The notes under the pieces were generated by a model, which was not told where the DNA came from, searched no databases, and saw only the letters and a program-made list of their open reading frames with translations. From Antedon mediterranea (taxonomy: Eukaryota > Animalia > Echinodermata), in assembly GCF_964355755.1 (NCBI RefSeq), contig NC_092676.1:26244871-26308870 (forward strand): a stretch of DNA of 64,000 nucleotides, written 5' to 3'. Both the position numbers and the translations under genes were made by a program. Shown here one piece after another: positions 1-64,000 of this stretch (its first letter is position 1; each line of letters starts with the position of its first letter).

Positions 1-545
1 AATATTTTTACATTTTTTAATGATCGTTAAATTATGTTCGATTTGTTATACTTATCTTATGTATTGTTATTGTTTTACTTTTATATGTTCAAGTGCAGTA
101 TGGAGAACCAATTCGATAGTGCTAAGCACTCATGGCAACCCCAGGGTGCTGCACCGCTGTCATGTTTATACGTTGTTGTTTATGCATGAAAATTGAATAA
201 AATAAATACTCATAGATTATCTAATATGTCCACAGGGTAAAGTTTATCCATTCACAGGAACATTCCCAACGTTTTACAACCCTCTCGTATGGATGGATAT
301 CAACCAAGTGATTCGAGGAATCGACAGCCTTGGTGAAAAGGTAACTTGTCTGTCATTAGTATTGATGTCGTCATCATTACCATATTAGTCAAATCAGAGA
401 CGTCATCATTGCAACAGTCACTTATAATCATTATTAACTATCACTATCATAAGCCCGTTCAGGTTGAGTTATTTACCTGGCGTATAATAAGTTTCATGAA
501 CTAATTATCGCTAACTTTGGTGGGTATGCCACCGGTTTAAGGCAA

Positions 546-898
546 TCTAACAACAGGATGCTAAGTTCCGGAGATCAAAGGGTTTATATGTGGCTGCGAC
601 ACGATCAGACACCGCGCGCTGCGGAGAATATGCAGTACTGTTGGTTTTTCGTATCCAGTAAAGCGTGGTTAAGTTCTCACTAGAACGTAACGCAAGGACG
701 TAAACGCAACGCAAGCGTTTTAACCAATGACAAGCGAAGTTATAGACAGTTAGCAATCACAAGCGAATAAGCCATCGCTTGTGATTGGTCAATTCACTTG
801 CGTTGCGTCCTTGCGTTGCGTCGCTAGTGGGAACCACGCTTAAGATCAAATGACTGTTACGAGTTCCTATCTTGGCAAGCCGAGCTCAGTTTCCTGTT
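546..898. mobile_element. Dispersed repeat carrying a nested MITE at 661-842
   Basis: Segments 546-660 and 843-898 join to match, in reverse orientation, the uninterrupted copy at ~18092-18300 (GAGCTCGCCTTGCCAAGATAGGAACTC ... CCCTTTGATCTCCGGA). Confidence 0.7.
661..842. mobile_element. MITE family B (TIR ~AAGC(G/T)TGGTTCCCACTAG)
   Basis: Terminal inverted repeats AAGCGTGGTT...GGGAACCACGCTT with internal AACGCAAG / TGATTGGTCAA repeats. Similar copies at 1854-2001 and 39334-39490; fragment at 29696-29722. Confidence 0.8.
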
Positions 899-1161
899 AA
901 CCAAGCCTAAACGCGCGCGCACATAGACACACAGATATTTTCTTCGTTATCTTTTGATAACTGTATGATGTCGTATTTTCAGATTCCATCTGCTGATCCT
1001 TGGGATTGTCCTGACGCAGAAGAGTTGGATAATACTACAATGCAAGATTGGATTGATAAGAATACCTTGACGAAGTTAGTAGAATAATAGATAAACGACG
1101 GAGAAACAATGATCAGAATTAAATAATATGCAATCGAATGAAAGAATACATAAGTATACAA

Positions 1162-1410
1162 ACGAATGAATAACCAAGCTAGCATCGTAGAGTTAATAAG
1201 TAGACATCAATTTTACTCTGCCCTGGACATAGGCATTAATACGAATGGGAAATTTGGACGCACACAAGACCGTCTGCTAAGAGTAGCAAAAGAGCTAGAG
1301 GCATTGAAAATTACCCAATTGACGAATGGGTAACCGAGCTAGTATCGTAGAGTTAATAAGTGACATCAATTTTACTCTGCCCTGTGGTAGGCATAAATAC
1401 GAATGGGAAA
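1162..1410. repeat. Local direct duplication of ~90 bp in an MAO intron
   Basis: ACGAATG..AGCTAG..ATCGTAGAGTTAATAAG..ACATCAATTTTACTCTGCCCTG..AATACGAATGGGAAA occurs at ~1162-1251 and ~1322-1410. Confidence 0.8.
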
Positions 1411-1853
1411 AACAGATGAATTGTTATTCGCGTGTATGAATAAAAGTAATACAGAATCTGTGTTATTCCTTATGACCATTTAAACACAACGCGAAGCGTA
1501 CGAGCGATTTCCGCTCAGGATAGATATACGTGGGACAAGCGACGTGGTTTTCCACTTACCGTTACCGTTCGTCTGTGTAAATTGACCTTAATGCTTCTTT
1601 GTTTTCTTGTATTTAGGAACGGGTAATAACTTCTGTAAGTCCATGTGTCAACTAACTGTCACATCTCAGCTGACTGAAATGTCAGTGTTGTTTGTTGCAT
1701 GGTACATCAAGCAATGTGGGGGATTTGTGAGAATGATATCAACTAAATTTGGCGGACAGGTGAGTGGTCAAATAATGATAACAACTTCTGTAGAACCGGT
1801 TATATTAAGCACCTTTGGGATCGGAACCAACAACAAAACAGCAAATGTCCCCT

Positions 1854-2001
1854 TAAGCGTGGTTCCCACCAGGACGTACGCGCAACGCAAGCGAGTTGAC
1901 CAATGCCAAGCCACTGTTCGAATAATCCATCGCTTGTGATTGGTCAAATCACTTATGTTGCGTTACGTCCTTGCGTGCGTCGCTAGTGGGAACCCAGCTT
2001 T
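1854..2001. mobile_element. MITE family B copy
   Basis: AAGCGTGGTTCCCAC ... GTGGGAACCCAGCTT, similar to 661-842. Confidence 0.8.
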
Positions 2002-2074
2002 AATATGAGTGTCTCCTTGAACTAGGCCTAGGCTTATAGTTTGTTTGACACGAATGTGTCCTCTTCACAGGCAG

Positions 2075-2455
2075 AGTGTTCCAATGAGGGGCTCTACTGT
2101 ATAATATCGTATGAAGAATATTAGATCTCTTAATGTATGCTACAATAATGCTCTGCGCCGTATACTTAATGTCTCTAGAAGTAGTAGTGTCAGTGCAATG
2201 TTTATTGAACATGGTGTCCCTTCCTTTAATGAGTACATGCGAAAATCTACCTATGGTTTCATGCAACGTATGTTGAATAGTGATAACATCCTTGTTGCTT
2301 GTGTTTGCAAACATATGCTCCATAACTCCAAAATGTATTGTAGATGGAGAAGCATTCTTTATACTTAAGTTTAGATTTGTCTTTTTCTGTTAATAAGTTT
2401 ATTAATATGGATGATATTTCCAAAATAAAAAGAAATTGAATTGAATTGAATTGAA
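2075..2455 (+). mobile_element. 5'-truncated non-LTR retrotransposon (RTE-X-like ORF2 C-terminus) with (AATTG)n tail
   Basis: ORF 2111-2368 (LNVCYNNALRRILNVSRSSSVSAMF..VPSFNEYMRK..FMQRMLNSDNIL) resembles the post-RT C-terminus of RTE-X-type LINEs. It is followed by AATAAA and an AATTG microsatellite at 2433-2455. Confidence 0.65.
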
Positions 2456-5309
2456 TATATTACATTTAGTAAATTACTAGTATTACTATTGAATCTACAA
2501 TCAGTAATCGTCATAAAAAATATAATTCGTACAATAATTCTACACAGAAAGTGGCTTGTTTTATTGTTTGTATAGGAGAAGAAATTCATAGGAGGATCGC
2601 AACAGATTTCAATCGGACTCATGAACAAGATTGGAAAGGAGCGCGTCATACTAGATAGCCCAGTATACTCACTCGACCAATCAGGAGACGTAGCTGTTAT
2701 CAAAACATTGAATGAAAAGACTTACAAAGTAAGCACATTTATTTGAGGAAGAAAACTATCATTATAAAATTATTAACGAACCCTGGTCACAGATTTTTTT
2801 AAATAAATACAAAGAATATATCTTGTTGTATATCAGTATAGTGTCATTATGTATGTTTGTTTTTACGGTAACGTCCACAATGTTCAAGTTACCGTCATCA
2901 TAGGAGAATACATCCCTCTTACCTTGCGATACAAAATGGTCAAAATACGCAGTTCACTTGTTTTTACTATTCATTGCTAGTTTGTCGAAAACGGTATTTT
3001 TTTTCCAGGCGAAACATGTAATTATAGCGATGTCACCAGGTTTAACGCAAAAGATTCATTTTAACCCTCCACTGCCACCGCTCCGAAACCAGCTTGCCGC
3101 TCGCAGTCCGATGGGCTCGGTAATAAAGTGTATGGTATATTACAAGACTGACTTCTGGAGAGATAGAGGTAGGTATTATAGTTCTAGTATTATATTTCGC
3201 TATTAAGAAAATGAACAACATGATTGAATGCAACCCAGTCAACTATGTCTCGTAGAACTGCTAATCATAATATTGATATCATTTGATAATTGTTCGTTTT
3301 TAGGGTACTGTGGTTCCTCGTAGAGTATCGATCCCGATCTACCAGTAGAGTGGTCAGTAGATGACACCAAACCGGATGGGACTGCGCCAGCTTTAGTCAC
3401 GTGAGTCAATGAATATCATAGGCATATTAATTAAGATATAATTTATTATAACATGGGCCTGGGAGTGAAAGGTGTGTTTTTACTAGGAAGAACGATACAC
3501 TAAACCTTTATTTTAACTTCATTTAACCTGTTTCATTTTATTTTAGATTTATAACCGCAAACAAGGCTAGACAGTTCTGTCAGCTTACAGAAAATGAACG
3601 GTAACGTGTTTTTGTATTACCACGTGATATATTAAAAGATTGTGATTTTTGTAAATCGAAAGAAGAAAGAAGCTAATTAAAATAAAATTTCGATATCGAA
3701 CAAATTTGAACGTCATTCACACCAATTTTTAAAATCACTCAATAAATTGTATAACGAAAATCTCATAAATGCTGGGTTCGACCACCGCACACATGAAACC
3801 AAATTGTGTGACGATAGAGAGGGCGCTCAAAGACTTTTATATATTTTTTAACATAGACGTTATACATTGTGTCGATATTATGCAAAAGTTTTCGGCACCG
3901 ATGAAGCAATGCATGTAAGTGAATTCTTGTATATTATATCTTCTTTATAATTATAATATATATAATTATCAAAATTATTATCAGCGGTGACGTCATTCGT
4001 CACCAGCGCGCGGCGTTGATTAAAAAATGACAAACTTATTTTATATTTTTAGCCAATTAACTACGTAGAGAAAAACTGGATGGCAGAAGCATATTCAGCG
4101 GGTTGTTACACAACTATATTTCAACCTGGAACTCTTTACCAATACGGCAGGTAATTTAGCTCTTTTTATGTGACAAAAACATGTTATATGCCCTAATATA
4201 GTAGTAACATGCCCAAATATGGTAGTGATATGACATCATCATGTCCATGTAAGGGCACATCACATCATTTTGATAGTGTAGACAGAGCTTAACCAATGGG
4301 GCTGCACAGTAGAGCAAAGAACTAACAACTCTGTGAGTTTACTTTATGCTCGCCACTATAATTTCAGAGAATTAAGAAGGATAATCGGCTGTATACACTT
4401 TGCAGGCACGGAAACGGCTAGTAAATGGTCTGGCTATATGGACGGAGCTGTTGAATCTTGTGAACGTGCTGCTAGAGAGGTATTCAATCGCACATTTAAT
4501 AATACTATGTCTATTATACTTTTGTTATGTGATTATTATATAATTATGCATTAATTGTTGACTTTATAGATACTTTATGATATGGGAAAGTTACCAAAAT
4601 CCATGATTTGGCAAGACGAACCAGAAACAAAGGTAAGAACCACAACCTTTCCCGAGTGTTTCCCAAGTGTATACTCGGGGAAACTTTTGTACACGATAGT
4701 TTTACAAAGTACTACTGTATTATACTTACTGCACATAAGTTGCGTATTCCTCAAACAGGCCTATATCAAGAATTGTTTACCATACTCTAAAATTTAATCA
4801 GCTGTAATTTACTTTTTAAAGTGTTATACTGCTTTATTAAAGCTTGAATGTATTAATTTTATTTTTTAGGACTATCCAGCGATTCCATTTCCAAAATCGT
4901 TCGTAGAAAGGAACGCCCCGACGGCTCGCGGCTTTGTACGTTTTGTTCTACCAGGACAACGTTTTGGACGGCTGCCGTTGCCGGTGGAGTTTGGCTTTAC
5001 AAACATTTAAATAAATAAAAGGCTGACATTGTTATTCCAGACTAGTTGAATTTATACTCGTTGTTTCTGAATCATTTGATTGAAAATAATATGTCTCCCA
5101 AATCTAATATCTTCTAAACAATAGATGAACTCTATTTCGCTTTATCTCCTTTGATAATTTTGTTAAATTAATAGTGAGACTCCTTTAAATTCATCGTCTG
5201 CAAGGTAAATTTCCATCTCACGCTATTCTGGCATCAGTTCTGTATCATCAAACAACATTATAGGTACGGCGCACTCACAATTCACAAACAATACCCTAAC
5301 GTCATGATC

Positions 5310-5518
5310 CAGTGGCGTAACGAAGAGGCCTGATGCCCCTGGTTGTTTAGGCAACCTAATTGGCCCTCCAAGTTCCAACGCGTGAGGCCTTGGGTGTTTT
5401 TACCCCTTTTTCGGCATAGTTTAATTTAAGTTCCTCTAGGCATCGCTCATCGGCACGATAAGCTCAGGGTCCCAGAGTTTAGCCAGTGAGCGCTCACATA
5501 GCCGTTAGTACGCCACTG
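5310..5518. mobile_element. hAT-like MITE
   Basis: 10-bp TIR CAGTGGCGTA / TACGCCACTG around a GC-richer core; no clean 8-bp TSD visible. Confidence 0.55.
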
Positions 5519-5673
5519 ACGTCATCGTCACCGGGAAGCAATGATCTCAGGGTTTACACTTTCTATTTTCTAAAGTGGGGTTTATCAATGTTTGTATTTT
5601 ATAATAACTATCTAGTCTGGTTAGGCATTTTAAACCAGTAATCATCAAAAGTAGTTGTCTCGATCGATTTGAG

Positions 5674-5709
5674 CATAGAGATATTATAGTGAACTATAAT
5701 ATCTCTATG
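5674..5709. mobile_element. Short palindromic insertion with 7-bp TSD (putative P-element-type excision footprint)
   Basis: ATTTGAG-CATAGAGATATTATAGT-GA-ACTATAATATCTCTATG-ATTTGAG. Confidence 0.7.
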
Positions 5710-6072
5710 ATTTGAGTGGCCCAGCTCATCGCGATTACGTACGTTTTAGTACTCGAGGCTACATAGGCGCACCTACCTTGTAGTTTCCTTAACATGGACA
5801 TACAATGCAATATTCAATTGATAAACATTAAATGGTTGAATGATTATGATAAATATAAATTAATTTGCAACTTTTCATGATTATGACGTAATGCAATTTT
5901 ACCGTACCTTTATTAGTAAACAGAAGTTAGAATACGGTACCGTATCTTTAGCCACAGCGTAAATCATTTGCAAGGACCTTTTTATTTTAAAAAAATCGTG
6001 TTCAACTAAAATTGAGATGACACGTAAGTGTTATTTTTGTGTGCAACACGAAGACCAGCTATTGAATTGTAT

Positions 6073-6096
6073 CATGGATTAATTCATTTATCTATG
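6073..6096. mobile_element. Short imperfect palindrome with 7-bp TSD (putative P-element-type footprint)
   Basis: ATTGTAT-CATGGATTAATTCATTTATCTATG-ATTGTAT. Confidence 0.55.
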
Positions 6097-6967
6097 ATTG
6101 TATATTAATATATCTGAAAACAAATAGAATTGGAATATCTCGTGTTGTATTTAATAGATATTATCTTTGTGGCCCGTTCCTGTATAGGAAAAACACATTT
6201 TCCCCATAAAAAAAACCCAGAGAAACTAATCCATAGCAAAATCCTTATCAATTATAAATAGTTTTTATTATGGCACATGCCAGAATAAAAACTATTTTAT
6301 TTATACGAAGAGAGATTTCTTTAAAATTAAATAGCGTCCTCTCTCTCTCTGTATAAAAAAGAATGTGGTGGCGGGCGACGAGAGAGAGATAGGAGATAGA
6401 TGGCAACAAACCGATAAAATGTTCTTATCGTTCGAGTTCGTAGTTCATCATTTATACTTTAATTCCTTTTAATTATCTGATTAATTTACTAGAAAATAAA
6501 CTTCAACTTTTGTAATAATTCGAAATGTGTAAGAGGTATGTTGTTAAGTTGTTTTAATAGAACTATATAGAGCCAGGCTAGACATAAACCAAACATGAGG
6601 CTTCGATTGGACGGGGACGCTGGCTGAGTTTGATATGAGGGACAAGCCTAGCCTAGGCCTGTAGAACTGTGTGATGTTTAATACATTTATTTCTTCATTA
6701 ATATTTAATATCATTGTCATCACTGCTTTCTAATTCAACCTTAATAATTTATAAAGCTGCTATCAAGAAAATCAATTAAATTATATTTTTTAAAGAAAGT
6801 ATTAAAATACTAATATTAATAATTTAGTTTTAATAATATAATATAATAATATTAATAAATAATAATCATATTTTCTTTATCATTAGGGCCTACTGAAATG
6901 AAATACATCATTAATTTTTATATAGGCCTATATTATTTTTTTTTTAAGTTGACTGAATTTTACTGAG

Positions 6968-9900
6968 ATGGAGTTTGGGCCAGAAAGTGATCCTGAGATG
7001 AACTTTAATCCTGACTATGAAATTGCAAGTGATGAAGAGTGCAGTAATAACGAAGAAAATAAAGATAGTGATAACGAGAGAGACTCCAGTAGTGGAGACA
7101 GTGATGGGTCCAGCAGCAGTGATGAAGAGGACAGTAGCAGTAGTGAAGATGAAAAGAATGAAATGATTAAAAAGAAAGATTCAGTAACTGAACTAGGAAA
7201 GAACATTGAACATTCCTCTAATCAGAAATCATTAAAAAATGTTAGTGGCCAGAAAGAAAGGAACATTAAAGAAAGTACCTCCAACAAACAGACCTCATCA
7301 CCTGGGGATAAATCTAAGAAAGTTAAGGACACAAGAAATAAAAGCAATGAAATTGATTTAGGTGAAAAATCAAAGAATAAAAGTAAGGAAAATAGTAATA
7401 AGAAGCCAAGAGATAATCAGGACAAAAAACCTAATGCAACGAGCTCTGAAAAGAGAGTTGATGAAAGAGAGAAAGACAATAAAGCAAATGTGAAATCAAA
7501 GAGAAGAAGCCATGAAACTAATCCTGAAAGCAGATCAAAAAGAAGCGATGACAAAAACATTGGTGAAAAGTCAAGAAGTAGAAATGAAGCAGATGATAAG
7601 AATAGAGAGTCAAAGAGGAAAAGTCATGGAAGTATTCCTGACGGGAAAAGAAGAGATCATGACACAAGAAGTGGTGATAAAAAATCTAAAAGTCATCATG
7701 ATGTCCATAAAAAAGAGGGAGAGTTAAAAAAGACAAAAAGTCACGAAAGTAGTCTTGACGAAAAACCTAGAAGAGAAGATCGTGACACAAGTGGTGATAG
7801 AAAATCTAAAAGCACAAGCCAGAGTGATGTCCATAAAAAAGACGGAGAGTTAAAAAAGACAAAAAGTCCAGAAAGTAGTCTTGACAAAAAACCTAGAAGA
7901 GAAGATCGTGACACAAGTGGTGATAGAAAATCTAAAAAAACAAGCCAGAGTGATGTCCATAAAAAAGACGGAGAGTTAAAAAAGACAAAAAGTCACGAAA
8001 GTAGTCTTGACGAAAAACCTAGAAGAGAAGACCGTGATGGAAAATCTGATAGCACAAGCCAGAGTGATGTCCATAAAAAAGATGGAGAGTCAAAGACAAA
8101 GGGTAGTCTTAATGAAAAAATTAAAAGAGAACCCTATGATGCAAGTGGTGATAGCAAATCTAAAAGAACAAGCAAGAGTAATCATAAAGAACACGAAAAG
8201 TCAAAGACAAAAAGTCATGAACATAGTCTTGATGAAAAATCTAAAAGAAGTGGCCATGGCAAAAGTGGTGATACTAAATCTAAAAGAGCAAGCCATGATG
8301 TAAGTTCTGATGATGTGCGTGAGAAAGAGTCTAAAACAAAAATCCAAGAAAGTGGAAAATCAAAAAGAAGTGGTGAGGGTAGTGAAGTTGGAAAATCAAA
8401 AAGAACAAGCCATGATATTAGTTTTGATGAGAAAGATGAACATTCGAGAAAGAAAAGCGATGAAACTAGTCTAGAGAGAAGATCAAAAATGAAAAATAAT
8501 GAAAGTAGTGATGATGGAAAATCTAAAAGAATAAGTCATGATGAACCAAAGACTACAATTCAAGAAAGTGACTTTGACACCAACATTGATAATGACTTTG
8601 AAATGGAGTCGAACAAGACATTCCATGAGACTAGTCTTGAAGAACTTTATGCCGATATTTCAATGGATGGTACCGACTTCAAAACACCTTATAAAGCACT
8701 TGACTCCAGTCTGGATCTTTACAGTGAGTTTGTAATTGAAGAAGCCTCATCAAGACTTAGTTACGATCAGGTAAAGATTATTTTTAATTGAGTTATAAAT
8801 AGTTTTATGAAAATATAATTATTTTCTTAGGATTCGGTAGTAAATAACATGCTATTTTTCAATTTTACAAAGACAGAACCTTTAAATTATGCAATATTAA
8901 AATGTTAGTCTTCTTTCTAATACATTGTTTTTTTACAGCTTTTAAAAGACAAGAACATAAATCTCCTCAAAGTTGAAGAATTGAAATCGTCATTACAGAA
9001 ATTGATAAAGCAAGTAAGTTAACTTCAATTATTACAGACATACAAATTAGGGTAATGGATGGTATTTAATTGAAATAATAAAACAGAAACCCAATTAATA
9101 GTTATGTGAGTTATGAATACTCATAATTAGTTTTATTATTAGTAATAAATGCTTATTAATTTTGTGATTGTTCCTTTCTACAGTAAGTTATTACCACCAA
9201 GGAATTTAAAATCTACAATTTTAATTTAAAATGTGTAATCCAAAGTGTGTGTATACCAAAAATTTTATATTCAATAGTATCATTAATTATTTTATTATTT
9301 TGTTTAGGAAAACGCAATCAAGGAAGAAAATTTGAAGTTGCGTAGGAATATCTCTTCCCTGTACAAGACGGCACAAGGAGAAATTAAGCGAAAGGATATG
9401 GAAATTGCTGCTCTTGTCAGAAAGTAAGTCCGATGAAACACCCATTTACCGATTCATACATATTATTATGCAAGTCATACATTCTCAGTATGCTTATTAA
9501 GGCTTGACAAGCCTGTAGCCAGAGTTCAAAGCCTAGGTTGGAACGAACGCCATTTTCAAACAAGATTCCGTTCCAGAGCAAAAGTGATGACAAATATACT
9601 TGCGCTTTATTTTTTCCCTTTTTGTTGAAAATGGTACTTCATTTGATGAAAAAAATGTGGGCTATTGTGGGAAAAAGCCTGGCTAAAAACTTTCTTAATT
9701 GTCCTTGGTAATGCTTCATACAATGATACCTTGATTATTATAATATGGAATTATAATCTAATAACTAAATTAATTTTTTTTCAGACTTGACTATTTACAA
9801 CCAATGCGTTTCCAAGCCCTGATGTATCGTAAGATAGTGGCAGCACGCAGCCAAGGCAAGGAAGGCAAAGAATTTGATGACGTACTTAAAAGTGCATTAC

Positions 9901-12635
9901 AAGCTAAAGAACTTAGCAGTAAGCAGGCAAACTCAAGTGAAGCAATTCAACTATTGGAAGATTCACTAGCTCGAGATTACTACTTTCAAAAAGATAATAG
10001 TCTTGAGAGAAAGAAAGAAAACAGTGCAGTGCACAATGAAAGATTTGACCGCCATCCATCAGATGATAAAAGAGAAAATAGATCAAGCAGCAGAGATAAA
10101 TCTGGAAATATGTACAAGAAAGAACGAGCGTTAAAGAAGGATGTTAGAAGTTTACCTCATAAAAGCAGTTCATCAGCTGATGTAAGAAGTAGAGAAACTG
10201 CTTCGCCGAGTAGAAAGAGAAAAGATCGAATCAGTGATCAATATTCAAACGGAACTGTAAACAACTATAAGAGAAAGGATAATACTAGAGAAGAACAAAA
10301 AGTTATTGATGAACCAAAATTAAAAGAAAGAAGAACAGAACATAAGGAATGCACTAGAGATGATAGTTTATCATTTAAAAGTAGATCTGAAGATAAACAA
10401 TTAAGGACAGAAAGATCTACTTCAGTTGAACAAAAGTTGTCTGATAAAAAAAATGAAACTTCATCTAGATCTTCAACAAGTTCTACTCAAAAACATAAAT
10501 TAGATGAAGACCATGCTAGGAAGTCTGATAAACGGGTGAATGAAAATAATTCTGTTAGGTCTGATTCTAAAAAAATGTCTTCAAGTGAGCGTGACCACAA
10601 CAAGAGGTATGATAAGGAGGCGAATAGAAGGATGAAAGAACATGATCATGTTAGGTCAGATAGACAATCAAGCAAAGGTGTTCATTTAAACGAACCAGAG
10701 TCAGGGAGGTATTCATCAGGTGAAAAGCATCGAATTGAAAAAGAATATGAGAACAGAAGTACCAAAGACCATTCAAAGATATCAGAGTCTGATCAAAGAC
10801 ATAGAAATAAATCTTCAAAAGTAACTGATGAGAGAACACTTGATAAATTGTCACAGAAAGAAAGAGACAGAGAGCTTGAAATTCAAAGGAGAATAAAACA
10901 GCGGGAAAAAATGTCACAGATGGCAGAAGACCGAAATAGAGATAGCAGAGACGAAAGGAATCGTTCATCTTCTAGAGATAAAGACAGACATAGTAGGTTG
11001 CAAGAATCAAGATTGGATATTGATATTAGAAATAAAGAAAAAGAGAGGAAAAAAGATACTGAAAAAATGAGGGACAGTGATAGAGAAAGAGGACACTCTG
11101 ATAGAAAAATGAGAGATATAGAAAGAGAAAAAAGAAACGTAGGAGAAGCAAGTAAAGGAAACGAGAAAGATAGAAGAAACCGAGATGAAATTTCTAAATC
11201 TGAAAAGGTGGAGAAATCAAAAGATGACAGAAACTATACTCAATCAAGTATTAATAAAAGCAACAATGAAACAGCACTCCAGGATTCAAAAAGGTCTGAG
11301 AAAACTACTCATGTAAACAGTCAAGAACATACTTCTGAACGGAGACACCAGAAACCTAAAATTGATGTAGAAAAAACTGAGAAAAAATATAAGAAATCTC
11401 CTTCAACAAAAGGGAAAGGTCACCATCTTCCTACATTACGACATCTTGAACATGATGACAGCAGCAGTGAAAATGATACAAGAATCATCGATGGTCATTC
11501 TTCTGAATCTTCTGAGATCCATACACAGTCCCAATTGGATTCAAAAGAAAATATGGATGATGAACAACTATCTAGAACTCCTCAGAATGTGGACACTTCT
11601 GCCAATGTAGAAAGTGATCGCAGTCTCAGTGATATTGATAGTGAATGCTCCCAAACTGATAATTTAACGTTAGTCGATGATAAAGAACATTTTGATACTA
11701 TGCAGGATAACTCTCCTAAGAATACACAAAAACACAGTGATAAAGATAAATTTGAAAAAAGGACAAAAACTATGATTCTTAAGAAAGAAAAAGGTCCATT
11801 AAAAGAATCTAGTAAACATTCCAATACTGAATCATCAACGGCAACCGTCGGCTCTTTATCAGAAGAAGTAAAAGGATCTGAAAAACCGAAAACTATTTCA
11901 AGCAAGAAGAAAATTAAAAAGGATAGTTTGAATGAACAGTCAAATAAGGAGGAAACAAAAAAAAGAAAACCCTTAACAAAAACTGAAAAGTCTCAATCAG
12001 ATAGTAGTGCACTCGTGACTACTGGTGATATATCAGACACTAGTAATGTAACACCTAGCAAGGATAAAATTAGTAATAAGAAACGAAAAAGGAAAGTAAA
12101 AGAGGTTTCAACAAGCAAAAATAAGGTGAAGAAACAGAAGAAAACTGAAAATAACCAAAAAGACATTCTAGATACAGAGGCTACGGAACATACTATTTCA
12201 ACTGGAAATGAGAAGAAAATGGAGGATGTGATGAGTGATGAAATAATAATGACACAAGAGGACAATATAAGTGAAGAGGTCATGTTGCAAAATGAAGAAC
12301 AAGAAGATGAAACAATGCAAGAGGAGAAAGTGACAGAAGAAGAGGAAGGATTGATGCAAGATGAAGTAACTACAGCAAAGGATGATTCTCAACTTGAGGA
12401 AGGAGAGTTATCGGAAGGGGAGATTAAATCTGATTCAGAATCAGAAATTTCTCCTGATACTTTCAAACCAAGTAGTCATAGGCACAACAGAGGTGATGAA
12501 CGAAGGAGGCCGACTTTTGCAGGAAAATCAAAGGATCTTCGGCACTTGATCACAAAGAGAGACGGTCATAAAAGAAGTAAGGATTATTACCGTGGCGAGA
12601 AACTGCACAGGTCTAGAAGTGACCACCGATATTGA
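6968..12635 (+). CDS. CASP8AP2: CASP8-associated protein 2 / FLASH homolog (~1614 aa, 4 coding exons)
   Basis: Exons 6968-8770, 8939-9013, 9308-9423 and 9785-12635 splice in frame. The junction region reads SLDLYSEFVIEE..SYDQLL..ENLKLRRNISSLYKTAQGEIKRKDMEI, matching the FLASH LDLY motif and coiled coil (human [34 protein letters not shown]). C-terminal LEEGELSEGEIKSDSE resembles the FLASH ARS2-binding motif. Confidence 0.85.
7699..8095 (+). repeat. In-frame 126-bp (42-aa) tandem repeat, ~3 near-identical copies plus degenerate flanking units
   Basis: GATGTCCATAAAAAAGA recurs at ~7700, 7826, 7952 and 8066; unit DVHKKDGELKKTKSHESSLDEKPRREDRDTSGDRKSKSTSQS. Confidence 0.9.
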
Positions 12636-12777
12636 GTGGTTGAGTGAGTAATTAAAAGTACTAAACTGGTATTTTACCTCGGAAGTGTCTTCTATCTACT
12701 GTATAGACCAGGAAACAGATTGTTCTGTCACCTATTTGTTGCACATATTGAAATATTGGTGTCTAATTAGTTACAGT

Positions 12778-12942
12778 AAAGCGTTGTCTACACATCAAAC
12801 TTTATGGGACAAAAAAATGTGATGTGCCCATATATTGACATGATGATGTCATATCACTACCATATTTGGCAATATCACTACCATATTTGGGCACATCACA
12901 CCTTTTTTTGGTCAAACTAGTTTGATAGTGGAGACAGAGCTT
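12778..12942. mobile_element. MITE family A (TIR AGCTCTGTCTACACTATCAAAC), high copy; possibly PIF/Harbinger-derived
   Basis: TIRs flanked by TAA/TTA, with an internal 21-bp unit CATATCACTACCATATTTGGG. Further full or partial copies at ~4162-4291, 18752-18882, 19491-19981, 20619-20749, 26581-26697, 36352-36488, 38398-38530, 38790-38872, 46755-46905, 48021-48184, 48793-48918, 51976-52057, 57147-57395, 60370-60495 and 63520-63613. Confidence 0.88.
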
Positions 12943-13355
12943 TTATTACTGTATAATAATATCTCAGGGTTAGTCTCCCAGTAATTAAATTTCCTAGAAC
13001 TGGAAACTTTAGCAAACAATGTGCCATGACCTTGGGCATATGCAAATTGAGTGGTCGTCGTCTAGACCTAGAATCTGCAAAAATTTTAATTAAGTGAGTC
13101 CTCATGCACACAAATTAATTAACATGTTGCCACTACAGTTGATTCTTGGTCGTCACAAATTGAAACCTATTATACTAGTGGTAGGTATTAAATTTCACCT
13201 TGTCTTAAACTTGGGTGCTGCTATGTAAACTAAAAAAAAAACTGTATGCTAATGCTAGAAAAAAGTTGGAATGTATTTTAAACATAGTTAATATTTTGTC
13301 AGCCTCTAATCCAACCATTCTAGTCAGAAATTATATAATTATAGAATTTTATACA

Positions 13356-13520
13356 ATCAACTCTCCAAATACCGGACACCTCTGGGCTGGCCTAGTATGT
13401 CTGGTTTTCCGGAAAGGCTGGTATTCTGAATGTGTTTTTAATGGTGAAAATGAATTTGGGACCCTTTGGTCCTCAAGAGAAGTCTGGTTTTGGGAGAGTC
13501 TGGTATTGGGAGAGTTGACT
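13356..13520. mobile_element. MITE family C (TIR ~AGTCAACTCTCC)
   Basis: ATCAACTCTCC...GGAGAGTTGACT; inverted-orientation copy at ~30104-30259. Confidence 0.75.
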
Positions 13521-14055
13521 ACTTGCATCTGGTGTAGTTATGTTGATCATGCCATTGGTGTATTTAATTTGTATGTATATGGTATTGTCCCAATATTTTT
13601 ACAATTAATATAATCTACTTTCTACTCAGACTGGACCAGGTGTTCTGCCATCTTTTATATTCTAGAAGTGTGCACAATGTGCTGCTAGTGTTAATTATTA
13701 ATATAAAGAGCCCGGTGTTTGAGAATGAGTACACCCCCTCAAGCAATTTATCAATTATACCTGTATATTGTTTACAATATGTAAATAATTGTAGGATTAA
13801 ATATAAAGAATTGTATATTTAACAATGAAGATGTTGTGTTCTTTTGTTTCTTATTATAGGCAGCTATGATAAATGTGGTTTTTTTTCCTTTGATAGATAA
13901 TTGCAGTTGTTTTAAATCAAATAGAATATTTTGTATTCTACCTTTATTGTATTATATTAATTATAAATGTTTTTCATATTTTTAATGCTTTATGTTTGTC
14001 TTAGGATATGGTCTTTTTGGGATACTTTATTTTGTGATATGAAGTATAGTTCATT

Positions 14056-14089
14056 CATGGAGGTATAAAAATATTTTTATACCTCCATG
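14056..14089. mobile_element. Perfect 17+17-bp palindrome with 7-bp TSD (putative P-element-type footprint)
   Basis: GTTCATT-CATGGAGGTATAAAAAT|ATTTTTATACCTCCATG-GTTTATT (TSD 6/7 identical). Confidence 0.7.
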
Positions 14090-14483
14090 GTTTATTGTTC
14101 CTATATTTTTTTCCTTTTTAAATCCAATTTGGTGGGAGTTGTGTCTTACCATTTTTGTGCCAAAATATTAATCTAATTAATTCCTTGGTAAATACAGATT
14201 TATGTGATTATTATTTACAATGTATTGTAATTGACATCATCAGCAAATTAATTTAAAAGTTGCAAAACAGTAACTAAACTGTATAAACAAATATGAATTA
14301 ATTTCAGTATATTGAAACAGATTTTGATTTTATTATATTTCAGTTCATTTGTGTTTAAAATGTTAAGAAAGATAGAGTAAATAAATTGTTGATTTATTCT
14401 AGATTTTGGCCATGCTTGTTTTATTCTAATTTCTGTTTGGAAATGGAGACGTTCCATACTTGGATGGATCGTCATACCATGTC

Positions 14484-17400
14484 ATGCATGAATGGTTCGG
14501 TGGCAATCGTGTGGACGGAAACGAGATAAACATGGAACAAAAGTTTGTTGAAATTCAGGAAATTTCAGCACCGCCTGTACATTTATTCAAAGATAATTAT
14601 CTTATAAAAGGTTTGGAATGCATCCAACTGTGATTTAGCTTTTTAGCAGTTATTTATAACATATCATTCAACAGCTAGGCTAGGCCTACTAGCCCTAACC
14701 GTACCCAACCCCCACCACCACCCAAGCACTCCGTCCGACCTACCGTACATATGCATAGGCATAGACAATAATTACTGTGGGGCTTGGCCTAGAGTTTTTA
14801 AACAGAACTGAATTTATCGTTTGGGTTAAAAACCTCCTAATTAGTGTTAGGTCCGTATTATTATAATATATTTTTCCAACTTAAAATATCATATCACTAA
14901 AACTTTCACAAAATTCATATATTATTAATATTAGGCCTAATAAGAGGCCTAGGCCTATATATTAATGATATTATTATTGGATTTATAAACCTAGACACTT
15001 TTTTACATATCATAATAATTGTTGTTTATGCTTACTTTTTTTAGGAATACCATTAGTAATAACAGACGTTGCAAATAAGTGGCCATCGTACAATTGGACT
15101 CTAGACTCTCTTTGTACACGTGCAGGTGATAATGTTAGTGTTATGCGCGATTTGAACGATTTGCGCAATTTGAAATTGCGCAAAAAAAATCCTTGCGCAA
15201 TTTGAATTGAAACATGTGTTTCAAATTGCGCAAGCAACGTATTAAATTGCGCAAGTAATCTGCAAATTGCGCAAGGTTTTTCGACAGATTGTGAAATCAT
15301 GCACACCCATATTTTTATAGTAATTTCTAAGAATGATTCAAAATTAAAGATAAATATCGCATTTCCTTATTTTAGTAGTGCAAATATTGTTATAAGTTAG
15401 CATACCGTCGAAGAACCGACGAAGGAAAACGAAGCGGTGGTGTTCCACCAGGCGGGCGCGGCGCGGGCGGCCGGCTATACTACTCTAGCCTAGCTAGGGT
15501 CTGGACTACTGATACTGACTAGGTTACATGGCCTAGCTTAAACTAATATTAAAAACTTAAAAAGTGAGTATTAAACATTATCTTCATTGAAATGGTCTTA
15601 TTTATATAATAAAATACTAAATTTTAAACTCCTCTGCCTAGGCCTAGCCTAGAGCCATGTATGGGAAAATTTATAGTTCGTTTTCAAATTGCGCAAAGGT
15701 GTCATATTGCGCAAGAACTATCTTGCGCAATTTACAAATTGTGCAGCGCAATTTAAAATTGCGCAAAGATTTTCTTGCGCAATTTGAAATTGCGCAAGTT
15801 GATTGCGCAATTTGAAATTGCGCAAAAAAATCCTTGCGCAATTTAAAATTGCGCAAGAATTCTTTGCGCAATTTAAAATTGCGCAAGGATTTTTTTGCGC
15901 AATTTCAAATTGCGCAAATCTTTCAAATCGCGCATAACATTACTTTCGTCCGACAAAACACAAATTGTACAGATTATAGGGTAAATAAATATAATCAACC
16001 ATTTTTTTCAGGAAAATACTCATCAAACACTCCATACTGCCCACCATAAAACTACCAAATTTACCGAGTTACAATTTCATCTTTCCCTTGTTACCCAATG
16101 ACTGTTATTCACCCATTAATACAGTAATAAAGTGATTCATTTGAATTATTCAGGCTGGAAAAATTTACAAAATAAGGAAAAGCACCCTTCGAGAATATAT
16201 TGATGACATCAGAGCTGAGAATAGTCGGTCAATTAATTCATACCTAGCGGTACAGAACATCAAGAAAGCATTTCCTCAAATTCAGGTAAAGTATACGTAA
16301 TGAGATAATGCCCGGGAGAGGTGCGCCATGGATGCATCAATTTACAAATAATTATTACAAAAAACCTAGATTGTACATCACATCAATGAATAATAGTGTC
16401 AATGTCCGTCATTTTACCACCCACCATATCATGAACAACATTATCACAATGCGTCAAAATGGGTGCGTCATGATCACATAAATGTAATTCACTTTTTTAC
16501 GCAGGGGTGTGTCGCCTATTCATAAGGTATAACACACATCGGACAAATGACACCTCCCGGGGGTCGTATAGTGGGTCATAAAATTGACAAGTGAGTGTTG
16601 TATCATTTGAAACAATAAATTGTAAATTAATTCTGGTTTATTAACAGGAAGATGTACCAATTCCAGGATATGTCAGTAAGGTTCATGGGGGCCCCTTCAT
16701 GTGGATTGCGAGAAAAGGACACTATGGTAATAGAGCAAGTTTATTTTTTTTTTAAACAAAATGATTACTGTACTAGCATTATTAGATTCTGCAGTAATAT
16801 TTAATTTAAATTTAAACTAAGTGTACTTAATTTACTTGTTTTTACATTTCAAAGAGTATTGTCATTTCGATCCTGACGATGGGATGTTGGTGATGCTTAA
16901 AGGTTGTAAGCGAGTGAAACTCTTTGGCTGTGACCTTTCAACTATGTACCCAAATGATTTAGGGTCAAAGGGAAAGACTATACAGGCTCAGGTTAATTGT
17001 AATGACCCTGATTTTAAAGTTCATCCAAATTTTTGCAATGCTGTTTGCTATGAATGTGTTTTGAAGCCAGGACAAATGTAAGTAAAATATGTCTGGTAGT
17101 CATAATCATGATTTATGTACATTAGAACCCTATTAAATATTGACAACTTTTGGACCCAACAAAGTATCTCCTTAATTGAGGTGTTCCCCTGAATAGAAGT
17201 ATCCCTTGGATAGGGGATGTTATGTTGAAACATACCTGCATTGCCCCTTGTTCTAGGTAGGAATATTTGTCTCTGTATTTTTTCTTGCAGGTTATTCATT
17301 CCAGCATTCTGGTGGCATCAGGTGACATCACTTGATGTCTGTATCTCTGTCAACTACTTCTTTGGCGATTCGGGAGAAAATATTTATCTTACAAAAATAA

Positions 17401-17873
17401 TGGTTAGTTAATCATCTAAGCTATTAATTCAGTCTTTGTTAACTTTTTAACATAAAAATACTATTTTTCATCTACATTTTAAGCTACACCGTATTAAATC
17501 ATTTGTCGGGATCTGAACCACGGACTTTGGTTCTGGTAAGCAAGCATGTAAACCACCAAGCCACAGTACCACTAACAAAACTATTATTCCATTTCAGAAA
17601 CCACCACAATGGGGTGCCTTCTCTTATTGGCTTTTAAATATTGTTGAGCAAAACAGAGATTTTGAATCTTTTCAACGTGTTTTGGCAAATCTTTCTGAGT
17701 CAATTCCAGCATTCTTTATGAAGATCTGGCACGAGATCCCTACAGAGGAACAAGTAAAAAAACTAGTAATACTGATTATGAACTATTTAGAAATCACTGA
17801 ATTACCGAAGGAAACGATTAAATTAAAAAATCCTCCGTTGTTGAAAATCAGAGGTTTGTTATGGCGATCATGA
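14484..17873 (+). CDS. JmjC / cupin-8 domain 2-oxoglutarate Fe(II) oxygenase (JMJD5/TYW5/FIH-like, ~359 aa); this allele is interrupted by a transposon
   Basis: Exons 14484 (or 14532)-14610, 15045-15137 + 15943-15980, 16154-16285, 16648-16726, 16855-17077, 17291-17402, 17598-17873. Motifs GIPLVITDVANKWP, YLAVQNI, CHFDPDD (HxD), GCKRVKLF, LKPGQMLFIPAFWWHQV (distal His), ISVNYFF. Confidence 0.85.
15138..15940. mobile_element. Non-autonomous TIR element inserted inside a JmjC coding exon
   Basis: TIR TGTTATGCGCGATTTGAA / TTCAAATCGCGCATAACA with a T(T)A duplication (15135-15137 and 15940-15942). Subterminal arrays of the palindrome TTGCGCAATTTGAAATTGCGCAA. Removing 15138-15942 restores AGDNVTFVRQNTNCTDYR. 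Confidence 0.9.
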
Positions 17874-19134
17874 TAAATGTTTTATAAATCAAAGTTGAAT
17901 CAACTCTGGTGATATTTATGTCACTTCTTATAATGAAATGGAAGGATATTGCAATAGGTAGGTGCAATAAAATTAGAGATCCTCATTGAGAAGAAAGTAG
18001 AACCTGTTCCAGGAGAATCGCAAGTTTTAATGTACAGTATATCTTAAATCTTTAAAAAAAATTCAATCGTTCTTTGTTTGTGCAAGGAACTCTAACAACA
18101 GGACACTGAGCTCGCCTTGCCAAGATAGGAACTCATAACAGTCCTTTGATCTTATGTCTGGCTGCGACAAAAACCAACACTACTAAACTATGTACATGTT
18201 CTTTGCGGCAAGCAGTGTTTGTTATAGAGCATTGAACTGATTGTGTCGCAGCCACAGATACACCCTTTGATCTCCGGAGCTAAGCATCATGTTGTTACAT
18301 TTCCTTGGTTCATGTGCTTCCATTTGTAGATACTATTCATTTTTAATATGTATATATAAATTATATAAATAAAATAAATATTTTTACAGTATAAACATTT
18401 ACTCATAAATTGTGAATGTAAACACAGGAACATAATTTGTATTCATATATTTCTTTTATTGATTACTTGCAGACATATGGCATGCTACACGGGCATAAAA
18501 TAAATAAAAATTATATCATATTGACAAATAAAACTGTATATTTGAATTTAAAATAATGAAATTACTTTCCATGATTTGACTGTATGCTTGACTATGCTTT
18601 ATTCTCGTCATAAACACATCAAGCCTGTTTATGTAGTTGTTTGAAAGACAGCTCCAAAAAGTACATGTGCAGTTTATTTAACGCATAGTATACAGTACAG
18701 ACAATTGGTTTTTGAAGATGTACTTTGGTATGAAACATGGCAATTTGGTGTAAAGCTCCATCTACACTATCAAACTAGTTTGACAAAAAAAGTGTGATGT
18801 GGTCAAATATGGTAGTGATATGACATCATCTTGTCCATATATGGGCACATCACATAAAGTTTGATAGTGTAGACAAGGCTTAAGTCATGCAGGCTACCAG
18901 CACCAAAGTGTATTGGCATTACACTATTAACATCTTGTTTTAAGTTGTTCAAGAGAGAAGAAAAACACTAGGTTAACACTGCCAAGACTCTATTGCACTC
19001 AAGGAAATAGTATGTATAAATGTGGGTCATTAGTCCAATGTCAATACTATCTGTCGGTTTTAATTGGTCTCACCATAGAGGTATACCTCCATGCTTTCAT
19101 AACAAATGTGCAGTAACTATCTCCTTGAGAATTG

Positions 19135-22100
19135 TTATGGTTGAACTACATTTACAGTGCTCTCATTGTTCTCTGGTAACACATGTACCTGCATGGCATG
19201 GCTCTTTAGATACACCTGTCCAAGAGGAAACGGTTGGAGTGACGGTAACTTTTGATTGCTGCTGTCGGGCGTGTCAAACTTGTCGTCCTCTATTGACGAG
19301 TTGTTATCTATGTTGGTCATCGTTAGTTTGGTCACTGGTAGTGTATCTGCAACAAGTGGAAACAAAATATTAGTATTTTATTTTTATGGAGACTTCAATT
19401 TATACATTTTCAAGATTATTTCCTCATTTCAAAATTGCTTCAAATTAAACAACTCATCAGTAAATGTTGAAAATAATGTAATATACTATTAAGCTCTGTT
19501 AAACTTTATGCAACAAAAAAACGTGATGTGCCTGTATGAAACTGGACAGTGGTCTTGCACGCCACCCGATGAACGTCTTTGTAAATGCGGCAAAGTGCTG
19601 ACCGAGCTTCACGCATTATGTGAATGCCCATTTACTGCACACATACGCCAAACTTATAATATACATTGTCATAGCCTTGTGTTTTTATTCTCTATTGAAC
19701 CTTTATTACTGTCAAAATTTGTTTTTGAAGTTCTTAAAGTTATTGAAAATATTATTTAAGTTGTTATTGCTATTTTCATGCTTGTATCGCCTACTATTTG
19801 TATGCCATGTTGGACACTGTTATCCCCAGTTGTCAATAAAAGATAACAATAATATGTACAGTATGGACATGATGATGTCAAATCACTACCATATTTGTTA
19901 TTTATTTATACGGGTAATCTCTTCAGTCAAAGACTGGTCTCTCAGATCAGTTGCTATATGTGTACTAGTGTAGACAGAGATTTAGATCCTGTGAATTCTT
20001 ACAGGAGTTCTCACATAGAGTGGTGTACTATGCATTATATAAATCAATCAACTTCATATCTAGGTATGCAGTAAAGTTCTTACCTTCACTTGTATCCTGT
20101 TGTATATACCTACTTAGCTTCACGCCGGGTAGTGGTAAGTATCCAGCAGTTAGTGGTATCACTTGCAACGAAAGCTCCGTCAAATTCTTCTCTATTGTAA
20201 GAAGCCCGTTATTTTTCCCGCATACAGCCCACATATTTGAATCCGTGACCAACTCGTACATGAGGGGAACGTCCTTTTGTACTGAATCATCGGTCACTTG
20301 AATGTTGAGTTGTAGATCGCAGAGTTTTCCGGCACGGCACATTGGATCGCTGTTGCTTGGAGAAACGGTAGAACTGATGATGTATTGCGTCTGAAATAAA
20401 ATAGAAGTAATACTTATTTCCAAATTTACGGTTAGAGGAAAAATGTGGTCATGTTACAAGAGTTGTCAAAACAATATAGATTATCTGATAAAAATCCTAG
20501 AAAGTAGGAAACCTTTTGCCATTTTCCCCTGACTGTTTAGCCTAAATGAGAGGGCGAGATTATACTCGAGCATGGAATTATACTCTATATCTTAGATATG
20601 ACGTATGCCTTTATGTGTAAAGCTCTAAAACTAGTTTGATAAAAAAATGTGATGTGTCCAAATAAGGTAGTGATATTGTCAAACATGTCCATATATGACC
20701 ACATTACATTTTTTTGTCACATAAAGTTTGATAGTGTGGACAAGGCTTTAGAAAGAATTACGTGAACATACTGTGAATTCCTGTAACGTAAAGTTGTACA
20801 TGTGAACTTGATGCATGTCTATCGGCGGTGTTGGGTATATAAGCTCGTACTTAATTGTAAACTGGCACTGCAGAGAATCTGGTAGTGTGTCATCGGAGAC
20901 GAGTGTCCACATGTACGACATTGTGCAAGATGGTAGCAACACCTACGATAAATAAAAAAGAGAATTAGCATGACTTCGGTAAACTAATTTTCTTGCTCTG
21001 GTGATCTTATCTTATAAAGAGAAGAAATAATCAAACCTTTTCCACTGGCTGGTGTAGATGTTGCAAGGTGATATTTGATTGGTTAGGAGAATTAAGCGCT
21101 GGATCAGTTAAGCGGAACTTTGCGTGGCATACATTTTCTATAGATACTTGAATGAACTTTCTGTTATAAAAGTAAAAATAAAATAAAATAAATAAAGCAA
21201 TGAAAAAATGACAATGCTGTGGGTATCAGTGGCTGGATCTCAATAGAGATACAAAATAAAATATGCAAAAACCTAATTCAAATTAAAATAGCCAGACAAA
21301 TTTTCAGAGCTTTCGGGCAACACTAGCCCTTTATCATCAGTGCAATAAGGTAAGATAAATAAACATTTTGGATCAATAAATAAGGCTAAATTGTTGGTAG
21401 GTACCTTTTGCCCGCTGTTCTTAGGTTATGACTTATCTTGAATGGTTGTTGGAAATTTAAGGTGGATACAACAGTTTCAGCCCATGGACACCATAACGTC
21501 ATCTATATAGAAATAAAGGATAAAGAAGCAGTACACATATTATAATATTATAAATACCATATTTTTCCAAGACTCTCATTCTTAATTTTTCAGAAAAAAT
21601 TTCTATTAATAGTTACCTTTTGTTCCAGTTGGTTTGTTTCCTCATCATTGTCTCCTCCTACGGATGTTAGAGGCGCCCTCACCATCATTATAAGCTCCGT
21701 ATCGTTATACGCATCTGTCTCAGGTAGATTGATATCAGCGCCCTTGCTACATGGTATGATGCTATACGTTGACTCTTTCTTATTAAGTATCTCTAGTTGA
21801 CCAATCGTCTGGATGGAAATTGCATCACCTGACTTGATATTGTAATACCCTGTAGAGATGAAAACCTTAAGATCCTGGGGAACTCCTGCCAACAGAGGGT
21901 GACCTGAAAAGAGTTATGCAGTTGAAGTTCATGCGACACCAAATTTTGATAATTTTTCTTCTTTTTTTTCATTATGATTGAATAAAGTTACTAAGATATA
22001 TCAAAAAGTTTCAATAGTATGTCACTTACTATTATTTCCAGCAACAATGACCTTTGGCTCCTGTGTGTTCACTAAGAACCTTGTGTCAAAGGTCAATTTT

Positions 22101-25100
22101 GGTAGTAGGAACTCCAGACCTTTGATTTTCATCCATAACTGCTGACCCTCTATCATTCCATTCTCTTTCGCCTAAGATAATAAATTTAGACAAAGATTTA
22201 TCTATCAACCTAATAGAAAACCTGATGTTTATAATGCATTGAATTTATTTATATTTAGGCCTATATCTTAATTTACTCACTTTTATTTGTTCTTGTGATT
22301 TATAAATGCACTTTTTTATATACTTTTTTATCCTGATTTAATTTTTATATTTGTATGTATTACCATGTAATTTAGCTTTTGGCTGCGATTTTTATATCAA
22401 ATAAATTGAAATGAAAAAAAAAAAGTTAAAAAATCACGTACTTCAAATTTAAACTCCATGTTGTTTATTCCTGGTTCTAAAACTGTATTCTGATGTTCAA
22501 TGTTAATTTTATACTCTTTACATTGTAGATCCAATTCCTTAAGCACCAGTGACGAGGTGCTATCCTCTCGTTGCAACGCCTTCTGAGCGTTAACGCACAA
22601 AAAACTACTGGCTTCTACCGCTTCCTTGCCTTCCGACAACCGAACCTCTTCCTCGAAAGCAAAAGGTTCACGTTTTGACGATGATACCATCCCAGGGAGT
22701 GGCGTCTGTGGCGATGGTGTGTTATCAACCTGCTCCGAGCTTAAGGAGATCACGGTTTGATCAATGGTAACTGGTTTTGGAAAACCGCTCTTGATGCAAA
22801 CGGTGATGGATCCTTCTTGGCCATGTGTTAATCTGCCATCAGAGGGGGTGATGCCCATTGATTCAATAGTAAAAACTTGTTCCAGTGCAACTTTGTTATT
22901 TTCTGAAATAAAACAATATTTCATACATTATGATAAATTTAGTATGAAGTGTTACAGTTTATTAGTTGCTTCTTCTTCTTTGTCCCTTTAATTGAACCAC
23001 TGACAAATAGGAGAGAATTCTGCACCTTAAACGTAAACTTTTCTTTGTAATTATTAATGCTAGGCGCTCTGTTCTTTGTAGGCCGCCATACAAAAATAAA
23101 TAGAAAAAAACAACATAGAACAGAATACTTCCACCACTATTAATACCACCACCATGAGTGATTACCACCACTATTAATACCACCACCATGAGTGATTACC
23201 ACCACTATTAGTACCACCACCATGAGTGATTACCACCACTATTAATACCACCACCATGAGTGATTACCACCACTATTAATACCACCACCATGAGTGATTA
23301 CCACCACTATTAATACCACCACCATGAGTGATTACCACCACTATTAATACCACCACCATGAGTGATTACCACCAGTACAATACCACCACCACCTTTGCTA
23401 AATTCTAGTGTACTACCCCTTTAATATAATATATAGTTACCATTCCCTTCCTCCTCTACACACTTAACTACTTTAACAGACTTAATGCATCTCTTTTTAT
23501 GATATGTAACAAACATGTGTCATGAAAATTTTAATTAAAAATAAATAACAACACCGTTGTTGATTGTCTTTGCGTACTCAGGGACACCCTGGTGCACTAT
23601 TGCTGTTTGACTGCAAAATACAACTTTTTGTTGTTTATTGATTTTCCACAACTAATAGATATATTTCTTTATAAATCAAAATGCAATTTTAAAATACCAA
23701 TTATTTTTAGTAAATAGGCTTTAAAAAGTTATATTACGAGGCCTGTCAATGTGCATACATAGTGTAAAAGTTCCACCCATATTTAGACCACATTACGATT
23801 CTTAAATATCCCTACCTGAATTTTCAGTCTCATTTATCTCTTCAGCAGCGACCATCATTTCATTAAAAAAATGATCTTTGTCTTCTTTTGAAATCTCTTC
23901 TTCACTTGCAAGAATAGCACAGGACTTCATATATGTGAGATGAAGTTAAGGGAAATTCTAATTGCTTCCAGGCCTAGGAAGTTTTTGTAGAAAGCTCTCA
24001 AGTTTTTTCACGAAAGAATTTATCTAATGAGCTTAGGAATAAAAGGATATTTGTTGGTATTTCCCATGCTCTTTTGACAAGTTGCTAATTCTTTTCTTGT
24101 ATCAACTTCTATTTTTTTCCAGCCTTCTTTCACATAGATCTTCAACGCATCTGATAGGAAACCCTCTGCTTTTGCTGTTTCACCCCTCTTCCTGATAAAA
24201 TTAACAAATTGAATAACGTTTATACCTTTTATATAAGGCACTTTTATCATTAATTGTTGTTTTTGTATTTGGTTAAAATATAAACGATACTTACATGTAA
24301 AAAGCTGCAAGATTCTTTCCCATCATTTTTGCCGAGCGTTGCCTGCCAATATGTTTGAAAGTGCCCATCGCAATTTCAGAAAGTTCCTAACAAAATATTA
24401 AAGATAATTGTCAGGATAAAACAGTTGTTCCGGCCAAAACTTAAACTCTTATAAATAAAACTAGAAAGTTCCTAATAAAGTGGCAAAGATTGAACATCTG
24501 TGAGGTTAAAAACAGTTTTTCTTATAAACATGCTCTAACACTAGACCACTGGCTCCATCATCTATGTTCAAGAACGATTGGACAGCATAATATATTTTTA
24601 TTGTTTTGTGAAGTAACTTACTAAGTAGGTTTTCTGAAAAGCTTCCTTAGAACTTAGTGCTTCTCTTAACTTCTGCTGTGAGTTGTAGCTCTTAGGCTGG
24701 AGTGGTTGGACATGTCCCATGCCAGACAGCAGCTCAACAACCATATTCAGTTGCTCCGATGTGGGTTCTGTATCAGGCATCAAACCGCATAGTAGGCCTA
24801 GCTGATGCAACTAAATCAAACATAAAGCAAAAACTTGTTTAAAGGCATGTTTACATAGACAAGCGGTAACGGTTAATATAGAATCTATGTTGTTCCTTAT
24901 GAGACTTTACACAAAACGCGGAGCGCACAGGTGGATACAGTTTCTAAATGGGACAAGGAAAGTGGTCATCCGTTTACCGTTACCGCTCGTCTGTGTAAAT
25001 TAACCTCAAAGATTACTTTAAAGAAAACAGTTTTGTATAGATTTTTTAAATGATATAAAGCTCTTTTTTTACCTTACTCTGAGCATAGGCTCGTAGGCTT

Positions 25101-28100
25101 GCACTGTAGTATGAGTACGACTCTCGATAGTTACTCGTAGCTCGTTTTTCACACATGTCAAGAATCTCTAAGCTGCTTAGCAACACCCAACAATCAATAC
25201 TTCCAACTGGCATGCTGATCTAAATATAAAATAAGTTTGATTGATTATCATTAAGGAATAAAGAGTCATTCTGGGATTGAATTGAACCCTGGACCTTGGG
25301 ATTAGAAGGTAAACATTTTAACCACCCAGCTACTGCGTCACTATATAATACTGTAACCCGACACATGATTAATCAAAGCAATTGGTAATAGGTCAGGATT
25401 GAACCCTTGACCTTGGGATTGGAAGGCAAACATGTTAACCAACAGGCTACTGCGCCACTATCGATACTTTAACCTGATTAATCAAAGTAGGTGAGATAAA
25501 GTTTGATTTCCAGTACCTCTAGAATCCGTAGTTCTTGAACACAATTGTAAAGAAAAGCAATCGTTCTATTGGCGACCTCAAGAGGTCGATTGAGGAAGAG
25601 TAGAAGCACACACTGACGTGAGAACAAGTAGTTTCTGATGTCTAGGAGCGTTGGTTTGCCGGTCTTGATCAGATCTCGAATTTGTTGATTTATTGGTCGT
25701 GAAAGATCCAAGCCATCCCACCGTGTGCAGTTACCTTGAAACTTAATCAGCCAATCAGGTGCTTCTATTACAAACAAACAAAAAGACAATTTGGTTTATT
25801 TTTAATAAAAATGTAGTTTTACATTATTGCAGTGTTATTATTATTTTTTATCAAAATGAATCAAATCAAATTCTACTTACTTGCAGCTTGGGAGTTGATA
25901 ACAAATTGCGAGAAAAGTGCATCAAGCTCATCATATTGCACAAGTGCTTCGTCGTACTGCCGCAACATCTCATAAACGAACGCTAGTTCTTCCTATATAA
26001 TTTGTTTAAAAAATAAGTAACAAGTAAAGTGATTTAAGTACCTAAATCTTTTACTTTAAATTTGTAGAATTAATAAAAAATGATTTCTACCATCCAACAG
26101 CGGATCATGACAATTACACTACAGTATGATTAGGAACTCATTCCTTCTAAACTCTCATATAAGGCTTAGGTAGTGGCACTGTATTGACCTAAAAAAAAAT
26201 TGCGTACCTCTGACAGGATTTGAACCAAATACCCTGGGATTTGTAAGCAAGTAAGTTAAAAACCAATCCACAGTACCACTTTTAAAATTCCAAAAACACT
26301 ACAAACCTGTAGCAGAAAATACTGATTGAAATCCCAGCCAGGTTCATTTCGACGTTCTCGTTCTGCCCTCATTTTTTCTTCAAACTTGCCAAGATTGCGA
26401 TTATATGAGATGAGAAGCAGCTGCCGAAGGCGTGTCAGAAACACGTTCCAAGATTCTTGCGACCTCACTGACGGAACGGGATTATTTGGCTCATGTAAAA
26501 CTATACATCTGTTTATAAATACAGAAGCACAAAAAATTTATAAAATAAATAAATAACAGGAAATTGAATAATACTTTTGTAAAGCTCTGTCTACACTATC
26601 AAACTATATGTGACAAAAAAATGTGATGTACCCATATATGGACATGACGATGTCATATCACTACCATATTTTGGCATATCACTACCATATTTGGGTATTT
26701 GAGTTTTACATTCACAGTAATCAGCGGTAAACTTGCCTGTCGGATTGTTTGCTACAAAAGTCGTTTTTAATTTTGTCAAACACCGAGGTCCGTGGTAGCA
26801 ATTTCGTTTTCTGTCCACGCTTTGGGTTGCTCGCTTCTACGAGAACTATCATCCAATCATTGATGTTCTTCTCTCTAAGTAACTGTTGCCATTTTGATAT
26901 CTCTTCTTTGACGACAATCTTGTAAGCATCAACATCCTAAATGGAAAAAAAATAACTAAAAATAAGGTTATATTGCATGATAATACATATAACCTAATAA
27001 TTTACAATTGGATATTAAAGGGGACTTTCATAGGAATTCCTTATTAATCAAGCATTAAGTTGTTACTACAACTATGCCTATCATTTATCATCTATCTGAA
27101 TAAAAACCTATTACAGTATTGTGAAAAAGTCTGTTTAATTTACATTACTATATTTTAATTTTATTTACAGTTTTCAATAATTACTGAGAAGAAGAGGACC
27201 TACTGTATATCATAGGATTTTTTGGATTATTTGACATTTGTGAATTATTTTTTTTTTAGACTTTGAACTAATGTTCATTGTCTAATCTTGACATACACAA
27301 AATAAAGTATAATAAACACACCGGACATTCGGTCCAATACAAATGAAAGAACGATTGATGTAGAAGCTGTCTGCTGCCCTCATATTGTAAGATGTCAATT
27401 GAAAACGGCACAAACTGCACATCTACAGATATCGTCTTTGGTGCTCTCCCATATGACCTGTACAATCAAACATAACATTATTTGTAAAATAAACTTTCTA
27501 TAATATAATATTTTATGATCATAATTTATTTTCAGACTATACGAAGGTGCTCAGAGACCAAGATGAATAACAAATTATAGAATGGTTTGATAGAATAAAA
27601 ATGATACTCGCCCTGTAAGCAAGAGGTCGCAAGTTCGAATCCCACTGGAGACATTTTTTCATACAACTAAAAAAATATGGAACTTTCGCCGATGAGCTAT
27701 GCTCGACCCGATTATAAGATCATGTCCCAAATTTGAGCACTGTTTCTATAATTTGACAGTATGAATAATTGGACAACCTACACATTTAATATATCAACTG
27801 AAGAACTTATTTGATGATCCATCATTGAAGGGTCATGAGCTGTCAATCGAATGAATGAATAATATAAGTTTACCACCATCAATTAAATTTTCGCAATAAA
27901 AAAGAAATTTTTATTACTTACCTGCGCCACTCAACAGTATCTCTTGGCAGACTCTGTATCAATTCAGGGTGGAGTGATTTAAAAAGTTCTTGCTCACCAT
28001 GACCTGCAATTTGTCAAAAATTGGTACAATATATTTTTATTAATATATTAAAAATATATATAATCAAAAAAATTAGCATATAATTATAAAGAAAGTTTGA

Positions 28101-28604
28101 GGGATAAAATCGACTCTAAAACTGATTTCAAAGAATGTGGTATAAAAGGCTAAAATCCAATAATCTGAAAGGGTAATTAAGTATACTACAAATATCAATA
28201 TTTTAATATTACCTAATTTTATTAATCAATTTTAAGGCCCAAAAATAAAATTCCTATTTAAATTAGGTAACTAGGCTAAATGATATATTGTGATCAGGTA
28301 CAGAAAATAGTTATCTTAGTATTCATTTAATGTATCACAAAAATAGAAAGTTTATTCACATAACTGGCCAGAATTAGCCTTGAGAAAATTTGTAGGGGAA
28401 GGAGATCACTTCCTGTTAAAAATGCTGTTATCAAAAATGTTAAGGGTGAGCAATTATTTTCGCTTTGTTCATTGAGGCTCCAGCTAAGGCTAGGCTTCAT
28501 ACTACAATAAGTACACCTAAATATGCCTGTATACAGACAAAAACAATTGTAATGTGAAGAAGAATAAATTAAAACGTACACGTTACAATAGGTTTGTTCT
28601 CCAT
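19135..28604 (-). CDS. TRAPPC10: Trafficking protein particle complex subunit 10 (~20 exons)
   Basis: Starts MENKPIVT-CHGEQELF..LPRDTVEWRRSYGRAPK and contains FFHLYWTEC, SQESWNVFLTRLRQLLL..NLGKFEE, LLDIRNYLFSRQC, HQLGLLCGLMP, WAVCGK, IPLTAGYLPLPGVKLSRY and a terminal PFPLGQVY..QVHVLP, all matching TRAPPC10. Approximate exons: 28604-28580, 28003-27922, 27458-27320, 26936-26737, 26508-26307, 25991-25880, 25763-25516, 25219-25073, 24810-24621, 24386-24293, 24192-24051, 23934-23816, 22902-22441, 22171-22030, 21903-21617, 21502-21405, 21160-21037, 20943-20772, 20390-20084, 19346-19135. Confidence 0.95.
19533..19855 (+). mobile_element. LINE 3' fragment (ORF2 C-terminal CCHC zinc knuckle) nested inside a family A MITE
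   Basis: ETGQWSCTPPDERLCKCGKVLTELHALCECP motif, then AATAAA and an AAT/AAC tail. Flanked by the two halves of MITE A (..GTGATGTGCC | TATGGACATGATGATGTC..). Confidence 0.65.
21232..21343 (-). mobile_element. Penelope-like element terminal relic with degenerate minimal hammerhead core
   Basis: Minus strand reads CTGATGA-TAA-AGGGC-TAGTGTT-GCCC-GAAAGCTC. A homologous ~110-bp copy at 39820-39930 reads CTGATGA-AGAC-TTAGTGTT-GCCT-GAAAGCTC. Confidence 0.5.
23131..23392. repeat. 34-bp minisatellite, ~7.5 copies, in a TRAPPC10 intron
   Basis: Unit ATGAGTGATTACCACCACTATTAATACCACCACC at 23154, 23188, 23222, 23256, 23290, 23324 and 23358. Confidence 0.95.
23935..24050 (-). other. U12-type (minor spliceosome) AT-AC intron in TRAPPC10
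   Basis: Minus strand: donor ATATCCTTT, branch site TTCCCTTAAC 10 nt before the terminal AC. Splicing gives in-frame MGNTNK-YMKSCAILAS. Confidence 0.92.
24842..25008. mobile_element. MITE family D (TIR ~AAGGTCAATTTACACAGAC)
   Basis: Shares GCGGTAACGG / CCGTTACCGCTCGTCTGTGTAAATT with 1440-1590 and 61285-61446. Confidence 0.65.
25270..25460 (-). mobile_element. Two tandem tRNA-derived SINE head fragments
   Basis: Minus strand AGTGGCGCAGTAGCC..GGTT (A-box-like) and GGTTCAATCC (B-box-like). Related fragments at 17505-17572, 26212-26281 and 27608-27652 (+). No complete cloverleaf. Confidence 0.55.
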
Positions 28605-28790
28605 ATCATCTAGACATCTGAAAACACTAATATTTGGCAAGACCTACTAGAGGCTAGGCCTACTATCGTTAACTTTTGTAATGTTTTTAATTTTTTGACC
28701 ACCTCATTTTTCTTGAGCACCCCCTCTATGTGTGACGAGAGAGAGCAAAGATAGAATTGAAAAAAAGTCAGCAGACGACAAAAAACAAGC
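28605..28790. promoter_or_regulatory. Compact bidirectional promoter region between TRAPPC10 and CMSS1
   Basis: The divergent start codons are separated by only 186 bp. Confidence 0.7.
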
Positions 28791-31081
28791 ATGGGCGACG
28801 ATTTGGACAACGAGTGGTGGTTGACAGAAAAAGAACAAACTGAAAAATACGCCGATAAAGAACAAGAATATGGTATAATAAGATTTTACATGAAACTTCC
28901 TTTTTAGAGCAACATTTTCGATATCTCTTGTTAGTCCTAGATTTTAATAAGAATAAGATGTCTCTATTTAGTAAACAATATAGGGCTAGGCCCTAGGTAG
29001 GCTAGGCCAAATGCTAGCCTTCACAAGAGTTGTAAGTAGGTTCTAAACTTACCACCACGGCACCGCAGAAGGTTGCCGACTAGCCCTAATTTCGGCCGCC
29101 TAACACTTGGTCGCGGCTGATTGTGGTAAAAGTAGTTTTAGGATGAGGTGGTGAACTATATTATTGTTGGATTAAGAATAGACTTAGGTCTAGGCCTACG
29201 CCTAATTATTTTTTTAATGTACCACTGAGTCAATAATTGTAAACATACAATTAAATAAATGATGATTTCTGTCAGCTTTATTTGTGTTGTGGTCTTCATA
29301 TAATTTATATTGTAAATAGTGTCATACACTTAAGTGAGGGTCCATAATGATCAGCTTCGGCTGGATGCACCACCCTCGTAAAATATTGTTGAAATAAAAA
29401 TAAAATAAATACAATTTTACTGACATTTCATTTGGGCAATTCATAAAAATTCAATTAAGAATTATAGATAACTAAATACTATTAGTATTTCTTTTTTATT
29501 ATCATTCAACAGATGTTTCAAATTCGAAAGGCAAAGTAAAAGGTGCTGGAAATAAGAAAAGAAGTTATGATGCAGTTGCTGTGGTAGAGGAGACAAGTGG
29601 ACAAGTAAAGAAAAAGAAGAAGGTAATAACAATAGTTAGTATATACTGTCTCGCAAAAATTAATAAACAAGTTTAAGTGTGAGAAAAGATCATTAAAGCT
29701 TGGTTCCCACTAGCGACGCAACCTACATAAGAAAATGCCCTTTCTATAATTGTGTTTGATTATGCAATACAGCACGCTTTAAGCATCAACAAGAGTGTCG
29801 GTCACATATTTGATCCTACTTGAGACTTTGGGTTAAAATTAATTAATAAACTATGTTTTGTTTTACATAGCCTAAAAAGAAGAAAACTGAAGAGGAAGAA
29901 GTTAAGGAATCTGCAGGGCAATGGAGCGATGTAGTTGCATCTTTACGGGATAACTTTAAGGGAAAGATTCCCGTTATAGAATTTGAAGACTTAATATTGT
30001 CTGGTAAGTCGTTTTACAATAACAATTTATCTTATAACAATCTGGGTCATTTTGTACATTAAAAAAAGTATACCATTTATGTTGAATCTGAATATTTTTA
30101 TTAATCAACTCTCCGGACTCTCTTAAAACCAGAAACTCTCCCAACAACCAGAAGGTCCCAAATTCTGTTTTACCATTAAAAACACATTCCGAATACCAGA
30201 CTATTAAAAAAACCATATTAGGCCAGCCCAAATGTGTCTGGTATTGGGAGAGTTGACTGACATACAATACATAGAAAAGTTTAAATGTACAATCCAAAAC
30301 CATGACTTTGTTGCTATTCCATTTTAAAGTTAAGTAATAAATAGTTTTTTCATTTTTTGGTACATTATCCTAAACTTTAGAACACTTCTATTTCCAGAAG
30401 AAAATTTTCTTCCACACAATGAATATTTAAATGATCTATCAACGTACTTAACTTGTACAATACGAAAGTGGAAGAAGCTGTCTGCCTCAGATGAGTTGAA
30501 GACAAAATCTCCAATAGTTTTAGTTATAACATCCGCAGCAAAGAGGGCGGTAGATTTAAATCGACAAGCAAATAACTTTAAAGGAAAGTGTACTTCTGCC
30601 AAATTATTTGCGAAACATATGAAAGTAAGTAGAAAACGGGGAATTTTTTTTTTCAATAGCCTACTATAGTAGTTAGCTGATACTAGCCCACATGCCATTT
30701 TTGCAAACCTGCGCTAGACTTGCCCTGCCTACACTTTTTTCAATATCCTTATGTTTATATAATTATTATTACTATAAGTGAAGTTGCAATATTAATTATT
30801 TAATATTATATTAATAGGTTTCAGAGCAATCAAAATTCTTGTCAAAAAACAAAGTCCATTTTGCTGTTGGTACTCCAAACCGTGTCTCATCACTCATTGA
30901 CCAAGATGCCTTGGACATTACAGCGGTCAAATATGTCATTTTGGACTGGAACTTTCGCGATCTCAAAAAACGTAGAATGGTCGATATACCAGAGATAAAG
31001 AAGGATTTGTTGAATTTTTTGAAAGACAATGTTTTGCCGACGATATTAAATGGAAGTCGATTGAAAATTGGTATTTACTGA
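28791..31081 (+). CDS. CMSS1: Protein CMSS1 (Cms1 ribosomal small subunit homolog)
   Basis: Exons 28791-28872, 29513-29622, 29871-30003, 30398-30624, 30818-31081. N-terminus MGDDLDNEWW; motifs SPIVLVITSAAKRAVDL, KLFAKHMKV, VGTPNRV and VILDWNFRDLKKRRMVDIPEIKKD..LKIGIY. Confidence 0.93.
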
Positions 31082-31303
31082 AACCACAGAGAGCATTAAA
31101 GTAAGTTTTTAATTCTGTGATGTTTTTCCAAGAAATTTATTTTCTCTAAATTGCTTGATGTGGTACAGAATTCAATGTAAATGTAAAGCAGAACAGAGCG
31201 GAGAAATAAATTCAGAACTTTTTCATAGGCTTATATATAGAGCTGCAAAGACCAACGTTTTGTTACGACTTGTCAAAAGTTTTTTTTTTATCCAGTCTGT
31301 CTG

Positions 31304-34300
31304 TCAGTCCGTCTTGATGAAAATACATCTTTTGCTTGTGCTTCTTCTACATCATCTACACTGGTACAAAGGCACGCTCCCTTTGGAGGGAAGGGTTTCA
31401 TTGCAGATGTAGCAAAGCTGGTTTTGTTGTAGTGATTGATGTTCCTTGCAATAATAGGCTATATGTAAAGAAAATTATTAGTATTATTATTGCAGATACT
31501 GTACAGTAATGCAATGCTGTATATTCAAACACATTTAGCTAAACAAAATAAAATTAGGATTTACTATATTTTTAAATATTTAACTTAGTGATTTATACAG
31601 TATTAGCAATGCAGTTTAGCAGTTTACACAAAATATTTACTTGCTTGATACTACCGTAGATGTTAATGGGTCAGTAATAGCTCATATGACCTTTCCTATC
31701 TTTTTATGCAACAAAACCATAAATACTAATTGAATATTGAATTGAATATATTTGGTTGATGCATGTTCATACCTTCATTCTGCTGATGTTGATAGAGTTT
31801 TGGAACCTCATTAGCACACAGAACGCAGCAGTTTCTGTTAGTCCTCCGCGACACCACGCTGCTGATGCCTCCTTTTGCATCTGCACAGGCGACACACATC
31901 CTCATAGGATGTGATGTTGCATCTCGTTCCCAGTCTGCTTTACAACGAAAATCCTGTCAATTAAGAACAAAGTATAACCTCTATTATTAAGGGGACACCT
32001 TCAGGACCCAATAAATTGTCCACTATGTAGGGTTGCCATAGTGTTAAAATATACCTCCTTTTCATTTTATATGAGAAAGTGTTTCCTGAATTAGCGTTCT
32101 AATGTTAAGTGTTTATATAGAGCATTCCACAAACAATGTCGTCTCTGTGGACTCTCCAAAAAGACTCGTTTTACCATCAGAACCATGGAGCGAGTAAGCC
32201 TCAAACCTTTGCCATAAATTACAGTTCAACTGTCTTAACTGCTCATCCTCTCACTACACTACTTACTAACTGTATAGTTTAGGATTCTATGACTTGTTCA
32301 AATTTTCTCAAATTATTAATAAAAACTATTGGATCATGAAGAGCATGAAATTGATTGGACTGAAAAGATTAGGACTCAATGTGCTGTGAAATGGATTTCT
32401 AGTTTTATCCTACAATAAATCAATTTTACCTTTAGTTGCTTAGCAATGGCAAAAGCATCCATTTGGTTTCGTCTGGTATCATGCATCAGAAAATTAACCA
32501 ATCTTTTGATCTCTCCAGCTTCTCGGAGCTGGTATGGCAGCTCTGTGATCACCAGTTTAGAATTATTGCAGTGATGCTCAAAGAAGTCTGCTAACTTTAA
32601 ATGGACTGCTTTATATTTTTTCTGATCACTTAGTAGTTCTTTTTTAACAGTCTTAAAAAGAAGAGGCCCCAGGTTGGAATCTTTGAATGAATTGATGGAA
32701 TTAAGATAACCAGCAAGAGATAGAGTTTTTTGGAAAAGTTTAAGAAAACATATGTGAGGCGACTTAATTGGACTCTTTATCATTAATTAATTTTTGTTCT
32801 CATTTATGAAAGAAGCTCTTTATTTTGTTATTGAGTTCAAAAGCAGTAATAAATAATAAATTAAAAAAATTATAAATATTTTTGTTATTTCCAATTTTGT
32901 ATTTTACATTATCTGATTTCGTATTTTTCAAATGTTATTGTTATCATAATAATTTTATTTAAAAAAAAGCAAAAAAATAACAAATAATTATCATAAATAC
33001 TGTACCCTGATAATAGATGAATGGAAGAAGTTAAACTGGTCTATCCGTCCTGGTCTGCTGCTATTCCTCAGAAAAGACTTCAATGTTCTCCTAGCCCGAG
33101 TCCACAGCATCATTGGAGCTGGTGTCTGGCAGTTTCCAAGGATCAATTTCAACTCTGTTTCTGTTAGGCCTTGTCGAGAACACTCTAAAAGGCATAGAAT
33201 CTGGAAGATTCAAATGAAAGTGTCATTTACCAAACTATATTTCTAGATCATGATTAAAGCAGAACTTTCCTGTATTGATTAGGACAATTTGTGTATAGTA
33301 GTTAATATTTAAATTATTAAATTGTAAAATACAGTACAGTAAATTATCAATATTAAGATTTTCTTTCAACATTTTTGCTGGAGAGTATTTTGGTAATATT
33401 CACCTCTTTCACATAGCCTGTGTCATCTTCCTTTATCATTCTCCTGATGATCTCCGCCAACAGATCTTCTAGAATGAATGGCAGTGACTTGATAAATTCT
33501 GTCAGGCGTTGAAATAATCCAAATACGCGTAGCTCTTCACATGCCAACCACAACCAGAGAACATTTTCAGCTCCTTGAGATGTTGTGAGCAGGGATAGTT
33601 GCTCTGGATCTAAACTCTCTCTAAAATCCAGGATATTATTAATATATTTTTATACAGAAATAGAATTCATGACAATTAAAAGTATGTGAAAAATCACTAG
33701 GTTTATACAGTCTCGGTTTATTTGTATCTTACCTTATTGTACAACTTGAAGTAATTTTCAACAAGTTTTGTTCTTGCACTCTCAGGCAAGTTTGGAAGGT
33801 CAAGTTGATATGCTTCAGGCGACACAGAATCGAGGTTGCCTAGGGTTACAGGATCACGTGTTGTACTGATGATGAAGCGCACAGTGTTATAGCTTTTTGC
33901 TGGAATCCATTTTAGAAAGTCTGTACAATGGGTTAACTTGAATAAAATTGAAAAGTATTTTATTTTAGTATATTGTGTAAGACCTTCAGATAGTGATTGT
34001 TAAGTTCATTTTTTAGAGATCCTGTCTGGTTATGCGTGTTGTTTTTTCTTGTTCTTTTATGTTTTGTATTGTATTTTTATTTATCGCTTGGAGACAAGAT
34101 AAAGAAATTGTTTTTAAACAATACCCTCGGCATACCGCTGCTGAGGGTGTCTTACAATTCACTTTATGACAGAAATAAAATGAATCTGAAAACATTTAAA
34201 CGAGGAAGGAAGTCATATATTCTAGTCAAAGGTCATTGCTTTACCTATTACTTTGTATGAGTATTGTTGTATATTGACATCATGTTTATAATGTAGATCA

Positions 34301-36907
34301 TACCTGATTCACTGCATCCACTACAACCAATAGCTGTTCCTTTGATTTGCCGAATTCTTTCAACATCGTCAAATAAACTGGTAAAGCCCGACTATACTTA
34401 AAATCTCTCTTCATTTCTTCCAATCTCTTGTCTTTTGCACAAAAAAAAAAAAATTATTGTTATGTATTTATATACAATAGGGTTTGTGAATGTTAGTGAA
34501 TGTCCTGACAAGGGTGCATTCATTACTACTGGAGGTGGAGGTTAACCAAGACTTTTATTCGGGAATGAAAAAGTTTAGTTTGAAAGAGATTTTTCATTAT
34601 AAATGCAAAATAATGTATGATAATACCGTCGTGTTTAGTAATTGCTTCACAAAGTCTGGGCAGGAGGCTAGCAGGGTCTGTTGATCCGCAACCAACAAAG
34701 TGGTAGAACACATTCAGACTAGCCTATAACGAGATATTAATAATGGTTTTTATTAAAACATATATTCATTTTTGAAGATGTTTTTATTATGTTTCTTTCC
34801 ACCAGCCTACAATAAGATATTGATAATAATCTTTTTTTTAAATTAAAATATATGATTTCATTGTGATGATGTTTTTGTTATGTTTTACCTTCTTAGCCTC
34901 ATAAACGCATTTTGCCATGAGGGCGCTCTTTCCTTGTCCAGAGTCTGCCATAATCACCAGGGGTGGTGTCTTGACACTACCGGAAGCCAAACCACCGACT
35001 TTCTTGTTTTCTGCTGGCAAACATCGAGACTTAATGAACTCTGTCTCTATAACAATCTTGTCTGTGGCAAACTTTAGCATGGTTTCCACTAATTCTTCTC
35101 GTCCATAAACATAGTTGGATCTTCCGAAGGTGTAGGAAACTGGGTGATTATAGCTTGTTTAAAGTAGTTTGTGACCAGCTCTGCAAATGTTTCTAACCCT
35201 TTCAAGCTCACCTATAAAATGATAATTGTAGAATATGGTACTACTGACAGTGTGTATGTTAAGAAGGTTAAGTGGATTCTAATTTCAGTTCGGCACTTAA
35301 AATTTGCCACTTTTAGGCGCTGGGACCCCCTATGTCAAAATCCTGAATCAACCACTACAAAGGACACAAGTAAGACAACATGTAGGCAAAGAGCAAACTA
35401 CAGAATCAAATCTTGGCTCTAGTCTAAAGTGTGCTGCAGATGGATAGCCTGCTGAACAGTACCTTATTTTTCTCAATTCCTTCTACCTCACATTCATAGT
35501 CCTTTACCTGGTTTGGAAAGGTATCTCGAAGTCGTCCCTTTAGCTCCTAAAAAAAAAATTGTGACACAATTATGCCATTCTACTGTACACTAAATATTGA
35601 GATAAAGATAATTGCCAAATACTTCAAGTTAGAAAGGCGTAACTTACCTTTAACTGAGCAACAGCAAGAGGGTCCTTATCCACAAAGGAGAAGAAATAGT
35701 GCATTGGGGTTTTTATTGCGGAAGGCTCCATTGATTATCTCCATGTGAGTTATGGAAAACCCTGGAATCCATTTATATTGTGCAACAATGTCAGATGGAA
35801 CATCACTTTCCCCTGGAATCCATCCATATCTATAAAAACAAAAATCACTAATACAGTAAATACAGAGCAGAGAATACAAAATAGATACAATCATTTTGAA
35901 ACAGAGAGTAATTTTGACTCAATATTGAATGACTGTTTAAGAGTCGGAATCAGTGTCCAAGTGGTCTTTTGTAGTTCTTTATTTTCACCACATTTTGTAA
36001 GTTTATATTTGTTTGTTATCCATTGACTGGAACCATAAAATCACTTACCGTTCACTTAACATGTTCAGGAAGAATCCATTGCCTTCTGTCTCATCGTGAC
36101 CTCTCTCAATTTCTTCTAAACATGTGCAAAGGATGGTTCTGGTTGTAGAGTCTTTTGGAACACCCCACCGAAGATCACATTCAATCAAATGTAGGTGGCG
36201 CTTTTCACAGAATTCTCGTAAATCTGGGAATACCTAAGATTTAGTGAAACTAACTTGCTAAAAAAAAATAGTTAGAAGAATATTGCAATTTCGTATTATT
36301 TGTGTATGTTATCCGGTTTCCATTTTTAAACATTAATGTCGAATAGAGTAGGTCTACACTATCAAGCTTTATGTGTCAAAATAATGTGATGTGCCCATAT
36401 ATGGACATGATGGGCACATCACTACTAAATAAATTTGAACACATCACACTTTTTTTGTCAAACTAGTTGGATAGTGTAGACAGAGCTTCATCTCTTCATG
36501 AGTAGAGCATCTTCTAAAGGGCAGAAAATAAAAGCTAACCTAATTGTCAAATTATAACAACAACAATGTGAAATGTGTTCAAGGCAACTACTGTGTATAT
36601 AAGAAATTACAAGATCAAAACATATTCTATGAAAACAACCAATGCTACTGTAGAGTGGGGCTTTATTAATTGTCGTAGAACTTACCTCTTTTACTAACAC
36701 CTCCCTCTCAGCATAAAAGTCAGCAAATGTTGATGAAACAAACAAACGAATCACCTGCCAGCCACTGGCCTTTGTTGATGGTCCAATATGTTCCTCCTTC
36801 TTTGATGAGCATTGTGCTTCAAGAATTTGCCAACATTTTTGGATGGCATCCAGGATGGATTCATTCTCAGTGTCCTTGGGTAATGTTTCTGAAGTGTTGG
36901 CAGCCAT
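31304..36907 (-). pseudogene. DUF4062 + STAND/NACHT-like NTPase + PHF5-like Cys array, paralog B, disrupted
   Basis: Same exon layout as 38532-45924 (IRLFVSSTFADFYAEREVL, DLRWGV, ADSGQGKS, LLVVVDAVNQ, LWLACEELRVFG). Two frameshifting deletions of ~50 nt relative to the paralog (near 35690 and 35127), plus an in-frame TGA at 31352-31354 inside the last CxxC. Confidence 0.85.
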
Positions 36908-38531
36908 TGTAATGTTCAGACTTTTGTCTTGAATACACAAATTATATATACCTGTATTGCCTCCCTTTGTTACAATTTATAAATATTGCCTCCATTCAAA
37001 TAATTGTTAACATTTTTTGTGAATATCCCATTCTAATGTTGCATAGTTTTTTACTAAAAAAAATTTATTTACCTGTAACTGTAATCTAAAGCAAACAATT
37101 GTCAAATTGGCTGCCAGTTTTTTTTTTTGGTTAAATTTAATTGTTAAAAGTTAAAACATTTTTTCATTTTTTCTTTCTACTATTTAGTTTTGTTATGGTT
37201 ATGATAACTACTACTAGATCAGTAACTTCACTTTTGATTTGTAGCACATAGGGGTTGATCCAGGATTTTTCAAACAGAGGAGTGGTATCGATTCAAATAT
37301 CTCCAGATTTATATTATTGCCTAATAAGTCTCCCTGGATTTAATGCCTATAATTGTATAAACAATGCCTATACTAATACTATGCAAATGTCTCAACATAG
37401 AAACAAATTAACAAAATATTTACCTTGATTTTTATTATCTGGATAAAGCAATTGATGATAGAAATGCTGGTAGTAGCCAGTTTCAGTCAGAGAAATGTGT
37501 TGCGTTTTAAAGATTATTATGAAATAAACAACTTCAGAAAAGATCCTACCTAAGTAATTCTCTCTCTCTGATTGTAAAAGCACTGCTTATTTCTTGTGAA
37601 TAATAATACATATATATCCTTAGCTTCCTTTGTAATGTATTTTGCTACCTGTCCTCGCTTTATCTTTGATGTTTTGAATAAGGCCAATTTGTCATAACTT
37701 CCTATATACTGTAGTATACAAGGTCATATATTATTATGTCATAAGTTTTGACATGAATTTTAGGGCCTGTTTGTAAAAGTCAATTTTGTATATTTACAAT
37801 CATATCTTAGTTCACAGACTTGGAAAAGTATATGATGGGAAAAACCTTCATTATTATTATTAAATATTTTTTATATAAATTTTAACTGCCATTTCAACTG
37901 CAATATTAATGAAATGCAGTTAGATTTGTAGTCGTCGATAGCTAAAAGAAGTTTAGTTTACTATCAAAATATAATAATCATCTTTTAACTATTAGTTAAT
38001 ACAGAATACAATAAATATCAGACAATCAAATACTATAATACATTTTATAATTGTTTCTAAAAAACTATTTGCAATACAAAAAGCAAAAAAATATACCGTA
38101 TATTTTGGCAAGATTATACTAATAGTTTACATTAATCTGTCCTATTGGAAACTGTCTTTGGTGACTCATTCCAGCACACATCCCACTTTTGATTAAAAGT
38201 ATGTAAAACATTGTAGATTTAATTATCACTGTTTATTAATTACATATTTCTGTTTTTGCTTCTTGTGTGAACACAATGTTGATTTTTATTCAATAGATGG
38301 AAACTTCCCCAATTGCCAGAGTCCAGTGTCGGAAATGTAAACCAGAATTGTCTAGTCTCCATTTCCTTTCTGTTTGTTAAGTATCTAACTATTCTTTAAA
38401 GCTCTGTATACACTATCAAACTTTAAGTGACAAAAACATGTGATGTGTCCATATATGGACATGATGATGTCATATCACTACCATATTTGGGCACATCACA
38501 CTTTTTTTGTCAAACTAGTTTGATAGTGTAA

Positions 38532-41500
38532 CTATTCTTTAGTAACTAGTCTTGTGCATCTTCTTTGGTTTCCACCATTACAAATCATGCATACATACAT
38601 AGGTAGTGGTTTGTGTATAGCACCCATGGGTTTCTTGCAAACAACACATGTGTCTTGTGTTCCAAATATGCCCCTTGAATGGTCCATGCACAACATTGCT
38701 GAAAGAAAACGACTCTTCAATTACTTAAATAACTGATTTTTTTTTACTATGATAATACATCTTAGACTTTGTTTCCCTACCTCAACCTTTAAGCTCTGTT
38801 TACACTATCAAACTAGTTTGACAAAAATAATGTGATGTACCGAAATATGGTAGTGATATGACATCATCATGTACGTCTATAAATGGGTCTATCAGCATTA
38901 GAGGTGGCAGTTAGCACTGTTATACGGTACTACAAATTCTAGCTTGGCCTTTCCAGGTAAATTCACTATTGGATCACAACAGTGTTGAAAGGCACAACTT
39001 TATTTGAATTGTGAACTTAAGCTTTTAAGGCATTAAAATGCTACTAGTTCAAAAAGCTACCAGTTCAAAAAGTGGTCTTTAAGTGCAAGAGATGAACATA
39101 TCTTACCTTCATTTTCTTTCTTGTTTTGAAATGGGTCCACACACTCCCCACACATAAGGCAAACCTGTTTATTAGGCCATGCAGAACGCTTGACAACCCC
39201 GCCTCTAAAGTTCTGGCAAAATGTGCAAATTTTAACCATTTTTGCAAATGGGCCGGGAGATAAAAAGCGTTTCTGACATCGTAAATCCTGTTGAGATAAT
39301 AATACAAACCATACTATATTAGCAATGATCACTTAAGCTTGGTTCCCACTAGAACGTAACACAAGGACGTAAACGCAAGCGTGTTAACCAATGACAAGCG
39401 ACAGTTTGAATAATCCATCGCTTGTGATTGGTCAATTCACTTGCATTGCGTTTACGTCCTCGTGTTGCGTCTCTAGTGGGAACCAATCATAAGAGTTTGC
39501 CTGTTACTGTATGCTAAATTTAGTTTTTTCTAAATTCTAAATTCAACTTACTTTCAACGTTCTAGAAATCATAATCCTGCCCATCTTTGATGCTCTTGTG
39601 TCCTCCATCACAAAATCTGCCAATCTCTTTGTCTTTCCCGCAGTCTTCAGTTGATATGGAAGCTCCTGGACAACTCTACTATCATTCTGACAATGATACT
39701 GAAAGAACTCTGCAAGTCTTAAGTGTTGGACTTCCTGTTTTTCTGGACTTGATAGGAGGGTTGTTTTTACTGCCTATAAAGAAAGAGAAATTATGGTTGA
39801 GAGAAAACTGTATCAGGAATGGATCTCAATGGAGATACAAAATAAAATAAGCAAAAAGCTAAATCAAAACAATAAAATAAGACAGCCAGAAAAATTAGAG
39901 CTTTCAGGCAACACTAAGTCTTCATCAGGAATGATAGTTTTATTATTATTTATTTCCTTTATTGCATCAAGTAAGCAGTGATGAAGTTGACATAAATATA
40001 ATAGTAAATATGTAAACACATAGTATAACACAGTCCAAACAAGTAATACTAAAATAAATCATAGTCCACAAATCAGTCTTTCAATGGCCATCATAGTACA
40101 TCCAGTAACACAAACCAATAGGGGTTCACAATTTGCTTATCATAACTCAGTTACTGATCATTCACCAATCATTGAAAACTCCGTGGAAAGTAATGAAGTT
40201 TTTTGTGCGTTGTGTCCGGATAGTTATATATAAAGAGTGGATAATTATAAAGCAATTTTTATCAAGTTCTTCAAACCTTTTTAATTGATGCATGAAAGAA
40301 ATCTAACATTGGTTCCCCTCCTGATCCGCTAGAGTTCCTTAAGAATGGCCTCAGGGTTCGTCTAGCTTGTGACCATGGCAACATTGCAACCAGTTCGTTT
40401 TTCTCGCAATCTCCCAACATAAAATGAAGTTCAGTTTCTTTCAAACCAGCTTGAGAACACTCCAAGAGGCACAGTATCTGAAAAGTATTGATAAGAAAAA
40501 AATAAAAAATTTGCCTCAACACAAAAGTGTTAGTTTAACAAACACATTTTTAGAAATTGTTGCCCTGAATATATTACTTGATTGATTAGCTATTGGGGCT
40601 TAAGAGACAGTTGATACAGTATATAACTATATACTGGACAATCTTTGGCACTAAGTTTAAACTTTCCAATTTGTATTTTTACCTGCTCCACAAATGAGGT
40701 TTCATCCTCATTTATCATTCGTTGAATAATTTCTGATATTAAACCATCTAGAGATGGGTGAAGTTGTTTTATGCGTTGAGTGACTTCCTCAAAAACTCCA
40801 AAGATGCGTAATTCTTCACAAACCAGTGACAGCCACAGGACATTTTTGGAGCCTTCTGATTGGACAAGTAAAGCAAGTTGTTCAGGATCTAGTTTCTGAT
40901 AAAAAAATGTGTTATTTCTGAACCATCAGACAATTGATTTTGTGAGAAATATTTAAAATGTTGCATAATCTTATAGTTTTTTTCATTTCAACTACACTAC
41001 AAACATTGTGAACTTTCTCAAATAAAACTTCATACCTTGTTGTACCGTCCAAAATAGTTCTGAACTATGTCCATTTTAGCTGACTCATCCAAGTCCGCGA
41101 GATTGAGTCTTTCTCCAGAGGGCAGCATATCATTGATTTCTTGCAATGTGCCACCTTCTCTTGTAGTACTTATAATAACTTGTATCGAACCAATCACTTT
41201 TGGTGGAATCCATTTGAGATTGTCGTTGCCCTTCACAAGCTGTAATGGATATTAAAAATAATAGATGAAAAACGCTGATGCAACCAAACTCACCTTCTTC
41301 TTGTTGATGATTTACTTTAATAATAAAGGTCATGGCTATTAGGCTCCACTAAAGTCAAAAGTGCGGACTTAGTTTTACTTATTATATTGTTTTCATTACC
41401 TGATTGACGGCATCAATTATTATCAGAAGCTGTTCATCTGTTTTTCCAAATTCCTTCAAGAGGTTTGCCAGTAGTATCAAAGCTCTTTCATAATTAAACT

Positions 41501-44500
41501 TCTTTTTTAACTCGGTCCATTCTGCATCTGCAACAAATTTTAAAATACATACATGTGAGATCATATCAATCTACTTATCTATCAATAGCATTTATAGTTT
41601 CACAATAATGTTTGAATGATGCTCATTACAATTCAACTTTCATTGGGAACTTACTTTCAGTTTTTATCAGAGTCTCACAAAGTCTGTAGACTAGATTCGA
41701 TGCATCTGTTGATTGGGCTGTGCATCCAACAAAATGATAAAACACATTCAACCCTTCCTGTCAATTGCAAAAAAATACATATAATAATATTTGATAGTAT
41801 AAAGACACAATAGATGTATACGATTGGTCATGCGCAACAAGTTTGAGGAGCTGATCTGCTGATTTTCTGCTCAGAACAGCCTAAAAATAATGGATTCATT
41901 TCTGTTCATTACGTGTACAGCCCCATTAGAGAATGTGTTCATTTTTACCCGAAGTTTTGAAAAACTTCGGGTAAATGTCACTTAACCTCCTACTGTGACA
42001 TGTGTTTATATAAGTCTTTGATAGGCAGGTCGTTAAACCTTTTGATCATCACCGAATTTTGCTAGTTTTTGCCTGACCTTTGACCTTGAATACTGAAGAA
42101 TGTACCTTGTCCTAATCAATCAATTACAAGAGAGCTAATAAAATCACAGGGGTATAATAGGATTCAGGTAATTTATCACCTGCTCAGTTGATTTATCTGA
42201 TAAGGATTTTGACCAAAAAGTTCTAATGGGGATGTACACCTAATGTTAGATAATTGGAGGGAAATACGCAAAGAGACACAGCCAAGCATATGTAATTTTA
42301 TACTAGACATGAAACTCGTCACTTTGACGAGTTAGTTATCCGCACGACAGATGCCACGTGCACGTCATACGTTAAAAACTATAATAAGAGGTGGTCCTGT
42401 ATTTTCGCCTTGTAGGCTATTATAATTATACAGTACACTGTGTATAAAAGGAGACATTAATTCTACATGATACAGAGGGCGGCAAACAACAATTTGCTCA
42501 CATCAGTGACTATGCTGGTGTACATTGTACTACTGTATTATTATATGACATATTAACTGAATTATGGGACCTGCCTTTAATTCAAATATTTAACATGATG
42601 ACGTCATAAAAAAAACAACACAACGATAGCAATTTCTGAAGAAAATTATCTTAGCAACAACATATTAACGTGTAGAAGAAATTTGAATACGTAAAATGTT
42701 GGTGCGCGCACATTTAAATGTGATGAACTATTACGCAAAATATGAAAATACGACTTTTTTTATTCAACTGGCAATATGATAACGTCACAACATCCGATTG
42801 GCAAAATGTTTACATGAATTCGTATCTACAATCCTATAGCTTCCAGAAAACGTTTCAATCGTGATTATCACATTTTATTCTTACGAGCTATTACAGATTA
42901 AAATTTACTGTAAAGATGAAATTAATGACCCACGTAATTAAAATTTTTAGGCATGATGACGTTATAAAAATTAAAATATTTTTATCTCATGCTAAAGAAA
43001 GTTGATTGACCTAGACAATATATAAATATAGGAGAAAAAGGAATACAGATAAGCGTGATGCGCTCCATTGAATGTGATGAGCAATAACGAAACAGACAAA
43101 AATCCTATATTTTACATTCGTGTGGCCATACGATTACGTCACAATGTTTTTTTAGCCTTATCGATGCATGATCCGATATCTGCAACTCATCAACTTCTAG
43201 ATTTTGTAATAAAAATAAACGGTTCACGGTTTACTTTAGAAACTATGACTGTTTAAAAAAAGACATTATTTTGATGATTTTTTAAGCTTTTTCATAAAAA
43301 ACGCGCACAAATTGTCTAATTCAACGTGTTCGTATGGCGTTATTTAAACTGGAAAAGTTCTAAATTGTTTTCAAAATTACTAGGAAAGGCTTGAAAAATA
43401 TAATTCAAGAGAAAAAAATATGTTTTTATCGCTACGTGCGCACCGCGTGCGTAAAAAATTGCGCGCCCGTGGGAATTTTTGACATGCTCAAAATGACATG
43501 AAACGCGTAAAAAGTTGATTAGAAATTAATTTTGCGCATTTTGAAATTTTAAATGCGCGTGCGCGCGTAACTTCTTGTGAAACATGCCATTTTTAATCCG
43601 TAGAAAGTTTGCCCCTGATATGACTTAAATTTTGTCAAAGTGTCAATACTAAATGACTTTTGGTTTTTAATCTATGATCAATCATTGAAATTCATAAAAT
43701 TGCGCGTAAGTCACGTTGCGCAACTATGACGTCATTCAAAAATAGGAGGTGCACAACTTCACGTAAATGCCCATATGTTGTCAAAGTTATGAAATGTTAT
43801 GTTTACACATTTTAGAGAAACGCGACTCACAAAAAGGAAGGAAGGAAAGAAGAATAATACAGAAAAAAAATGTTGATCTCATACAATAACAAGGAGTTAT
43901 CCGCTTGGTATACCAAGCGGATAACTAATAATATGCAGCTCAAAGAATGTGCACTCCTCCTTGCTAGCTTACCTGTTTTGATTCTCTGACACATTTAGCC
44001 ATCAAAGCACTCTTCCCTTGACCAGGATCTGCAACAACCAGCATTGGTGAACTACCCTCTTCTGAGTCCTTACTTGATTTGGCAAATGTCAGCATCTTCT
44101 GGATTTCTTTGCTTCTGCCAAACACCATAGTACCTCTTTGCTCCATGAATATCTGGTGTTGCTGTGTTTCTATTTCTTCTGGTGTTTGGTTCTTTACTTC
44201 TTTTTCTGGATACTTCCTTGCTATGGCAGACTTGAAGAAGTCCAAAACTGTCTTGGCAAAATCGTCTTCAAGACCAACCATCTTAACCTTTTATGATGAT
44301 ATTTAGTCATATTATTAACAAGTTACAAGTATTGATTCATATGTAAAACTTAACTATATTTATAATTTATGCATAGAAATTTTATTTTATACTTTATGAA
44401 GAATTTTGACAGAATGCTAACTGTACGGTACGTACCTTTCCATTTTCAACAGAATCAACTTTACAGGAATAATCAAAAACTTGCTCTTTAAAAGTCTCTC

Positions 44501-45924
44501 TCAGTTGTTTTTTTAGTTCCTGCAATTGAAAAAAGGTTATTCAGTGATGTAGCCACAAGATATAAAGTGGTGTGGTTTTCGCAAGAAAGGGGAACAATCT
44601 CTGTTCAAGCCACTAGGTTGTCAAAGGCCCCTGTGACAAAGTGGTCAGGTTGAAACCTTAATACCAACCGTACTGCTGGCTACGGCCCTGTTGTTGGAAA
44701 ATTGTTACTTGTTTGCCATTCATTTGTTGTTAAATATCATATACAGTACGGTATATGTTGTTTTTCTTTAATATTCAAACACAGGCTAATAGTGAGTGAG
44801 TGAGTACATTACCTTCATTTGTATTTTACAATAATCGGAGTCATCAACAAAGCCAGGCCTTTGATCAGTAGGTAAATCTTCAAGAAGTACGGTATATGTT
44901 GTTTTTCTTTAATATTCAAACACAGGCTAATTAATAGTGAGTAAGTGAGTACATTACCTTCATTTGTATTTTACAATAATCGGAGTCATCAACAAAGCCA
45001 GGCCTTTGATCAGTAGGTAAATCTTCAAGAAACGATGAATCCCTTATAAGAAACAATGAATTTGGATTGTTTGATGTATAAGCCCCTCGTACAATCTCCA
45101 TGTGAGTGACCGAGGTTCCGTGCACCCAATCATATTGCTTGGTGAGGTCAGCTGATACTGCTTCCTTATTTGGCACCCATCCATATCTAAAACAATAGAA
45201 ATTTAAATTATTATAATTATAGTATATCTATGGATATATAATAATAACAGGTTAAATTTATTATTTTTTATTTGCTTTGACCTTTCACTTAGCATGTTAA
45301 GAAAGAACCCATCTCCTTCTGCTTCTTCATGACATCGTTCTATCTCATCTAAACAAGTACATATTGTCGTTTTAGTGGTCGAATCACGTGGTACTCCCCA
45401 CCGCAAATCACATTCTATTAACTGTAGGTGGTGCTGTGTACACCATTCTCGTAATTCAGGAAAAACCTTTTGAATAAAAAGAAAGTCATGAGTTCTCAAA
45501 ATAAAACAATGGATTCACTTTTAAATTTCTAGAGAATTAAAGACATTTTACTTTTACATTTTACTAGAATGCAAGAACAATAATTGTGTAAATAAAAACC
45601 TATTATATAACTATTTAAATAAAATTTCAAATAAATTCTTTAAGAGATTAAGATTCAACAATCTAAGATGAAAATGAACAAATAGAAGGTATCAAGAATG
45701 GATTGGAATGAATTACTAACCTTTTTAACAAGAACCTCTCTTTCTGCATGAAAATCACGGAATGTAGATGAAACAAAAATGCGGATGACTTGCCAATTCT
45801 GATTTGTTTCCTCATTCTTTTTGTTTTTCGTTTTAGATTTGTGTTCCCGCCGTTGCTTCTCAATCTGCTCCCAGCATTTGTTGACACATTCCTGTATTTC
45901 AGTTTCATTGGTCGGTAAAGACAT
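38532..45924 (-). CDS. DUF4062 + STAND/NACHT-like NTPase (TEP1/NWD/NPHP3-related core) with a C-terminal PHF5-like zinc-binding domain, paralog A (~811 aa)
   Basis: 13 in-frame exons: 45924-45721, 45466-45282, 45186-44958, 44519-44436, 44287-43973, 41757-41655, 41527-41400, 41239-41036, 40895-40683, 40477-40277, 39773-39552, 39287-39107, 38698-38532. DUF4062 motifs RIFVSSTFRDFHAERE, DLRWGV, ERYGWVP, SVTHMEI. Walker A ADPGQGKS and Walker B LLIIIDAVNQ. Winged-helix-type GLKETEL..FFHASI and ELPYQL. Confidence 0.88.
42302..43931 (-). mobile_element. Helentron-associated non-autonomous element (HINE / DINE-1-like) in a paralog A intron
   Basis: On the minus strand: 5' subTIR AGTTATCCGC with its inverted copy (palindrome 43895-43926), then a TTC/TTCC microsatellite. 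At the 3' end: subTIR GCGGATAACT, stem-loop AACTCGTCA-AAG-TGACGAGTT and a terminal CTAG. No ORF. Confidence 0.75.
44746..45031. repeat. Tandem duplication (~141/145 bp) of an exon 3' end and its splice donor
   Basis: 44746-44886 is nearly identical to 44887-45031, including the coding segment FLEDLPTDQRPGFVDDSDYCKIQMK and AAG|GTAATG. Confidence 0.92.
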
Positions 45925-46281
45925 GTTGGATTCACAGAAATGATTGTCTACCGCAAGTCCAAGCTCTGTGGAAACAACAACGAGAGAGTGGGTTTTACAA
46001 CATTGTGGCAAATACAACACTATAGGACCTTGAATGTGACAAGATAGTGTGGTGCGGTGCAGGGTAGGAACGAATTACCCTAATTTCAGTTTATGGATAA
46101 TGAACATTTCTAAAATAAAAATGTCCCCATTCTATAATTTAAACATTAAAAATAGGTGTTAATCAGCATTTGTCCCTTATCACCTAACCCTTTTTATTTC
46201 AAAATAAGAGATTTTTATTCTACCTATTGTTAGAGTGTCGTTGTCATAACCTTACCTTTTTAAATACAGTATATAAATAAC

Positions 46282-46309
46282 CATAGAGATTCACTATAAT
46301 ATCTTTATG
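46282..46309. mobile_element. Short CATAGAG...CTTTATG insertion with 7-bp TSD (same family as 5674-5709)
   Basis: AAATAAC-CATAGAGATTCACTATAATATCTTTATG-ATATAAC (TSD 6/7 identical). Confidence 0.55.
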
Positions 46310-49300
46310 ATATAACGCACTCTATCAATATAAACCAGAGAAGCACTGTCTGGTATAACACACTCTGGTTGCAAGATAAGTACCGTATATCAACAATGAT
46401 ATTCCACAACTGTTTAAATATTAATGACTACTATCTACAATCCAATGATCAGGATGTTTATTCTAATATGTATAAGAACGACAAATACAAGCCTGATCGC
46501 TTGAGTAACTTCCCCTTTCAAGTGACCAACCACAAACATTATCCTGGATCAGTTCAAGCGATGAAAGGAAATAAATGACAATATATTATTTTTTTGTCAA
46601 TTGTTAGAAATATACGGAAATAAGAAGCAGAATATATTTAAAAGTTGTTTCTTTCTCAGACATACTGTAATATACAAATGTAATACAGCATAAAAAAGGA
46701 GATTTCTCATAATTAATTGTGTGTAAAAAGTCATCAAGATGCAAAAAATGCCTAAAGCTGTCTACACTATCAAACTAGTTTGAAAAAAAAAGTGTGATGT
46801 GCCCAAATATGGTAGTGATATGCCAAAATATGATATGACATCATCATGTCCATATATGGGCATATCAAATGTTTTTTCTCACATAAAGTTTGTAGACAGA
46901 GCTTTTTACATCATAAACAAATGTACAGCATCAAAAAGATTTGTAAAAATTATATTGTGTGTATGAAAGTCAACAATAGAATATACTTATGTACAGTATA
47001 TTGTTACATACAATACATAGTCATACAATGTGACTGCTCAGATGGAAGTTTTTAAACAATGTAAATTCCAGATTTTAAATAATAGAACACAAAAGGGTAC
47101 ATATCTAGTGCAACTTGGATTAGAATATATAGAAAAGGGAAAGTGAACTTCTCTGATATGATACAAACTGTCTTCAACTATGAATGTGGTTTTAACTCCT
47201 TTAGAGCACAATATACAGTACTGTACATTATAGTATGGTACGACAAACTGCATTGAAATCACTTTTGTTTGTTTTAAGTAAGTATAAGTTTAGTTGATGA
47301 TTCTGAGTGCCGCCAATAAATAAATATACTGTAATCATTGTTTTAAAGGATTTATTTGTTACCTTTTATCTGATTTTCCTTTCCAAAGTACATATAAGGC
47401 CTAATTATAAGGTGTAGTATTTACAATATGGTTATTTAACAAATTTGGAGTCGAAAGGGAATTTGTAAAGGCAACAAGATTCACATCTTTCTGGGATCTG
47501 CCTTCGTCCATTTTCTTTCTTTCTCTTGCCATTGTTTCTTTTTGTCATTTTTTGTCTTTTTGACTTTAATAAATGTTGTTTAAATTGAATTGAAATAAAA
47601 GACAGGTGCGAAACGGAACCAGCACGAATAAAATAAAGTCTCACCTTCATTAATGTCAAAGAAATAATTCTTTGCATTTTGCATTGTATTTTCACATGAT
47701 CTTAACACATTGAGTTGTTCCTGTCTTGAGAAGCACCGCGTTGGTGTATTTATGTATAGCCCATTGCTGAAATACAGGCCGCCTGGAATAGAGCGGCGCA
47801 TGCCAGCCACAACTCGTTTATCCTGCTCGCTCCTTCCACGTATTGAAACTGTTGCCCCCATTTAATTCTGCAAAAAAATAAAGTAAAGAAGAAATACAAC
47901 CTTTGTTTTTAATTTTAATAATACAAGAGAATATACATATTCTATGCCTTATATAGAGAACAGCAAATTGAAATAAACGTACCCATAAAAGACAAAAAAA
48001 AAGAAGAAATACAACTCCTTAAAGCTCTGTCTACACTATCAAACTACTTTGACAAAAAAAAGTGTGATGTGTCCAAAAATGGTGGTGATATGCTTAAATA
48101 TGGTAGTACTATGACATCATCATGTCTATTATGGGTGCGTCACATTGGTTGTCACATTAAGTTTGATAGTGTAGACAGAGCTTTACAACCCTTTGGACTG
48201 GTAAAAAATGTCTTTAGTTTTTTTTAGTAGGAAATAATTTAGGAAACAATTTTTTTTTTTGACAATAAGAGCGAGTCAATTTAAAAGAAAAATAACAATA
48301 CAATTTATTATCTAACCAAAACAATACAAACTAAATTAATTCATATGTTATCTAGACAAATAACCAATTTAATTTGTGTTTGGTTTTTCTTTGGTATCTA
48401 GCCTGTCACCTTTGTTTGCCCCCACGCGTTACAAAGGAAATCCTGTGGGATGGTACTTAACTTTGTTAGGATGACTTAACCCTTGTTGAGCTGATACTTA
48501 AAGTTGGGCTTGATAAAACATCACTTAAGAAATTATACACTGCTAATTGTTTGTATTTTTAACAGGAAAAATTAATTTACCGATTATTTCACCTAATATT
48601 TGTAATTAAGCATATGGTTTTTACTAATATTACCTTATCTATTCATTTACATTTCTCTTCTTGAATTTCTGAAGCGTCTTACCACCTCCCTGCCGTGAGT
48701 GTTGACAGTTGCCAAGTTTGCTTTACGCTTCGCTGAACACGACAACTATGGAACGCCTCATGGACAATTACATTTGAAAAGGTGACCAAGTTAAAGCCCT
48801 GTCTGCACTATCATACTTTATGTGACAAAAAAATGGGCCCATATATGGACACGATGACGTCATATCACTACCATATTTGTGCATATCACTACCATATTTA
48901 AGCACTAGTTTGATAGAGCCGTTTACATTTGTTTACGTTTTTAAGCCAGTACAAACACAATCACCAGTTTTCAACACTGACGCTTGTGATTAAATATCGC
49001 ATACTGGATATATCTTACTAATATACATCACATCAGATCTGTTTTACTTTATGACTAGACTATGTTTATTTTTGTTTCGTTATTTATTTTATTACACATT
49101 TTTAGCTGCTCAGAGTTGCTATTGCTAAAAAGCACCTAAACAATCCGTGGGTATTGTAGTCATGTGGTTGATAAACATCATTTAAAATTAAAAACTATTT
49201 AAAAAATAATCGAAAGTACATTCTGGTTTTACAACGTTTTCTATGTAACATAAACATAATGTTTGCATGTTATTGTGTAAAACATTGTACTACAGCAAAT

Positions 49301-49346
49301 ACATTCACTCAGTCTGTTTGCGTACATAAACCAACAACAACTAATT

Positions 49347-50189
49347 ATGAGTAGTTTTTCGGTGAAATATTTGGTCATCTTTGCATTGATAATTACATTA
49401 GTACAATGCGATCGTCTTTATTTCAACGTTTCACCCAGAGATACAGTTTACGAAGGTTCAAATCTGACAATGCACTGTCTAACCGACCTCAACCTGAAAT
49501 TTGCTTATGAGACAAAACGATATGGAAGTAACAGATTAGAAGGAACATGTTCTTCTGGGGATCGACATGTTTATCCTGAATTTACCATATCTTGTAACAC
49601 GTCTACGACCAGTGCATTGCTGTTAATATCATTAGATATTTACAACGCATCGTTTGGACAAACAGGTGTTTACAGGTGTTGGAATTCTAACGGATATAAA
49701 TTTATCATATTAACTGTTCTTTCCAAACCTACTCCAGCCTGTACAACGACCAGTGCTTTTGTCGAGGCTGATATTCCGAAAGAGTTCATTTCGTACAGTG
49801 CGACTACAGTCGGGCCAGCGTTGTACAATGGGACTACAGTCGAGCCAGCTTTGTACAGTGGGACTACAGTCGAGCCAGCTTTGTACAATAAAACATCAAA
49901 AACAAATGGACCAGCAAAGTCGGAAGGAGAAGAGATAAGCCAAGCCAAACTCGATCTAATTAAATACATATCAATTGCTGGTAACATCGTATCCATAGTC
50001 ATCATCGCGATTCTATCTATCTGTTCCTTCCGTAAATGTAACAGAAAGAAAAATAACTTCCAACAAGCAGATATGCCTACAGTTCCTGTAGGACATACAA
50101 TGGGTGAAGGAGGCTACTTGGGTTATAAATTAGTTGTCAGTGAGATGCAGGAGCACATCTATCAAACAGTTGTTAATACGAATAAATAG
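49347..50189 (+). CDS. Intronless type I membrane protein with a single Ig-like domain, Thr/Pro stalk and Tyr-motif tail (280 aa)
   Basis: Signal peptide (MSSFSVKYLVIFALIITLVQC); Ig hallmarks VYEGSNLTMHC ... LDIYNASFGQTGVYRC; three copies of TTV(E/G)PALY; TM segment YISIAGNIVSIVIIAILSICSF followed by RK; cytoplasmic LGYKLV and HIYQTV. Confidence 0.85.
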   Translation: MSSFSVKYLVIFALIITLVQCDRLYFNVSPRDTVYEGSNLTMHCLTDLNLKFAYETKRYGSNRLEGTCSSGDRHVYPEFTISCNTSTTSALLLISLDIYNASFGQTGVYRCWNSNGYKFIILTVLSKPTPACTTTSAFVEADIPKEFISYSATTVGPALYNGTTVEPALYSGTTVEPALYNKTSKTNGPAKSEGEEISQAKLDLIKYISIAGNIVSIVIIAILSICSFRKCNRKKNNFQQADMPTVPVGHTMGEGGYLGYKLVVSEMQEHIYQTVVNTNK

Positions 50190-51019
50190 TACAACTTTTG
50201 TGTAGAAAAGTATAACAAGTTTCGTCCAACTTTGAGAAGGCAACCCGATACTGAACTTTTTCTAACTTAGTTTTCGCTACGTTGCGATTTGCGAAACCGT
50301 CTGTTTATAAATAATATTAATGCTAGTCTTATATATCCTCTAATACAATGTTTCTAAGCACTTTACAAACAAAAATGATCCATAAAATATCCCAAAGAAG
50401 AAGAAGAGGAACCAATATTCTCCATCACTTGGAAGCTCTCATGAGAGCTCGCCGGAACAGTATTAGAATATAATATAGCAATTTATATAGCGCACATATC
50501 CACTAAAAGTGCTCAAGCATCTGTCTATCCTATCCTACCAAAATAAGAAGAAAACGATTTTGCGATGAAGGAAAATAACAAGGAAAGCAAATGAATGTAA
50601 TTTTTTAGATAGGCCTAAGTTTGAAATTAAATTGAAGTGTACAGTTTTATGAGATGTTTGAAGGTTATCATCATCGTTGTTTCTCTTTGTCGCACTTCGT
50701 ATAGAGAATTCACTAAAATCGTTAATCGTGTTTCGATTCCTTTTACGTTTTCCACTCACAAAAACACGTTAAATAAGTTGCTGCCTAATAAAAATCAGTT
50801 ATGTAATGCGATAAAAATAACATTTCAAAACTTAATCGAAAGAGGAAACATTTCCGTTAGTAATTGGCATATATTCCTGTTAAAATATAATTTTAATATC
50901 CATTTCTGCGAAGAAAAAAAGTCTACGTACATTCCAATTGTGACACTACAGTAACACAATTGTAAAGAAAGATTTAGATTCGGACTTTGGAAGGAGACAT
51001 GAGAACGAAGTAGACTTAG

Positions 51020-51049
51020 CATGGAGCTATACAATTTTATAGCTCCATG
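51020..51049. mobile_element. Short palindrome with perfect 7-bp TSD (putative P-element-type footprint)
   Basis: GACTTAG-CATGGAGCTATACAA|TTTTATAGCTCCATG-GACTTAG. Confidence 0.7.
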
Positions 51050-51336
51050 GACTTAGTTAGTTCTTTGTCTGACGTCACAACGTGGTTACTTGGCAAAATA
51101 TAATTTTGCTGCGTATTACGATAGTGTTCACAATTTCCAAGTTATCTGAACAGGACATGCCTATTGATTTTCAAAAAAATCGATGTATTGGTGATGCTTT
51201 AAATCTCGAGTTATCTATATCTAAAAATAATATATAGCACGCCCTCTGTTGCTTTTAAATTTTGTACAGTACTGTTACATTTCACTCCTATTCTGAGAGC
51301 TTATTTTATGTTATAACCTATGTGAATTTATATATA

Positions 51337-51572
51337 TAAAAGAATAAGCTTTTTATGTCCATATATGTGGGGATTTAAAAGAAATAATAAAGTAAACTAA
51401 TTAGCTAAGTAAAACAATAAGCTTTTTATGTCCATATATGTGGGGATTTAAAAGAAATAATAAAGTAAACTAATTAGCTAAGTAAAACAATAAGCTTTTT
51501 ATGTCCATATATGTGGGGATTTAAAAGAAATAATAAAGTAAACTAATTAGCTAAGTAAAAGAATAAACTTTT
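51337..51572. repeat. 73-bp tandem repeat, 3 copies
   Basis: AATAAGCTTTTTATGTCCATATATGTGGGGATTTAAAAG... at 51343, 51416 and 51489. Confidence 0.95.
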
Positions 51573-54150
51573 TTTGTCAGTTATATAAAGCAATATTACT
51601 TATGCCATTCTTCATAACATCAAATGTGTATATACACACCTGTTTATTAGATATCAACATCTTTATTAGATAATATACAGTATATGTTTGTTTGTATTTA
51701 AAGAAAATGTCTTCACTTTGTATGCATTCAACAATTTATAAAACAAAAGATTAAAAATGTTCAAAAAATGTATTATATTATTCACTAAAAACAATTTTTA
51801 TGATACAAACAAAAGTCACATTATGGAAATCAAGTTCAGACTTAGCATTTTGTTGACAACCGGTACACGAGTTAAAGAAAGCAAGATTTTTTGTTCCGAT
51901 ATATAATAAGTAAATATGAAATTGTTGTATTGAAAATTACTTTTGGAATGCCTAAAAATTAAGGAAAAATATGTTAAGCTCTGTCTACACTATCAAACTT
52001 TATGTGATGTGTCTATTTATGGACACATTATTACTACCATATTTGGGCACATCACACCAGGCCTTGTCTTTTCAAAATTGTAGGTGTGCTACAAATTGCA
52101 CTTCTCAATACATTCAGGGGTGCTGTTTGTACTTTGGTGTGTAGAAATTTACCAAATTTAGGCGTGTTGTAAATCGCACTCCTCAAGGGCAGTTTAGGAA
52201 TATGTTAGGTGAGTGATCACTCTTGCTCGCCTTAAAAGATAAGGCCTGTCACACTGATGTGTAGATTGTGACTCGGGTGCAATGATCACTTGCTTTATAA
52301 TAAATACAATATTCCAGAGACAGTTTTTAGACAGGTTCCATTTCTCAAAAAACGGCCTAGAAAACGAATCAAGAAGCATTTTTGGGTAGAAGCTGGGATC
52401 CACTTGATTTAGGATATTTCGACCTCGCTTCTTATGAATATGGCGGATCCCAAGCGAAATTCGGCCATCTAAGCCCTTAATTTGCATAATTAAAAATGGC
52501 GGCCATTTTTTATAATTACCCTATATCTCGAGAACCACTAGTCACAGGTAATTAATTTTGGTGTCAAAATGTTTTAAATATATGTTTTTATATTCACTTT
52601 AATGACACATTTTCTCAAAAAATGGATGCAAGTCTTATTTCTGACATTTTGACCTTTGACCTTGATTTATCGTATCTCAGTAACCAATAATCGGAGAGAC
52701 ACGAAATAGGGCTCAAATTGTTCAGAAACTATACATTCATATTTATTATAATGAAATGTTTTTACAAAAAATGGCCGATTCTACAACTATTGACCTTTGA
52801 ACTATTAGTCAATTATAATAATATAACTCTGAAAATTTTGGTCTTATGACATTTTTTTTCTTTTTAAATTGTTTAAAACATGTGTGTTTCTATCCAGTCT
52901 AATGGCACATTTTGTAGAAAGAATGGCCGATAGTATGGTTATTGACCTTTAAACTACAGCATAGGCCTACTGTATACTAAATATAATATAATTGCATAAC
53001 TATGAAATTATTTATACACAATGATAATTAGTAAAATTATAAAATTCACTGCCATCAAATATGATGTATTATGATTTATATAGATTTAAAAAAAAAATTG
53101 AACACGCAAGTTACATTTGTTGAAATTTGAAATTACCTGCCATCAATATGATGGAGTATGATTATAGATTTTTTAAAATGTGAACATGTCAGCTACATTT
53201 GGAAATTACCAGCCATCAATATGATGGATTATGATTATAGATTTAAAAAAGAATTTGAACACGTAAGCTACATTTGAAAATTACCTGCCATCGATATGAT
53301 GGATTATGATTATAGATTTAAAAAAGAATTGTAACACGTCAGCTACATTTGGAAATTTGAAAATTACCTGCCATCAATATGATAGATTATAATTGTATAG
53401 ATTTAAAAGAAAATGTGAACACGTAAGCTACATTTGAAAATTACCTGCCATCAATATGATGAATTATGATTATAGATTTAAAAACGAATTTGAACACGTC
53501 AGCTACATTTGGAAATTTGGAAATTACCTGCCATCAATATGATGGATTATGATTGTATAGGTTTGAAAGAAAATGTGAACACGTAAGCTACATTTGGAAT
53601 GAACATGTTAAGGGCATCAGTTTTGATCATTCATGTAAAGGTTTCCGTCATCTTTAGCGTTGTTAACAGTGGCATAAAGCTGTACATGGTAGTTTTGACT
53701 TCTTGCACCTACATCTATAGGTTATGCATCGTGTCTTGCGTCCACAATAAATCATCTCTAACGAAGGAGTAATAGCTTCATTTTTCAGAAGCACTGGTTG
53801 AAGTTTACCATTAGATGGTCCCAACCAAAATCTGTTGGTGATGGCAAATGCTGGATTGGCGATACAGCTTTTTTCCATACGAGTGCTTGGAAGTGTACTC
53901 TTTTTATATGTTGGTGCACTGCATCGCTTGTTGGAGGTAATGCCACTGGTTTTTTGTTTTTTTTAAACATGGCATGCCTAACTTCATTGGAACTTTTAAC
54001 TTGACCAACACCGTAAACGTAGCAAATGAATCTTTCCGATTTCATAATAACTTGGTCACTGATAGGTTTTCTCCCATGTCTTTAATTAGTTCATAATTTT
54101 TTTTTAATACTTCCCATGCCGATGCCTTTGAGTGACCACTTAGATATGAG

Positions 54151-54205
54151 CAGGGAAGAGTTAAATTACTGTATGTATGTATTAATGTAATTTAACTCTT
54201 CCCTG
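54151..54205. mobile_element. 55-bp hAT-type mini-element with 19-bp TIRs and 8-bp TSD
   Basis: GATATGAG-CAGGGAAGAGTTAAATTAC-(17 nt)-GTAATTTAACTCTTCCCTG-GATATGAG. Removal restores GCDTTSYLSGHSKASAWEV in the host ORF. Confidence 0.9.
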
Positions 54206-55029
54206 GATATGAGGTAGTATCGCATCCACTAATAGTGTGGAATGGAATCAGTGCTTTTGCAGAACCATCCGGCAAGGCTTGAAAAATGTCTTTTATAGAT
54301 ACTTTCTTTTTTTGGATGCCCCTGTCATCATCCATTTGGATACCATGCTTTGGTAGTGAGACACTAGAATCACAGTACGTCTGTATCCCTAAGCAACTAC
54401 AACTGTGTCGTATCGGACATTGGCAGCATGACAAGTCGCGTGTCCGCTTCTCCATGATCTGGTACCAGAGACAACGTATTCGTGTAGACTTTTGATGATT
54501 TAACAACTGATTCTTCCATAAATCCACCAGCTGTGACAATTTCTTTGTCTATAGGAGCTTGACGAATCAACTCCTCTGATAGAAATCGTGCCAGATCTGC
54601 TTTATTTTCTTGTAATGCCAAAAAGTTCGACCAGCAATTTGGCTGCCTGTGTTTTGGTTCATCTTTGTCTGGTGGTGTCCTTTATCGACAGTTTTAAGTT
54701 AGGCATGCCATGTTTAAAAAAAAAAAAACCAGAGGCATACCTCCAACAAGCGATGCAGTGCACCAGCATATAAAAAGAGCACACTTCCAATCACTCGTAT
54801 GGAAAAAAGCTGTATCGCCAATCCAGCATTTGCTATTACCAACAGATTTTGGTTGGGAGCTATCTAATGGTAAACTTCAACCAGTGCTTCTGAAAAATGA
54901 AGCTATTCCTACTGCTTCGTTAGAGATGAATTATTGTGGATGCAAGACACGATGCATAACCATATAGATGTAGGTGCAAGAAGTCAAAACTACCATGTAC
55001 AGCTTTATGCTGCTGTAACAACGCTAAAG

Positions 55030-55812
55030 TCGAAAACAAAATATCTAAAAGTTCTGGTATCATATATAGATTATCGTCTTTCATCCCTCAAAACATACTC
55101 CAGATTCTTTACTGTTCACTAATCCTCCCTTACCTCACTTACTGTAATATTATTTGGGGTAATACATACCCGTCCTACTTAAACAAACTGTTATTGATCC
55201 AAAAGAAAACCGTAAGATACATAGCAAATGCTCCTCCTTTATCCCATTCCAATCCTTTATTTTCTTCATTTGGTCTTCTTAAAATTCAGGCTATTAACCA
55301 TCTTCAACAGTGTTTTCCTCTATTCATGGCTAAACTCGATCCTGCCATCACACTTTTATGATTTATTTAGTTTCAATCTTAATTTTCATAACCACAGTAC
55401 TCGGAGCGCAAATCAAATACGTATTCCTTTTTTAAAAACTGCTTCTTTTAAACATAGCATTAAGTTCACTGGTCCTAAACTCTGGGATAACGTACCAGTT
55501 AATATAAAAAGTGCTTTGTCTAAGAAGAGTTTTTCTTTTAAATTGAAACGGCACCTCTTATCTAGTTATGTTTAATTATCCTTTCACTCATTGTAGTTTT
55601 GATATTTAGTCTTTTCGGTACCCTGAAACTAAAAGTCTTCATTACTGTTTTTGTCCTGTTTCCGGTTCCCGTGTTGTCCTGTTTTTTTTTTCAGTTTCTA
55701 TGGGCTGCCTTATACAAGCTTCGCTTTTTAGGAATGCTGCCCCTTTTATTTTAATCATATTTACTGTTAATTTTTATTTTCTATGAATGACAAGAAGAGA
55801 AATAAATGTTAC

Positions 55813-55856
<44 letters not shown>
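55030..55856 (+). mobile_element. 5'-truncated CR1/L2-group LINE with (TTGA)n tail
   Basis: Translates ENKISKSSGIIYRL..LYCSLILPYLTYCNIIWG..IQKKTVRYI and HSTRS..FTGPKLWDNVPVNIK..FKLK. Followed by AATAAA and a GATT microsatellite, flanked by AAAG/AAAG, and absent from the other arm of the inverted repeat. Confidence 0.85.
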
Positions 55857-55858
<2 letters not shown>

Positions 55859-56947
55859 AGATGACGGAAACCTTTAAATGAATGATCAAAACTGATGCCC
55901 TTAACATGTTCATTCCAAATGTAGCTACGCGTTCACATTTTCTTTCAAACCTTTATACAATCATAATCCATCATATTGATGGCAGGTAAGTTCCAAATTT
56001 CCAAATGTAGCTGACGTGTTCAAATTCTTTTTTAAATCTATAATCATACTCCATCATATTGATGGCAGGTAATTTCCAAATGTAACTTGCATGTTCATTT
56101 TTTTTTAATCTATATAAATCATAATACATCATATTTGATGGCAGTGAATTATATAATTTTACTAATTATCATTGTGTATAAATAATTTCATAGTTATGCA
56201 ATTATATTATATTTAGTATACAGTAGGCCTATGCTGTAGTTCAAATGTCAATAACCATACTATCGGCCATTCTTCTACAAAATGTGCCATTAGACTGGAT
56301 AGAAACACACATGTTTTAAACAAAAAAAATGTCATAAGACCAACATTTTCAGAGTTATATTATTATATTTGACTAATAGTTCAAAGGTCAATAGTTGTAG
56401 AATCGGCCATTTTTTGTAAAAACATTTCATTATAATAAATATGAATGTATAGTTTCTGAACAATTTGAGCCCTATTTCGTGTCTCTCCGATTATTGGTTA
56501 CTGAGATACGATAAATCAAGGTCAAAGGTCAAAATGTCAGAAATAAGACTTGCATCCATTTTTTGAGAAAATGTGTCATTAAAGTGAATATAAAAACATA
56601 TATTTAAAACATTTTGACACCAAAATTAATTACCTGTGACTAGTGGTTCTCGAGATATAAGGTAATTATAAAAAATGGCCGCCATTTTTAATTATGCAAA
56701 TTAAGGGCTTAGATGGCCGAATTTCGCTTGGGATCCGCCATATTCGTAATCAGCGAGGTCGAAATATCCTAAATCAAGTGGATCCCAGCTTCTACCCAAA
56801 AATGCTTCTTACACCATATTTCAGAGGAAATAGAACTTGTCTATTTCATTTGTGGTCTAAAAAACTTTTACAATATTTTACAATTAGGGTAGTATGTGAA
56901 AGTGTACCCTATATTTTAAAATTGTTCATTTAATTTCAACATTATCC

Positions 56948-58537
56948 TCAAGTTTGATCAATTATCAGCTCATCTATTCCCCAGTCCTCAAAACTGCCGT
57001 CAGGAAGGTAACGACGAATAATGATTGGAATTTTTCTTGCTCTACAAAAGAAATAAGAGAAAATATATCCCTGTACTGTATAACGTCAGTATAAGTTTAA
57101 AAATTAATTCTTATTTGAGTTAGTTATTCACTAATGTCTAATTAGTTAAGCTCTGTCTACATTATCAAACTTTATGTGACTAAAAAAATGTGATGTGTCC
57201 ATATATTGACACGATGATTTCATATCACTACCATATTTAAGCATATCACTACCATATTTGGGCATATCACTACCATATTTAAGCATATCACTACCATATT
57301 TGGGCATATCATTACCATATTTAAGCATATCACTACCATATTTGGGCATATCACACTTCTTTTGTCAAACTAATTTGATAGTGTAGACAGAGCATTACGT
57401 ACTTTAGTTCTTTCATAGCTATTTCAAGTGGATCAGTCTCTCCTTCTAGCTCTACCATAACTGGGGCATTCATTCTGAAAAATAAAGTATTTAATTGAAG
57501 CTTTTATAAATCATTATATATCATTATAAAATACAGTTATCACAATGCAACCTTGCTTGTTGAGTTAAATTAAAATTGTTTGTTTTTACCTCTTTTGTTC
57601 TGCGTCCTAGTGAGACAAGTATCTACTTCTAACTAGAGCCAATGTTAATAATGCTCTCTTCATTTTTCCTCTTTGCATTGTATATTAATATTATCTAAAT
57701 GAATTGACTTATTGAATTTGAAAATTATATGTGTTAATTATGTAATTTGAACATACGCAATTTGCAACGCCCTCGTCCCCAACACCCTTGCACGCTCATA
57801 TTTTGTCATATACGGTGTAGTGATCCTTTCCATTGGTGCTTGGCTGTCAGCAGAAGGCAGAATCTCAATATTTTCTCCTTCATCACCATCCTAGACAAAA
57901 TAAATGTTATAACAAAATTATTACATTTGTTTTGTATTATATATACTTGCTAAATCTGGATATATTATTGGCAGGCTTTGAACATAATTATTGCGGACAG
58001 TAACATTTTTGGAAAGTTTTGAGTACAGTACAGTATTAGAAGGGAGAGTGTGTTACAGCAGCTGTACTATCTAAGTAAGAGTAACCTTAGTACTACTACT
58101 TACTCCTTCATTCTGTAGGTCATTTATTTCTTCATCATCATCTACATCTTCAAAGTTATCATTGAATCTGTAATTTGTAAATAAATATTTAAAAACAAAA
58201 AAATTATTTAAATTTTTATTATAATTAAATTTTTAGATTCTTAATCTTAGCCTACGTCTTCCTCTAGCTGTCAGGTTGAAACTACTTACGCCGGCCGCCC
58301 TAGTTTTCTAGGCACCCCTCTCTAGTAAGGCCTATTCCACACTTGTTAGTCCACCCCGGCCCCGTCGGCTTTGGGATGGGTAGTTAAGTTACAGTAAGTA
58401 TCTCAGAAGTAGAATAGGCCTAACTAGCCTAGCTAGGCTAGTTCTACCTACTACTACTAGGCTAGTTCGTGTGTTGTTATTTACCAAATAACTAATTTAA
58501 GTTGAACTTACTCTCCCATATCATCGTCATCTGCCAT
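56948..58537 (-). CDS. POLR2F: DNA-directed RNA polymerases I, II and III subunit RPABC2 (RPB6)
   Basis: Five exons (~58537-58512, 58167-58104, 57890-57757, 57474-57403, 57042-56948). Acidic N-terminus, then [75 protein letters not shown]. Confidence 0.98.
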
Positions 58538-59322
58538 ATTTTCGATATTTCAGTGGACTTGAGGTATAAAAATCGTAAATTAAACCGTTTCGTTTTGATC
58601 CGCGACGACGACTCGACTGCACGCTTCTTTTTCTTTTCAAAATCAAAATGCTGCTGCTCTAACTAACTATGATGTGTGAGATGTGCATTCCATGATTTCA
58701 TCTAAATAATATGCTGTAGTTGGTGTTGAATAATCCATGTTAACATAAAGCAAGTAATTCAATCATGTTTTAATAATATATGAGGACTCATTTAATAATA
58801 TTATAACAACTATTATTGTAGAAGAATATCTCCTAAACACTGATAACCAACAATGATTATACCTTTGGCGTTTCATAATTCTATTTAGTGTAACCCAACC
58901 AAGCGGAACGCGATTCGCTTCAATGGACAAGTGATGGTTTAGTTTATATTTCTAAGTTCTCTTTTACTTTAGATTAGTATTGTTATTAAATAAACTATAT
59001 GAGTAGGCTTAGACCGGTCTTTATGCCATATATATTTTATACTTTCAGTGCCTAATTCACCGAGTAAATCAGTAAGTGTATTTACATGTTAAGTTCAAGT
59101 TTTGGTTAAGCCCTAGCTAGGCCGAATATTCAACATTCCTTTCCGATGAGTAGGCCTCACTCCCCTGAATCAGCAACTTTTCTTCGGCACACTACTGACT
59201 ATACAGTACATACATTAAACCTTAGGTAGGGCCTACCTTATCTAGTCCTCTGAGTGAGGATAGGGGTTTTGTTCTTAGCCAATACATTCATCTTAAATTT
59301 TTTAGAGTTTTTAATTTCAGGC

Positions 59323-61918
59323 ATGGAAAACTCATCCACACAGTTGCATTCACACTGCGACTCATGCTTCCAAATGTTCTGCAATGAAAAAGTTCCAGGT
59401 TGTGAAATGAAATGGTGTGAACTGAACTGTGGGGCTTGCTTTCATGCATGCAAGAAAGAAGATCACGGTAATGTCTGCATAAACAAGTGGATTGACTGCG
59501 TAAATTCCGGGTACGGTTGCCCTTTGACAATGCCACGATGGCAGATGATGAAACATATCAAAAGATGTCCAGCTAGCGTTGTTCATTGTACTATGGAATG
59601 GAACAGAAGGATCACCACATCGAATAGTAAGTTACAACTACCGGAATACTCCGCAAAGAAGGTACACACATCGCAACTTGATTTGGCATTGGCTGTACGA
59701 GACCAACAGGTGTTACTGAAGTCTAAAAAGGATGAGGATTTGAATGCATCAACGGTCTCTCCAACGTCATCTTTCGAAGTTTCGTCACTTGCTAAGAGAC
59801 TCACAAATTGTTTTTATAACGTTAAATGTTCACATTGCCAAGGAAGACAGAAGAGGTTTGAAACACGTTATGGACATCAACATGTACATCATCAGAATGA
59901 AACTACTGATAATGGAGGGTTTATTGCTTGTACTAAAAGAATATCGAATGAAGAACATATAGAAAACATCCCAACGGAGAATGATGAAACTCCCGATAGT
60001 AGTAAAGGTAAAAATGGAATAGTCAACACAAATACATCCTCCACTGGTACATCAAAGGCCAATAAAACCTTAGAACAGTTTAGTAATGGATCAAAGGCCA
60101 ATAAAACGCAACAAGAACCATGCATCGACATTACATTGGAGTCTATGCCAAGATATCAACGAAAACCAAGTTCAATGCATACATTTTTATGTCAAAAGGT
60201 GAGTATACAGTACATGACAGTGGGACCATGACATGAGGGTGGGACCATGGTTTAACCAAGTGTGTAAATGAATGATTGCAATGGTAATACAATATAGCAT
60301 ATTTACAGTACACAGTTTTATTTATGTATTTATTTTGTTTATTCCTTCTAGCAGACAGATAGCAGAACACAAACTTAATGTTACAACAAAATGTGATGTG
60401 CTCATATATGGACACGATGATGTCATATCACTACCATATTTGAGCATATCACTACCATATTTGGACAAACTAGTTTAGTAGTGTAAACAGAGCTTAATGT
60501 ATTGTCAAAGTATAAAACAATAAACCTGTATCTACACCAAGTTCCACATCTAATCTGGATAAAGTGAATGACCCATCCATCGCACCACTGACCAGTCCAT
60601 CGCACCACCGACCACACATATGTTGTTATATTTTCAAAGAATCATCAATTATAAAATGATAATTTTATTTTTTCTTAGAATTTCCGAAGAGATGAAATAA
60701 ATAACCACATTCAGAACGTACACAGTGAAATTCATGCTGGTCTAAATGGTTGGCTCGAACCACGCTGTCCTCTGGCACAATATGGATGTACCTTCAGCCA
60801 ACACCGCTTTCATCCAGAAAAGAAAGGGGCAAAGGTCATTTACAGTCAGGCATTGGAAAGCTTTGGATTGAAGCCAAAACCATTAGGCAGACATCGCAGT
60901 TTCATGAGCGATAACAGTGAAGATGAAGAATTGGAGACAACAAATAACCTGAGGTCAAAAGATCGAAGAGAAAATGTCGCAATAGATTTGGAGAAAGCTA
61001 GGTACAATCTGAACGGTACTGACTACATTAGTCATCTTCCATTAGAACTACTTCGACACATCGTCAGAATGCTGGATAGCTTCAGTATTTCTTCTTTATC
61101 ACTGACGTCGCAAGTGTTTCGTCAAGTTTGTTGTTCCTTGTTGGAAGAAAGAGGAATGGTTGTCCCTCGATGGGTCAAGTTAAATAAATCTTGGGAAATG
61201 AAATCCATGGTAAGTGTTCATTTTTCTGTTTAATTGATGTGTAGGCATCAGAAAATCTGCCGTCAAGAACAATCTAGAGGGAATGGTCAATTTACACAGA
61301 TGAGCTGTAACGGTAAGCGGAAAACCGTGGAGCTTGTCCAACATAGAGTCTGTATCTAAGCAAAAACTGTCCGTCATGTGTAAATGCAATAACATAGATT
61401 CCATATTTGTATTACTATTACCGCTGGTATGTGTAAATTGACCTTTATAAGGTTTTATTCTAATCTTCTAAAATGCATAGCATTTCTGCTTATTGTGTTT
61501 TGCATTGCTTAATAGAAACCTTTAATTAATTTGTTGGACACAAGCGGTCAAGGGGTTACACCAAGCATCATAACACTTATGTGTCCAGAATCCTACAACA
61601 AACCTACAATGTACATGGCCGTAACAACAAAAATATACCCCTTAGACTTAATGTCTTGACTGTGAAAAACGACCAGTTTGATTGATAATATTACATCATC
61701 TATTACAGGTTTGGCAGTTCTCTACTTCGTTTACTGGCATCTCTTTCTGGAAGTTTGAAGAATCGCATCTTATATCAGAACATTTAAAATCTTGTGAGTA
61801 CAATAACCGGTTGCTAATCAAAAAGCCAGTTCAAGTCATAATCACTAACAGTATTCCTTCTACACAATTGAGACATCTGGATAAAGACGCTGAAGGACCG
61901 AAGTGGATGCCACCGTAA
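59323..61918 (+). CDS. F-box only protein 30/40-like (TRAF-type zinc finger + F-box), ~538 aa
   Basis: Exons 59323-60198, 60679-61209, 61709-61918. Motifs HSHCDSC, CGACFHACKKEDH, CVNSGYGCP, CPASVVHCTMEWNR, FRRDE..NVHSEIHAGLNGWLEPRCPLAQYGCTF, F-box ISHLPLELLRHIVRMLDSFS, RGMV and VWQFSTSF..SEHLKSC. Confidence 0.92.
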
Positions 61919-62052
61919 TTTACTTTTTGTGCAGCTTAAGTCTTCACTACAAATTAATTTTAGAGCATGCTGGCCAAGCTTTGTATCTACTATATATTTG
62001 CTTTGTTTTTTATTATTCGATTGTCATTTTTATGATCTATATTAAGCTGATT

Positions 62053-62290
62053 ACCAGTGATAGGGCGGAGGTTTTTGGCAGAAAAGACCAGTGATAGGGC
62101 GGAGGTTTTGGGCAGAAAAGACCAGTGATAGGGCGGAGGTTTTGGGCAGAAAAGACCAATGATAGGGCGGAGGTTTCGGGCGGAAAAGACCAGTGATAGG
62201 GCGGAGGTTTTGGGCGGAAAAGACCAGTGATAGGGCGGGGTTTTGGGCGGAAAAGACCAGTGATAGGGCGGAGGTTTTGGGCGGAAAAGA
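62053..62290. repeat. G-rich 34-bp minisatellite, 7 copies
   Basis: Unit ACCAGTGATAGGGCGGAGGTTTTGGGC(A/G)GAAAAG, head-to-tail with no spacers. Confidence 0.95.
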
Positions 62291-64000
62291 AGATTTTAAA
62301 TATTTCTACATAGCCTACTATGCAGTACAGTAATAATTAGTTTTTTTATATCTTTTAATTTATACTATGTACCAAAAGATTTGGTTAATTAGTCCAACTG
62401 ACTATGAACTTATTTAATTAGTGACTTGTACATTTTCACACCAAAACACCGGGGTGTCTCCAGAGTTTTGCCTTTGGTGTGGAAGGGTTATTACACTATG
62501 TACTTAGTCAAGTTGACTGACTGAGTAAGTCACTAATTAACTAAGTCCAGCTGACTATGAACTTAGACAAGTTGATTAAGTCTAGTTTATCATTCTCCTT
62601 TAAGTCTAGTCAACTAACCAATTAACTTAGTACTGTATAGCTGATTGTAGACTATATACACTATACACATTAGGTGATGAAATGTGTTTATTCAGTCCAG
62701 CTATAAGTTGGCAATAAGTTAATTAAGTACAAGACTGCCATTTCTTCTGTCCCCAACCATAATGGAGTGGAAGTTAGCAAAGTCTTACCACCAGTCAGGG
62801 GCCTTTCTTAATAATTCTTGATTAAATTATTTCACCTTCGTAATCACTAATCACATACATTTATAATATGTATATATTTATATAGTAGTAAAAATGCAAT
62901 ATTTCTTGTAAAGTTTCTATTCTATAAACACTGTATAGTGTACTCAAGGTGTGAAAAAAAAAGCAAGTATTAATTTTTATTTGGTTTTATTTATAAATAA
63001 CAAAGGCAAAAGTGACACATAGAACTATTTATATAATAATGATACAGCTATCGTACTTCCAAATAATTATCTGCGTATTCAGTTTTATTATATCAAAGCA
63101 ATAGGTTTTTCTGCCTTGACAGAGTTAGAACATGTTATATATAATTTCTTAAATGTTCAGTAGAAATAGAATGCCACATTTTTATCATTAAAAGAGGATT
63201 GACTCAATTAATATATTGTAAACAAATACAAGAAAGTGAAAAAAGAAAAACATAATATAATTTGGTTAAAATTTGATTCCTCTTTTGTGGAACAGCTCAC
63301 TTTTAGTTCAAAATTAACAGTTGTGAAGATATATCTTGAAATTTCTTCTGCATTTCACTTTTTTTTTATTCAGCCACTTTCCACACAACAAGCACAGTAT
63401 ATATTTTGAAATATATGTAATAAAAAAATAAACATGTAGAATTAAAATGAGTCAGTTTTGATTTTATGTAAGAAAAATAATATTCAAAAAAAAAAAATGT
63501 TCCAAAGTTTCGTCTATAAAAAAAAAATGATGTGCCCATATGGACATGATGACGTCATATCACTACCATATTTGGGCACATCACACTTTTTTGTCAAACT
63601 AGTTTGATAGTGTTCAGTGAGCCTAACAAAGAAAATGTATATTCTTTGTTAAAATATCTGTTCCTTTAGTTTATTATATTGAAAGATGATGGTTATAAAT
63701 AGCAGCGAATAACGTCGTGCGAATGTCATTCTCTTTATCCGATTGTCCCGAAGTTTCCCCGTATTCTCTGTTTTATATACGTGAAAGGAGTTTTACTCAG
63801 TTGCATCCGTTTGCTCGTAAAGCCTGTTTTCCTGTCGACAATAATCGGTGATCTTCTACGTAAACATTGAAATGGTAACGATTTACAGGAAAAGGTACTC
63901 GCTATTATCATTTCAACTTGATCGTTTTCAAACGATCGTCGTTGAACTTGTAACGATTAACGATGATAGCGTCGATTAACGATGATAGCGTCGACTAACG

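Follow-up and report, generated by a model that had tools for sequence, protein, structure and literature searches.

In NWD1, NWD2, NPHP3 and TTC41, an N-terminal DUF4062/NIR domain adjoins a NACHT-type STAND module; these proteins end in WD40 or TPR repeats. In bacteria, the NIR defence systems Avs-NIR, Swarozyc, Vulcan and Vesta couple a NIR NADase effector to a C-terminal sensing part, with TPR/HEAT or other auxiliary sensors, and are activated by phage products. APAF-1, CED-4 and the plant TIR-NLR resistosomes are built in the order effector, STAND module and sensor, with a CARD or canonical TIR as effector and repeats as sensor. The DUF4062 domain itself is identified as an NADase in two 2026 preprints. 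The activity of TEP1 increases with its concentration (10.64898/2026.05.01.722283), NADase activity is absent in vitro from full-length NWD1, NWD2 and NPHP3, and TEP1 alone was reported as toxic in an E. coli screen of five eukaryotic domains.

The window analysed here, a stretch of 64,000 nucleotides from the echinoderm Antedon mediterranea, contains a gene (gene A, Table 1) whose product shares parts with all these systems and ends differently. Its domain order is DUF4062/NIR, NACHT, HD1/winged helix, helical domain and a predicted PHF5A-fold zinc domain, so that the zinc tail occupies the place of the WD40 or TPR sensors of related proteins. Like the NWD1 group, it has a DUF4062/NIR head adjoining NACHT. 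With human TEP1 it shares this head (E 1e-25 to PDB 11gz_A, the human TEP1 domain), the equivalents of the catalytic Glu and of R976, the adjoining NACHT module and an APAF-1-like helical part. However, both the TROVE/vWA domains and the WD40 repeats of TEP1 are absent by Pfam and model, as is an equivalent of R954, and the chain of 811 residues closes with the zinc domain; it is thus not a TEP1 orthologue, and what the label 'TEP1-like' in the database captures is the common core alone. The resemblance to the bacterial NIR systems lies in the NIR effector combined with a C-terminal candidate sensor and, for Avs-NIR, in the STAND core, but gene A is an intron-containing animal gene. The effector-STAND-sensor order recalls APAF-1, CED-4 and the TIR-NLRs, yet the effector is a NIR domain and no repeats are present. 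Finally, the tail has the twelve-ligand layout of PHF5A/Rds3 with its single terminal Cys and a predicted fold that superposes on it. Whereas PHF5A/Rds3, with its 12 Cys, stands alone as a small protein, the tail is fused, uses one His ligand and has longer loops; below the Pfam cut-off and not a stand-alone SF3b subunit, it falls outside the PF03660 family. We propose, with a probability of about 0.5, that gene A encodes an NLR-like STAND protein acting as a signal-gated NAD-cleaving enzyme, of which the three-zinc domain, predicted to be PHF5A/Rds3-like in fold, would be the sensor and lock.

Gene A and its tandem paralog

The 13-exon model put forward in the earlier note was borne out, as all 12 introns are GT-AG and the coding sequence of 2436 nt translates without internal stop into 811 residues identical to residues 87-897 of a database protein (P0001), labelled by NCBI 'telomerase protein component 1-like [Antedon mediterranea]'. 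The NCBI model differs by an earlier start inside exon 1 and by one additional 5' exon, which may be untranslated. Splicing of the zinc-tail exons to the NTPase, also claimed earlier, is supported indirectly by a 2402-nt contig that agrees with the entire spliced gene A; it comes from a probable RNA run (X1) whose RNA nature is a guess, and the support consists of contig arithmetic.

The tandem paralog, gene B, has a matching exon layout and is closest to a protein of Anneissia (P0003). It had been said to keep every zinc ligand: the ligand codons are present, but an in-frame TGA (31354-31352) lies within the last CxxC, and exons 3 and 5 contain frame-shifting deletions. Gene B is most likely a pseudogene and therefore brings no independent sign of function.

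Table 1. Positions of the features of genes A and B in the window
Feature	Position	Strand	Remarks
Gene A	38532..45924	(-)	13 coding exons, 811 aa
Gene A exons 1-4	45924-45721, 45466-45282, 45186-44958, 44519-44436	(-)	
Gene A exons 5-9	44287-43973, 41757-41655, 41527-41400, 41239-41036, 40895-40683	(-)	
Gene A exons 10-13	40477-40277, 39773-39552, 39287-39107, 38698-38532	(-)	
Extra upstream exon of NCBI model	about 47861-47646	(-)	P0001 aa 1-72; low pLDDT, not conserved
DUF4062/NIR TIR-like domain	44210..45795	(-)	aa about 44-260, exons 1-5; Pfam DUF4062 E 4e-9; PDB match
E160 codon	45096..45098	(-)	aligned to catalytic E1008 of human TEP1
Walker A ADPGQGKS	44009..44032	(-)	aa 320-327, exon 5
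Walker B LLIIID	41412..41429	(-)	aa 407-412, exon 7
HD1, winged helix, helical domain	39552..41239	(-)	exons 8-11; full-length model and Foldseek
Zinc domain, first part (exon 12)	39107..39287	(-)	C700, C717/C720, C739/C742; phase-0 intron at start
Zinc domain, second part (exon 13)	38532..38698	(-)	C760/H763, C774/C777, C793/C796, C804, stop
Gene B	31304..36907	(-)	tandem paralog of gene A

A putative NADase head on a STAND core

Scanning of P0001 with Pfam returned DUF4062 (E 4e-9) and NACHT (E 8e-9), both over the cut-off, and nothing exceeded it when the exons of gene A were scanned individually. The protein is a STAND NTPase of the NACHT type, with a P-loop bearing Walker A and Walker B motifs; the G, G and K of Walker A are invariant in 27/27 alignment rows, and the Walker B aspartate is D in 26 of the 27 and E in the other one. 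In the model, HD1 and a winged helix follow the P-loop domain, with Foldseek matches to APAF-1, CED-4, NOD2 and NLRC4, and the best matches of the full-length model are APAF-1, Avs3, RPP1 and CED-4 (E 5e-11 to 2e-9); Pfam HTH_NWD1 matches weakly (E 0.047). Profiles, motifs and model thus agree with the DUF4062 plus NACHT/STAND core first read from the sequence. Furthermore, no leucine-rich repeats were found in the Pfam scan or in the model, and the chain stops 7 residues beyond C804; lacking C-terminal LRRs, the protein is not an NLR in the strict sense.

In the head, the residue equivalent to the catalytic E1008 of TEP1 (E160 in gene A) is kept in 24/24 rows covering the site and that of R976 in 23/23, while R954 is matched in no covering row and R908 in 2 of 22, gene A among the two. 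Judged by its sequence, the head is likely an NAD-cleaving enzyme domain, and the effector role suggested earlier for DUF4062 would likely be enzymatic now that the preprints establish this domain as an NADase. The retained glutamate is no guarantee of activity, because full-length NWD1, NWD2 and NPHP3 are inactive. This inactivity in vitro, together with the poor match of R908 and R954 across the family, would also suit a protein that serves as a scaffold in housekeeping or development and whose NADase activity, as in NWD1/NWD2, is slow or absent; its zinc tail would then cap the structure or dock the protein into a complex. Roughly vertical inheritance and a mostly low copy number point the same way, as does the fact that PHF5A/Rds3 is itself a spliceosome component and not a sensor (PMC7614390). 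On the other hand, the head is the best-conserved module, with its catalytic glutamate kept throughout, and a tail that docked on a fixed partner should show a conserved surface, whereas little apart from the ligands is retained here. We hold the scaffold explanation to be possible, at odds well short of even.

A zinc tail with a predicted PHF5A/Rds3-type fold

The last 115 residues of gene A carry candidate zinc ligands arranged as C-(CxxC)2-CxxH-(CxxC)2-C, the layout of a Cys, five CxxC/H pairs and a Cys that had been noticed at first sight; it was found in 0/20,000 shuffles of the whole protein and 0/20,000 shuffles of the last 115 residues. The twelve-ligand pattern, with a single C at each end and one ligand His, is present in all 25 complete rows of the 27-row alignment, a conservation that is partly by construction since rows were partly picked using the domain profile. 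Beyond the ligands, little is conserved except R699, G743, A757, G799 and part of an NKD motif. Indeed, no other module of the family varies as much, the median non-ligand identity being 19% for the tail vs 50% for the head, a low value that need not imply selection because loops in small zinc domains commonly vary fast. Its net charge (K+R minus D+E, before zinc thiolates) is +3 to +12 in 25/25 complete rows.

The AlphaFold model of the tail, built with no templates, has a pLDDT of 89.6 and a pTM of 0.82, and the five models are concordant (pLDDT 87.5-89.6). In Foldseek, every one of the 15 rows listed down to rank 16 is an SF3b/spliceosome or PHF5A/Rds3 entry, with probabilities reaching 0.97 and a TM by query of 0.39-0.47, the E-values being modest (best 0.012, none at or below 0.001); the best other fold among the matches listed, RING/PHD chains included, has a TM of 0.22 or below. 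When compared by VIA-align with 48,161 solved representative chains, the model reached Z 2 with two, both PHF5A/Rds3 (Z 4.9 and 4.5), and a second structural alignment gave a best Z of 5.6 (rmsd 3.2 A, 79 aligned residues, model 1-114 on chain 8-91). The superposition is colinear from end to end, with a shared break point at the termini; identity in the structural alignments is 15-22%, and the loop between the first two CxxC pairs is about 14 residues longer than in PHF5A. The tail also has an internal three-part repeat, predicted to form three GATA-like fingers in one domain, and a three-part internal repeat is described for Rds3 (PMC7614390). The moderate Z and a Foldseek E that stays over 0.001 would fit a wrong model and an unknotted run of LIM, RING or PHD fingers, but the concordance of the five models, the lack of any chain outside PHF5A/Rds3 at Z 2 and the conserved single Cys at both ends, needed by the Rds3 layout, make this quite improbable. 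The modelling thus supports the PHF5A/Rds3-type fold proposed from the ligand pattern.

Sequence profiles are less telling. PHF5 (PF03660) is absent from the Pfam scans of P0001 and of P0002, and 6 of 80 search matches hit it weakly, below the cut-off (E 0.002-0.016). Searches of PDB sequences by phmmer and by profiles of 1, 7 and 61 tail sequences did not reach PHF5A and gave weak unrelated matches only. A PHF5-like repeat protein (P0087) exceeds the Pfam PHF5 cut-off and aligns with the family profile (probability 95.9). The three-finger fold could also have come from a triplicated GATA-like finger, without descent from PHF5A: the PDB searches reveal no direct sequence link between the two, and multiplication of such units is seen in the internal repeat and in P0087. 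The end-to-end colinearity with an identical break point, the weak PHF5 matches and P0087 as a bridging protein argue against this origin, which seems rather unlikely to us. Foldseek of the tail against viral structures gave 0 matches at E 0.001 (best 0.92), and the ESM Atlas returned no usable match for the Antedon and newt tails.

Family history and proposed function

The architecture was found in cnidarians, molluscs, echinoderms, hemichordates, amphioxus, lamprey, bichir and amphibians; amniotes, teleosts, arthropods and non-animals are missing among named matches only. A quick tree with two long-branch outgroups is roughly species-like, and copy number is mostly low, with a tandem pair in crinoids and several copies on one contig of Pelobates cultripes. 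The tail was probably acquired a single time, in the form of a terminal exon, before cnidarians and bilaterians separated. The NACHT module is present in 18 of 19 new matches of at least 500 residues; the remaining one, with a BED finger, is a false positive. Stand-alone tail proteins were considered and rejected: the short matches look like translated terminal exons because a Gln stands at the splice-acceptor position in 23/29 of those with upstream letters vs 4/37 spliced proteins. The sea cucumber AjNLR-new is a different protein (PMC13133943) and was likewise set aside. Our literature search found no description of the DUF4062-NACHT-PHF5A-fold fusion, in keeping with the earlier suggestion that it may be undescribed, although members may appear in Table S5 of 10.64898/2026.09.04.749371 and in Figure S1 of 10.64898/2026.05.01.722283.

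This history bears on the suggestion of the earlier note that the tail may be an integrated decoy; as a decoy of PHF5A, it would trap pathogen proteins or drugs that target SF3b. The shared predicted fold, joined to an NLR-like core, and the Pelobates and crinoid copies would fit such a decoy; the identity of 15-22%, the longer loop and His ligand, the absence of a conserved surface from this least conserved module, the species-like, low-copy tree and the broken paralog weaken it to the point of being very improbable. More generally, such a tree and copy number are unusual for pathogen-chasing receptors, and they count against the signal-gated enzyme as well.

APAF-1 and TEP1 suggest, by analogy, how the signal-gated enzyme that we favour would work. 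In the resting state, it would be an ADP-bound monomer that the helical domain and the zinc tail keep closed; the basic tail would bind a ligand, with RNA or an acidic protein surface as the likeliest, and binding would permit nucleotide exchange and oligomerisation, clustering the DUF4062/NIR domains so that NAD(P)+ is hydrolysed to ADP-ribose and nicotinamide. High variability and a basic charge in every complete row make the tail appear sensor-like. More tentatively, and with less confidence than in the gated enzyme itself, the family could be an ancient, undescribed class of NLR-like NADase receptors whose knotted, spliceosome-derived tail senses RNA or RNPs and triggers NAD+ depletion; the triquetra knot would then have its first role beyond the spliceosome.

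The family is mislabelled in databases as 'TEP1-like' or 'TPR repeat-containing', and it extends to vertebrates. The 811-residue member has a candidate sensor of 115 residues where many WD40 repeats would otherwise stand, which makes activation testable by a single deletion. If the proposal is true, a small zinc sensor would, unusually, stand in for the customary repeat domains. If the fold, seen among the 48,161 chains in PHF5A/Rds3 only, is true, the knot would occur in a second family, one that would also offer a natural case for studying how a knot folds when it lies at the end of an 800-residue chain.

Gene A, its transcript and its tandem neighbour

Exon borders were placed by hand after reading window positions 37500-47000, which gave a gene A model of 13 exons with GT-AG borders at 12 of 12 introns and a spliced coding sequence of 2436 nt, free of internal stops and encoding 811 residues. 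Exon 12 as query retrieved two proteins among 4 candidates, the Anneissia japonica protein P0002 and the Antedon mediterranea protein P0001 (100% identity to the query, labelled TEP1-like by NCBI). The whole 811-residue product is contained letter for letter in P0001, and the exon structure of the earlier note stands. P0001 has 86 extra N-terminal residues, chiefly from an upstream exon; this extension (pLDDT ~30 in the full-length model) may be untranslated.

Five sequencing runs cover the stretch and none is recorded as RNA, the run X1 being RNA by guess. In X1, a single contig of 2402 nt (depth 30.3) carries exon 5 at contig positions 647-960, and variant rows of equal depth are located in exons 1, 5, 6, 7, 8, 10 and 12, 12 of the 14 lying within 2 bases of the exon-border distance and the remaining 2 marking the contig start. 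The computed contig ends are base 59 of the coding sequence and 24 nt beyond the stop, within a repeat. This arithmetic fits a single transcript across all 13 exons and, in a run guessed to be RNA, bears indirectly on the splicing of the tail to the NTPase claimed earlier. A tandem duplication of the 3' end of exon 3 creates a second possible splice donor; the contig size agrees with the first.

Features of the window (window positions)
Feature	Position	Strand	Remarks
Gene A	45924-38532	minus	ATG to stop, hand-built model
Extra exon of P0001	~47861-47646		
146-bp tandem duplication	44745-45031		96.6% identical; copies exon 3 3' end and splice donor; second possible donor at 44812
Paralog (gene B)	36907-31304	minus	directly downstream of gene A, matching exon layout
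~130-bp roughly palindromic repeat	38405-38530, 38789-38880, 36352-36488, 46763-46892, 48020-48185		
Ordinary neighbouring genes	2904-31078 and 59254-61918		Pfam
Amine oxidase	4282-4551		Pfam
Cupin/JmjC-like	16821-17078		Pfam
TRAPPC10	20031-26537	minus	Pfam
CMS1	30334-31078	plus	Pfam; end ~230 bp from paralog's last codon
TRAF-zinc-finger F-box gene	59254-61230		Pfam
Two long exons (612 and 953 aa) encoding charged, low-complexity sequence; one single-exon protein of 302 aa	6953-12635 and 49281-50189		no Pfam match at E 0.001

The paralog has an exon 3 of 183 nt versus 229, a frame shift in exon 5 and an in-frame TGA in its last exon; the copy in this assembly is probably a pseudogene. It is nearer to the Anneissia protein P0003, which sits on a contig equal in size to that of P0002, so the tandem pair is probably older than the split of the two crinoids. 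The repeat starts at the gene A stop codon, occurs many times in the window, is covered at very high depth by DNA runs and is likely a miniature inverted-repeat element. The single-exon protein is a predicted membrane protein carrying a short tandem repeat.

Candidate ligands and predicted fold of the zinc tail

The twelve candidate ligands of the tail follow the layout noted earlier of C, five CxxC/H pairs and C (C700, C717/C720, C739/C742, C760/H763, C774/C777, C793/C796 and C804, within the last 115 residues), which none of 20,000 shuffled sequences reproduced. By PHF5A pairing, the zinc sites would presumably be C700/C760/H763/C804, C717/C720/C774/C777 and C739/C742/C793/C796. Residues 480-897 of P0001 retrieved 11 proteins among 6140 candidates, 7 of them with the complete pattern at the C-terminus, and a seven-sequence tail profile retrieved 82 proteins at E <= 0.001 among 1.84 billion representatives. 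Of the 27 long family rows, 25 keep the full set of 12 ligands; the two exceptions are truncated models.

An AlphaFold2 model of the tail (61 rows, no templates) reached a pLDDT of 89.6. With this model, the Foldseek matches listed as far as rank 16 were exclusively SF3b/spliceosome and PHF5A/Rds3 entries (lowest E 0.012, probability at most 0.97, TM 0.39-0.47), followed by PHD and RING chains at TM <= 0.22 and another spliceosome chain at rank 19. Among 48,161 chains aligned with VIA-align, two had Z >= 2, PHF5A (4.9) and Rds3 (4.5), and a second alignment gave Z 5.6 and an rmsd of 3.2 Å over 79 residues (model 1-114 versus chain 8-91). These model-based scores are middling yet stand alone, and they cover the domain colinearly. 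Furthermore, the thirds of the domain weakly resemble each other (probability 78-81), as expected from Rds3, which passages of PMC7614390 and PMC4506424 describe as three fused GATA-like fingers, one broken by the chain ends.

On the other hand, sequence and profile searches of the PDB with the tail did not reach PHF5A, Pfam gave no match in the last 200 residues, and PHF5 appeared in 6 of 80 family search hits, each below cut-off. At the level of sequence, this speaks against a close link to PHF5A. The integrated decoy of the earlier note, a tail acting as a PHF5A decoy, is improbable. The model argues that the tail very probably adopts a PHF5A/Rds3-type fold, as first proposed, rather than a RING or PHD one.

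A separate 302-aa JGI/IMG protein, P0087, combines a Gln/Pro-rich N-terminus with repeated PHF5-like units and is not a PHF5A. It exceeds the Pfam PHF5 cut-off (E 1.4e-7), weakly matches Rds3 (E 0.017), matches the family profile with a probability of 95.9 and adds another protein in which fingers of this kind occur.

The DUF4062-NACHT core and a proposed mechanism

DUF4062 (E 4e-9) and NACHT (E 8e-9) lie above the Pfam cut-off, and the model of the full-length protein, built on a 27-row alignment (mean pLDDT 82.3), best matches APAF-1, Avs3, RPP1 and CED-4, in agreement with the DUF4062-STAND core recognized at the outset. The G, G and K of Walker A are invariant in 27/27 family rows, and Walker B has D in 26 and E in one. 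The sole PDB sequence match at E <= 0.001 is 11gz_A, the DUF4062 domain of human TEP1 (E 1e-25).

The preprints 10.64898/2026.05.01.722283 and 10.64898/2026.09.04.749371 show DUF4062, renamed NIR, to be a NADase in bacterial defence and TEP1, and full-length NWD1, NWD2 and NPHP3 to be NADase-inactive; the former also names R908, R954, R976 and the catalytic E1008 of TEP1. A single numbering offset fits all four in the alignment, which places them at R56, T101, R130 and E160 of the gene A product. In covering family rows, E160 is kept in 24/24, R130 in 23/23 and R56 in 2/22, and none matches R954. The main rival to the mechanism proposed below, a scaffold with little catalytic activity, is less probable.

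The effector-STAND-tail order of the gene A product is that of APAF-1 and TEP1, and the WD40 repeats of TEP1 are a proposed signal sensor driving NACHT oligomerization and NADase activation. From this domain order we infer, with a probability of about 0.5, that the zinc tail would serve as both sensor and lock, and that clustering of the heads would lead to NAD(P)+ hydrolysis.

Distribution, age and novelty of the family

With 30 proteins looked up, 10 of which carry no species, the named members come from cnidarians (the jellyfish Sanderia and Rhopilema, and the coral Desmophyllum, whose model has no tail), molluscs (Haliotis, Lottia, Lymnaea, Pomacea, Nucella, Dreissena) and deuterostomes (crinoids, starfish, sea urchin, sea cucumber, hemichordates, amphioxus, lamprey, bichir, frog, newt). 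In a quick 29-row tree, echinoderms, hemichordates, molluscs and vertebrates fall into groups largely as in the species tree, and the basal branching of cnidarians and amphioxus is not resolved. Most short tail hits resemble terminal exons beginning at the phase-0 intron of exon 12, which suggests that the tail was acquired once, long ago. Median pairwise identity is 50% for the head, 29% for the NTPase, 38% for HD1/winged helix, 30% for the helical domain and 19% for the tail, ligands excluded; the tail is basic in 25/25 complete rows.

In Pelobates cultripes, four family proteins (P0093-P0096) with close accession numbers on contigs of equal size suggest a local expansion. Outside the family, the DUF4062-NACHT protein P0010 (853 aa, ENA) has a small two-CxxC, zinc-ribbon-like tail in place of repeats.

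No description of a DUF4062-NACHT-PHF5 fusion was found in the openly accessible papers searched. The words 'zinc' and 'PHF5' are absent from the main texts of the two preprints cited. Members of the family may also sit in the NIR preprint's EukProt survey, their tail unremarked. The DUF4062-NACHT core is of an already known kind, and it is the tail and the family that are new.
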